From Macrostomum lignano (Eukaryota): a DNA stretch of 64,000 nucleotides. The position numbers and the translations under genes were made by a program. The stretch covers positions 1 to 64,000 of the forward strand of contig NIVC01000670.1 in the NCBI GenBank assembly GCA_002269645.1. Reading direction: 5' to 3'. This document shows, piece after piece, positions 1 to 64,000 of this stretch (position 1 is its first letter; every line of letters begins with the position of its first letter). The notes beneath the pieces are model-generated. The model made no database searches and had not been told where the DNA came from. It saw only the letters and a list, made by a program, of their open reading frames with translations.

Positions 1-280
1 TCCCAAAACTGGAAACTTTCCCAAAACTAGAAACTTTTCCAAAAACTGGAAACTTCCCAAAACTGGAAACTTTCCAAAACTGGAAACTTTTCCCAAAACT
101 GGAAACTTTTTCCAAAACTGGAAACTTTTCCCAAAACTAGAAACTTTTCCCAAAACTGGAAACTTTTCCCAAAACTGGAAACTTTCCCAAAACTGGAAAC
201 TTTTCCCAAAACTAGAAACTTTTCCAAAAACTGGAAACTTTTCCCAAAACTGGAAACTTTTCTTAAAACTGGAAACTTTT
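1..280. repeat. Minisatellite, about 19-20-bp unit AAAACTGGAAACTTTTCCC
   Basis: Direct tandem copies. Confidence 0.95.
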
Positions 281-844
281 AAAAAAATTACTTCGTTAAA
301 ACCGAAAAAATCTGCTACCTGACGAGAATTTAGAATTTGGTGTCCATATAAATTACATTTTTTTTAGTATTACTTTTGCAAAAGCACACGGGTACTTTTT
401 TGCACTTGATTCGATTCTTTCTTCTAGACTCAGCTGAGCAAAGATTCTTGTCAAAGAAAGCCGAAAACTTTCAAAGGAAAAATAACTTTTTATATCAGCT
501 CCCTTGCTATTTGCCAATAGAAGTCTGTCTTTGCCGCTGCGAACAATAATTATGGCAGGCACAAATCATTAAATTACTCATGCAATTTAGACAAAAAAAA
601 TCGAGACCGGAGCTCAGGTGCCACGATGTGCGGACCCGCAGCTTTCGCTTGTAGAAATTCGACCACCTCTTGCAGGCATTTTGCCTTAGAATTCGCCACT
701 GCCCCCCCCCATCCCAATTATCTGTATTTTTACAGCGTCAGGCGCCTCGGTTGAGCATTCTTACAAGAGCAAGGATTGCGCACTTTGATGCAAAATGCGT
801 ACAGGATGTACATTTGTACAGAGTGTACAGGGTGTACAGGTGTA

Positions 845-1035
845 CAGGTGTACAGTGGCCTTGACTTCCTGACATCCGCGGCACGTACACACTCTGCACC
901 ATTGGGGTTGTCCTCACGGACGAAAATTTAATTGATTTTACAGCGCGAGCCTCAAATTAATGCGGATGCACATGGAACCGAACCCGGGGTACCCTGGCTT
1001 CTCTCTGCCCCATTCACCTAGAGCCAAGACTTTAG
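845..1035 (-). mobile_element. Degenerate SINE family B copy
   Basis: Degenerate central domain (GTGTACAGTGGCCTTGAC..GTACAC..TTGGGG), CAAATTAATG and a B-box-like GGTTCGGTTCC. Confidence 0.5.
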
Positions 1036-1049
1036 AGCCCAAGCCTTGC

Positions 1050-4000
1050 CTTGAGCCGGAAGCAGACCAGGCCGAACACGACCTCCTCGACAATTTCAAA
1101 ACGGTCATCCGCAGTCACCAGCTCTTCAAACTGCTTGGCCAGACGGATATGCTGAAAAGGAGACAATATGAGTATTCATGCCTCAGACTCCTGATTAATT
1201 GTTAGGATTTTACGCTGGACAACGTCGGGAGACGCACCTTCCGGATGTAGCTCTGCAGTCCCTCGATGCCGTAGGAGCGAAGAACGAACCAGATCTTCAG
1301 CGAGCGAAAACGCCGACCAACGGAATCTGCCAGTGCTGCAGTTGTACAATGCAATCTTTGTCTACGAGTGAGTGCAATCAATGTACATCCTATGTGCCAA
1401 CCGAATGTACATCCTACGTGCAACCAATATACATCCTACGTGCAACCGAATGTACATCCTACATGCAACCAATATACATCCTACGTGCAACCGAATGTAC
1501 ATCCTACGTGCAACCGAATGTACATCCTACGTGCAACCGAATGTACATCCTACGTGCAACCGAATGTACATCCTACGTGCAACCGAATGTACATCCTACG
1601 TGCAACCAATATACATCCTACGTGCAACCAATGTACATCCTACGTGCAACCGAATGTACATCCTACGTGCAACCAATATACATCCTACGTGCAACCGAAT
1701 GTACATCCTATGTGCAACCAATGTACATCCTACGTGCAACCAATGTACATCCTATGTGCAACCAATGTACATCCTATGTGCAACCAATATACATCCTACG
1801 TGCAACCAATGTACATCCTACGTGCAACCAATGTACATCCTACGTGCAACCAATGTACATCCTATGTGCTACCAATGTACATCCTACGTGCAACCAATGT
1901 ACATCCTACGTGCAACCAATGTACATCCTACGTGCAACCAATGTACATCCTATGTGCAACCAATATACAATATAAATCCTACGAATAAACCAAAATACAT
2001 CGTAAATGTACGTACAACCAACAGGAGTACACCCAATGTACTTTCAATAAAGCTCACCCGATAGTCAGGCACCTGGCCGCTGAACTCGTGCTGCAAGTAC
2101 AGCGGATCAACGTTGAACGTGTCGACTACTTTAGACGAGTCCTTCAGCCACAGGGCCGAGCAGTCGAAGGTGATTTGCAGCCACTTGCCCGGGTTGAAGT
2201 TGAACGAGTCGGCCAGCTGTTTGGGATGAAAACTGTGCGTGGACTTTTAAGCTAATTGAGCTGAATGTGAAATCAAGGCTAGATGCATTTTCGAACTCTG
2301 GAATAGGCAAGCACCCAGGAGTCTGCAGTATTTGGTTTTTCGTTCGTCATAATCGAGACCTTCGACATTTCAGCACGCTGAAAAGTTTGTCGCAGACACA
2401 CGCTCACATAGGGTGTACAGCGGCCCTGACTTCCTATTCGTCAGGCATGTACAGTCTGTGCCTTGGGGAAATCGAACCAAGGATGGTGCCACAGTCGGAC
2501 GCGTTTACCTCTGAGCTGCTCTGCCACAGGTCGGTAACGTACTCAAGACTCAACAGCAAATTTTTCCCTTCAATTTGATACGTCTTAACTACTGTTAGTA
2601 GCGTCCATCCATACCTCGATTCCGTTGGCGATGTGTCGGTACTCGGGGCAGATCAGAGATGCGCCGGCGTAGGCTGCGTCCACGTGACACCAGAGACCTT
2701 CGCTCTGGCCTGCGGCGAAAAATTTTATGTATCAAGTAAGACATTGTTTCGTTTGTGTAATTTAACTCCATCAGAGTTTGCTGAAACTACTCGGTGGCTT
2801 ACAGACTTCGCCCAGTTCAGCCAAGTTGTCGAAGGCGCACGAGTTCGTTGTGCCTAGCGTAGTGATCAGCTGGATTGTTGTGTGTTATTGCATTGACTTA
2901 GGATTCTCACTCTTTGATTACGAATTGCGGTTAAGCCAACAAAATAGTTTTACTGCCCCTCCGAACCCCTCACCACTACAGCCACCTCACTCCCTGCCCC
3001 TCCGAACCCCTCACCACTACAGCCACCTCACTCCCTGCCCCTCCGAACCCCTCACCACTGCAGCCACCTCACTCCCTGCCTCTCCGAACCCCTCACCACT
3101 GCAGCCACCTCACTCCCTGCCCCTCCGAACCCTCACCACTGCAACCACCTCATTCACTCCCTGCACCTCTCCAAAATCCAAAATCCATGGCTGCACCAAC
3201 CAAAATAGGCTCGAGTCCTCTGGCCCGGTCTTCAGCCACAGCTCGGGCCAAGGTGTCGCCCCTCAGCGAGCGCTTGCCATCTGTAGGCAGCTTGCGCAAC
3301 TGCACAAAAGCCAGCATTGCGGCCCGCTCCACCGAAGAGTGGCTCTGAGAAAGCAGATTTTGAAAAAATAATGTTTTTTTGAAAGCAGATGTTGAAAAAA
3401 GGACGCAAATCACAATTAAGAATTCGAGCGGAAGGTCAAAAATTTTTAAGAAAATTTGAAGGCACTTCGACAGGCAATTTCGAGTAATTTTTTCCACTAA
3501 TCTTTTGAAGAACCACCTGCATTGATAGGGCGAACATGTTTGTCAGAATTTTTCAGAATTTGTCAGAATTTGATCGGAAGCGAATCCCTGATGACCGAAA
3601 GCGAATCCTTCATGACCGGAAGCGAATCCCTCATCACCGGAAGCGAATCCTTCATGACCGGAAGCGAATCCCTCATGACCGGAAGCGAATCCCTCATGAC
3701 CGGAAGCGAATCCCTCATCACCGGAAGCGAATCCTTCATGACCGGAAGCGAATCCCTCATGACCGGAAGCGAATCCCTCATCACCGGAAGCGAATCCTTC
3801 ATGACCGGAAGCGAATCCCTCATGACCGGAAGCGAATCCCTCATGACCGGAAGCGAATCCCTCATGACCGGACGCAAAATCACCAGCCACTCACCTGATC
3901 GGAGGCGTAGGCCACCAACCGCGAGAGCGCCAGACTCGGCTGCTGCTGCGCCTCCGGTTGCTGCGCCTGCAAGCGCTGGATGGCCAGGTTCCTGGCTGAC

Positions 4001-5481
4001 AGGAAGATCACCAAGGTGGCCTCGCTTGCCGAGCCCTGGATCACGCCGCCGCCGCCGCTTCCGCCGCTGCCGCCGCCAGCTGGGAACAGGAAGTGATCGG
4101 GCAGGCCCAGAGCCTTGGCCAGCCAGTCCATCATGACAGTCTCAAGTTCCGTGCAAGCTGGACTGGCGATCTGAGTGCAGGTTGTACATTCGGTTCACTT
4201 AATTCTAATTTAACACATTTTTTTTTAATTTCCTAAATAGGACTTTCTGGATCATTAAGGCTTTGTCTCTTCTTTGAACCAGCTTAGCTTAGCCTTATAC
4301 ATGATACATGATAACACCATGATCCAGATTACATGATTACACCTGCCCTAATAGGCAGATGTGCAACCGACAGCTCAGCCGCAGCTATTGCTCGGCGCAT
4401 CTGAAGGCTGCGTACGGCTGTTCAGTCCAAGGACTGGGGGGTCGCCACACACCCTCAATTACCCCAGCTAATGCTGGCATCCATTTTACAGCTGAGTGAG
4501 CTGAAGCAATGCAGAGTTAAGTGTCTTGCTCAAGGACACAGATTTTTCCAGAGGGATCCGGAATCGAACCCCCGACCTTCAGGTCGTGAGTCCAAGGCTA
4601 CATACAAACCCCCTTGGGACCAAACTGCGCTGGCTACCTCAGTGATGATGCATTTTTCTTAAAATTCGTTCTGTTTTCGTCTATCTTCACTAACAAGCCT
4701 ACTTATAGTAGAAAAATACAGTCAAGCAAGGCTATTTTCCATGAAAACAGCTGCACAAACGCACCCAGGAGAAGCCAATGCAGCCAATGGCGTCACTCAG
4801 CATGTCGGCCAGAATTGACGGAAAAGTGTTGGCCGTCGGGTAGTAGGCGTGGAACTGCGGATGGTGCCAGTTTGTCACCTGGGCGTGGGGTGAGCACGGG
4901 TTGATTGACGCTCAGTTGACAAGAGCTAGCTGAGAACAGATACCCCAGTCTCACCCCGGACACACCAGCTAGCTGAGAGCAGACACACCCCGGACACACC
5001 AGCTAGCTGAGAGCAGACACACCCCGGACACACCAGCTAGGTGAGAGCAGACACTCCAGTCTCACCCCGGACACACCAGCTAGCTGAGAGCAGACACCCC
5101 AGTCTCACCCCCGACACACCAGCTAGGTGAGAGCAGACACCCCAGTCTCACCCCGGACACACCAGCTAGCTGAGAGCAGACACCCCAGTCTCACCCCGGA
5201 CACACCAGCTAGCTGAGAGCAGACACCCCAGTCTCACCCCCGACACACCAGCTAGGTGAGAGCAGACACTCCAGTCTCACCCCGGACAGCACCACCCGCT
5301 CCAAGTCGGCCATGACGTTCTCAAACGGTTCCCCAGCCTGTGGCGGCTCTGCTGGGATCAGCGGTCGCAGATAGCCCGGCCGGACGTCCGGGACCACCTG
5401 GCGCTGGCGGAAGCTGGCAAAATAGTCGGCGATGAAGTCCACCATCGCCTTGCCCTGACGGCGAAACTCTTCGCGATCCAT
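1050..5481 (-). CDS. ddc: Aromatic L-amino-acid decarboxylase (DDC/AADC family, PLP-dependent group II); 9 exons visible, C-terminal exon(s) not found in window
   Basis: Exons 5481-5281 ([20 protein letters not shown]), 4878-4765 ([23 protein letters not shown]), 4170-3895 ([30 protein letters not shown]), 3344-3201 (SHSSVERA), 2869-2803 ([14 protein letters not shown]), 2709-2615 ([10 protein letters not shown]), 2216-2058 ([15 protein letters not shown]), 1335-1238 ([15 protein letters not shown]; 1 nt short), 1151-1050 (FGLVCFRLK). Splice phases are consistent and several exon sizes match human DDC as I recall them (201, 114, 144, 67, 95, 102). Confidence 0.95.
1378..1970. repeat. Minisatellite, 22/23-bp unit TGTACATCCTACGTGCAACCAA (DDC intron 7)
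   Basis: Direct tandem copies. Confidence 0.95.
2405..2527 (-). mobile_element. SINE family B-related short copy
   Basis: tRNA-like head (AGCTCAGAGG..GGTTCGATTTCC) joined directly to the CCCCAAGG..TGTACATGCCTGACGA..GGGCCGCTGTACAC domain. Confidence 0.7.
2954..3170. repeat. Minisatellite, 41-bp unit (DDC intron 4)
   Basis: About 5 copies. Confidence 0.9.
3573..3871. repeat. Minisatellite, 21-bp unit CATGACCGGAAGCGAATCCCT (DDC intron 3)
   Basis: About 14 copies. Confidence 0.95.
4340..4600 (-). mobile_element. CORE-type SINE (family A)
   Basis: Reverse-complement match to 43600-43865. Confidence 0.8.
4937..5288. repeat. Minisatellite, 43-bp unit including the DDC exon 1 donor site
   Basis: The unit contains CCAGTCTCACCCCGGACA, the reverse complement of the exon/intron junction. 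Confidence 0.95.
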
Positions 5482-5984
5482 TGCAAGCGAAAGCAGATCA
5501 GAAGACAGAATCGGAGGTCTGAGCCTCGGCTTCTAGCAAGCAGTATTAAATAGCAGCAGAAAATTACAGGGTGAGTCAACAGTCGCCCAGGGTCCCTTGT
5601 CAAATGCTGTCAGCGTCTATAAAATATTTTGCCTCACGCCTGGGCTGATATCTGTCCGAGACTGCTGTTTATGTATCCCAGCCCTCCAACCCAGCTCTGG
5701 GTAATTGGAGATTTCCATTTTTTTCGTTCTTCAGCCCGATAATCCGATCCAATTATCCTCGAGGCGGCAGCTCTGACGGAGCATGGAAGTTGAGAGGCCT
5801 AACTGGGTTTTGCATGGAACGGAAAGCTTGGGCATTTTCCTTTGCTGCCGTTCTCAAATCTGCATGTAATCTAAGAGTTAAGCGTGCGATTGCGAGCGGT
5901 TTATATTAATAACTATTTGCTTCTGAGCTACTGTAAGTAGCGTTTGACGGAAAATTCAAATTCTCGAAAGCACAAATTTTGCTA

Positions 5985-6470
5985 GCCGAGAAAGTTGCCA
6001 GCCGGAAAATACCGAGAAAGTTGCCAGCTGAAAAAGTTGCCAGCTGAGAAAGTTGCCAGCTGAGAAAGTTGCCAGCTGAGAAAGTTGCCAGCTGAGAAAG
6101 TTGCCAGCTGAGAAAGTTGCCAGCTGAGAAAGTTGCCAGCTGAGAAAGTTGCCAGCTGAGAAAGTTGCCAGCTGAGAAAGTTGCCAGCTGAGAAAGTTGC
6201 CAGCTGAGAAAGTTGCCAGCTGAGAAAGTTGCCAGCTGAGAAAGTTGCCAGCTGAGAAAGTTGCCAGCTGAGAAAGTTGCCAGCTGAGAAAGTTGCCAGC
6301 TGAGAAAGTTGCCAGCTGAGAAAGTTGCCAGCTGAGAAAGTTGCCAGCTGAGAAAGTTGCCAGCTGAGAAAGTTGCCAGCTGAGAAAGTTGCCAGCTGAG
6401 AAAGTTGCCAGCTGAGAAAGTTGCCAGCTGAGAAAGTTGCCAGCCGGAAAGTTGTCAGCGGAGAAAGTTT
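5985..6470. repeat. Minisatellite, 16-bp unit GCTGAGAAAGTTGCCA
   Basis: About 30 copies. Confidence 0.95.
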
Positions 6471-7354
6471 GCATCAAGGAGGGTAGAAGCTCAGAATTTC
6501 AAGAGCTGTCTAATTTTACAATTATAAATCTGTTTTAAGAGCTAAAGTAATATCTAATACATTTTTTACAAAAACATGTAGTTTCTTTAAATGTAGTAAC
6601 TGAAAGCATGCATATTTTGTGGCAAAGTGATATGCATTCTGTTTTTTCAAAATACAGTACTTTTCTAAAGCCAAGGCGGCGTGGCGTCATCAGCAGCACC
6701 TCCTGCACCGAATGTAGGCAAGCTGCAACTGTTTTTTTCCCTTTTCCAGATGAAGAGGCTCTGGGAGATAAGAGAGAGAGAAAGGAGGGGGAAGCTGAGC
6801 TGCCATCTGCCGGCTTCATCAATAAGCACTGAAGGATTTGGCAGCCATGAGTTCGGGACTAGGAGTAACCTCCAACCTCTGCACCGAGATCTTGCAGAGA
6901 TCTGGCATAGCCATACGAGCGTAAGGCTTCTGCGGTTATTTTCCCCTGTGTGTTTCAATGTGCAATGCTGACAAGCCTCACAAATGCGGAGATATTGCCT
7001 TATTGGCCCGATTCTATCCAGCTGATAAGCATGCAGCAAAGAATAAGAATGAAGTAAAGCAAACGCGCGAAATGTAACAGACCTGATTCCACAGCTTTCT
7101 ACTCGCATCTGAGGGCCTCGCTACACCAAACTGACAAGTGGCACAGGTGTTTTTGGCAGTGAATGATGTACGGTATGACACTGGGTAAACACAGACTCCA
7201 GCAACTGGGGCGTTGATGCGACTGACTGATCTGCACTTGTCCCGCTTCTATGCCTCAGCTAACTGGCTGTGGGGGGAGGGGAGGGAGAGGATGGGAGCAA
7301 CTGAGATGGGGAAATAAATAATGAGAAAATATCCTGCTACACAGCTACACAACC

Positions 7355-8020
7355 CAGCTGAGAAAGGCAGACAGCCCAGCTGAGAGGCAGACAGCCCAGC
7401 TGAGAGGCAGACAGCCCAGCTGAGAGAGGCAGACAGCCCAGCTGAGAGAGGCAGACAGCCCAGCTGAGAGAGGCAGACAGCCCAGCTGAGAGAGGCAGAC
7501 AGCCCAGCTGAGAGAGGCAGACAGCCCAGCTGAGAGAGGCAGACAGCCCAGCTGAGAGAGGCAGACAGCCCAGCTGAGAGAGGCAGACAGCCCAGCTGAG
7601 AGAGGCAGACAGCCCAGCTGAGAGAGGCAGACAGCCCAGCTGAGAGAGGCAGACAGCCTAGCTGAGAGAGGCAGACAGCCCAGCTGAGAGAGGCAGACAG
7701 CCTAGCTGAGAGAGGCAGACAGCCCAGCTGAGAGAGGCAGACAGCCCAGCTGAGAGAGGCAGACAGCCCAGCTGAGAGAGGCAGACAGCCCAGCAGAGAG
7801 GCAGACAGCCCAGCAGAGAGGCAGACAGCCCAGCTGAGAGAGGCAGACAGCCCAGCTGAGAGAGGCAGACAGCCCAGCTGAGAGAGGCAGACAGCCCAGC
7901 TGAGAGAGGCAGACAGCCCAGCTGAGAGAGGCAGACAGCCCAGCTGAGAGAGGCAGACAGCCCAGCTGAGAGAGGCAGACAGCCCAGCTGAGAGAGGCAG
8001 ACAGCCCAGAGGCAGACAGC
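7355..8020. repeat. Minisatellite, 22-bp unit GAGAGAGGCAGACAGCCCAGCT, abutting the Tob ATG
   Basis: About 30 copies ending a few bases before the ATG at 8025. Confidence 0.95.
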
Positions 8021-8024
8021 GAGG

Positions 8025-8772
8025 ATGCACAGAGAGGTGTCAGCAGCGGTGGATTTCATTGCATCCCTGCTGTACCACCGCCTGCCACGCCGCCGAGTGG
8101 TGCATCTGTGCGAGCAGCTTCGCCAGGACATGCTGACTCATCAGTTTTCGCTGTCGGAAATGAGCGGCCTGCAAATCGAGGGCCCCCGAGACCCCCTGCT
8201 GATGCGGGCAGCTCAGCAGGCGGGGCTGCAGCCGATGGAGGTGGCGCGCCAGCTGCCGCAGGATCTGGCGCTGTGGATTCAGCCAGGCCGGGTGGCCGTC
8301 AGGATTGACAAAAACGGTGAGGGAAATTCTGCTTGGCTGGTCTCAACATCTCATGAAATATGCGTGACATCCTATTGGGCAGAATTGGCGTCAGCGCTGG
8401 TTGTGGGACCATGTCGCCGAAGGCGTTCCGCCAAGATGCCCGCAACTACAGCTTGATATATGGCAGATTTTAAATGTGCACTACTTTTAAGTAGCACAAC
8501 AGGAACCTGTTGATCTTTTTTCAAGAGGATAGTTAAGAGACACGAACAACTTCTACGCGACAGATCACGCGACGCTGCTGAACTCTGACTCCGACACCGC
8601 CGACAATCTGCCGCAGGCGCGGTGGCGTGCAGCAACAGGATCTACTTCGTCCTACTTCACGGCCGAGGAGTTCGCGCGAACCAAGTTCGGCAGTACTAAG
8701 CTGCGCCAAGAGCGACGCCAAGGTCGGGGCGGCGGCGGCTGTGGCGGCAATGGCAGCGAGGGCCAATTTTAA
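8025..8772 (+). CDS. tob: Tob/BTG anti-proliferative family protein (Tob-type), divergent
   Basis: Exon 8025-8316 aligns to the Tob N-terminus (MHREVSAAVDFIASLLYHRLPRRRV..LPQDLALWIQP..RI). Exon about 8564-8772 carries FTAEEFARTKFGSTK, matching the Tob-specific FAATKFGSTK motif. The exact acceptor of exon 2 is uncertain (8564, or 8540). Confidence 0.85.
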
Positions 8773-9039
8773 AACTCAATGCATTGGATACACCCTCCTG
8801 TTTGAGCGAAGCACTGTTTGAAAGTATAAGTAAAACACTTTTAGAGGATATTCCTCCGTTTGGTGTAAAATGTTTCATACATCCTTCATTGTTTTTACAC
8901 ACCAATTTAAACTCTAAAAGACGATGCTAGCCATACTACTGGCTAATGCAAAATCAGTAGCGTATTTGGTGGTTAAAATTTGATAAAAAATTATTCGGTG
9001 AAAACATACACTGTAGCTGTAAATGCGGCAGACAAGGTG

Positions 9040-11472
9040 GGATAGACACAGTGGGAGAGGGGATAGACACACTGGGAGAGGGGATAGACACAGTGGGAGA
9101 GGGGATAGACACAGTGGGAGAGGGGATAGACACAGTGGGAGAGGGGATAGACACAGTGGGAGAGGGGATAGACACAGTGGGAGAGGGGATAGACACAGTG
9201 GGAGAGGGGATAGACACAGTGGGAGAGGGGATAGACACAGTGGGAGAGGGGATAGACACAGTGGGAGAGGGGATAGACACAGTGGGAGAGGGGATAGACA
9301 CAGTGGGAGAGGGGATAGACACAGTGGGAGAGGGGATAGACACAGTGGGAGAGGGGATAGACACAGTGGGAGAGGGGATGGACACAGTGGGAGAGGGGAT
9401 AGACACAGTGGGAGAGGGGATAGACACAGTGGGAGAGGGGATAGACACAGTGGGAGAGGGGATAGACACAGTGGGAGAGGGGATAGACACAGTGGGAGAG
9501 GGGATAGACACAGTGGGAGAGGGGATAGACACAGTGGGAGAGGAGATAGACACAGTGGGAGAGGGGATAGACACAGTGGGAGAGGGGATAGACACACTGG
9601 GAGAGGGGATAGACACAGTGGGAGAGGGGATAGACACACTGGGAGAGGGGATAGACACAGTGGGAGAGGGATAGACACAGTGGGAGAGGGGATAGACACA
9701 GTGGGAGAGGGATAGACACAGTGGGAGAGGGGATAGACACAGTGGGAGAGGGGATAGACACAGTGGGAGAGGGGATAGACACAGTGGGAGAGGGGATAGA
9801 CACACTGGGAGAGGGGATAGACACAGTGGGAGAGGGATAGACACACTGGGAGAGGGGATAGACACAGTGGGAGAGGGGATAGACACAGTGGGAGAGGGGA
9901 TAGACACAGTGGGAGAGGGGATAGACACAGTGGGAGAGGGGATAGACACAGTGGGAGAGGGGATAGACACAGTGGGAGAGGGGATAGACACAGTGGGAGA
10001 GGGGATAGACACAGTGGGAGAGGGGATAGACACAGTGGGAGAGGGGATAGACACAGTGGGAGAGGGGATAGACACAGTGGGAGAGGGGATAGACACAGTG
10101 GGAGAGGGGATAGACACAGTGGGAGAGGGGATAGACACAGTGGGAGAGGGGATAGACACAGTGGGAGAGGGGATAGACACAGTGGGAGAGGGGATAGACA
10201 CAGTGGGAGAGGGGATAGACACAGTGGGAGAGGGGATAGACACAGTGGGAGAGGGGATAGACACAGTGGGAGAGGGGATAGACACAGTGGGAGAGGGGAT
10301 AGACACAGTGGGAGAGGGGATAGACACAGTGGGAGAGGGGATAGACACAGTGGGAGAGGGGATAGACACAGTGGGAGAGGGGATAGACACAGTGGGAGAG
10401 GGGATAGACACAGTGAGAGAGGGGATAGACACAGTGGGAGAGAGGATAGACACAGTGGGAGAGGGGATAGACACAGTGGGAGAGGGGATAGACACAGTGG
10501 GAGAGGGGATAGACACAGTGGGAGAGGGGATAGACACAGTGGGAGAGGGGATAGACACAGTGGGAGAGGGGATAGACACAGTGGGAGAGGGGATAGACAC
10601 AGTGGGAGAGGGGATAGACACAGTGGGAGAGGGGATAGACACAGTGGGAGAGGGGATAGACACAGTGGGAGAGGGGATAGGCACAGTGGGAGAGGGATAG
10701 ACACAGTGGGAGAGGGGATAGACACAGTGGGAGAGGGGATAGACACAGTGGGAGAGGGGATAGACACAGTGGGAGAGGGGATAGACACAGTAGGAGAGGG
10801 GATAGACACAGTGGGAGAGGGGATAGACACAGTGGGAGAGGGGATAGACACAGTGGGAGAGGGGATAGACACAGTGGAAGAGGGGATAGGCACAGTGGGA
10901 GAGGGGATAGACACAGTGGGAGAGGGGATAGACACAGTGGGAGAGGGGATAGACACAGTGGGAGAGGGGATAGACACAGTGGGAGAGGGGATAGACACAG
11001 TGGGAGAGGGGATAGACACAGTGGGAGAGGGGATAGACACAGTGGGAGAGGGGATAGACACAGTGGGAGAGGGGATAGACACAGTGGGAGAGGGGATAGA
11101 CACAGTGGGAGAGGGGATAGGCACAGTGGGAGAGGGGATAGGCACAGTGGGAGAGGGGATAGACACAGTGGGAGAGGGGATAGACACAGTGGGAGAGGGG
11201 ATAGACACAGTGGGAGAGGGGATAGACACAGTGGGAGAGGGGATAGACACAGTGGGAGAGGGGATAGACACAGTGGGAGAGGGGATAGACACAGTGGGAG
11301 GGGGGATAGACACAGTGGGAGAGGGGATAGACACACTGGGAGAGGGGATAGACACAGTGGGAGAGGGGATAGACACAGTGGGAGAGGGGATAGACACGGA
11401 GAGGGGATAGACACAGTGGGAGAGGGGATAGACACAGTGGGAGAGGGGATAGACACAGTGGGAGAGGGGATA
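9040..11472. repeat. Minisatellite, 21-bp unit GGATAGACACAGTGGGAGAGG
   Basis: About 115 highly homogeneous copies; source of the 800-aa spurious ORFs. Confidence 0.98.
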
Positions 11473-12139
11473 GGCAAATCAGCATCTTAGGCAAGCAGAA
11501 GCAACTGTAGGCACAAAGAAAGCACACTGAATTTTCTCACAGTGAACTGTTGCAGAAATCAAGATTAGAAAATGCTAAGGGTAAGCGTTGCAATAGTTAC
11601 AAAGTAAGCCTGGCATTGCTAAACTTGTCTTATATTATGTCATGCAAGCCTGCGTCATGTCAACAGAGGTTATCAAACTTACTTGGTTACTCATACACAA
11701 TTTATGTATGCTTGGGAGCTGTTAATGCTAAGTTTGACTGTTTATTCAATTATAGACAAGTAATTGGATCTGGCTTGTATAGAATAGCTGGTGTGGAAAT
11801 GGTACGGCAGTTCCAGAATGCAAGCACATGTGTACAGAATAAGGCTATGGCTGCGTTGACGCAACTGGCCTTGAAATGCAATCTTAATGCTCCACCAATA
11901 AACAGGTTGTCGCACTGATAGGGTGTGACAAATTTCCATTTGGAAACTGGTGTATGATATCCAAGTATGTAGAGTGAGATGTTCTGGATCAATGGGTTTC
12001 TTCCTTGATAAGCAGTGCCAATATATACGAAGGCTTTGTGCAATTATATGAGGAAATAAAAAAGATGTATAAGCTATGAAAATGTGAGATGGATTCTTAA
12101 TTAAGAATAGGAGTAGAAAATGTATTAGAAATAGAGTTC

Positions 12140-13405
12140 TGAGGGGATTAGAGATGGGGTGAGAGAGTATTAGAGATGGGGTGAAAGGGGATTAGAGATG
12201 GGTGGGAGGGGATTAGAGATGGGGTGAGAGGGAAATTAGAGATAGGGGTGAGAGAGTATTTGAGATGGGGTGAAAGGGGTTAAAGATGGGGTGAGAGAGT
12301 ATTAGAGATGGGGTGAAAGGGGATTAGAGATGGGGTGGGAGGGGATTAGAGATGGGGTGGGAGGGGATTAGAGATGGGGTGAGAGGGAAATTAGAGATAG
12401 GGGTGAGAGAGTATTAGAGATAGGGGTGAGAGGGGATTAGAGATGGGGTGAGAGAGTATTAGAGATGGGGTGAAAGGGGATTAGAGATGGGGTGGGAGGG
12501 GATTAGAGATGGGGTGAGAGGGAAATTAGAGATAGGGGTGAGAGAGTATTAGAGATAGGGGTGAGAGGGGATTAGAGATGGGGTGGGAGGGGATTAGAGA
12601 TGGGGTGAGAGGGAAATTAGAGATAGGGGTGAGAGAGTATTTGAGATGGGGTGAAAGGGGATTAAAGATGGGGTGAGAGAGTATTAGAGATGGGGTGAAA
12701 GGGGATTAGAGATGGGGTGGGAGGGGATTAGAGATGGGGTGAAAGGGGATTAGAGATGGGGTGGGAGGGGATTAGAGATGGGGTGAGAGGGAAATTAGAG
12801 ATAGGGGTGAGAGAGTATTAGAGATAGGGGTGAGAGGGGATTAGAGATGGGGTGGGAGGGGATTAGAGATGGGGTGAGAGGGAAATTAGAGATAGGGGTG
12901 AGAGAGTATTTGAGATGGGGTGAAAGGGGATTAAAGATGGGGTGAGAGAGTATTAGAGATGGGGTGAAAGGGGATTAGAGATGGGGTGGGAGGGGATTAG
13001 AGATTGGGTGAAAGGGGATTAGAGATGGGATGAGAGAGTATTAGAGATGGGGTGAAAGGGATTAGAGATGGGGTGAGAGAGTATTTGAGATGGGGTGAAA
13101 GGGGATTAGAGATGGGGTGGGAGGGGATTAGAGATGGGGTGAGAGGGAAATTAGAGATAGGGGTGAGAGGGTATTAGAGATGGGGTTAGAGGGGAATTCG
13201 AGATGGGGGTGAGAGGGGAAATAGAGATGGGGATGAGAGGGGAATTAAAGATAGAGGTGAGAGGGGATTAGAGATGGGGTGAGAGGGGAATTAGAGATGG
13301 GGTGAGAGGGGAATTAGAGATGGGGTGAGAGGGGAATTAGAGATGAGGGTGAGAGGGGAATTAGAGATGGGGTGAGAGGGGAATTAGAGATGAGGGTGAG
13401 AGGGA
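12140..13405. repeat. G-rich minisatellite, about 20-21-bp unit GAGGGGATTAGAGATGGGGT
   Basis: Variant tandem copies with higher-order structure. Confidence 0.95.
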
Positions 13406-14033
13406 TATTAATGATAAGGTGAAAAGGGTATCTAACATAAAGGTCAGATGGATACAAGGCATGCCTATACCAGCACAGACTATATGCAACAGTCCGTGGA
13501 TTTAACCAAAGATATACATGTAGTGACTAATCCTAAGTAGTCCCTCTATAGGAGATTTAGAGATATTTCAGCACCATATTATAATACATCAGAGAAGCCC
13601 CAGGTGCATAACGGGACTCGGGAGAGATTTTCTTACTCGTAGATTAGAGCCAGGTAAACAGCCAGACTCAAAAGAGATCAAAGTAGCTACAGAAACGAGG
13701 CAAAAGTCGCGCGTCCTCCAGAGTCCTGGACGAGTCTTTTATATCCATGTTGTTAACTCAATCGAGCATGCAATGGTGGGTTCAGCACGCCTGTGTTGCA
13801 TGAGACAGACCAGGCCTACGAGCTAAGGTCTGCGATCCTACACACGTGCAGCCCCTCTATTCTGGTGCAGGAATGGCAGGAGAACTCTCTCCAAGCTGAC
13901 TCGCAAGCCGACCCAGGGGTTCACGCCCCGCATGTGTTCAAGGCAGCTCTAGGGCTGCTGGACTGACTGGGCTCCGGCGGCGGCAACCGATCCGTGGCCT
14001 TTTGGCCAAGTTGGGTACGGGCTCCGCCCGGAA

Positions 14034-15931
14034 GTGAACCTGTGCGTATCAGGTACCTCTGGCCACGGCTCTGAGGAACAGGTATCACCCTCTGACCTTA
14101 ACAGGGTATGCGGCCAGTCCGCAGGCTCCGGAGGCAGTCCTCCTGCTTCCCTCAAGGGCACAGTGCCAAGCCACCTCGCTACCTCTTGGCCTGGCTGTTG
14201 GGTTTGGGGTTACGGCCCAGCAGCTTCTCACCTCTGGTCCCCATTCGCCTTTCAGCGACTCATTGAGTATTCATTTACATCCAACACGTCCGAGGCTGCT
14301 GGAGCACCAACCGAGGTTGGTACCGCGGCCCAGCCGGACATTCGCAACACCGGAACCCCCGGTGCCTCTCAGTCAGCCCCTGCCGCCGCTCAGGACAATG
14401 CCGGAGTGGCTGGACAACAGGACAGCAGACCTCAGACCTCTAAAAAGAAGGCCCGTAGCATTGCTCGCTACAAAGCTTTTCTTCAGCGCAAAGCGGAGGA
14501 ACGGAGGAATGCGAAAGCCGCCCCTCTGGACACCTCCGAGGAGGATGCCGGTAACTCTGCGAATCCCGCGGAGGAGCCGACATCCGACAAGGGGGCGGAC
14601 CTCGCGCGCCGGTCAGAAGCGTCAGGTGCCGCCGAAGCTCCTGGTGCGGCTGGCCCCTCCCGTGACGGGCCCTCTGCCCGTGTGGAAGCTCCCACGGCCG
14701 CGGAGGGATCCAAAGCGGGGGTGCTGGCCAAACCACCAAGCCGAAGCGCACCTATGCGGCTATGGCCAAGATGCAGCCGGCCCTGGTTATCCAAGGCCAG
14801 AAGAGGCCTCTTACGGTCGAACAGCTCGACCAAATCTGGCGCAGGTTGGACTCCCATTGGTCAAGATGGCCTTGAGCGGCACCACTATTCAAGTCCAAAA
14901 GAAGAAAGTCGAGGAACAAGCCCTCCATATCCAGCCCGCCGACAGCCAGTCTGGACAGCAGCTCCTCGAGATGCTGAAAGCCTTCGACTGGGGTACGGAG
15001 CTGGAAAACCTGTTTATCTACAGGGAGGATGATATGTATGCCTTTAGTACGAACTATGTCTATGGGCAAGCCTGCGAGCTGAAGTTGAGCTGGATTAAAA
15101 GAGAGACAGTTCGCTAAGTTAGACGCTAACGCGCGAGAAATACACACGGCGTAAAAGCCAGAGCCTTGAGCTGACTAAACTTCTAAGTTGCTTTACTTAG
15201 TGACTACGTGATTTGTGCAAAGACGAAACAGAGGACGAGCGACCCCGGACACACCGGCACCGTGCCTGGATTCCGGCTCGCAGTTCCATCACCAAGGCCG
15301 ACGAGCTGCGTCGCCTGCTAGTGGCTACCAAACCGGAGCTGCCGGCTAATCGCGTCGTAGTTCACGAGACCATCTCCAAGCCGGGCGGAGACGGTTTTAC
15401 GGCTATTCTTCGACTGTCGGATAGCTGGATGCTCCGCTACCCGGACATGTCCCTTATCCCTGTCGGGCTGATGCAGATTCAGCTCTTTAGCTTTGAGTCT
15501 GACGCCACCCGTCCACCGCCCCCGGAGAAGCGTAAGCGGGCGAGCGGGGGCTCTGCCGGGCGGAAACGCCCAGGAAAAGAAGCTCCCGTTCGTCACGACC
15601 CCTCCGAGGGCGTGGACGCTGTCAGAGGGAAAGCCGCGAAAGCTGCAGCAACAGGCGGACGTGGAAAGGGCCGGAAACCCGCCCGGAACACTATCCGCTC
15701 TGGTCTGACTCAGCGCGCGAAGCAGCTGCTGGACACCGCCAAGGCCAACAACCGCAGCAACCCCTAGCCCAGTGTCACCACTGCTGCCCCCCCCCCCCGG
15801 AAAACCGGGTCGAGAGCGAGAATGCCGCACAGGTGGCGGCCCCGCCCTCGACCATGGAGACCACCCGGGAGGAGCCCATGGAACTGGAGCCTGGAGACAT
15901 CGGCGAGGCAGAAGAGGTGGCTCTCCTGTAA
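14034..15931 (+). pseudogene. Disrupted LINE ORF1 (gag-like, DUF4780-like region)
   Basis: Fragments TYAAMAK..LTVEQLDQIWRRL / LKAFDWG..IYRED / ERPRTHRHRAWIP..LLVATKPEL..AILRL join across frameshifts and across the solo LTR. The DUF4780 resemblance was judged by eye. Confidence 0.6.
15030..15230. mobile_element. Solo LTR (201 bp) nested in LINE ORF1
   Basis: Starts TG, ends CA, with 5-bp TSD GAGGA (15025-15029, 15231-15235). Removing it restores the frame IYREDERPRTH. Confidence 0.8.
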
Positions 15932-17199
15932 AACTCGCCTTGAGCCGGCAGGAAGCTGCGCGACCACTCTTGGAATCCCCGGAGTGGAAATCCTGCAGCT
16001 AAACCTACACCATTGCATCGCGGCCTCGACCAACCTGATGCGGGTGGCAAGCTTTGTGAAACCGGGCATTATCCTAATCCAGGAGCCCTGGACAAAGAAA
16101 GGCCGGAGGATCTCTGCCAGCTCGTCCGCTACCTAAGGGCTACCGGGCGAGCGACAATCCACCTCCTGGACTCTCCGGAGGGGGACCGCGCTGCGGACAC
16201 CGGCGCCACCGGAACTTCCTGCGCGACACCGCAGCACTAGCTGCCCGTGGTCGCCAGGGGTTAGCGAAATAGGGGGCAACGCCTCCTCGCTGTTTCCGGA
16301 CGCACGGAGCCCCCTGCAGCTAAGTCAAGTCAAGTAACTCAATCGAGTTTAATACCTGGAGCAGCAGCAGCTGCTAAGGCTGAACAGATGAGCACGTTTT
16401 GAACAATCGTTCCCAGTCCGCCGACTGACAGCCTGTGCAGATCGTGCCACGCAAGTGCATGCTGTACTTAGTAGGCCCAGGTTGATAGATTGATAGAGGG
16501 ATGAAGGGCTGTCAGTTCCCGATACGAGGGGCAAATATAGGAGCCTAGGAGCCTAGGAAGGCCCATTGGTGTGTGGGGGGTGGCAAGGGCAAAGTGCGGG
16601 GGCTTGGATCCCCAGGCTTTGTTAAAGGAGCATGGAATCGGGAACACGCACAGTTTGGTGGGGAAGGGTGTTGCAGAGCTACCCCAGCAAGCCCTATTGG
16701 CTTGGACCAATGGAGAGTTGGACTGGCGCCCTCAACCCTCGCCGCGCTCTCTCTATCTCCCTTCCTCTGACATGCCGAATATAAAGGCTAAGGCTCCATA
16801 GCATAGCCAACTAGCAATTCACAGGACCAGCCCAGACACAGCCCGAGTTGTGCGCAGACAAGATATTACAGCTTGTTGGTTACGCAACGAGAGGTAGGTT
16901 AGGGGCAGGCACAGCAAAAGCGCGAGAGGGGCTCTAGCACATTCCACTACGATTGTCCGAGCGTTCAGTTTTTCATTTCAACTTTTTCTCGCCTTCTTTT
17001 TAAGTTGCGCAACTTCATTCGGCCATCGCTAGTCTGGCACGAAGCAGTCTGGTCTGTCTGGTTTGTGTTGATTCCAATTGGCATCTATGAGCTCTGGTGA
17101 GTTTGACTGCTTTTTGTTAAACATTGTTCTTTTAGTGCGATTGTAGACAGGAGGGGCACCCTGTGTTGGTTGGAAGAGTGCCTACTAGAATACGAGAAA

Positions 17200-17590
17200 G
17201 ACGCCATTAGTATGAGATGCGCCATTCTAGTATTAGAGGCGCCATTATAGTATGAGAGGCACCATTCTAGTATGAGAGGCGCCATTTCTAGCATAAAATG
17301 CGCCATTCCAGTATTAGAAGCGCCAATCTAGTATGAGATACACCAGTCTTGTATCAGAGGCGCCATCCTAGTATGAGATGCGCTATTATAGTAGGAGAGG
17401 CGCCATTCCTAGCGTAAGATGCGCCATTCTAGTATTAGAGGCGCCAATCAAGTATGAGATGCGCCATTCTAGTATCAGAGGCGCCATTCCAGTATGCGAG
17501 GCGCCATTCTATTGTAATATGAGAGGCACCATTCTAGTATGAGAGGTGCCATTCTATTGTAATAGAATTGTAATAGAGGCTAGTATGAGA
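17200..17590. repeat. Degenerate 20-bp minisatellite GCGCCATTCTAGTATGAGA(G/T)
   Basis: Same family as 19678-20935. Confidence 0.85.
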
Positions 17591-17616
17591 TTCACTGGAA
17601 TAGGGACAAGTTTGCT

Positions 17617-18712
17617 GGAGTTGGAGTCATGGTAGTGGAATTGGAGTCAGGGTGATGGAGTTGGAGTCATGGTAGTGGAATTGGAGTCAGGGTGATGGAG
17701 TTGGAGTCAGTGTAGTAGAGTTGGAGTCAGGGTGCTTGAGTTGGAGTCAGGGTGATGGAATTGGAGTCAGGGTGATGGAGTTGGAGTCAGGGTGATGGAG
17801 TTGGAGTCAGGGTGATGGAGTTGGAGTCAGGGTGATGGAGTTGGAGTCAGGGTGATGGAGTTGGAGTCAGTGTAGTGGAGTTGGAGTCAGGGTGATGGAG
17901 TTGGAGTCAGGGTGCTTGAGTTGGAGTCAGGGTGATGGAGTTGGAGTCAGGGTGCTTGAGTTGGAGTCAGGGTGATGGAGTTGGAGTCAGGGTGATGGAG
18001 TTGGAGTCAGGGTGATGGAGTTGGAGTCAGGGTGATGGAGTTGGAGTCAGGGTGATGGAGTTGGAGTCAGGGTGATGGAATTGGAGTCAGGGTGATGGAA
18101 TTGGAGTCAGGGTGATGGAGTTGGAGTCAGGGTGATGGAGTTGGAGTCAGGGTGATGGAGTTGGAGTCAGGGTGATGGAATTGGAGTCAGGGTGATGGAG
18201 TTGGAGTCAGGGTGATGGAGTTGGAGTCAGGGTGATGGAATTGGAGTCAGGGTGATGGAGTTGGAGTCAGGGTACTGGAGTTGGAGTCAGGGTGATGGAG
18301 TTGGAGTCAGGGTGATGGAGTTGGAGTCAGGGTGATGGAGTTGGAGTCAGGGTGATGGAGTTGGAGGCAGGGTGATGGAATTGGAGTCAGGGTGATGGAG
18401 TTGGAGGCAGGGTGATGGAATTGGAGTCAGGATGATGGAATTGGAGTCAGGGTGATGGAATTGGAGTCAGGGTGATGGAATTGGAGTCAGGGTGATGGAG
18501 TTGGAGGCAGGGTGATGGAATTGGAGTCAGGGTGATGGAGTTGGAGGCAGGGTGATGGAATTGGAGTCAGGGTGATGGAGTTGGAGGCAGGGTGATGGAA
18601 TTAGAGTCAGGATGATGGAATTGGAGTCAGGGTGATGGAATTGGAGTCAGGGTGATGGAATTGGAGTCAGGGTGATGGAGTTGGAGGCAGGGTGATGGAA
18701 TTGGAGGCAGGG
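17617..18712. repeat. Minisatellite, 20-bp unit TTGGAGTCAGGGTGATGGAG
   Basis: About 55 copies. Confidence 0.95.
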
Positions 18713-19677
18713 TGGGACTTAAATTAGGGCTAAAATTTCTCAGTGGAACATAACCTCACAACCATATGCCATCATCAAACACGAATCTCTTTTACACCCA
18801 GAAAACCAGTCGCATTAAAGTGCATTGGGAACTCTAGTAGGGCTTTGCGAAAGTGCAACCCCACTGGGCAGAGCTGCCCTCCAGCCGTACATGCACTTGC
18901 CTGCTCGCCTGCATGCACCGTTGGAGGAGAGGCCAGCATCAAGGGGCGCGTGAAGGGGGGGGGGTAGCGCAGACGGGGGCAGGCGGACTAGAAGTTCGGC
19001 TTGATTGATTTCGAGTGTAAAAGTGCAAACTGCGGCTTTTCGTTGGGAAAAAAATCCCCGGGGCTGGCAGGGAAGGACGCTGAGGAGGAGGAGGAGGGGT
19101 TGAAGCCGAAAACCTGGAGTGCTGGGATAGGGAAGGAGATGGGAAAAAGTTCCCTATAACTCTCTCTCTCTCTCTCTCTCCAGGTTCGTACCCCCATGCC
19201 GCTCACTTTCTCAATGCGCCCGCCGGGTCTTGCTTCTTGTCTTCTTCTTTCAATCTGGAGAGGCCCGAGATGCAAACTAGAGACAGGGAGAGGGGAAGGG
19301 ACGCTGTGTGGTTTAGGCTCACTGGCGAGTGCGTCATCTCTTGGAGCAGACAAAGTGCACTAAGGAGAATATAAGGGGACATTATTTGGCTTTCTGTCAC
19401 GCTCCCAGGTCTGACGGATAGGCCCTGAGGGGGGGGGTTGCTGAACTTCTGTGTCTTGTTGACGCAGTTCAACTGACGCAAGCAGTTTCCTGCGCAGCCG
19501 TAGCAAATTACAGGTTTCTGGGAGACATGCTGTCAATATAATTGAACACTGTTCTCACTGATGCGTTTGTTAATTGAAACTGCAGCTGTTTCAGCAGACC
19601 TGATGTCATTTGAAATAAAAATATTACGTTTTAAGTCTCTAGAAATGACTTAAAAAGTGTAAACGGAGGTATTAAAA

Positions 19678-20935
19678 TTGCGCCATTCTAGCATGAGATG
19701 CGCCATTCTAGTATGAGAGGCGTCATTCTAGTATGAGATGCGGCATTCTAGTGTGAGAGGCGTCATTCTAGTATGAGATGCGCCATTCTAGTGTGAGAGG
19801 CTTCATTCTAGTGTGAGATGCGCCATTCTAGTGTGAGAGGCTTCATTGTAGTGTGAGATGCGCCATTCTAGTGTGAGAGGCTTCATTGTAGTGTGAGATG
19901 CGCCATTCTAGTGTGAGAGGCTTCATTCTAGTATGAGATGCGCCATTCTAGTGTGAGAGGCTTCATTCTAGTATGAGATGCGCCATTCTAGTGTGAGAGG
20001 CTTCATTCTAGTATGAGATGCGCCATTCTAGTGTGAGAGGCTTCATTCTAGTATGAGATGCGCCATTCTAGTGTGAGAGGCTTCATTCTAGTATGAGATG
20101 CGCCATTCTAGTGTGAGAGGCATCATTCTAGTATGAGAGGCGTCATTCTAGCATGAGATGCGCCATTCTAGTATGAGATGCGCCATTCTAGTGTGAGAGG
20201 CTTCATTCTAGTATGAGATGCGCCATTCTAGTGTGAGAGGCGTCATTCTAGTATGAGAGGCGTCATTCTAGCATGAGATGCGCCATTCTAGTATGAGAGG
20301 CGTCATTCTAGTATGAGAGGCGTCATTCTAGCATGAGATGCGCCATTCTAGTATGAGATGGGCCATTCTAGTGTGAGAGGCTTCATTCTAGTATGAGATG
20401 CGCCATTCTAGTGTGAGAGGCGTCATTCTAGTATGAGAGGCGTCATTCTAGCATGAGATGCGCCATTCTAGTATGAGAGGCGTCATTCTAGTATGAGAGG
20501 CGTCATTATAGCATGAGATGCGCCATTCTAGTATGAGATGCGCCATTCTAGTGTGAGAGGCATGGTTCTAGTATGAGATGCGCCATTCTAGTGTGAGATG
20601 CGCCATTCTAGCATGAGACGCGTCATTCTAGTATGAGAGGCGTCATTCTAGTATGAGATGCGCCATTCTAGCATGAGATGCGCCATTCCAGTATGAGATG
20701 CACCATTCTAGTATAAGAGGCGCCCTTCTGGGATGAGATGCGCCATTCTAGTATGAGAGGCGTCATTCTAGTATGAGATGCGCCATTCTAGCATGAGATG
20801 CGCCATTCTAGTGTGAGAGGCTTTATTCTAGTATGAGTTGCACCATTCCAGTATGAGATGCACCATTCTAGTATAAGAGGCGCCCTTCTGGGATGAGATG
20901 CGCCATTCTAGTATGAGAGGCGCCATTCTGTCACT
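19678..20935. repeat. Minisatellite, 20-bp unit (40-bp dimer) GCGCCATTCTAGT(A/G)TGAGA
   Basis: About 60 copies. Confidence 0.95.
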
Positions 20936-21469
20936 AGAGACGCACTGCAGCTTTTACTATAGACAACTAGGGAATCTTCCGTGGTCAATTGGTGCAAGCA
21001 AAGTTGCACCCCCAAATTTAAGGCAGATGAGCATACTTCTATTGGAAACCATTCATTATTGATCTGCTGTCTATGGCCTGAACCAAAATGACGAGCTTCA
21101 AAAATACAAGTAACGAGAACGTTGTCAGAATTTTTTAATGGATAAACTTATCAATTTGAAATATTTACTCAGAAATTTTGAAAAATACGATCAACGATTA
21201 ACTTTATAAGCCTATATGAATCAGTGATACGTCAGCCCAGACCTGAGCATTGCTTGAGCATTCACGTATCTCAATGCTCTCTACCGTTCATGGCTTGATC
21301 CTTGCCAGATTTGCAAAGTACATGGCATTCAATCAATGGTATGTAGACCTTAGTCAAAGGTTCACCATATCCGGGCAGTGTCGCTTTCTTGGCTCTGAGT
21401 CTTTGACAAAACTCAGTGGCCATATAATTGCAGCAGGTTTGAGGCTTGCTGGTCTCTCAGTGGGAGTGC

Positions 21470-21632
21470 TGTCTAGGGCGTGCTCTATGGCGTGCTGTCT
21501 ATGGCGTGCTGTCTATGGCGTGCTGTCTATGGCGTGCTGTCTATGGCGTGCTGTCTATGGCGTGCTGTCTATGGCGCGCTGTCTATGGCGTGCTGTCTAT
21601 GGCGTGCTGTCTATGGCGTGCTGTCTATGGCG
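21470..21632. repeat. Minisatellite, 14-bp unit GTGCTGTCTATGGC
   Basis: About 11 copies. Confidence 0.9.
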
Positions 21633-23335
21633 TAACCTGTCTATATTCTTATAGGAATAGGAAATTCAGATGACAGAAGCAAGTAATCGGTCCTTTATTT
21701 AGTTTCTAGAGGTTAAAAATGAGTACTGAAGATAATTTTATCTTCTGACGAGAAGAACTCTCTTCAGTAAAGAGTCAAACACATAGATGAGGGGTTGGAA
21801 AACTTTGGCCCGCGAAGCCTCTATTCGGCCCTCGGGTCTGTGAAGCCCGCTCAAGGTCTCTTCTCAGCTCTCTTATCGTATCTTCTCTCTTCCCTCTTCT
21901 CTCGATCCTCTCAATGCTCATTTCTCTCCTCTCTCCTCTAATCTTCTCCCTCATCTCTTCTCTCATACCAGATCTTATCGCATCTCTCCTCTCATCTCTC
22001 TCGCTCTCTCGAAATCCCTTGCACCGCTTATTAGTACAATTTTGTTTCGTTCAGCCTCAAAGGCGAGGTGAGAATAACAGACAATGAGATATAAAAATCT
22101 GAGAAAAGAGCGTTAGGGAGAGAAAATGCGATAAAGGCTGTCTAAATAGTCCACCACCCCCCATCCAGGCCAGCTCGCCTCGGCTCTCCCGGCCCCCTTC
22201 TCTAATCCAGGCACCTGCCCTGGATGCGCTTTAGAATCCGCCCCAAGCCGGGTCAATTCAGGTCAAGGCGAACAGCAGCGCGGCAGAGAGGAGAGACGGA
22301 GGGGTTGGCTGGGCCGACTGAACTGGAGAGAGAGCAGCCCTCCCACTCTACCCCACTTCTAGCTGTCCCAATCTATCCTCACGGTGCAAGAGGGGAAGGA
22401 GGCGGCTAGGTCCAGGGTTGCACTATTTTTCAGCGGACATTCCTAACCGCCGGCGCGGCTGCTCTGGACCAGAAATCTCTGGTTCACCTTGCGTCAACTT
22501 GCTGGTTATTTTGTCCTTAGTTCAAAAAAATTAGCCGAAACCAATCGAAAGTTCATTCAGGGGTAGTATCCTCATTTTTTAGACAACAACCAAGGTTAGG
22601 TCCATCAGAAATCACTAACAAAATTTCTAGATCCTTTAAAAATAATTTAAAAATCTTCCAAGTGTACCGTCGAAATCATCAAAAACCTTTCCAAGTCCTT
22701 CGAAATCATCAACAACTCTTCCAAGTCCTTCGAAATCATCAACAACTCTTCCAAGTCCTTCGAAATCATCAACAACTCTTCCAAGTCCTTCGAAATCATT
22801 AACAACTCTTCTAAGTCCTTCGAAATCATCAACAACTCTTCTAAGTCCTTCGAAATCATCAACAACTCTTCCAAGTCCTTCGAAATCATCAACAACTCTT
22901 CCAAGTCCTTCGAAATCATCAACAACTCTTCTAAGTCCTTCGAAATCATCAACAACTCTTCTAAGTCCTTCGAAATCATCAACGACTCTTCCAAGTCCTT
23001 CGAAATCATCAACGACTCTTCCAAGTCCTTCGAAATCATCAACAACTCTTCCAAGTCCTTTGAAATCATCAACAACTCTTCCAAGTCCTTTGAAATCATC
23101 AACAACTCTTCCAAATCCTTTGAAATCATCAACAACTCTTCCAAGTCCTTCGAAATCATCAACAACTCTTCTAAGTCTTTCAGAATCATCAACAACTCTT
23201 CTAAGTCTTTCAGAATCATCAACAACTCTTCCAAGTCTTTCAGAATCATCAACAACTCTTCCAAGTCTTTCAGAATCATCAACAACTCTTCCAAGTCCTT
23301 CAGAATCATCAACAAATCTTCTAAGTCTTTCAGAA

Positions 23336-23695
23336 GGGGGGCCGTAGCCCAGCGGTCTAGCGCAGGCTCTGGTATGCCAGCGACCCAGGCTCGATTCCAA
23401 GTGCAGTCACATTAATTTGGGGCTGAATTGGAATCTCGGCTTGGCTCTGCTCGTGCAATTAACGGCCTTGAGAGCCAACCCCCCAAGGCGCATTGAAGTG
23501 TACATGCCTGACGATAAAATAAAGTTAGGGCCGCTGTACACTCCTGTGTGAGTGTGTGCCTGCGTACGTATCCGCGCGCTTGTATGCCTGCTCAGAGGAG
23601 TCGGCGGAATGGGCAGTAATGCCTCTCGCCGGTTGTGTGTTGATGTCGCTTAAAGTGCGCCAGGGTGCACACAACCTCCCTGCCTCTAATAAGAA
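23336..23695 (+). mobile_element. tRNA-derived SINE family B, full length
   Basis: A-box (TAGCCCAGCGG) and B-box (GGCTCGATTCC) head; 13-bp TSD AAGTCTTTCAGAA; inserted in the 30-bp minisatellite. Confidence 0.85.
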
Positions 23696-24128
23696 AAGTC
23701 TTTCAGAATCATCAACAACTCTTCCAAGTCCTTTGAAATAATCAACAACTCTTCTAAGTCCTTCGAAATCATCAACGACTCTTCCAAGTCCTTCGAAATC
23801 ATCAACGACTCTTCCAAGTCCTTCGAAATCATCAACAACTCTTCCAAGTCCTTTGAAATCATCAACAACTCTTCCAAGTCCTTTGAAATCATCAACAACT
23901 CTTCCAAATCCTTTGAAATCATCAACAACTCTTCCAAGTCCTTCGAAATCATCAACAACTCTTCTAAGTCTTTCAGAATCATCAACAACTCTTCTAAGTC
24001 TTTCAGAATCATCAACAACTCTTCCAAGTCTTTCAGAATCATCAACAACTCTTCCAAGTCTTTCAGAATCATCAACAACTCTTCCAAGTCCTTCAGAATC
24101 ATCAACAAATCTTCTAAGTCTTTCAGAA

Positions 24129-24488
24129 GGGGGCCGTAGCCCAGCGGTCTAGCGCAGGCTCTGGTATGCCAGCGACCCAGGCTCGATTCCAAGTGCAGTC
24201 ACATTAATTTGGGGCTGAATTGGAATCTCGGCTTGGCTCTGCTCGTGCAATTAACGGCCTTGAGAGCCAACCCCCAAGGCGCATTGAAGTGTACATGCCT
24301 GACGATAAAATAAAGTTAGGGCCGCTGTACACTCCTGTGTGAGTGTGTGCCTGCGTACGTATCCGCGCGCTTGTATGCCTGCTCAGAGGAGTCGGCGGAA
24401 TGGGCAGTAATGCCTCTCGCCGGTTGTGTGTTGATGTCGCTTAAAGTGCGCCAGGGTGCACACAACCTCCCTGCCTCTAATAAGAAAA
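24129..24488 (+). mobile_element. tRNA-derived SINE family B, tandem duplicate (793-bp offset)
   Basis: Apparently identical to 23336-23695, with the same flanks. Confidence 0.85.
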
Positions 24489-25214
24489 GTCTTTCAGAAT
24501 CATCAACAACTCTTCCAAGTCCTTTGAAATAATCAACAACTCTTCCAAGTTCTTTGAAATCATCCACAACTCTTCCAGGTCTTTCAGAAATCATCAACAA
24601 CTCTTACAGGTCTTTCAGAAATCATCCACAACTCTTACAGGTCTTTCAGAAATCATCCACAACTCTTACAGGTCTTTCAGAAATCATCAACAACTCTTAC
24701 AGGTCTTTCAGAAATCATCAACAACTCTTCGAAGTCCTTTGAAATCATCAACAACTCTCCCAAGTCCTTTGAAATCAGCAACAACTCTTCCAAATCTTTC
24801 TAGGGAGTCATGAGCCAGTTCTGCTGCGGTTGCGGTTGAGCAGACGGCTACGCTGACTGGTACAAATTTATTAAATGTTAACACAATTTAAGGAAAAAAG
24901 TTACACCTATAAGGGGTGGAGCCGTAGCCTGGATGCGGCGAGAGTTGAACACCCTGTGATCTCCCGGACTGATTCTTCTTCTGACTTCTTCTGAGGAATT
25001 CTAGGCTGGCGCGCTGCAACATAGGTTTTGTTAATAAGTTCCTTCGCCTGACCTTCTAACTCCCTTTTTGTCTTAAACCTCTGTCCCACTCTGCATTCCA
25101 CTCGCTTTCTCACCTTCTTTCCCACTCTCTTATCTCGAGAACATAAACCTATGATAAATATTCTCAACTCTATCAACTCTATATTTTGGCCTCTGCAACT
25201 CTTTACTGGACAAC

Positions 25215-26943
25215 ATGAGCAAACCGTATCTATTTAATTCGTGCTCTGCATCAATTTTGACAGATTCAGCGGCCCGCCAGGCAGCAGCCGCTGCTCAAGC
25301 AGCTCCGGCTGAAGAAGGCGCCGTCGGAGGTGGCGGTGGGGCCGGCGCGGGCCAGCGCAGGACCGGCCGGGTGAAATGGTTCAACGTGGCCAAGGGCTTC
25401 GGCTTCCTGACTCCTGACGACGGCGGTGCAGATGTCTTCGTTCACCAGGTGTGAAAAGCTGCTGAGATGAACAGGCGGTCTCTAATTATAGGATTGGAGG
25501 GTGTTGGCGGTCTCTAATTATAGGATTGGAGGGTGTTGGCGGTCTCTAATTATAGGATTGGAGGGTGTTGGCGGTCTCTAATTATAGGATTGGAGGGTGT
25601 TGGCGGTCTCTAATTATAGGATTGGAGGGTGTTGGCGGTCTCTAATTATAGGATTGGAGGGTGTTGGCGGTCTCTAATTATAGGATTGGAGGGTGTTGGC
25701 GGTCTCTGCAGGATCGGAGGGTGTGGCGGTCTCTGCAGGATCGGAGGGTGTGGCGGTCTCTGCAGGATCGGAGGGTGTGGCGGTCTCTGCAGGATTGGAG
25801 GGTGTTGGCGGTCTCTGCAGGATTGGAGGGTGTTGGCGGTCTCTGCAGGATTGGAGGGTGTGGCGGTCTTTGCAGGATCGGAGGGTGCAGAAGTGAAAAT
25901 TTATCGATTGCTACATCGATTATATTACAAAGAGGGTGTAGAGTGCCTCTTTCCCCACCCCCGCCGCAGTCCGCCATCCAGATGCAGGGCTTCCGCAGCC
26001 TGGGCGACAACGAGTGCGTCGAATTCGAAGCGCAACCGGCGGCCCGCGGCGAGGAGGCGACGCTGGTGTGCGGGCCGGGCGGCGCAGACTGCATCGGCAG
26101 CCACCGCAGACCGGTCGGGAAGAAGAAGCGAAGAGTCAGGCGAGTGAAGGGACTAGTAGGGGCGAGTTGAGATAATCTCCATGGTGAGGAGAGAGAGATT
26201 AGCGAGAGTGGAGAGAGAGATTAGCGACAGTGGAGGGAGAGATTAGCGACAGTGGAGGGAGAGATTAGCGACAGTGGAGAGAAAGATTAGCGATAGTGGA
26301 GAGAGAGATTAGCGACAGTGGAGGGAGAGATTAGCGACAGTGGAGGGAGAGATTAGCGACAGTGGAGAGAAAGATTAGCGACAGTGGAGAGAGAGATTAG
26401 CGACAGTGGAGGGAGAGATTAGCGACAGTGGAGGGAGAGATTAGCGACAGTGGAGGGAGAGATTAGCGACAGTGGAGGGAGAGATTAGCGACAGTGGAGA
26501 GAGAGATTAGCGACAGTGGAGGGAGAGATTAGCGACAGTGGAGAGAAAGATTAGCGACAGTGGAGAGAAAGATTAGCGACAGTGGAGAGAGAGATTAGCG
26601 ACAGTGGAGGGAGAGATTAGCGACAGTGGAGGGAGAGATTAGCGACAGTGGAGGGAGAGATTAGCGACAGTGGAGAGAGAGATTAGCGAGAGTGGAGAGG
26701 CTGATTGAAACAAAGCCAGAACTGAGGACACTGAGATGACAAAGCAGGCAACAGAGATTCCCCACTTCTGCTCACTCCAGGTGCTACAACTGCGGCCAGT
26801 TCGCAGATCACGTGGCCGCCGAGTGTCCCGCCGGGCCTATGCCGAAGTCTTGCTATCATTGTCGCGGCGGCGATCACCTCGTAGCCGACTGTCCGAGACG
26901 GCAGGGCGGTGGCGGCGGCGGTGCATTCAGTGAGTCGCGGTGA
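25215..26943 (+). CDS. lin-28: Lin-28 RNA-binding protein (cold-shock domain plus two CCHC zinc knuckles)
   Basis: Exon ..25264-25448 ([28 protein letters not shown]), exon 25970-26139 ([27 protein letters not shown]), exon 26781-26943 ([29 protein letters not shown]). The true start exon and C-terminal end are uncertain; a possible donor GTGAGT lies at 26930. Confidence 0.95.
25477..25890. repeat. Minisatellite with 32-bp units shifting to 29/30-bp units (lin-28 intron)
   Basis: CTCTAATTATAGGATTGGAGGGTGTTGGCGGT, then CTCTGCAGGATCGGAGGGTGTGGCGGT. Confidence 0.9.
26190..26700. repeat. Minisatellite, 22-bp unit GAGAGATTAGCGACAGTGGAG(A/G) (lin-28 intron)
   Basis: About 23 copies. Confidence 0.95.
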
Positions 26944-27734
26944 CTTGGCAGATGACGGAACAGTCTGCCCAAATATGTTCGGGTCAATGATTGCCAGAAA
27001 AAATCTTAAAGGCGATGTTTGCAGGCAGGCAGTCCGGCTTAGCAACAAAATACGAGCGTAGTTGCCGAAGAGGCAGCCTGCCTAGGAGATTCGGTAAGCA
27101 GCTTGTCTGGGCGGTGTTTAATAGCTGTTTTCAACTTGACCCAAAATATAAATAAGACCAAAATTGCTAAGTAATTTTGCCTGCCTCAATTATAGCAGCC
27201 GAGCGCGGGCAGCCCAGCTGCGCATTTTTGTTATTTTTTGTAGCTTTTTTGTCAATTTTCAACCGTACTTAGATTGGCCGCTTCGGTCTCTTCCGCGTAC
27301 TGCAGTTTTCAAGTCAAGTCGAAGCAGCCAGAATATTTTTTTCTCTCTCTTGGCTCGCTTTGGTCCAAAAATACTCGTATTATCGCAGCTATCACCGCCC
27401 CCATCCCGTGCTGCTCCCGCTCGCCTCTATGGAAGCGCTGCATCATTTTTTCGCGGTGCGTCATTTTGCGCCTGTCCGTTTTCAAGGCTTCGACTGTTTT
27501 GCCTGCCTGTTTTTTATCTCTTTCTTTGAAAAGCTTGGCTATGCGTGCCAATGATTGAATGATTGAATTTCGGCCCTCCCAAGCTTTTAAGAGCAAAAGT
27601 ACTTATAGGAGCTATATCTCTGTATTTTGAATGTTGAACATGTCTTTGGAAAGAAAAGATTTAAGCTTAAACTATAGTAAAATAAATTGAACTAGAGACA
27701 CTTATCAATACCATTTAGGGCAGTCTAAAAAATC

Positions 27735-27985
27735 CAATCTCCATTGTCTCAGCAATCTTCAATCTACATTGTCTCAGAAATCTCCAATCTCCATTGTCTC
27801 AGTAATCTCCAATCTCCATTTGTCTCAGCAATCTCCAATCTCCATTGTCTCAGTAATCTCCAATCTCCAATATCTCAGTAATCTCCAATTTTCTAATATC
27901 TTAGTAATCTCCATTGTCTCAGCAATCTCCAATCTCCATTGTCTCAGCAATCTCCAATCTTCAATATCTCAGTAATCTTCAATCT
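27735..27985. repeat. Degenerate tandem repeat TCTCAG(C/T)AATCTCCAATCTCCATTG
   Basis: Imperfect copies of about 25 bp. Confidence 0.75.
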
Positions 27986-28583
27986 CGGATGCCTTGAGAC
28001 AGGATAGAAAATATCTACGAGCTGTCTGCAATTCCCTGTCAGGAATTTATTGGGCAAATCATAAAAATGGAGACGTTATTTATGCAAAAACAAAAATCTG
28101 ATGACTTTAAACACTGAATAAGATTAGCACAGCATATAATCCTATAATCTCGAGCCATGACAGTCTTATATTTTCCAAAGACCTTTGACGAACCAATTGC
28201 TAAAAAGACATTGAAGCAGCCTTAAATTCTATCAGGTCAACAGGAGCTGTTTCACTGTGTTTTTGTACAGGTAAATATTTTTGTTATTGTTGTGAAAAAT
28301 TGCATTCAACTGCGGCTCATGATGCCACTGCGGTTTGTGTTTTTTTCGTTGACTTGATGCACAGTATACCATTATAGTAGCTATTAGATTCCGTGTTTGC
28401 TGTACTATCCCCAACCAAATATTATGATAATAGTTCAAGCTTGGCGAATAAAGTACAAAAGGCTTAGTCCTTGTTTTTATTTTTTCGGTTGCTGTCTCCT
28501 TGAATGCGCAAGTGGTATTAATTGTTTTTTATTGATAGTCCGACTCCTTAAGCTCTTTATATCTACTCGTAAAAATAAGCTCG

Positions 28584-28751
28584 CTACTACCTCTATCCAT
28601 AACGTGAGATCGTGTATTCTTTCAATTTATTAGTTTTTGTTTGACTGCGTGAAACCAACCTCATTGGCTATACTACCTCTATCATCAGGGCTTTTTGTGG
28701 CTTAATAATTTTGTTTAACTGCACTTAATTACCTCAAAAAACGGCTACCTC
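28584..28751 (+). promoter_or_regulatory. Cluster of let-7 seed-match sites in the putative lin-28 3'UTR
   Basis: CTACTACCTC 28584-28593, TACTACCTC 28671-28679, TACCTCA 28730-28736, CTACCTC 28745-28751; all are complementary to the let-7 5' end UGAGGUAGUAG. Confidence 0.7.
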
Positions 28752-29299
28752 GTCAAGTTTGCTTTTTGGCAAAACTGACGTGACGCTTTTTTCAGGCCAA
28801 CGGGTTTCAACTAAAGTATATTTTTTTATCAGATGTTGCTGTATTCCTAATTTATAGATATCAAAAACTCAATTTTGTTGCTTTTACTTTTATTTTAACG
28901 TAGTTCGCTTAATTAGCAACTGTGAGCTTCTCTGTGCAAAATTTGGCAATATTTCTCGATAAAGAGTCGTGTTTCTTTGCAGTGTTAAAAAACCAAAAAC
29001 TAGACGGCTGCTCCACCTTTCCAGAGTATTTATTTACTCAAGATTTACTCAATCTATAATTTATTGAATGTAACTGTAATACCCACGCATTCATTCATAC
29101 TTAATCCTCATATTCTAACTCGCGTGTTGAGTCTTTGTCCACCGTTTTAAATACATATTAATTCAAAAGGTACCTGCAAGCCTATTTGGCTCTGCCACGG
29201 GTTACTTTACTCTAAGACAAATCAATTTCTGTGTGAGGCATCGATTTCTTATTGCTTTTAGGCTGGCATCTGCCTACGGCACTTACAAGACACTAGCGT

Positions 29300-30465
29300 C
29301 ACAGCAGCATGTACAGGCAATATACTGACATCACAGCAGCATGTACAGACACTATACTAACATCACAGCATGTACAGGCAATATACTGACATCACAGCAG
29401 CATGTACAGGCACTATACTGACATCACAGCAGCATGTGCAGGCACTATACTGACATCACAGCAGCATGTGCAGGCAATATACTGACATCACAGCATGTAC
29501 AGACACTATACTGACATCACAGCATGTACAGACATTATACTGACATCACAGCATGTACAGGCACTATACTAACATCACAGCATGTACAGACACTATACTA
29601 ACATCACAGCATGTACAGACACTATACTAACATCACAGCATGTACAGACACTATACTAACATCACAGCATGTACAGACACTATACTAACATCACAGCATG
29701 TACAGACACTATACTGACATCACAGCATGTACAGACACTATACTGACATCACAGCATGTACAGACATTATACTGACATCACAGCATGTACAGGCACTATA
29801 CTAACATCACAGCATGTACAGACACTATACTGACATCACAGCATGTACAGACACTATACTAACATCACAGCATGTACAGACACTATACTAACATCACAGC
29901 ATGTACAGACACTATACTGACATCACAGCATGTAGACATTATACTGACATCACAGCATGTACAGACACTATACTGACATCACAGCATGTACAGACACTAT
30001 ACTGACATCACAGCATGTACAGACACTATACTGACATCACAGCATGTACAGACACTATACTGACATCACAGCATGTACAGACACTATACTAACATCACAG
30101 CATGTACAGACACTATACTGACATCACAGCATGTACAGACACTATACTGACATCACAGCATGTACAGACACTATACTGACATCACAGCATGTACAGACAT
30201 TATACTGACATCACAGCATGTACAGACACTATACTGACATCACAGCATGTACAGACATTATACTGACATCACAGCATGTACAGACACTATACTGACATCA
30301 CAGCATGTACAGACATTATACTGACATCACAGCATGTACAGACACTATACTGACATCACAGCATGTACAGACACTATACTGACATCACAGCATGTACAGA
30401 CACTATACTGACATCACAGCATGTACAGACACTATACTGACATCACAGCATGTACAGACACTAGC
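29300..30465. repeat. Minisatellite, 29-bp unit ACATCACAGCATGTACAGACACTATACTG
   Basis: About 40 copies. Confidence 0.95.
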
Positions 30466-30849
30466 TGACACAAAGAAAAATAAAAAACAGCTAAAATTGT
30501 GCGAGTCTGAAGCAGCCCAGACTCAAAAGCAACTCAGCTAACACAGTGCAAATTAAGATGGGTATATTTTTATGATAAAAAATTTCCAACAAAGCCGTCC
30601 AAGGACAGCAACAGTAACTTGGTGAAGATGGACACAGACAGTGATTTTGCAGAATCTGTTTGTCAGCTGTCTCTCCAGCAGCTAGCTGTGCACGGATTCC
30701 AACCTCAAAAAAACATTAGCATATGCTTAGCGCAACCTTCAACTGAACCCAACAGTCGAACAGAAACAGTGGAAAACAGATTGCTCAAGAGCCGCTAGTA
30801 ACACTGAAATGAGGAGTATTTATTTGAATGCCGAATTTCGCTTCAACTT

Positions 30850-31010
30850 GCATTGGTCCCACAGCCAACGGTGAGGCAATTCTGTCCATTCCGCCGACTT
30901 CCGAGCGCACACAGGAGCGTGTACAGCGGCCCTGACTTTCTAATCGTCAGGCATGTACACTCTCTGTGCCTTGGGGGCTGGCCCTCATGGCTGTGAATCG
31001 CACGACCAAC
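30850..31010 (-). mobile_element. SINE family B-related fragment
   Basis: Contains GTGTACAGCGGCCCTGAC..GTCAGGCATGTACAC..CCTTGGGG and CCATTCCGCCGAC, shared with the other copies. Confidence 0.65.
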
Positions 31011-31146
31011 TGGCTAGCCTTCAGTAGTATGTTGCGGATCAGAACACACGCTTATTAGCTTGAAATAATCTCATAAATGCATATCGAAGCAAAAAATCAG
31101 CCTTCAAATAAGTGCAATTCAGATTCTTAAGCATTAAGCATTCAGC

Positions 31147-31581
31147 CTAAGCGGTCAGCAGTGCGCGCAAAGCAGCGTCCAGATCAGCGCCGTTTTCCCG
31201 CAGGCAGCGCTCGGCAGCCGACTGGCTGATCTCGAACTCCCTGGCTAGCAGGTCCGCGTGCTCCTTGGCGACCTTCACTTTGCTCAGCTCGCGCTCCCGC
31301 CGCTGCTTCTCCGCCTGGTCCAGCGCCTGCCTGGCCGACACGGCCCGCATCGCTTCGCCGATTTCGCCGCCAGCCGAGCGACCGCCAGCCAACTCGGCCT
31401 CTTCAACGTAGTCAGTCACTTTGCCGAGCTCGCGAGCGCCGCGGGCCTCCAGTTTCGACTGCTTGGCTGCTGCCACCGCTTCTCCGTCGGCCTCCAGCTG
31501 GGCCTCCGGCTCTGAGCATTCGTCGTCTGATTCGGCAGCCGCCGCAGCAGCAGCAGCGTCCTTGCCGCAGTTGTCCTTGGC
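31147..31581 (-). CDS. hypk: Huntingtin-interacting protein K (HYPK, NatA-associated chaperone); main exon, start exon not located
   Basis: ELGKVTDYVEEAEL..EAMRAV..RRERELSKVKV..EFEISQSAAERCLREN matches HYPK (LERVTDYAEEKE..EREKELAKVTI..EISRAAAERSLREH). An AG acceptor at 31583-31582 gives a phase-0 exon of 145 codons. Confidence 0.9.
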   Translation of the reverse strand, partial: AKDNCGKDAAAAAAAAESDDECSEPEAQLEADGEAVAAAKQSKLEARGARELGKVTDYVEEAELAGGRSAGGEIGEAMRAVSARQALDQAEKQRRERELSKVKVAKEHADLLAREFEISQSAAERCLRENGADLDAALRALLTA

Positions 31582-32519
31582 CTGAATTAGCGCAAAGGAT
31601 TGGGCACTTATTTTTAATAGCTTAGAAGAAATCTTATCATGCTCAACTCAGCAACAAAATATCTACCGTAGGTTAAGATTGATTTATTTGGTCATTGACA
31701 GGGCAATAACATGTCTCCGATAACTTCAGCACATGTGCTCAGTCATGCTTTTGGAGACGCCACAAGGTCATGGCTACATGAGTAGAAGCTACTAAGCTAC
31801 TTACAAGCCAGCAGTAGTATATTAAGACCTCCATTTCAACAGAATTTTTGTTGCGCTTTAAATATTTTTCTTATAATAAGCTACTAAGTCTACATACTAC
31901 TGCTCCTAATTTTTATTCTTGGAAACTATTGAAATTATTAAACTAAAATGAAAACAAAATTTTTTTATACAGAACAGAATAACCTTAAATAATTGTTGGT
32001 TTAATCAACTATATGACAACAAAACTTTCACACGCTATGCTCAACACGATATGAATAATTATGGAACCAATGCAAAGACTATAAATACAGCGTATAATTA
32101 AATTTACTCAAGAATTCTATCAGTTTTTGGTTCGATAAAAGAACAATGGCTAGCACAAGAGAAGCAGCTAAATCGAAAATTGCTGTAAATATCTCACAGT
32201 AATTAGCATAACGCCAGCGGCGGGCGCAGTCAGCACAAAATATCACCTTTTTACTAACAATAGAAAATTTTTATTTAACAAGCAAGGCAAAGTACGTACG
32301 AAGGTGATTATTGATAAAAAATAATTGTTTTAGATGCGCAAGTCTAACAAAAAACACCGGTTCTACTCAGATAGAACTTTCTAGATTTTACCTCCTTACG
32401 TAAAAAATGTACAATGAAGTACACAAATTGCAGAATACTAAAACATTGCATCGAACACTTGCGTGGGTAAGACGTGCACCCTAACAATTAGAAACTGTAC
32501 CACCAAAACACGGCCAGTC

Positions 32520-32825
32520 AACAAACCAATCAGAATTGTCATGAAACCAACCAATCAGAATTGTCGTGAAACTAACCAATTAGAATTGTCGTGAAACCAA
32601 CCAATCAGAATCGTCGTGAAACCAACCAATCAGAATCGTCGTGAAACCAACCAATCAGAATCGTCGTGAAACCAACCAATCAGAATCGTTGTGAAACCAA
32701 CCAATCAGAATTTTCGTGAAACCAACCAATCAGAATCGTCGTGAAACCAACCAATCAGAATCGTCGTGAAACCAACCAATCAGATTTGTGAAACAAACCA
32801 ATCAGAGTTCTCGCGTAACCAACCA
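32520..32825. repeat. Minisatellite, 25-bp unit GTGAAACCAACCAATCAGAATCGTC (CCAAT-box array)
   Basis: About 12 copies, most containing CCAATCAG. Confidence 0.9.
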
Positions 32826-33047
32826 ATTAATCGAGACATTTGTTGTATTTTATGACAAAAATCAATTGGCCCTCTTAGCTCCCCCCCGCCGAATGCACGG
32901 ATGTTCCAGCCTGAAGCTGGCATGTGCAATACAGCTAGTGTAGAAAAACTGTTTTACCCAGCAAATCACATCTTAGAGAAACCACATTCAAGAAATGCAA
33001 ACTCGGGCAAGAGGCACAGGACAATTCTAAGAAGCTGTCCCCACTTC

Positions 33048-34247
33048 TTAGTCCCCGTGCGACTTGGCAGCCGAAGATGATGTTGCCGAGTTAGCTTGAG
33101 CGGCCAGCAGCCGTCCAGCCAGTCCGACGGTGACCGAGCCGCTAAAGAAGATGCAGGGCAGCCAGGCCCGGACTCGGACAAAATCTACACTAGGCCGGTA
33201 GGCATCCAGACAAATCATCATCTGATTGACAGCCGCGGCTAGCAGAGCGATGACAAGGGCCAGGCCTAGGCCGGATCTGGAGCCGTCAAAGTAGAACCAG
33301 AGGCCCAGACTCATAGCGGCCAGACACAGGCTGAGCTGAGCGTGCGACATGAAGTCGATCTTGGCGGCCGCCTGGTTCAGACCAACAAACAGGGCCGCGC
33401 AGCGGATGACGGAGCTCCAGTCGGTGCGCTGAGCCACTGTCGGATCGCCGAGCAGCCGGTCCACGGTGGGGTACAGCAGGCCGATTGCCACTGGGGCGGG
33501 TATTGAGGGAATGCGGCTGAGTTTACCTATAATGGAATACTGAGCTCGAGGATAAGGCAGGTTTCAGGGCATAACTTGGGGATCTGGGTGATGACAGCAT
33601 AACTTGGGGATCTGGGAGTGATGACAGCATAACCTGGGGATCTGGGAGTGATGACAACATAACCTGGGGATCTGGGAGTGATGACAACATAACCTGGGGA
33701 TCTGGGAGTGATGACAGCATAACCTGGAGATCTGGGAGTGATGACAGCCTAACCTGGGGATCTGGGAGTGTTGACAGCCTAACCTGGGGATCTGGGAGTG
33801 TTGAAAGCATAACCTGGCGATCTGGGAGTGATGACAGCATAACCTGGGGATCTGGGAGTGTTGACAGCCTAACCTAGGGATCTGGGAGTGTTGAAAGCAT
33901 AACCTGGCGATCTGGGAGGTTTGATAAAGCCAAATCTTTCTAAAGTTGGTGGCACAGCCTAAGAATGTTGGTAGACGGCTAGTTTAGAATCTTTAAGAAT
34001 CTTAAAGGAGGGGCGGGATCTGTTGCTCCAATTGTGATAGGTCACTATAAACAATGACGAGTGGATTCCTACCTGCAGAAAGGCCGCAGGCAGGTGGCAC
34101 CCACATGCCGGACTTGACCATACCAAGCCACATTTCCGATGTGATTAACACCTGATTTTTTTGCGCCTGCATCAGGTTGATAAGCAGGCTGACGCCAACG
34201 CCAAATAGGAATAGCATGGCAACCCGAAGTGCTACATGCACTGCCAT
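33048..34247 (-). CDS. insig: Insulin-induced gene protein (INSIG), 2 exons
   Basis: Exon 34247-34073 (LFLFGVGVSLLINLMQAQKN..WVPPACG) and exon 33490-33048 (GLLYPTVD..WSSVIRCAALFVGLNQAAAKIDF..FDGSRSGLG..RAWLPCIFFSGSVTVG..KSHGD). GT/AG phases fit. Confidence 0.95.
33575..33920. repeat. Minisatellite, 30-bp unit (INSIG intron)
   Basis: AACCTGGGGATCTGGGAGTGATGACAGCAT, about 11 copies. Confidence 0.95.
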
Positions 34248-35384
34248 ATCAATAATTTTTATGAAGCTAGCAAAAAAATCCAGCAAGAAATTAGTGCGCA
34301 ACTGAAATGAAATTTTAAATTCCTTCGTGGGTGAATTTGAAATCATGTTATATTATGCTTAAAACAATTTTTTCTGAACCACATTTGCATAGTTTCCCTC
34401 CAGTAAATTGAAAGATCTGCACTAGGACTTGTGCTTATATATTATGTACAAGCTGCTGAAACCCGCGGATTTTAAACACACTGAATTCCAATCGCAGGAA
34501 CTATGTTTGCCTGCATTCTGGAATCTGAAGCCGTATTTAAACAAAAACTTGTTCATAGCACAGATACTAGAATAACTAGATGTGTCACTCGCAAAAAATG
34601 CGTTTCTCTACTCTTTTTTCAGTAGCAAAATTAGCGTTTTTTGCCTTTATAAAAGTGAAATTAAAATTTATCTACTTTTGAACGAAATTTAAAGTTTTTA
34701 AAGCTGCAAAATTTGTCTGTGCCTGATTCTACAAGCAGGCTATTTAAATAAGCATGTCTGCTGAGTTTTACCGGTTCAAAAATAAACGAATTTAAGACTT
34801 AAGACTGTAGAAAACTACAAAAATGTAAAATTCCAAATTCAGTGCTTGGCATAGAGAGCAACAGAGAATAGTGCTGGCGCCCAGACATCTCTCTACTGCT
34901 CTCTCATTGGCTGAGCTAGATTGGGCCTTCTATCCCTTCCTCTCTCCCCCCCTCCCTCTCTTCACTCATCTCGCTCCTCTCATCTCTTCTCACTCCCCTC
35001 TTCTCTCTTCTATCTTTTCTCTCATTAAATCTCTAGCCTTTACTCTGTTCTCTTATCTTTCATCTTAAAACCATGAGCTGGAGTCTTTATCTGGTCTTTG
35101 AGGTCTACTTTACTGCTTAAGATAGGAGAGAAGATGGGATTGAGGAGAGAGAGAGGAGCAAAGGGGAGAGGAAAGGGGAGAGCTAAAGAGAGGGCCAGAT
35201 AGGCTTTGCTGGCTGCATGTGGCCAGCAAGACAGAGTTTGCTGATCCCTGTTTTAGAGAGTTACCAATACCGGAAGGCAAACTTCACTTTTTACAGTTTC
35301 GGTTCTGATTAAAGTACAGAGTTAAGACAATATTTAGTTAATACTAACTTATTCATATATGCCCAACCTCAAAATTTCACCCGT

Positions 35385-35550
35385 CCAGTGCGACTTAGTT
35401 TTGTCCAGATTTGCAACTTAGTTCCTCCCAATTGCAACTTAGTTCCTCTCGATTGCGACTTAGTTCCTGCCGATTGCAACTTAATTCCTGCCGATTGCGA
35501 CTTAGTTCCTCTTGATTGCAATTTAGTTCCCCAAATTGCGACTTAATTTT
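35385..35550. repeat. Degenerate 22-bp repeat TGC(G/A)ACTTAGTTCCT..GAT
   Basis: About 7 copies. Confidence 0.75.
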
Positions 35551-35799
35551 CACTTAGTACATGACTTTTCTTGCCTTTTTCTCTTTTTTTCTCTTTCTTC
35601 TTTCCCCTCTCTCTCTTTACCCTCCTTTCATTTCCTTTTCATTTACAGCTCAAGGTTTTTTAAGCAAAGGCACAAGCCTGAACAATGTACTCGTAATCTG
35701 TGCTCATTTACTTTGAAAATTCTGCCCATGATATGCCCCTTGGACTGTACAGTAAACATTTGTTCGCTTATCTCTTATAAAAGTTGTTGTGACTAAAAA

Positions 35800-37000
35800 T
35801 ACACCAGACCTGAAGAAGGAATAGACGATTCGAAAAGAGAGGAGAGGCGAGAGAGGGGAAAAGAGATAAGATAAAAGATAATAGGAGAGATAAGGGGGTG
35901 AGGATGATGAGAGAGAGGGGAGAAGAGGGGAGAGAGAAGAGGAGAGAGAGGAGAAGCGAGATGAGAGATAAGATGAGAGAGGATAGAGTAGAGAGGAGCA
36001 AGTAAAGAGGAGAGAGAAGAGAGTAGAGATGAGAAAGCAGAAAGCTGCAGATGAGAGGAGAAAGGAAAGAGTTGAAAGGAGAGATGAGAGATAAAGGAGG
36101 AGAGAGGAGAATGGAGAGAGAAGAGAGGAGACAAGAGAGGAAGAGAGTATAGCAGAGAGAAGGGAAGAGAAGAAAGGCAAAAGGAAAGTAAGGAGTCAAA
36201 AGAGGGAAAAGAAAGAGTACAGAGGAGAGAGGTGAGAAAACCTTTAAGACAATAAAGATGAAAAATGAAAGAGGGGGATAAGAGAGCAGAAACGAGAGTG
36301 AACAGACAAGAGATGGGAGAGTAGAGAGAACAGAGGAGAGATAAGAGAGAAGAAATTACAGAGAAGAGAGAAGAGAGGAGAGACAAAGGGAGAGAAAAGT
36401 GAGTGAGGAGAGAGGAGAGGAACGAGGAGAATGGAGAGAGGAGAGAAGTAGAGAGAAGAGAGATGGGAGAGGAGAGATAAGAGAGAAAGAAAGAGAGGGG
36501 GAGAGAGAGGAGAGAAAAGAGAAATGAGAAGAGAGAAAATATAAAAGAAGAGAAAGGAGAGATGAGAGAGCAAAGACGAGAGAGAAGAGAGGTGAGGGAA
36601 GAGACAAGAGAAGAGGGGAAAGAGGGGAGAGGGGAGAGAGAGGAATGTGAGGAATGAGAAGAGGGGGAGAGGAGAGGAGAGAGCAGAGAGAAATGAGAAG
36701 ACATAAAAGAGGAGAAAGAAGAGATGAGAGAGCAGACGAGAGAAAAGAAAGAAAAGAATAGAGAGGAGAAGAAAGAGACGAGAGAAGAGGGGGAAAGAGA
36801 GAGGAGAGGAGAGAGAAAAGAGTAGACAGGGGAGAAGAAGAGAGATGAAAGAGAAGAGAGATGAGGGAAACTACGAGAGGAGAGAGGAGAGAGGAAAAAA
36901 GAGAAGGAGAGGAGAGGGAAGAGAGGAGATGAGGGATGAGAGGAGAGATGAGGGATGAGAGAGAAGAGAAGATAGAAGTTTCAGAGGCAGAGGCCAGAGT
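35800..37000. repeat. GA-rich low-complexity tract
   Basis: Almost pure purine on the + strand; yields spurious Ser/Leu-rich ORFs. Confidence 0.9.
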
Positions 37001-37502
37001 TTGCCAATGCATGTTTTAGTCAAACAGACATTGCCTGACATTATGTGCAGCACCCTAGCCAACAATATCAATGTTTGCCTCAAATCCTAATTTTACACAA
37101 ATGTGCTCCATTTTATGTCTACCTCTATCCTACTAACTATTAACAAGTTTTTGTTTGTGTATGGCCTTAGATTTTAGAATACATGCTAAAATAGTTTTGG
37201 GGATTGGAATTCCCTGGGTTCAAAATCCATGGGTTTCAATAGCTTGTATTATATAATAATAACACTGACTATATAAGAACTTAAAATCAAGTATTACTAT
37301 TAATAATAGGATCTAAAACTCAAAATCATATAATTTTGGAAACAAATTTCCTATAAAAAATTTATTAAAAAAGGAAAGGTAATTTTTTTATATTTTATAA
37401 TCAATGATTCTTTGATCTAAGTCTAAGGCAATAAAGAATAAAGATTGCATGCATAATTATAACTTGCATAATTGTATGCAGGGTAGGCTGTATACATAAT
37501 TA

Positions 37503-38083
37503 GACAATCCTCTAGTTTGGCATGTTTAATTATTTAAAAAAAACAGCAACTTTGTTAGTTATCGCGAGTAAATATTTGAAATCAAGTGAATATAAAATGA
37601 GGTAGTGATATGGCAAATGTCAATATTATGTCTATGGTTACAAGCTTGAGATGACTAAAGGCTATCTATAATGAAAGCTTGCAATTGCTTCTTGTTTTTT
37701 AAAAGGGACTAAGGTGGGAGGGACTAGGATTCTAAGAGATTTTTTGTATTGCTTGCTTTCCTGAGCAATATTGGTTGATCATCAATCTTAAACAACAACT
37801 ATTCTTGATCATGGCTAAACACCCTGCAGTACAGTACCTACTAGTATAATTATAATTGCAGATGTTCAACCTATATCATTGTTGCCATTTGTATGGCACC
37901 ATTGCCACCTGCGCAACATCTTTGGCTCAGTAACATACTTTTCTGGGTGGTACACTACTATGATTTCTAATGCAACTAAACATGACATAACAAACTCGCT
38001 AACTGTTGTTCAACTTTGTTAGAACTTTGTTCAAAATCTGTTAAATTAAAAAATAATTAAACATGCAAAACTAGAGGATTGCC
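37503..38083. mobile_element. MITE with about 45-bp TIRs and TA flanks (Tc1/mariner-like)
   Basis: G(A/G)CAATCCTCTAGTTT(G/T)GCATGTTTAATTATTT at 37503 and its inverted copy ending at 38083; TA on both sides. Confidence 0.7.
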
Positions 38084-41000
38084 TATAATTAATTACTATT
38101 ATTTATTAAATTACTATTTTTTTAGTTTTGCATATACAATACATCATATTATTTTGTTATATTTAATAAAGTTGTGCAATGAAAGTTTCATTTTCTAGTT
38201 ATTTTTTGTTTAAAAAGACCAAAGAAAGTTGTAAATATACAAATGGCATTAGTATAATTTTTTGTAAATTTGTTAGGTTTGTTCTTGATCTTGATTCTTG
38301 AATGAAATATATTTGTTATACAAATGATGCATGCAAATACTCATTGGCCTGCATATAGTTCTTACATATAAATAGGCCTACACTAGGCCTATCAGTATCA
38401 CTACACAGATCATACAACTTTGGGCTTATGGGCCACTTATCCACTTATGTTATGAGTTTTACATCCTGTTGTTGTTTATACAGTGATCCAGGACCCATGT
38501 CCTCGCTTAAAGCTTGCAAACAACACACCCAGATAAATAGTTTTCGAAAAATGTTCTATACAATTAAAAAGTGCCTACTATCATATAGTTGACCAGTCCC
38601 GCAAAAATTATATATTGATATATATTGAGGTGGGGGTGGAAGTAGTAGTAGTAGTAGTAAGTTGGCTCAGGCAAGAAGCCTGTTTGGCCAGTATATTTCT
38701 GTGTATTTAAGATATTTTAGCATTAAATAAATAAAAATGCTAAAAATTTTAGCATTAATCAAATTAATTGAGCCCTAGAGCAAAAATCAAACTTACGCGA
38801 AAATAGATTTCATAGAAACTATTTAAAACAAGTGCTTTGATTCTTTTCATATCTACGGTATGACTTATTGATACAGGCCTACAGTTTTTGACAACTAAAA
38901 ACTTGCGAAAAAGTCAAAAGTTTAATATTTAACGCAATAATCGGCATAAAATTATTCATTATTCATTCTTTCATTCATCATTTAAGTTATTCATTCATCA
39001 ATAAGCCTAATTAGCGAACCAATGATTCAATAAATGAATTTTTTTTATTAGTCACTTTTGAAACATTTGGGCCACCTTATTTATTTAAGTTTTTACATGG
39101 TGTTTGTACAACTAGAAAATGAAAGTATTTTCAAGGTGCTTCTTGCGCACGTTGTACGTTTGACTGAAATCAGCGCTTTGGAATTTTCCGTTGCAGGTGC
39201 AGCTCGTAGTTCGACGGCACGGGTTATCTGAATATTATTATGAGTATGACCCTTAATCTAACCTTTACAATTTACGTTAGGCCTAGTCATATACGTGCAA
39301 TCTGCGTATGAAATTTTCCACTCGGAAATGTTCCGTTTGAGAAGTTATGTGCTCTTAAGCCCTTTTAGACTTAGGCCTATTGCCATTGGCCAAATTTAAT
39401 TCACATATGTCGCCTATCCTATGATATGACCTATATATAAATTAAGCAATTATACTAATACCATGGCTAAGACCCCCAAGGGCTCTAGCCATAGTCATCA
39501 TATTTAGAATTTGAGATTGTCATATGCAAGTTTACAAGTAAAACAACTAAATTGTCTAAATCCTCATTGCCTCAGCATTAGACAATGCTACATTTAAAAA
39601 AATCATCATTATTACAAATGGTTTGAAAACTCTATAATTAGAAATATAGATATATTTTTAAACTTTAGTTAGTTAAGATATTATTATTATTCCTTGGCTT
39701 AGGCCTAGCTATTGCATTTTGAAGAAGTTTGATAAATTTGTCATATTTAAATGTTAGTCTTATGGATTGGCCAAGTTCTCATCATCAAATCTCTCAAATG
39801 GCAATTGCAACTATATCCTGGTCAAGCCATAGCCTTGCCTACCTATACCATGGCTTATTTGTTTTAAGAAAATGACTTATAAACATTATGGCTAGGCCTA
39901 TGCCTATAATAGTATTAATAAATACATATGTTAGAGATTTTAAACCAAATTTGGATATTTAAAAACATATAGGCCTATATATTTTTTAGGTCTAGTTAGG
40001 CCCCGCATAGTATAACTAGCCTTAGTGGTAATATAGTTTTTGTTAAGTAGTAACAAATTAGCCAAAGTGGAATTTTAAGGCTAAAAGTATAATTTCTCTT
40101 TTTTTCTTATTTAAAGCAGTGCAAATAAAGCTTAAAAAGGAAAATAAGTTATGAGACTAGACTTAAACCATATCTACTTTTTTAATTTCAAGGTATAATT
40201 TCAAAATTTAGGATGCCTATGCACACTCTGCATATAAAAACTTCTACTTTAACTATAATTTTCTTATATCTATATTCATTTCTATAGACTAGACTAGTTA
40301 AATCATTTTATATAGATATACTAGGCCTATATTAGGATATACCAGGCCTCTTTCTTAGGCAAAAGTCTAAGAAACTATATTAAATGTTGATTTTGAGTTT
40401 TCTCTACTTAATTGTTGTTAAGCTAGCAACCTTACTGGAACTTTTAATGATATTAAATCTAATAACAATAGTTTTTCCATTTTTTATTGAGCTTATAATC
40501 TGGTTTTGTGGATATCAAGATACAATATTGCATCCAAGGTCCAATTTTAGGATATAATTTAGATATTCTAGATTTTATATAATATCTATATTGCATGAAA
40601 AACTAACCTTATGTTTTTTGCAGCTAGTGCTAAAATACAAAGTTGCATCTAAGGTCTAATTTGAGGATGCAATTTTGTAAGTCAAGATACTATAGTATTT
40701 TTATTGCACAAAAAATAAACCCCACTTTTAATATATTGATAGAGTTAATGGTAATAGTCAGGCCTTAGTTTAACCAATTACTTGTTAATCTATAACTATA
40801 GATATAACTATAACTATAACTATAGATCTATAATCTATCTTGTTAATCTAATCTATAAGTATCTATAAATAATTATTATAGAGATTGTATATTATTTTAA
40901 ATTAGCCTACTATCTCAATTATAAAATATACACATGCTAGTAAAAAATCTTTAGAGTTCTCTTATAATATAAAATTCCCAATATAAGCTTAGCTAGTAAA

Positions 41001-41189
41001 TTTTCCATAACTTCCTTTGTCTTTCTTATAACTTCTTGCAAGAAATAAGGTAATAGTGGCAATAGCTTTCTTGCAAATGTCATTAACTAGTAATACTTGG
41101 CAAGATTGTTATAGATAATGCATAGAATCTCTTATTGCTAGCATAGCTACAAGAATATAGCTATAAAAAGTATATATGTGTGGCACCAA

Positions 41190-41575
41190 ATGCCTTTTGA
41201 CTATTTTTTCCTTTCTTTCTCTTTCTTTTTAGCTCACTTTCTTTTATCTCCCTTCTTTTCTCCCCTCCTTTTTCCTTTCTCTTTTCCTTCTTTTCTCTAT
41301 TCTCTTCTCTTTCCCCTTTCTCCTTTCCCCTTTCTCCTTTTCCCCTTTCTCCTCTTTTCCCTCTTTCCTTTTCCCTCTTTCTTCTTTCCATTCTTTCCTC
41401 TTTCCCCTTCTCTTTTGACTATCTACCCTTCTTTTCCCTTTTTCCTCTCTTCTTTCCTCTCTTTCTTTTCTCTCTTTCTCTTTCTTTTGCATCTCTTCTT
41501 TCTCTTTCTTTTCTTCTTTTCCTCTTTCTTCTCCTCTTTCTCATTTTCTTCTCTCTTCCTTCTACTCTCTTATAA
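41190..41575. repeat. CT-rich low-complexity tract
   Basis: Polypyrimidine on the + strand. Confidence 0.9.
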
Positions 41576-42486
41576 TTATAATGTTAAGTAACTCAAGTAA
41601 CAAAATTTCCAATTCTTACTGAGATCTTATTAAGAGTTATATCCTACTTATCAGTTGTTTCTGAAAAAGATTAAGCAATAGAAGCCTCTTGACTTGTTTT
41701 CCATCTAGACTTTTTTGATGGTGGCAAATGCCAGATGGCTTCTTCATTGGCTTTGTTTCATAATTCAAGCCTTATTATCCCAACTACAATATGCATATTG
41801 TATTGTAGCAAAAATCTTTTTTTTGTTTGCTTCTACCCTAGGAGCTTAAGAGTCTCGCCCACATTGAAAGTGAAAACATTTATCTTATCATTAGCCCCTA
41901 CTATCCCTATTACACAATGGGCATTTAGCATAAAAAATCTTTGAAAGTGGCAACATTCATTAATTTCTAATACTTTCTACTGCTCTATTTCCATATATCA
42001 ATTCAATTGTTCCAATGGTCTTTCAAGTCTCACATCTAAGTTATTGAGTGGCCTAAAAATGGGAACTAAATATGGAAAATGTGTTCCCATTAACACATCC
42101 CTATCTGTACATTATGTCTATAAGCATAAGCCACCATATCTATAACTTTCCATTGCCATATCCATAGCAACAGAAGAACTCTAGGGTTTTACTTTTCTCA
42201 ATTTGATTAAATTTGTGCTTTTATTTTATCTTCAAGGCACATACACTTTCATTTGTTCTACCTTCTTTCTTGTACATTATAGCAGGCAACTACACACAGT
42301 AGTTATTATTATAACAACATTCCAACATGATTAAAATACCTTGAAATAAATTTGTCATTAAAGAGAATCATTGTCAATCATTCAATTGAATCAATCATCG
42401 AACTGTTAATGTTTCTCATTTTGCATGAGCTTTTCAGCTTTATAACTATTTTATGATAAAAAGTATCTGTCACTGAATTGAACAAA

Positions 42487-45400
42487 ATGCGCATCGGTTT
42501 TGTTGGTGCTGGACGTATGGCTCAAGCCATCGCCAAGGGCTTCACTAGTCGAGGTAAATTAAGGAGTTCATATTTATTGATATTCCTAACTTGCAAAACA
42601 TTTTTCAATAGCTTTGAGCTAATCCCAACCAATTTAATTGCCAATTTCTGCCAGGCATCATTAAGTCAAGAAATATCTGGGCCAGCGACCGTGCAGAGAA
42701 AACTCTGGAGAGGATTTCTACAGTAAGTTTAAGGTTTTGCTCTATTTTCAATGGTAAATTAGTGTTGAGTGTGTAGTACGGGCTAATAGATTTCCACAGC
42801 TTTTCAAGACTACCAATAAATTCAATGATTCAATTAAAAAAACGCTGAATTTCAATACAAATTTCACATACATATGAGTATATGTTTAACCTCAATTATC
42901 ATTCACATAATCGTCAACACCAAGTTTTTGTTCAATGTTAAGTTCCGCAGTTTTATGATTTGTTAAACTGACTCGTCGCCTGTAGGAGCTCCGCATCAAC
43001 GTGACGCACGACAACCGCGAGGTCGTGGAGCACAGCGACATTCTTGTGCTGTCGGTAAAGCCGCAGGTGATGGACACAGTGCTAGCTGAGCTGTCAGACC
43101 TGACCGACCCCTCCAAGCTGGTGGTGTCCGTGGCCGCAGGCGTCACCCTGGACCACCTGCAGAGCCGTCTGCTGCCAGACAGCCGGGTGATCCGGCTGAT
43201 GCCGAACACGCCGATTCTGGCTAACGCTGGCGCTTCCGTTTATTGCGTTGGTAAGGCAGCGAAGCCGGAGGACGGGCCGCTGATTGAGGCGCTGTTCAAA
43301 TCTGTTGGCACCTGCGACTACCTGCCTGAGAACCTGATGGACGCTGCTACAGGTCTGAGCGGGTCCGGTCCAGCGTTCATCTTTGAGGCCATCGACGCCA
43401 TGACCAGTGCAGGTGTACAAATGGGCCTGCCTCTGTGAGTAGATTGCTTTGTCTGTTTCTTCTTTTATTGTCCTGGTTATAGTTAATGCTTAGCATGGTC
43501 ATCAGTTCTATTGCTAGCTTACTATACTAGGGGTAGCATTCTAGTGTACAAGTGGTTGTAACCACCAGTCCACCAGTAGGGGTTGTAGCCTAGTGGTCAG
43601 AGCGTCGGACTCCGACTGAAAGGTCGTGGGTTCGATTCTTGACCCACGTCGAAACAATTTGTGTCCTTGAGCAAGACATTTAACTCTGCATTGCTTCAGT
43701 TCACCCAGCTGTAAAATGGGTGCCAGCATTAACTGGGGTAACTGAGGGTGTGTGTGGCGACCCCCAGTCCTTGAACTGAACAGCCGTACGCAGCCTTCAG
43801 ATGCGCCGCGCAATAGCTGCGGCTGAGCTGTCGGTTGTACATCTGCCCATTTAGGCAGGTGCCTTCAAAAATAAGAATAACAAATATTGATAGTATTATT
43901 ACTATTACTTACTCCACTAGCCAATTGTGAACACTGTTATTTTTAGTTTTAATCAGCTATCTGTAAACACGATTAAAGCGACTGAGTCAGTTACAGCTGG
44001 TCGGAGTCATGCCAAAGCAATAAACTAAGCGCTTTATGCATAAAAGATAAGAAGTAGGAAAGCTTTGCCTAACATCAAGGTGTAGGTAGGTCAGCCTTTC
44101 AAGTCATATTAGGGCATTATAGATAGCACTCAGTATTTTGTGATATACCGGTAGATTACTGTAATCTGCCTTCTATGGTTCTGTAACTAGGTTTAGTAAG
44201 CCAGTTCGCAAGACGCATGCATGCGGTTTTGTTCATACTTACGGTAGCTGTTCACAGCGGCACAGTTGGTTGTAATTGACGCTACCTATGCAAGATAGTC
44301 ACCGATCGAGGGTTAATCTTGATGAATCCTGGGTAGTGAATTTTTTGTTGCCGCAAGAGTGTCATAGCGGCTACGTTTTATAGCATATTTATTGTATTTA
44401 AGTTTATTGTATTTAGTGTTTGTACTGACAATTGCTTACTTCAGATAGCTCACAGGGGGCATTAAGCACATTTGTAAATCAAAGGAGGGTTTCATATCCA
44501 AAAAGCAGCTTCTTTCACAACCCCGACACTTCACATCTCCGACACTTCACCTCTGGGACACTTCGTATCTCCTACACTTCACATCTCCGACACTTCACAT
44601 CTCCGACACTTTACATCTCCGACACTTTACATCTCTGACACTTTACATCTCTGACACTTTACATCTCCGACACTTTAAATCTCCGACACTTTACATCTCT
44701 GACACTTTACATCTCTGACACTTTACATCTCTGACACTTTACATCTCTGACACTTTACATCTCTGACACTTTACATCTCTGACACTTTACATCTCTGACA
44801 CTTTACATCTCTGACACTTTACATCTCTGACACTTTACATCTCTGACACTTTACATCTCTGACACTTTACATCTCTGACACTTTACATCTCTGACACTTT
44901 ACATCTCTGACACTTTACATCTCTGACACTTCACATCTCTGACACTTTACATCTTCGTTAGGGTCAGGCTTTGGATTAGGGTTAAGCTATTCGGAGATAT
45001 GAAGTCCATTGCTAAGCTTCTCGTAAATATGAATTGTCGGAGATATGAAAGCACCCTATCAAAGTCAGTGAGTAGGAAACTACACACCGCAACATATTTA
45101 AATTTTCCACCCCGAAAAGGCGAAAACAGGTGGTCAACAAGTGGCAGCCTTAATCCAACTCTACTTGAGTCATATTTCTCCACTTTCTCCTAACCAGCCT
45201 AAGCTGGGGCCCTGTGACGCCAACTGCATCCACAGGTGTACACACGCAGTGCCTTTATCTTGGGCCTGCCTTGTGCACGGAATAGAATCTGAGTACTCCG
45301 GCTCAATTTTCATTAACCATTAAGACCGTCCCTCTCACTATGGAACTAAGAAAGACAATATACTTTAACTGCATACAACTTGGGGGATAACCTGACTTAT

Positions 45401-45755
45401 GGTAGATGTCAGTATTTCATTGCCATGGATCAGCTTCCCATTCGTCATCATTGCAATCGACACAAAAATCAACCGCAGCTCCCTGGCGCAGCGCCTGGTC
45501 TGCCAGACTGTCCACGGCGCCGGCCTGCTGGCTCTGCAGTCCGGCCAGAGTCCGGCCGAGCTCCGTGACGCCATCACCAGTCCGGGCGGCACCACCATTG
45601 CCGGCCTATCGGAGCTGGAGGCTCGCGGCTTCAGGGCCGCCCTGTGGCAGGCGGTGATGACGTCAGCTAAGCGATCGGCCGAACTGGGCTCGGGCATCAA
45701 TGATCCGGTGAAGCCGGTAGACGATAAGGAGAGCCCGGTTTGCACTATTAACTGA
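42487..45755 (+). CDS. pycr: Pyrroline-5-carboxylate reductase paralog A
   Basis: Exons 42487-42553 (MRIGFVGAGRMAQAI), 42655-42722, 42986-43434 (VKPQ, SVAAGVT, RLMPNTP, TGLSGSGPAF), 45479-45755 (ELRDAITSPGGTTIAG). All introns are GT-AG and in phase. Confidence 0.95.
43579..43880 (+). mobile_element. tRNA-derived CORE-type SINE (family A)
   Basis: A/B boxes (TAGCCTAGTGG, GGTTCGATTC), then TGTGTCCTTGAGCAAGACATTTAACTC..CAGCTGTAAAATGGG, resembling the MIR/CORE domain; A-rich tail. Confidence 0.8.
44525..44950. repeat. Minisatellite, 16-bp unit CTGACACTTTACATCT (P5CR-A intron 3)
   Basis: Tandem copies. Confidence 0.95.
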
Positions 45756-46749
45756 GATGTAACTATATTCATTATTTATTGTGTCTTCCATTCGCGTGCG
45801 TCTAAATCAAAGATATTATGCATAATCTAGTGGATGGACCATTATTAAGCTACTTTTCATTCAGTAGTATGTATATTCTCACATAAAATAGTCGCTACAT
45901 TCTTTACTTGCTACTAACTGAATAGAGAGTAGCTGTGATGTGTTTCATCTAGCCGCCATCTCTTATAGTCTGGCGGGCTGTTTCCATTAGATAAGTTGAC
46001 TAGTATTGTCGCATTTGTTTGCAATAAAACAACGTTCCCGTTATATGTTTCTAAAACAGTATGTTTTCTATTTTTAACGTGACATTCGGTTTCAACACTT
46101 GTTTTAGTTGATTTTATATTCGAGATTTGGATTTTTCGTCTTTTTGATTTCTAATTTGTTAAGCCCAATATTTGCTGCCTTCCATAGCTGTTAATTGATG
46201 TGCCACTTTGTACTTTAATTCTGATCAAACTTGATTTTAATTTACAAAATCCGAGCAATGACCAACATTATTTTTTATAAGGCTTTTCACTACAATAGTT
46301 TTTCCATGACATTTTGTGCAATTTTACTTGATTATTTTTACTTTGAATTTGAAATCTTTCAACTGTGCAAATATATAAAGTTATTTTGATTGTTTTAGCC
46401 CGTAATATGCCGCTGTTATTGTCAATAACTTTCAATAATAGAAAACAAGATTAGTCTTTCACTAATAACACTTCTTTATAGCCGTCGCTTTAGTATATAA
46501 ATGCTAACTAAAGATCAACATTTGTGGAACTCCGCAACTTTCACTGAGCTGAATTGTTATTCTTTTATCTCTTTTTTTCATCACTTTACTAAAGCTTAGT
46601 CAAGTGTTCTCTAGTAGAAAATTGAACTGTCAATTTAGAGGTAATGTTCACACTCCTTGACGTCAATGCTTTGACGGCTTTAGCTCGAATTGCATGATGT
46701 TTTGAATCGCATGATTGTAGCAGAGGGTTGCATAGCTCAATGCCTCAAA

Positions 46750-48390
46750 GGGTGCCGCTACCCATCAGTGCTTCAAAGTGTGCCGCTACCCCTCAGTGAT
46801 TCAAAGAGTGCCGCTACCCCTCAATACTTCAAAGTGTGCCGCTACCCCTCAATACTTCAAAGTGTGCCGCTACCCCTCAATACTTCAAAGTGTGCCGCTA
46901 CCCCTCAGTGCTTCAAAGAGTGCCGCTACCCCTCAATACTTCAAAGTGTGCCGTTACCCCTCAATACTTCAAAGTGTGCCGCTACCCCTCAATACTTCAA
47001 AGTGTGCCGCTACCCCTCAATACTTCAAAGTGTGCCGCTACCCCTCAATACTTCAAAGTGTGCCGCTACCCCTCAATACTTCAAAGTGTGCCGCTACCCC
47101 TCAATACTTCAAAGTGTGCCGCTACCCCTCAATACTTCAAAGTGTGCCGCTACCCCTCAATAATTCAAAGTGTGCCGCTACCCTTCAGTGCTTCAAAGAG
47201 ACACTTTACATCTCAGACACTTTACATCTCCGACACTTTACATCTCTGACACTACATCTCTGACACTTTACATCTCAGACACTTCACATCTCCGACACTT
47301 TACATCTCTGACACTTTACATCTCAGACGCTTCATATCTCCGACACTTCACATCTCTGACACTTGACATCTTCGTTAGGGTTAGGCTTTGGATTAGGGTT
47401 AAGCTATTCGGAGATATGAAGTCCATTGCTAAGCTTCTCGTAAATATGAATTGTCGGAGATATGAAAGCACCCTATCAAAGTCAGTGAGTAGGAAACTAC
47501 ACACCGCAACATATTTAAATTTTCCACCCCGAAAAGGCGAAAACAGGTGGTCAACAAGTGGCAGCCTTAATCCAACTCTACTTGAGTCATATTTCTCCAC
47601 TTTCTCCTAACCAGCCTAAGCTGGGGCCCTGTGACGCAAACTGCATCCACAGGTGTACACACGCAGTGTCTTTATCTTGGGCCTGCCTTGTGCACGGAAT
47701 AGAATCTGAGTACTCCGGCTCAATTTTCATTAACCATTAAGACCGTCCCTCTCACTATGGAACTAAGAAAGACAATATACTTTAACTGCATACAACTTGG
47801 GGGATAACCTGACTTATGGTAGATGTCAGTATTTCATTGCCATGGATCAGCTTCCCATTCGTCATCTCAATACTTCAATACTTTAACCCCTCAATACTTC
47901 AAAGTGTGCCGCTACCCCTCAATACTTCAAAGTGTGCCGCTACCCCTCAATACTTCAAAGTGTGCCGCTACCCCTCAATACTTCAAAGTGTGCCGCTACC
48001 CCTCAGTGCTTCAAAGAGTGCCGCTACCCCTCAATACTTCAAAGTGTGCCGCTACCCCTCAATACTTCAAAGTGTGCCGCTACCCCTCAATACTTCAAAG
48101 TGTGCCGCTACCCCTCAATACTTCAAAGTGTGCCGCTACCCCTCAATACTTCAAAGTGTGCCGCTACCCCTCAGTGCTTCAAAGAGTGCCGCTACCCCTC
48201 AATACTTCAAAGTGTGCCGTTACCCCTCAATACTTCAAAGTGTGCCGCTACCCCTCAATACTTCAAAGTGTGCCGCTACCCCTCAATACTTCAAAGTGTG
48301 CCGCTACCCCTCAATACTTCAAAGTGTGCCGCTACCCCTCAATACTTCAAAGAGTGCCGCTACCCCTAAGTACTTCAAAGGGTGCCGCTA
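46750..48390. repeat. Minisatellite, 28-bp unit CCCCTCAATACTTCAAAGTGTGCCGCTA, interrupted by a copied segment (47200-47866)
   Basis: Two arms, 46750-47200 and 47867-48390. Confidence 0.95.
47200..47866 (+). repeat. Segmental copy of the P5CR-A intron 3 region (source about 44780-45449)
   Basis: 47368-47866 matches 44951-45449 (offset 2417) almost exactly, and is preceded by 16-bp satellite units. Confidence 0.9.
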
Positions 48391-48818
48391 CTTCCCAACG
48401 CTTCAGTTGGTGACAGTGTGCCTCTTCATAGCCTGTACTGCTGTAAACGCAGTTATTACCAAAAAAATTGTTTATTGAGTAGTATCTATAATATATGAAG
48501 CTCTAATTTAATTTAGACTATTTATTATTGGTTCATGATCACCACTATAACCAGTTTGCTATTATTATTTTTCACTTGTATCTCTTAAGTTGTCTAACAG
48601 AATAAACAGATATGGAGCACAGTTCAAAGTGTTTTTATTGCACCGCGAATTCGTATTGCACAGATCAAAGTTCTCTTTAATAATAATTAATATTCCAGCG
48701 CCGCGCATGTGGTTGGCGCGTGACCGATGATAGCAATTAAATAATTAGTAGCAATTAAGTAGCAAGCCTGACATTTCCTATTGAGCAACTGTTTGCTGAC
48801 TCAGCTGCCAGCCACGCT

Positions 48819-49351
48819 ATGCGAGTTGGGTTCATTGGCGCGGGCCGCATGGCCCAGGCTATTGCTAAAGGCTTTACTAGTAAAGGTAAAAGCTTCATTT
48901 ATTAGTGTAATCTATAATCTCATCATCATCTCAACTCAGCATTAATAATGATAATTAACTCTCACTTCTATTTCGAGGCGTCGTCAAGGCAACGGATATT
49001 TGGGCTAGCGCGATTACGAAGAAAACTCTAACGAAAGTCTCAACGGTGAGGAATTGATTCTTTTTCTTGTTCAGATGGATAGATACAGAGATAAATAGAT
49101 AGAGAGATATATAGATCGATAGATAGATAGATAAGATAGATAGATAGATAGAGAGATATATAGATCGATAGATAGATAGATAGGTAGATAGATAGAGAGA
49201 TATATAGATCGATAGATAGATAGATAAGATAGATCGATAGATAGATAGATAGGTAGATAGATAGAGAGATATATAGATCGATAGATAGATAGATAGATAA
49301 GATAGATAGATAGATAGAGAGATAAGTAGATAGATAAGATAGATAGATAAG

Positions 49352-49394
<43 letters not shown>

Positions 49395-49718
49395 TAGATA
49401 GCGAGAAAGAGCGAGCTCAGCGAGCTCTTTCGAGCTTGCTTGCCGCAGCCAATCAAGCTGAAAGCACGCACACAAGATCACCGGAAACGATTAAGGCAGC
49501 TGGAAAGCCAATGGGCGCGGTAAGCGCTTTTATCCAGAGGAACTACCTGCTGGAACCAGCCATGCCGAACGAAAATCAGACTACTCAAGTAGTGCAAAAG
49601 AGTACGTGCAACTACCGAGAAATCTAATTTTCGTAACCGCTCCGGTGCAGGTCCTGGCAATAGATGGTAGATAGCGAGGCTAGCTTGCCGCAGCCAATCA
49701 AGCTGAAAGCACGCACAC

Positions 49719-49769
<51 letters not shown>

Positions 49770-52160
49770 GTAGATAGATAGATAGATGGATAGATAGGTA
49801 GATAGATAGGTAGATAGATAGATAGATAGATAGATAGAAAGATGGCTAGGTAAAGGTCTGCTTGGATGCGTACATAAAAATCATTTCAAAATACTGCACA
49901 TTGCGTCGCCTGTAGGAGCTCGGCATCAACGTGTCACAAAGCAACCGCGAGGTCGTGGAGCACAGCGACATCCTGGTGCTGTCGGTGAAGCCGCAGGTGA
50001 TGGACTCGGTGCTGGCTGAGATGTCAGACCTGGTCGACCCCTTCAAGCTGGTGGTGTCCGTGGCCGCAGGCGTCACCCTGGACCACCTGCAGAGCCGTCT
50101 GCTGCCAGACAGCCGGGTGATCCGGCTGATGCCGAACACGCCGATTCTGGTTAACGCTGGCGCCTCCGTTTATTGCGTTGGTCGGGCAGCGAAGCCGGAG
50201 GACGGGCCGCTGATTGAGGCCCTGTTTAAGTCTGTTGGCACCTGCGACTATCTGCCTGAGAACCTGATGGACGCTGCCACAGGTCTGAGCGGGTCCGGTC
50301 CAGCGTTCATCCTTGAAGCAATCGACGCCATGACGAACGCTGGCGTTAATCTGGGCCTGCCTCAGTAAGTACCCAGATTCCAATGGCATACTCGTAGTTG
50401 TTGGGGAGAAAGGGATCCAACTGAAATCGCTAACTGGAACTCTAGTGACTGGAAATCACGCGAGCTGGGCCATAGACATCAAAGCAGTGAGAGAAGAACT
50501 AATACGCTCCTATACCATTTTACAAGCCAATTGAGCCTAGCAGCAAGCAATTTAATCCTTAGTGGGAAAAAATCAAGCTATTGAAGACTTTTTAGAGGCA
50601 GGGAGGTTGTGTGCACCCTGGCGCACTTTAAGCGACATAGGCACACAACCGGCGAGAGGCATTACTGCCCATTCCGCCGACTCCCCTGAGCAGGCACACA
50701 AGCGCGCGGATACGTACGCAGGCACACACTCACACAGGAGTGTAAAGCGGCCCTAACTTTATATTATCGTTAGGCATGTACACTTCAATGCGCCTTGGGG
50801 GGTTGGCTCTCAAGGCCGTTAATTGCACGAGCAGAGCCAAGCCGAGATTCCAATTGAGCCCCAAATTAATGTGACTGCACTTGGAATCGAGCCTGGGTCG
50901 CTGGCACACCAGAGCAGCTGCGCTACCGCTGAGCTACGCCCCCCCCCCGCTATTGAAGACTTGCTTTTTATTGTCTATGGCCCGAAAGGAGGGTCTATGG
51001 AGCAACCAATTTGAGAATATGTGACGTGAAAGAAAATTGACTTTTCTAAGATGGTCTCTCTAGAGACGCTCTGATGCTCCGGAGGGTGTAACGAGTGTTC
51101 CACTAACTGTCACTGGAAATGCTCAGCTTCCACGGAGCAGACTGTGTCTTCGGCTTGGAGCTTCCTGCTTGCCATATGACTTTACCTGTGCAGGATTATG
51201 GTAGCTCGTAAATTGACCATCTGGAAGGCCTCATGCCTCGGAATTTGGAATTTGGCTATCTGGAAAGCATGATCCCCAGAAGCTGATAGCCATATAGGGC
51301 TATCTGGAGAACATGAGCCCCAGAAGCTGTTAGCCATATAGTGCTATCTGGAGAACATGAGCCCCAGAAGCTGATAGCCATAAAGGGCTATCTGGAGAAC
51401 ATGAGCCCCAGAAGCTGATAGCCATATAGGGCTATCTGGAGAACATGAGCCCCAGAAGCTGTTAGCCATATAGTGCTATCTGGAGAACATGAGCCCCAGA
51501 AGCTGATAGCCATAAAGGGCTATCTGGAGAACATGAGCCCCAGAAGCTGTTAGCCATATAGTGCTATCTGGAGAACATGAGCCCCAGAAGCTGTTAGCCA
51601 TAAAGGGCTATCTGGAGAACATGAGCCCCAGAAGCTGATAGCCATAAAGGGCTATCTGGAGAACATGAGCCCCAGAAGCTGATAGCCATATAGGGCTATC
51701 TGGAGAACATGAGCCCCAGAAGCTGTTAGCCATATAGTGCTATCTGGAGAACATGAGCCCCAGAAGCTGTTAGCCATATAGTGCTATCTGGAGAACATGA
51801 GCCCCAGAAGCTGTTAGCCATAAAGGGCTATCTGGAAAGTATGAGCCAAACCCCACTTGGGGTGAAATTTTCTAAACATATTTGTCGAATCAGCAGCGCT
51901 GTACAAGCTCTGTATACAGCCCACGGGCGTGCGCCAATTGCAGTCCGCTAGCTCTGCGCCTGGCCGCTCAGACTGTGTACGGCACCAGCCGTCTCGTGCT
52001 GGAGTCTGGACGCCATCCGGCCGAACTGCGTGACGCCATCACCAGTCCGGGCGGCACCACCATTGCCGGCCTATCGGAGCTGGAGGCTCGCGGCTTCAGG
52101 GCCGCCCTGTGGCAGGCGGTGTTGATATCGGCTAAGCGGTCTGAAGATCTTGGGGAATGA
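48819..52160 (+). CDS. pycr: Pyrroline-5-carboxylate reductase paralog B
   Basis: Exons 48819-48885, 48978-49045, 49916-50364, 51944-52160; same exon sizes (67/68/449) and motifs as paralog A. Confidence 0.95.
49075..49850. repeat. (GATA)n microsatellite arms (49075-49400, 49720-49850) in P5CR-B intron 2
   Basis: Direct observation. Confidence 0.95.
50591..50948 (-). mobile_element. tRNA-derived SINE family B, full length, in P5CR-B intron 3
   Basis: Reverse complement of the 23336 copy with a few substitutions; 14-bp TSD GCTATTGAAGACTT (50577-50590, 50949-50962). Confidence 0.9.
51295..51845. repeat. Minisatellite, 44-bp unit (P5CR-B intron 3)
   Basis: TATCTGGAGAACATGAGCCCCAGAAGCTG(A/T)TAGCCATA..; about 12 copies. 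Confidence 0.95.
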
Positions 52161-52624
52161 GCTGGTAGCTCTAGGGAATCTGAAGCTTAATGGTCTGATT
52201 TTAGAAATATTGATGATAAATTCAACTGCCAATCTGACAAAACTGTGGGAGATATTAATCTATGCATTTGGCATTTGTGATGTTCACTGTGGGTGGATTG
52301 TTTTATTTGTTTTTACTCAGCTATGTATTGTATTTAAGATCGTGGCCCTTTACAATTGGTTACCAGTGTATAGGACCAGTAATCATTCCTATCGTAGCGG
52401 TATTAGCGGGATTTATGAATCACACCATTCACCAATATGCACACGCGTAGGAACCAGTTGACTTTTTCTGCTTTTAGCTTTTTGATTCTCATATTTTATA
52501 AGTCTTTCTATGACTTACATTTTTTGTTTTTTTTCATCATCTATCGTAGAGGCGTTCTAAACCGTCGTGTCATTGTGCCAACGACCAGTTTGCTTATGCT
52601 AAACAGGGTTAACAGCACTAGCTA

Positions 52625-53285
52625 AAGAGGGGATAGCAGCGCAGCACAGCTAGGGAGGGGATAGCAGCGCAGCACAGCTAGGGAGGGGACAGCAGCACAG
52701 CACCAGCTAGGGAGGGGATAGCAGCGCAGCACAGCTAGGGAGGGGACAGCAGCACAGCACCAGCTAGGGAGTGGATAGCAGCACAGCACCAGCTAGGGAG
52801 GGGATAGCAGCACAACACCAGCTAGGGAGGGGATAGCAGCACAGCACCAGCTAGGGAGGGGATAGCAGCACAGCACCAGCTAGGGAGGGGATAGCAGCAC
52901 AGCACCAGCTAGGGAGGGGACAGCAGCGCAGCACAGCTAGGGAGGGATAGCAGCGCAGCACCAGCTAGGGAGGGGATAGCAGCGCAGCACAGCTAGGGAG
53001 GGGATAGCAGCGCAGCACAGCTAGGGAGGGGATAGCAGCGCAGCACCAGCTAGGGAGGGGATAGCAGCGCAGCACAGCTAGGGAGGGATAGCAGCGCAGC
53101 ACCAGCTAGGGAGGGGATAGCAGCGCAGCACAGCTAGGGAGGGGATAGCAGCGCAGCACAGCTAGGGAGGGGATAGCAGCGCAGCACAGCTATGGAGGGG
53201 ATAGCAGCGCAGCACCAGCTAGGGAGGGGATAGCAGCGCAGCACCAGCTAGGGAGGGGATAGCAGCACAGCACCAGCTATAGGGA
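52625..53285. repeat. Minisatellite, 28/29-bp unit GGGAGGGGATAGCAGCGCAGCAC(C)AGCTA
   Basis: About 23 copies. Confidence 0.95.
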
Positions 53286-53831
53286 GGGTGCAGTGAAACG
53301 CAAGCTTAGCAGGGGCATAACTGACACATGAGCAAATATGTTTCATATTATCACAATTATTCGGTTGAAAACATTTAAAGTCGCAGTGTTTTGATTCAGT
53401 GCTGATCAGGTTTCAAAGTACAAAGTCTGTTAGCAGATATGCCAGCAGTCTTATTGTGAGTTTTTCATACTTTGACTTCCACACGTTTTTTTTTGGTGAC
53501 CAGGTAATCTTTGCGACCAATAGCGCTCATTTACTTTGGCGGATCGGTTTTTTCTTATCTTATTTTATTTTTTTCTACTGGTGCCTGCTCTGTTGTGTCT
53601 ATACTATAGTGCAATTTCCATGCAAAATTTGTTACATTTTTATTTATTTACTGATTTTTAAGATATTTCAAGATCTCTTGAAGCCAGAAAATACACATTG
53701 ACTGACTGGCTCTTTGAGAATTGACCGCTCCACACAAGGCGAAAGCGAAGTCTGGGCTGTCCTTACTTTATTTATTGTAAGCAATTGCTACTCCAAATAT
53801 TGTCTGGTCTTAGATCCATAAGGCATTTTAG

Positions 53832-54900
53832 CACTAGTCCTGACACTTGAATACCCCAAGACTGCACATCAGTTTACTAGTTCTGACACTTGAATTACCT
53901 AAGACTGCACATCAGTTTACTAGTTCTGACACTTGAATACCCCAAGACTGCACATCAGTTTACTAGTCCTGACACTTGAATACCCCAAGACTGCACATCA
54001 GTTTACTAGTCCTGACACTTGAATACCCCAAGACTGCACATCAGTTTACTAGTCCTGACACTTGAATACCCCAAGACTGCACATCAGTTTACTAGTCCTG
54101 ACACTTGAATACCCCAAGACTGCACATCAGTTTACTAGTCCTGACACTTACATACCCCAAGACTACACATCAGTTTACTAGTCCTGACACTTACATACCC
54201 CAAGACTGCACATCAGTTTACTAGTCCTGACACTTGAATACCCCAAGACTGCACATCAGTTTACTAGTCCTGACACTTACATACCCCAAGACTGCACATC
54301 AGTTTACTAGTCCTGACACTTGAATACCCCAAGACTGCACATCAGTTTACTAGTCCTGACACTTGAATACCCCAAGACTGCACATCAGTTTACTAGTCCT
54401 GACACTTACATACCCCAAGACTGCACATCAGTTTACTAGTCCTGACACTTGAATACCCCAAGACTGCACATCAGTTTACTAGTCCTGACACTTACATACC
54501 CCAAGACTACACATCAGTTTACTAGTCCTGACACTTACATACCCCAAGACTGCACATCAGTTTACTAGTCCTGACACTTGAATACCCCAAGACTGCACAT
54601 CAGTTTACTAGTCCTGACACTTACATACCCCAAGACTGCACATCAGTTTACTAGTCCTGACACTTGAATACCCAAGACTGCACATCAGTTTACTAGTCCT
54701 GACACTTGAATACCCCAAGACTGCACATCAGTTTACTAGTCCTGACACTTACATACCCCAAGACTGCACATCAGTTTACTAGTCCTGACACTTGAATACC
54801 CCAAGACTGCACATCAGTTTACTAGTCCTGACACTTGAATACCCCAAGACTGCACATCAGTTTACTAGTCCTGACACTTGAATACCCCAAGACTGCACAT
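53832..54900. repeat. Minisatellite, 43-bp unit ACTAGTCCTGACACTTGAATACCCCAAGACTGCACATCAGTTT
   Basis: About 25 copies. Confidence 0.95.
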
Positions 54901-55102
54901 AAACTTCTTACACGTTTCACCGACGTTTGCCTTTTCACTGCTCGAAACATAAACTTTCGCTTATAACCTTCATTAATGTGCACTAGTTATCAAAGTTATT
55001 TTTTCTTAGTCAAAACAATACCGTTTTCATAAATACCCAGTGTTTCCATAATTTTCATCGTTTGTATCCGTCTTGCAGTAATATCTGTTTAAAGCGCTGA
55101 CC

Positions 55103-57295
55103 ATGGCCGCCATTAGCAATCAAATCGATCCGTCAGTCGCTGAGAAGCTCAGCAATGTGCGTGTAGGATTTGTTGGCGCTGGACGCATGGCTCAGGCCAT
55201 CGTCAAAGGATTCACTAATGATGGTAATAAGTCTATCAAAATCTGGCGCTTTGGATTCTCAATAAATTTATTCTCAATGATAAATTCAGTCACAGTTGCT
55301 TCGTGGCTTCGTGGTCTTAATCCTATTACCAGTCTATTTCAGCAGAACCGATATGCAAAGTCTCTACTCGCATTCACCTGTTGACAAGCCAACATCATTG
55401 AATTCAGACACCGCACCGGCAGCAAAATTTAGACAGTCCCACCCTAGTCCTACTCAGGATTGTCTATGGCTAAAGGTAAACAACTGAGACAAACTCCAGT
55501 TCAAATTATATAGACTGAGATCATTTGGGCAACACTTTTCAATCTGTACTTCGATTGCGCAACATAAGAAACAACTTAACCGTGTGAAAATCTCAAGAAG
55601 TCACTAGTATTCAGCTTGGCACACAAGTTTAGACAAACTTCAGCCTCTGCTCTTCACTTTCTTTCCAGACTATCTTGTTTTGGCCTGTTCAATAGATAAT
55701 AATTTAGGAAAGGAAAAGAGACTTCAAACGAAATTGCGTATTGAGATGTCTAAATTGCACATCCGTTTTGTTGAAATAGAGTCGGAAAAGGTGTACCGCG
55801 ACAGCTCATTGTTTACAAAATCACTTCTGGACGTTTTCAGTGCATTTCTCCAAAGCAGTCCAACCATAGACCTAGACCTTAATATGCAAGTGAAATCAAT
55901 AAATTTATCATTTTATTTATATTTCAGGCATTGTTAAGGCGCAAAACATCTGGGCCAGTGCGCGAACGAAGGCAACTTTGAATAAAGTTTCCGCTGTAAG
56001 TGATTTCTCCTGGCTTCTGAGTATTTGAATGGTTAAATCGCATTTGCTCACTGCGCGTACAGGAGCTCGGCATCAACGTGTCACAAAGCAACCGCGAGGT
56101 CGCGGAGCACAGCGACATCCTGGTGCTGTCGGTGAAGCCGCAGGTGATGGACTCGGTGCTGGCTGAGCTGTCAGACCTGACCGACCCCTCCAAGCTGGTG
56201 GTGTCCGTGGCCGCAGGCGTCACCCTGGACCACCTGCAGAGCCGTCTGCTGCCAGACAGCCGGGTGATCCGGCTGATGCCGAACACGCCGATTCTGGCTA
56301 ACGCTGGCGCCTCCGTTTATTGCGTTGGTAAGGCAGCGAAGCCGGAGGACGGGCCGCTGATTGAGGCGCTGTTTAAGTCTGTTGGCACCTGCGACTACCT
56401 GCCTGAGAACCTGATGGACGCTGCCACAGGTCTGAGCGGGTCCGGTCCAGCGTTCATCCTTGAAGCAATCGACGCCATGACGAACGCTGGCGTTCATCAA
56501 GGCCTGCCGCGGTAAGTTGCAGGTCGGAACGTGGGCTTAGCTCGAGAGCATGTCGCCGAAAAATGGTGTCAGGAAGTACATGCAGCACTTTTAACTGCCT
56601 CCAGCTAAATAGATTCAGAATAGAGAGATCTTAATTTAAAAAAGAATGGCTATAATAAAAGAACAGGCCATCCCTTTACGTACGCTGGCTTTAGTCACCC
56701 ATACTAAAAGCATTTCTTATCCCTGATCGCCTAAAAATAAAAATAATTGATTAAAGCTGCCCTAATAGGCAGATGTGCAACCGACAGCTCAGCCGCAGCT
56801 ATTGCGCGGCGCATCTGAAGGCTGCGTACGGCTGTTCAGTCCAAGGACTGGGAGGTCGCCACACACCCTCAGTTACCCCAGTTAATGCTGGCACCCATTT
56901 TACAGCTGGGTGAACTGAAGCAATGCAGAGTGAAGTGTCTTGCTTAAGGTCACAAATTGTTTCGACGTGGGTCAAGAATCGAACCCCCGACCTTTCAGTC
57001 GCAAGTTAACTATAGTAAGATGGCTGTTCTTCATTTGAACTTTTTAAAACTTTTTGAATTCAGTCCGCTGGCGATGCGCCTGGCCACCCAGACTGTGTAC
57101 GGCACCAGCCGTCTCGTGCTGGAGTCCGGACGCCATCCGGCCGAGCTCCGTGACGCCATCACCAGTCCGGGCGGCACGACAATCACCGGCCTATCGGAGC
57201 TGGAGGCTCGCGGCTTCAGGACGGCTCTTTGGCAGGCGGTTAATGCCGCCGCAAATCGATCGGCTGAGCTGGGAGCTAAGAAGCCAGCTCAGTGA
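55103..57295 (+). CDS. pycr: Pyrroline-5-carboxylate reductase paralog C (N-terminally extended)
   Basis: Exons 55103-55223, 55928-55995, 56063-56511, 57064-57295; GxGxMA, MPNTP, SGSGPA and TSPGGTT motifs intact. Confidence 0.95.
56757..57003 (-). mobile_element. CORE-type SINE (family A), 5'-truncated
   Basis: Reverse-complement match to 43615-43860. Confidence 0.8.
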
Positions 57296-57677
57296 TGAGA
57301 GACATTGCCCGTTTAACTGTTTAACTCTTCAAACCGTTGTTTCATTTTGACACTTTATCAGCTGTTTGTCAGTTTTTTTACACACTGTTCGACCCAATTA
57401 CTAAACAATAAGATCAGAGTGCTCTTGATTGCGTATGAAGGTTTGTTTTTCACAGTTCGATCAAAGTGAGGTTGCCAGCGCCGGAGTTGCTATACTTGTT
57501 TAGAGTGTGCATTTATTCGGTATCTGATCATGTCTAATATGTTCGAAATGTTTGAGTTCAATTCCCCCACTCGACGCCATAACTACACATTCTATCGATG
57601 GGCCCTTGTTTTTTCTTGAATCTAGCAATAGTGATGCAAACTCCTCGTCTGCTTTTTCTTTTTTGATGTCTAAGTGA

Positions 57678-57968
57678 GTGCATGAGTTTACTGATCCCGC
57701 CAGCCCAACAGTCTCACACAGTGCATGAGTTTGCTGATCCCGCCAGCCCCAACAGTCCCACACAGTGCATGAGTTTACTGATCCCGCCAGCCCCAACAGT
57801 CCCACACAGTGCATGAGTTTACTGATCCCGCCAGCCCCAACAGTCCCACACAGTGCATGAGTTTACTGATATCGCCAGCCCCAACAGTCCCACACAGTGC
57901 ATGAGTTTACTGATCCCGCCAGCCCCAACAGTCCCACACAGTGCATGAGTTTACTGATCCCGCCAGCC
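57678..57968. repeat. Minisatellite, 44-bp unit between P5CR-C and PGPEP1
   Basis: GTGCATGAGTTTACTGATCCCGCCAGCCCCAACAGTCCCACACA, about 6.5 copies. Confidence 0.95.
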
Positions 57969-58068
57969 CTCTCTTCCTTCGACATTGCAGTCCAAAAGTC
58001 AATCAGCAGTCTAGCAAGACCCATAGCTACCGACGGTTGTGTTCAGCGGCCCTGTCCTGCCAGAGACG

Positions 58069-59626
58069 ATGCCCAAACTGCTAGTGACCGGCTTCGGCCC
58101 ATTCAGCGCCTGCTCGGTGAACTCCAGCTGGTTATTGGCGCAGTCCGTGCGCGATCGTCTGGCGCAGACGCGGCCGGATCTGGTAGTGTGCGCAGTGGAG
58201 ATCCCAGTTGAATACTCGGCCGTGGCGGACAAAGTGCCGGCTCTGTGGTCAACTGAGCAGCCCGATCTGGTGCTGCATATGGGTTACTATGGCAACGGTC
58301 GAGCGTTAAGAATCGAACGCCGAGCTAGGAATGCGCCCTATTGCAAGCGCGACTATTGCAATAAGACTTGCCACGAGGCCATGGGCCAGGAGATCTGTCA
58401 CAAAGACGCCGAACCTGACGCCGCCTACCAGTGCGCGCTCGACCTTGACCGGGCAGCGGAGGCCGTGCGGCGCGAGTTTCCAGGCGGAGAGGTGAGGCAG
58501 CCTGTTTTGTAGATACTGGTACATAAATATGTAGTTATAGAAGTCTAATTTGTTAAGCGTTTATGGTAAAAAAAATCAACGTTTAAGCTAACATTAGGGT
58601 ATGTTTATAAAAAATAACACTTTTGGCAACTCCTATATTTTACTGCACAGCGCCCGACTGTTTAACCTTATTACCTAATACACTATTTTCACCCCCAATG
58701 AAGATTTGTCTGGTCTTCACGCTGATGAGTGCATGGTTACCTCTTGAGTTTAATTTTCGACATGAAAATCCTTGGGCATCATTGTGCGAACTGACGTTGT
58801 AAATGATGGAGAGGTATCCCTCCATGCAAGCTCTCCCTCCACATCATCCTCTTTACCAGCCTCTACTTGGATTTTTTCGATGCCATTCTAGCATCAACAA
58901 CGCTCTTGACTTATTTGACTCAGCTGCAGGGAGATCCTGGAGAGTCCAGGAGGTGGATGGTCGCTCGCCCGGTAGCCCTTAGGTAGCGGACGAGCAGCCG
59001 GTAGCCCTCGGGCAGAGATTCTCGAACCCGAAAACGTCAGAGAGGTCCAGGTTTAAGCCGAGGTAGGTGAGCCTGTCCTGAGTAAAGACGGGCCGGGCAT
59101 TCACAGATAAAGTGTTCCGCAGTTTCAACAACGGAGAGGCAGAATGGGCATTTCTCGCTACGGATTTTTCCCTGGAGGTAGCGATGCCTGGCAAAACATC
59201 GATGATCCGAGAAAGCCATGGTCACCGCTCTGATGTCCCTGCGGTTCCCTCTGTCTTTCTAGCTTAATGCACACTCACGACGATTTTTGTTGGAATTGTC
59301 TACAACTTTGTTTGAATTGAAAAGTACGCGAATTTAAATTGAATTGAATTCAACTTTGTTCAAAATTATGGGTATCTACTACTGGTGTATTTGCATTCCA
59401 ATCGAAGCCCACGTATTGCATATATTTCAAGGTGGAGCTGGTCATGTCAGACGATGCCGGCTTATACCTGTGCGAGTTTATTTACTGCGTCAGCTTGCGC
59501 CGCGATGCCAAACGCTGCGTATTCGTTCACGTGCCAGACTGCGTTGATAATCCGGCTAAACAACAGCTGCTGACGTCCGGTTTGTGCAGCCTGGTGAGCC
59601 ATCTGATGCGCCAGCTCGGTCTGTGA
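58069..59626 (+). CDS. pgpep1: Pyroglutamyl-peptidase I (peptidase C15)
   Basis: Exon 58069-58491 (LLVTGFGPF..NSSW..IPVEY..LVLHMG..IERRARN) and exon 59432-59626 (SDDAGLYLCEFIY..FVHVP). The Glu/Cys/His catalytic triad is present. Confidence 0.95.
58905..59262 (-). mobile_element. 3' fragment of the same LINE family (ORF2 CCHC finger plus tail), in the PGPEP1 intron
   Basis: Encodes CPFCLSVVETAEHFICECP. It shares CTCGTCCGCTACCTAAGGGCTACCGGGCGAGCGAC..CCACCTCCTGGACTCTCC and a CTGCAGCT(A/G)AGTCAA tail with 16120-16334. Confidence 0.8.
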
Positions 59627-59644
59627 GAATTGCTTTCGTAAAAT

Positions 59645-59872
59645 TTATTGAGGGCTGATTGCGAATTCATGAAACCAACTAGGAATTTGAGCCATCATAG
59701 CTTTCGTCAATGAAGTTAATAGAATTAGAAAATCACAAATGGAGAACTCCCATTTGCTGTAGCAGCAGTCGCAAAGCTGCACTCGGCCATAGACAATAAA
59801 GCCAATCAAGTAGATAATTCCACTAAAGATGAGTTGGAAGATCAGAGGGAAGAATTCTATTCCTTCATCCAT
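59645..59872 (-). CDS. Hypothetical 75-aa single-pass membrane micro-protein
   Basis: The ATG is preceded by a strong acceptor (ttttccgtcttcctag|cATG). A hydrophobic stretch FFPLIFQLIFSGIIYLIGFIVYG is followed by LCDCCY. I recognise no homology. Confidence 0.3.
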   Translation of the reverse strand: MDEGIEFFPLIFQLIFSGIIYLIGFIVYGRVQLCDCCYSKWEFSICDFLILLTSLTKAMMAQIPSWFHEFAISPQ

Positions 59873-61584
59873 GCTAGGAAGACGGAAAATTGTTTAATTA
59901 AATAAGTCGCTAATAATTCAGCGTCGCAGAAATTTAGGAGTTTTGCCCATATTTTTCTACTGCGGTTAGTAGCGCGTAAAGATTTTTTAGTAGTAGTGAT
60001 TCAAATAGGCAATTTCAGATTTAGCAATTTTACAAGATTTAGTAAGATTATTAATTGTTTTGGTTATAAAAATCAAGGGCATGTCGCCCTAGAAGTAGTA
60101 GGAATGAACTATTGAAACATGGCTTTGTTAAAGTGCTATTGATTCAAACAATCAGTTTAACTAGGACGCGATCTTTCTCTCATTCTTCAGTTTAAGCTTG
60201 AATATTCACAGTTAAACTAGGAATTTAACTAGGAGTAGGCTTCAATCTTTTAAGCGGGGGGCAGGTGGCTGCTGCTGCAGCGAATGGGGAGTCTTAAAGA
60301 CCGAGATCTTAATATCTTGCTTACTTATGTTTAAAATGTCGTTTTCCAACGTATTGGACCTCAAATTGATTTGATGTATTGCCTAAACATTCTTTAAACC
60401 TCTTTTAAGGTGCCAAAATCTGTTTTAGATGGTTCTCAATTAATGTTAATTATAATTGCTTGTCTATCTGCCCGACTAATACTTGAAATGCAATAGGAAG
60501 TTTTATACTCATGTCTGGCTATTTTAACCGACACTGCTCTTGCTACTCAGCTTTCAAATTAATTTATTATTTAATAATCTTTACCTCTCTGTTACGTAAA
60601 AACTAATAAGGTACGTAAAATTAACTTAAAATTAAATTAATTTTTGTAAAATATACCAAACTATACAGATGACCCAATGTTAATAAAAAAAGTACAATGT
60701 ATTTCTGAAAGAACTGAAAAATATATTTTTAGAAAAATTAGGCCTTCAAACAAATTCTTAATAGTTTTGCGAGTGTTACATCCAAAAAGTTTGGGATACC
60801 TTTTGGTATAATTATAAAACTTGGACATGGTGAAATTATCTTTTTATATATCTTTTTAATACCTTTGTCAATTGTTTTGCTCTATAACTGGTTAAGTTAA
60901 TAGTACCTGTACAAGTACATGTACTTTACCCTACCCCTGCGTTCTATGCTAGCAATACCAGGAAATTTGATTTTCTCGGAATTTTTTTATGATTCCTTTT
61001 TTACACTCTGCAGTTTTCATAACTACCTGTTATAACTGCTAGAATATAACTCTCAGATTTTGTATACTATGATTGTCTATTTGTGAACAGATATTTGATG
61101 GTTCTTATTTGAAGTTTTTTATGTAGCAAAAAATTAATTGATTCATAAATTATTTTATCCGTCAATGACCTGGTTTATGTAAAAAATATTTCTTGAGCCG
61201 CAACTAGTTATAGTTTCTTTATTCATGGATTATAAGTGCGTACAAGCTCATAGATTCTTTTTTATTGTTCCAGTGTTAGTTATTATCCTGTTTTAAAACA
61301 AAAGTTTACGAGTTAATTACACAATTTTTTCAGTTATTCGGCTAAGTATGCATGGGAAATAAATGAGTTTGTGAAAAAAAATTATAAAAATTTATTTCAT
61401 AACTTGTCATCTTTTCAAGTCACAAATAAATGGACGACAAGTCGTTTGAGAATTAAATTTATATAAAAATTCGAACATATTGTACTTCAAAAGTATAGGT
61501 CCTTACACAATTTTCCACATTAACTTGGAATTGATTAGATAGGATTGGCGGATGACGAAAACTCCCTTCTGTTAGTAGTGTATG

Positions 61585-61871
61585 CAGGGGCGTCGCCATG
61601 GATTTTATGATGGGGGACAAAGCCAAGAATTGTACATGTACAGGACTAAATTTTGGCACTCATTTTAGCGCCGCAGGCATTCCTTTTAGCGCCGCAGGCA
61701 CTCTTTTTAGCGCCGCAGGCACTCTTTTTAGCGCCGCAGGCAGGCACTCTTTGGCGCCGAAGGCGCTATATTTTGGCGCCCTGAAGAAAAATGATTGATT
61801 ACCACCACAACTCAGAAGGGGGGGGGCAAAGCAGTAATTGGCATGTCCCCCCCACGGTGGCGACGCGTCTG
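61585..61871. mobile_element. hAT-type MITE
   Basis: TIRs CAGGGGCGTCGCCA / TGGCGACGCGTCTG; perfect 8-bp TSD AGTGTATG (61577-61584, 61872-61879); internal TTTTAGCGCCGCAGGCA repeats. Confidence 0.85.
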
Positions 61872-62350
61872 AGTGTATGCTAATTAAGATGACGAAGCGC
61901 GCGACCGGAATCAAGGTTGGATCATATATAGATAACCTAGATGACGAAATGACTAGAAAACGTATCTACATGTACAAACGAGTCACAGTATAACTACAGT
62001 GCAAGTGGATGCATATACATGTAGTCATTCGCGACTGTGCCACTCTCATCCAGTTGTCCGTTTGAACACTAGTGGTAGTAAGTATTGGACTGGCGCAGGT
62101 AAGTGCCTGTTTGGCCAAGACGGACCGATCCCAGTTTTTCAGATCTAAGCTCAGAACTATGGTAAGTTCTGTGCATCTAAGCTTAATAAGAAGAATCTTG
62201 AGGTAAAGCAAATTTAATGGTTGGCGAAATTTTGAAGTATTTGTCGAAAGAAGACAGAAAAATTATTAGTTTGCATAAAGTTTTTGGACAGATAATTTTG
62301 GTATATACGCTCGTAGATTGAATAATTTTCATGTGCATTTTCTACTATTT

Positions 62351-62620
62351 TCAAAATGTCGTCAATACGTCAGTCTCGTATGGCCCGCGGCCCCCCCATA
62401 ATATGATTTCCGGTATGTCAAATATGGTGTCAATTCTCTTTGTTGCTAGTGGAGTTCTATACCAATACAGTGTACACCATGACCATACCAATTCTGCGTT
62501 ATTTCGATGTAAATTTAAGTTAGGTTCAAGACTATTGGGATGATTATCCTTATGCCTTATAGTGTAGGCGTAGGCGATAGGTGTAGCATAGGCAGGCCAA
62601 AGAACATACATGCGCAACCC
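62351..62620 (-). mobile_element. Degenerate Merlin/IS1595-like transposase C-terminal fragment
   Basis: W.AY..YT.H..NH....P...H...E..W......R..T.R....E..W..R pattern, matching the Merlin C-terminal consensus as I remember it; aligned by eye only. Confidence 0.55.
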
Positions 62621-62700
62621 CCCTGATTTACACTGGCCATGCGACTTACTTTTTGACCAAAAATGCGACTTACCTGTAAAAGAAACCCTAACGCAATTTT

Positions 62701-62764
62701 GGGTAAACGGCAAGAGTAACTATGACTGTCTTATAAGGTATAAATGCCTCGTCATCTAATTAGT
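62701..62764 (+). pseudogene. 64-bp diverged fragment of 28S rRNA (helix 69-71 region)
   Basis: GGGTAAACGGCaaGAGTAACTATGACTgTCTTaTAAGGTAtAAATGCCTCGTCATCTAATTAGT versus the conserved 28S GGGTAAACGGCGGGAGTAACTATGACTCTCTTAAGGTAGCCAAATGCCTCGTCATCTAATTAGT. Confidence 0.8.
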
Positions 62765-64000
62765 ACTATGTCTGTATTCTTCAGGCTGGGAATTTTTGCG
62801 ACTTACCCCTGGTCCACCACAATTTACGGTGGCCAGATCGGCCAGGTCGGCCAGCAGTTGCGCATGTATGCCAAAGAAGCTTAGCATTCTTAACCTGGCC
62901 TGGCTGCAGGCTACACTATAGCCATAGGTATAATACTGATACTGAATCATGCTTACTGATGAATATAGGGCCTAATGTATTCCGTCACAATGATTTAGGA
63001 ATTAGGATTAATGAAACAGGCTGATAAATTTCAATCAATTACATTTAACATCAATATAGGCCTATGCCTATTATGTTAGGGCAGTTAGGCATATAGGCCC
63101 CTAGGCCTATCAACACCAACAAAGTTTTGGAACTCTCATTTTTCTTATAAATAGGCATCTATTCTTGAGACTCCTAGTTCTAGGCCTAGTCCTAATTAAG
63201 ACAGTTTGGTGATATATGCCTATATAATTAATTGGCAAATGTAAAAGTGCATGTTTAATTATTTTTCAACTTAAATGAACACAAAAAGTGTGTTTATTGT
63301 GATAGGAAAGACATTTAAAAACACAAAACTGTAAAATCCATATTACAGAGCTCTTGGGCTTGACATAACTGCCTTGGGGTGCTCACCTTGACTATGGTCA
63401 CTTTATTATCTTAATTAATGCACTACTTTAAGAAAGTCATTTTGTCATCTACCAATCATATTAGTTCCAACTTCAAGCAAATTAATGTTACAATCAAACA
63501 TATTTACTGGTTACTTTGAATCCTGATAATCCCAGATTCCCAGTCATTTTGTTATCTTGATTGATAAAACCTATCAATTGACCAGTTCTACTTGCCACAG
63601 CCCACAGATTAGGCCTATTGTATATACTAGGGGCCTAACAAAAATAATTTACACTAACTCAAATCTCACACATGTTGATTGGTTGATAACAAAGTATCTA
63701 GCATAAATAAATATTTGGTCACTTCATCATATTATTTTTTGAGCTAACTTTGTTTTTAGTCACTTTGTCATCTAATATGATAAAATGGAATATGATTATT
63801 TGACATTCTGACCAGTGACTAGTAGATGTCTAGCCATGTGTCTCCTATCATATTAAATACACTTAGGTATTCATTTATATAGAAAAATAATTAAATGTGC
63901 ATTGTGCATTTCTTTACAATTGCTAGCCTAGTAAATTTTTTGTTAATTGTATAATAGGCCTATTCATTATTATTTAGCTATTTAGCTATTATTATCAATA

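Follow-up and report, generated by a model that had tools for sequence, protein, structure and literature searches.

The let-7/lin-28 switch sets the step from stem or progenitor cells to differentiation in nematodes, insects, and vertebrates. In C. elegans, where this regulation belongs to the heterochronic pathway, the lin-28 3'UTR is short and contains single lin-4 and let-7 elements. The 3'UTRs of the vertebrate LIN28A and LIN28B carry multiple let-7 (and miR-125) sites, and the two components form a bistable double-negative loop; the second arm of the loop is provided by LIN28, which binds the loop of pre-let-7 (GGAG) and blocks let-7 maturation. Among regenerating worms, a related case is the acoel Hofstenia, for which let-7 sites have been reported in the lin-28 3'UTR along with those of C. 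elegans and humans (bioRxiv 10.1101/2024.12.01.626237).

Here, we analyze the lin-28 locus of Macrostomum lignano in a stretch of 64,000 nucleotides (hereafter, the window), the coordinates of which are those of contig NIVC01000670.1 (assembly GCA_002269645.1, Mlig_3_7; base-for-base identical over 7087-36943). In a preliminary description of the window, four let-7 target sites had been noticed downstream of lin-28, with a bearing on stem-cell control if the animal was a regenerating flatworm, which M. lignano is. Our literature search found no paper on lin-28 or its regulation in Macrostomum; the names lin-28, Mlig018021, and LIN28 did not occur in the accessible portions of M. lignano papers and supplements, nor did lin-28 appear in the published neoblast and germline signature tables, as far as their text was available.

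The lin-28 gene and its neighborhood

The lin-28 gene (annotated range 17087-26943, plus strand) consists of four exons: exon 1 (17087-17096; ATG AGC TCT G, followed by the donor GTGAGT), exon 2 (25264-25448), encoding the N-terminal tail and the first half of the cold-shock domain, exon 3 (25970-26139), encoding the second half of this domain and a basic linker, and exon 4 (26781-26943), encoding two CCHC zinc knuckles and ending with the stop codon TGA at 26941-26943. Joined, the four exons yield exactly the annotated 175-aa protein (PAA78716.1, P0001; BOX15_Mlig018021g1), which the protein assembled from the open frames matches at 98% identity. The exact annotated product requires that the intron after exon 3 be of the GC-AG type, with AG at the exon end and GCGAGT at 26140-26145.

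In the Pfam search, the protein contains a cold-shock domain (PF00313, E=7.1e-25, 87 bits vs. the cut-off of 27, residues 50-112), and two C-terminal CCHC knuckles of the retroviral type can be read directly from the exon 4 sequence. The zf-CCHC model scored 23.2 bits (cut-off 20.8), and the Lin-28A-like zf-CCHC_2 model scored 20.4 bits, below its cut-off of 27. Among the 374 matches to this protein, the named ones are lin-28 homologs (51-70% identity) that span insects, chelicerates, molluscs, annelids, and one brachiopod. Judged by its sequence, the gene upstream of the cluster is a genuine lin-28 ortholog; the combination of a cold-shock domain with CCHC knuckles, together with lin-28 orthologs as the closest relatives, bears out the gene assignment made earlier.

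The two next genes on the 3' side, those for a HYPK-like protein (30819-31572; CDS 31147-31572) and INSIG (33048-34301), are both on the minus strand, and no other coding gene separates lin-28 from the convergent HYPK-like gene, so that 26944-31146 is a convergent intergenic region that must accommodate both the lin-28 and the HYPK 3'UTRs. The HYPK-like gene, with its minus-strand AATAAA at 30819-30824, bounds the space available for the lin-28 3'UTR. The public annotation of lin-28 consists of the CDS only, without a UTR.

We also considered an extra intron, with a donor-like TCA/GTGAGT junction at 26929/26930, 12 nt before the stop, and an acceptor-like pyrimidine tract followed by CAG at 28270. 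Its use would swap the last four residues for a 35-aa tail that ends at 28377 and would place the cluster about 200 nt from the new stop. We rejected it in view of the annotated product, which ends at 26943, and of the alternative tail, which bears no resemblance to lin-28.

The lin-28 introns contain several minisatellites, with units of 20 bp (20004-20929), 22 bp (26188-26697), 32 and 27 bp (25474-25887), and 30 bp, the latter at 22670-23331, 23707-24120, and 24487-24800, within a segmental duplication. Upstream of exon 1, overlapping reading frames in the segment 14001-16400 are open over long, GC-rich stretches that reach 359 aa; a retroelement was suspected there and dropped, there being no Pfam match to the 14.0-16.4 kb open frames.

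Four let-7 sites on the sense strand

The cluster (28584-28751, 168 nt) lies on the sense strand of lin-28, starting 1641 nt and ending 1808 nt past the stop. Site 1 (28584-28593, CTACTACCTC) pairs with let-7 nt 2-11 and site 2 (28671-28679, TACTACCTC) with nt 2-10, both being extended 7mer-m8 sites; site 3 (28730-28736, TACCTCA) is a 7mer-A1 site that could form a G:U wobble with nt 8, and site 4 (28745-28751, CTACCTC), 15 nt from site 3, is a 7mer-m8 site. The canonical target-site rule, that is, complementarity to nt 2-7 plus either a match to nt 8 or an A opposite nt 1, holds for all four sites (three 7mer-m8 and one 7mer-A1). The spacing of 15 nt between sites 3 and 4 is one that allows cooperative microRNA action. 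At site 2, supplementary pairing is possible between the upstream AACC and let-7 nt 11-14.

With canonical let-7 in a fixed register, RNAduplex gave -18.7, -18.4, -16.1, and -15.1 kcal/mol for sites 1 to 4, respectively, with continuous pairing over nt 2-11 at site 1 and nt 2-10 at site 2. Unconstrained duplex energy is a poor discriminator of let-7 sites: by this measure, the best 30-nt window at site 2 (-21.0 kcal/mol) comes in at about rank 13 of 128,000 positions and site 1 at about rank 38. The GC content around the sites is 34-35%.

With respect to the preliminary description, the four motifs are all present on the plus strand at the positions given there, the distance of 1.6-1.8 kb from the lin-28 stop on the sense strand is accurate, and the AATAAA placed near 28447 is found at 28447-28452 on the plus strand. 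The count of four sites stands as four exact let-7 matches; it requires amendment in that sites 1 and 2 are copies of one unit.

The cluster is non-random and specific to let-7

Across the 64 kb of the window, 13 TACCTC hexamers occur on the plus strand, and 4 of these fall within the 168 nt of the cluster. The other strand was free of let-7 sites for 8 kb in both directions. For comparison, dinucleotide shuffles of the whole window gave expectations of 7.7 CTACCTC and 9.0 TACCTCA per 128 kb (both strands). For a local estimate of the chance expectation, the 2357 nt after the stop (26944-29300) served to train a first-order Markov model, which predicts 0.18 let-7 7mer sites for these 2357 nt and 0.013 for a stretch of 168 nt. 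For the 4 sites observed in 168 nt, the analytic bound is P < ~7e-8. When the cluster is counted as 3 independent events, the bound becomes P < ~1.5e-5.

Specificity was assessed in the same region (26944-29300), after masking of the 25-bp minisatellite, by counting the 7mer-m8 and 7mer-A1 sites of all 16,384 7-nt seeds. The let-7 family ranks first and is the sole family of the 16,384 with 4 sites in 170 nt. Four other families reach 3 sites in 170 nt; these are A/T-rich, and three of them are T-rich low-complexity words. The site cluster is thus strongly identified as non-random and let-7-specific.

In the let-7 complex, let-7 is accompanied by miR-125/lin-4 and miR-100. We take the bare 6-mer TCAGGG at 28685-28690, inside the cluster, to be a complement of the miR-125/lin-4 seed and ACGGGT at 28800-28805, just past the cluster, to be that of the miR-100 seed. 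Being single 6-mers, these matches do not exceed chance.

A degenerate tandem duplication inside the cluster

Sites 1 and 2 are embedded in an exact 13-mer, TACTACCTCTATC (13/13 identical), the copies of which are 86 nt apart. A second island of identity, TTTTGTTTRACTGC, is represented by TTTTGTTTGACTGC at 28635-28648 and TTTTGTTTAACTGC at 28709-28722 (13/14 identical, 74 nt apart), and the third one is (A/T)ACCTCA, where the decayed or near site AACCTCA (28659-28665, plus strand) aligns with site 3 (TTACCTCA) of the other unit. Global alignment of 28578-28666 with 28664-28738 produced a score that was matched by just 5 of 1000 shuffles. On the strength of this alignment, the cluster holds an old, degenerate tandem duplication (28578-28738, plus strand) of two units, about 86 and 75 nt long. 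No third unit was detectable, TRF reported no tandem array at the cluster, and sites 3 and 4 show no detectable repeat relation to each other. Because sites 1 and 2 are copies of one unit, the four sites amount to approximately three independent events.

The seed block of the two units is identical in 13 of 13 positions, and the remainder has decayed. An intact seed block within a decayed unit is the pattern expected from constraint on the seed; with two copies only, it is suggestive. The second island (TTTTGTTTGACTGC/TTTTGTTTAACTGC) may be another regulatory motif and is not known to match a conserved microRNA seed.

Polyadenylation signals and the extent of the 3'UTR

The segment between the stop and the cluster (26944-28583, plus strand) is the putative proximal part of the lin-28 3'UTR, with no coding gene and with an excess of T over A from about 27150. 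Across 26944-29300, the stop-to-stop open frames on both strands had no homolog among 5.8 billion proteins, that is, no coding gene was found in this region. The T>A skew of the plus strand holds from ~27150 to ~29150 and then inverts. As compositional evidence, this pattern is weak: it fits a lin-28 UTR running through the cluster and is what two convergent U-rich 3'UTRs would be expected to show.

Within 26944-31200, canonical poly(A) signals on the plus strand are found at 27681, 28447, and 30479 only. The AATAAA at 27681-27686 is a candidate proximal signal with a weak downstream context. The one at 28447-28452, 132 nt upstream of site 1, is followed 20-50 nt later (28470-28500) by a T/GT-rich stretch and, of the candidate poly(A) sites in the region, looks the best. 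The third, at 30479-30484, is the first canonical signal past the cluster, with neither AATAAA nor ATTAAA on the plus strand between 28751 and 30479, and is a candidate distal signal that would give a 3'UTR of ~3.55 kb. Variant hexamers past the cluster include ACTAAA at 28810, GATAAA at 28958, and AATACA at 29150. Given the good AATAAA at 28447 and the absence of a canonical signal after the cluster up to 30479, the main lin-28 isoform may end before the sites. A lin-28 UTR ending near 30500 would not collide with HYPK, given that the latter has its own minus-strand AATAAA at 30819.

Two minisatellites lie in this region. The 25-bp one (27733-27986, unit TCCAATCTCCATTGTCTCAGCAATC, about 10 copies, detected by TRF) is inside the putative lin-28 3'UTR and contains ~15 AATCTC hexamers that, we presume, may complement the miR-1175 seed; these are 6-mers only and are not significant. 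For its part, miR-1175-3p is very abundant in dividing cells (PMC4604429 Table S2). The 29-bp minisatellite (29305-30470, unit CAGCATGTACAGACACTATACTGACATCA, about 40 copies) spans 1.2 kb between the convergent genes, and the A/T skew flips here; the AATAAA at 30479 sits just past it. Each 29-bp unit contains ATCACAGC, which we take to resemble the seed of the miR-2 family, with ~40 CTGTGAT complements on the minus strand. The resemblance is probably a coincidence and would be relevant only if the HYPK 3'UTR reached this array.

The available transcript collections contain no M. lignano transcript contigs for this locus, and with that scope, the P0001 protein cluster has 0 members from RNA assemblies, and an exact look-up of the 78-aa open frame over 28397-28633 gave no match. 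The HYPK protein is recorded solely on the genome contig.

The second genomic copy and other lin-28 transcripts

A second copy of the locus (NIVC01000669.1, L002, Mlig022672g1) has the same neighbors and retains all four let-7 sites. Comparison of the two copies over 9000-34500 reveals blocks of 1-1.7 kb with zero differences alternating with blocks of 3-8% divergence; the zero-difference blocks include 12340-13663, 22445-23478, 24129-26926, and 27510-28788. The cluster falls in the last of these, a 1279-nt block that is 100% identical between the copies; the segment just past the lin-28 stop, 26927-27510, contains 44 differing columns. Since the identical blocks also cover introns and minisatellites, the retention of the sites in the second copy says nothing about selection. 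This mosaic divergence suggests either gene conversion between homeologous copies or cross-polishing during assembly.

M. lignano additionally encodes a divergent lin-28 paralog (P0003/P0123; A0A1I8INT1 / A0A1I8HVX2; 67% identity), for which there is no DNA on record and no NCBI counterpart was found. Beyond these loci, we examined four other lin-28 transcripts. One contains let-7 sites (L003; Logan DRR659550), and the remaining three, with 0.56, 3.5, and 1.6 kb of 3' sequence, contain no let-7 seed site (L005/L006, ENA ERZ23210045, ERZ23144287; L008/L009, SRR1189807, SRR1189711; L004, ERR10172489). With sites missing from three of the four, let-7 regulation sites on lin-28 are not universal among invertebrates.

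let-7 in M. lignano

The small RNAs of M. lignano have been sequenced, and reads identical to miRBase entries have been listed (Zhou et al. 2015, PMC4604429); we found no curated M. lignano microRNA set in the literature. The reads of let-7/let-7a amount to 22-26 rpm in whole worms and 55-70 rpm at regeneration day 3 (PMC4604429 Supplementary Table 2). The day 3 library contains zero reads of the vertebrate-only let-7c/d/e/f/g/i (PMC4604429 Table S2). Because this library keeps let-7/let-7a without the vertebrate-only forms, a genuine canonical let-7 in M. lignano is well supported by the published reads. The canonical let-7 sequence fits the complementarity of sites 1 and 2 at nt 9-11.

The irradiated-worm library calls for a different reading. 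In this library, let-7 reaches 1200-3000 rpm, a 50-fold rise (PMC4604429); the libraries from irradiated worms and dividing cells also hold the vertebrate-specific let-7c/f/g/i, miR-103/107, miR-122, and miR-106b (PMC4604429 Supplementary Table 2). Given the vertebrate-only microRNAs in the irradiated library, we regard the let-7 rise as probable contamination and do not take it as biology. The reported response of let-7, miR-100, and miR-125 to irradiation may reflect contamination across samples.

Discussion

The cluster at 28584-28751 probably acts as a let-7 response element within an M. lignano lin-28 mRNA isoform that has an extended 3'UTR; we hold this view with fair confidence. Through its seed, Argonaute-loaded let-7 would engage the extended 7mer-m8 sites 1 and 2, the 7mer-A1 site 3, and the 7mer-m8 site 4; sites 3 and 4, being 15 nt apart, could act cooperatively. 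The predicted outcome is translational repression and destabilization of the lin-28 mRNA as cells exit a state with high lin-28 and low let-7, with LIN-28, in turn, presumably blocking the maturation of let-7. For the lin-28 mRNA to include the sites, the AATAAA at 27681 and that at 28447 would both have to be read through, and the transcript would end at the AATAAA at 30479 or, before it, at some non-canonical signal around 28800-29150. The cluster itself appears to have grown in part by local tandem duplication of a site-bearing unit.

It had been proposed that alternative polyadenylation could produce a let-7-insensitive lin-28 isoform, and the sequence is compatible with this idea. An extended version of it, which we offer tentatively and consider rather doubtful as a whole, is that lin-28 is gated by the choice of the 3' end: use of 28447 would give a let-7-blind mRNA in neoblasts or the germline, and a distal end (28800-29150 or 30479) would add the four-site cassette in differentiating cells, the cassette having been born by tandem duplication in a minisatellite-prone genome. 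If true, polyadenylation gating would represent a case, tractable by transgenesis, of a microRNA switch controlled at the 3' end in adult pluripotent stem cells.

The main rival to a let-7 response element, unlikely in our estimate, is that the motifs are functionless, transcripts ending at the real poly(A) site at ~28470 and the cluster being untranscribed intergenic DNA, a by-product of local tandem duplication. The strong-looking AATAAA with its U-rich element at 28447, followed by the next canonical signal only at 30479, would be accommodated by this account, as would the origin of sites 1 and 2 from one unit, the abundance of tandem repeats throughout the window, and the fact that no transcript support was found in collections devoid of M. 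lignano transcript contigs for the locus. However, the excess of sites persists at P < ~1.5e-5 even for three independent events, it is let-7-specific among 16,384 seeds, and it occurs on the sense strand beside the one gene that is expected to have let-7 sites. Moreover, TRF detected no tandem array, and sites 3 and 4 share no detectable repeat.

A less probable alternative is that the cluster is carried not by the mature lin-28 mRNA but by a non-coding RNA of its own, be it a let-7 decoy or a downstream-of-gene readthrough RNA. The poly(A) signals between the stop codon and the cluster and the lack of coding potential in the region are what one would expect of such a transcript, but neither a promoter nor independent transcript support was obtained for it, and an extended 3'UTR is the simpler solution, in line with the multi-kb UTRs of other lin-28 genes (L003).

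Still lower, we place the possibility that the 13-mer TACTACCTCTATC and its neighbors bind another factor, an RNA-binding protein or a DNA-binding one, instead of let-7. The identity between the units continues for 4 nt (TATC) past the stretch required for let-7 pairing, and the second island, TTTTGTTTRACTGC, is kept as well; nevertheless, the let-7 seed complement is all that sites 3 and 4 have in common with sites 1 and 2, and we know of no other factor that binds this 13-mer.

Finally, the notion that the minus strand of the cluster encodes let-7-family microRNA genes, prompted by GAGGTAGTAG, which on that strand reads as let-7 nt 2-11, and by the likeness of AGAGGTAGTAGC and AGAGGTAGTATAGCC to the 5' half of let-7, was rejected as having next to no chance of being correct: there is no hairpin, folding being no better than that of shuffled sequences (z = 0.11; 112 of 200 shuffles fold equally well) and the let-7-like motifs lying outside hairpin arms, and neither let-7 nor any other Rfam miRNA family gave a match, either in the window at the gathering score or in 28300-29000 with E as high as 10. 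In addition, the let-7-like motifs have A in place of U at position 1, and their 3' halves differ from the let-7 sequence.

The reading that we favor is a let-7 response element in the lin-28 mRNA. Provided that this mRNA includes the sites, the let-7 brake on lin-28 is shared by the most tractable transgenic flatworm model, the circuit would be directly testable in neoblasts during regeneration, and M. lignano would contribute a basal platyhelminth data point on the antiquity of let-7 control of lin-28. To a specialist, this result would be expected rather than surprising; it should be useful for the Macrostomum community.

With C. elegans, the M. lignano locus shares an orthologous lin-28 gene, microRNA seed complements on the sense strand past the stop, and let-7 as the expected regulator; unlike C. 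elegans, it has four let-7 sites located 1.6-1.8 kb past the stop in a putative 3'UTR, and the lin-4/miR-125 seed match consists of one 6-mer, at 28685. The resemblance to the vertebrate LIN28A and LIN28B extends to the multi-kb downstream region, the presence of several let-7 sites, and the architecture of the protein, with a cold-shock domain and two CCHC knuckles, although the let-7 sites are not orthologous by sequence to those of M. lignano. In the acoel Hofstenia miamia, likewise a regenerating worm, sites for the LET-7 family in the lin-28 homolog have been computationally predicted (bioRxiv 10.1101/2024.12.01.626237). The Hofstenia prediction employed 3'UTRs defined by long reads and a curated microRNA set, whereas the M. 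lignano UTR is putative; the Hofstenia lin-28 UTR contains five sites in total for four seed families, compared to four let-7 sites within 168 nt in M. lignano. A counterpart in site number is transcript L003, the protein product of which (P0010) has the annelid Paralvinella as its nearest named relative (77%): in a 3'UTR that spans at least 2.9 kb, this transcript contains four let-7 7mer sites, all in sense orientation. In this transcript, however, all the sites are TACCTCA and are scattered over 1.4 kb, whereas those of M. lignano are clustered.
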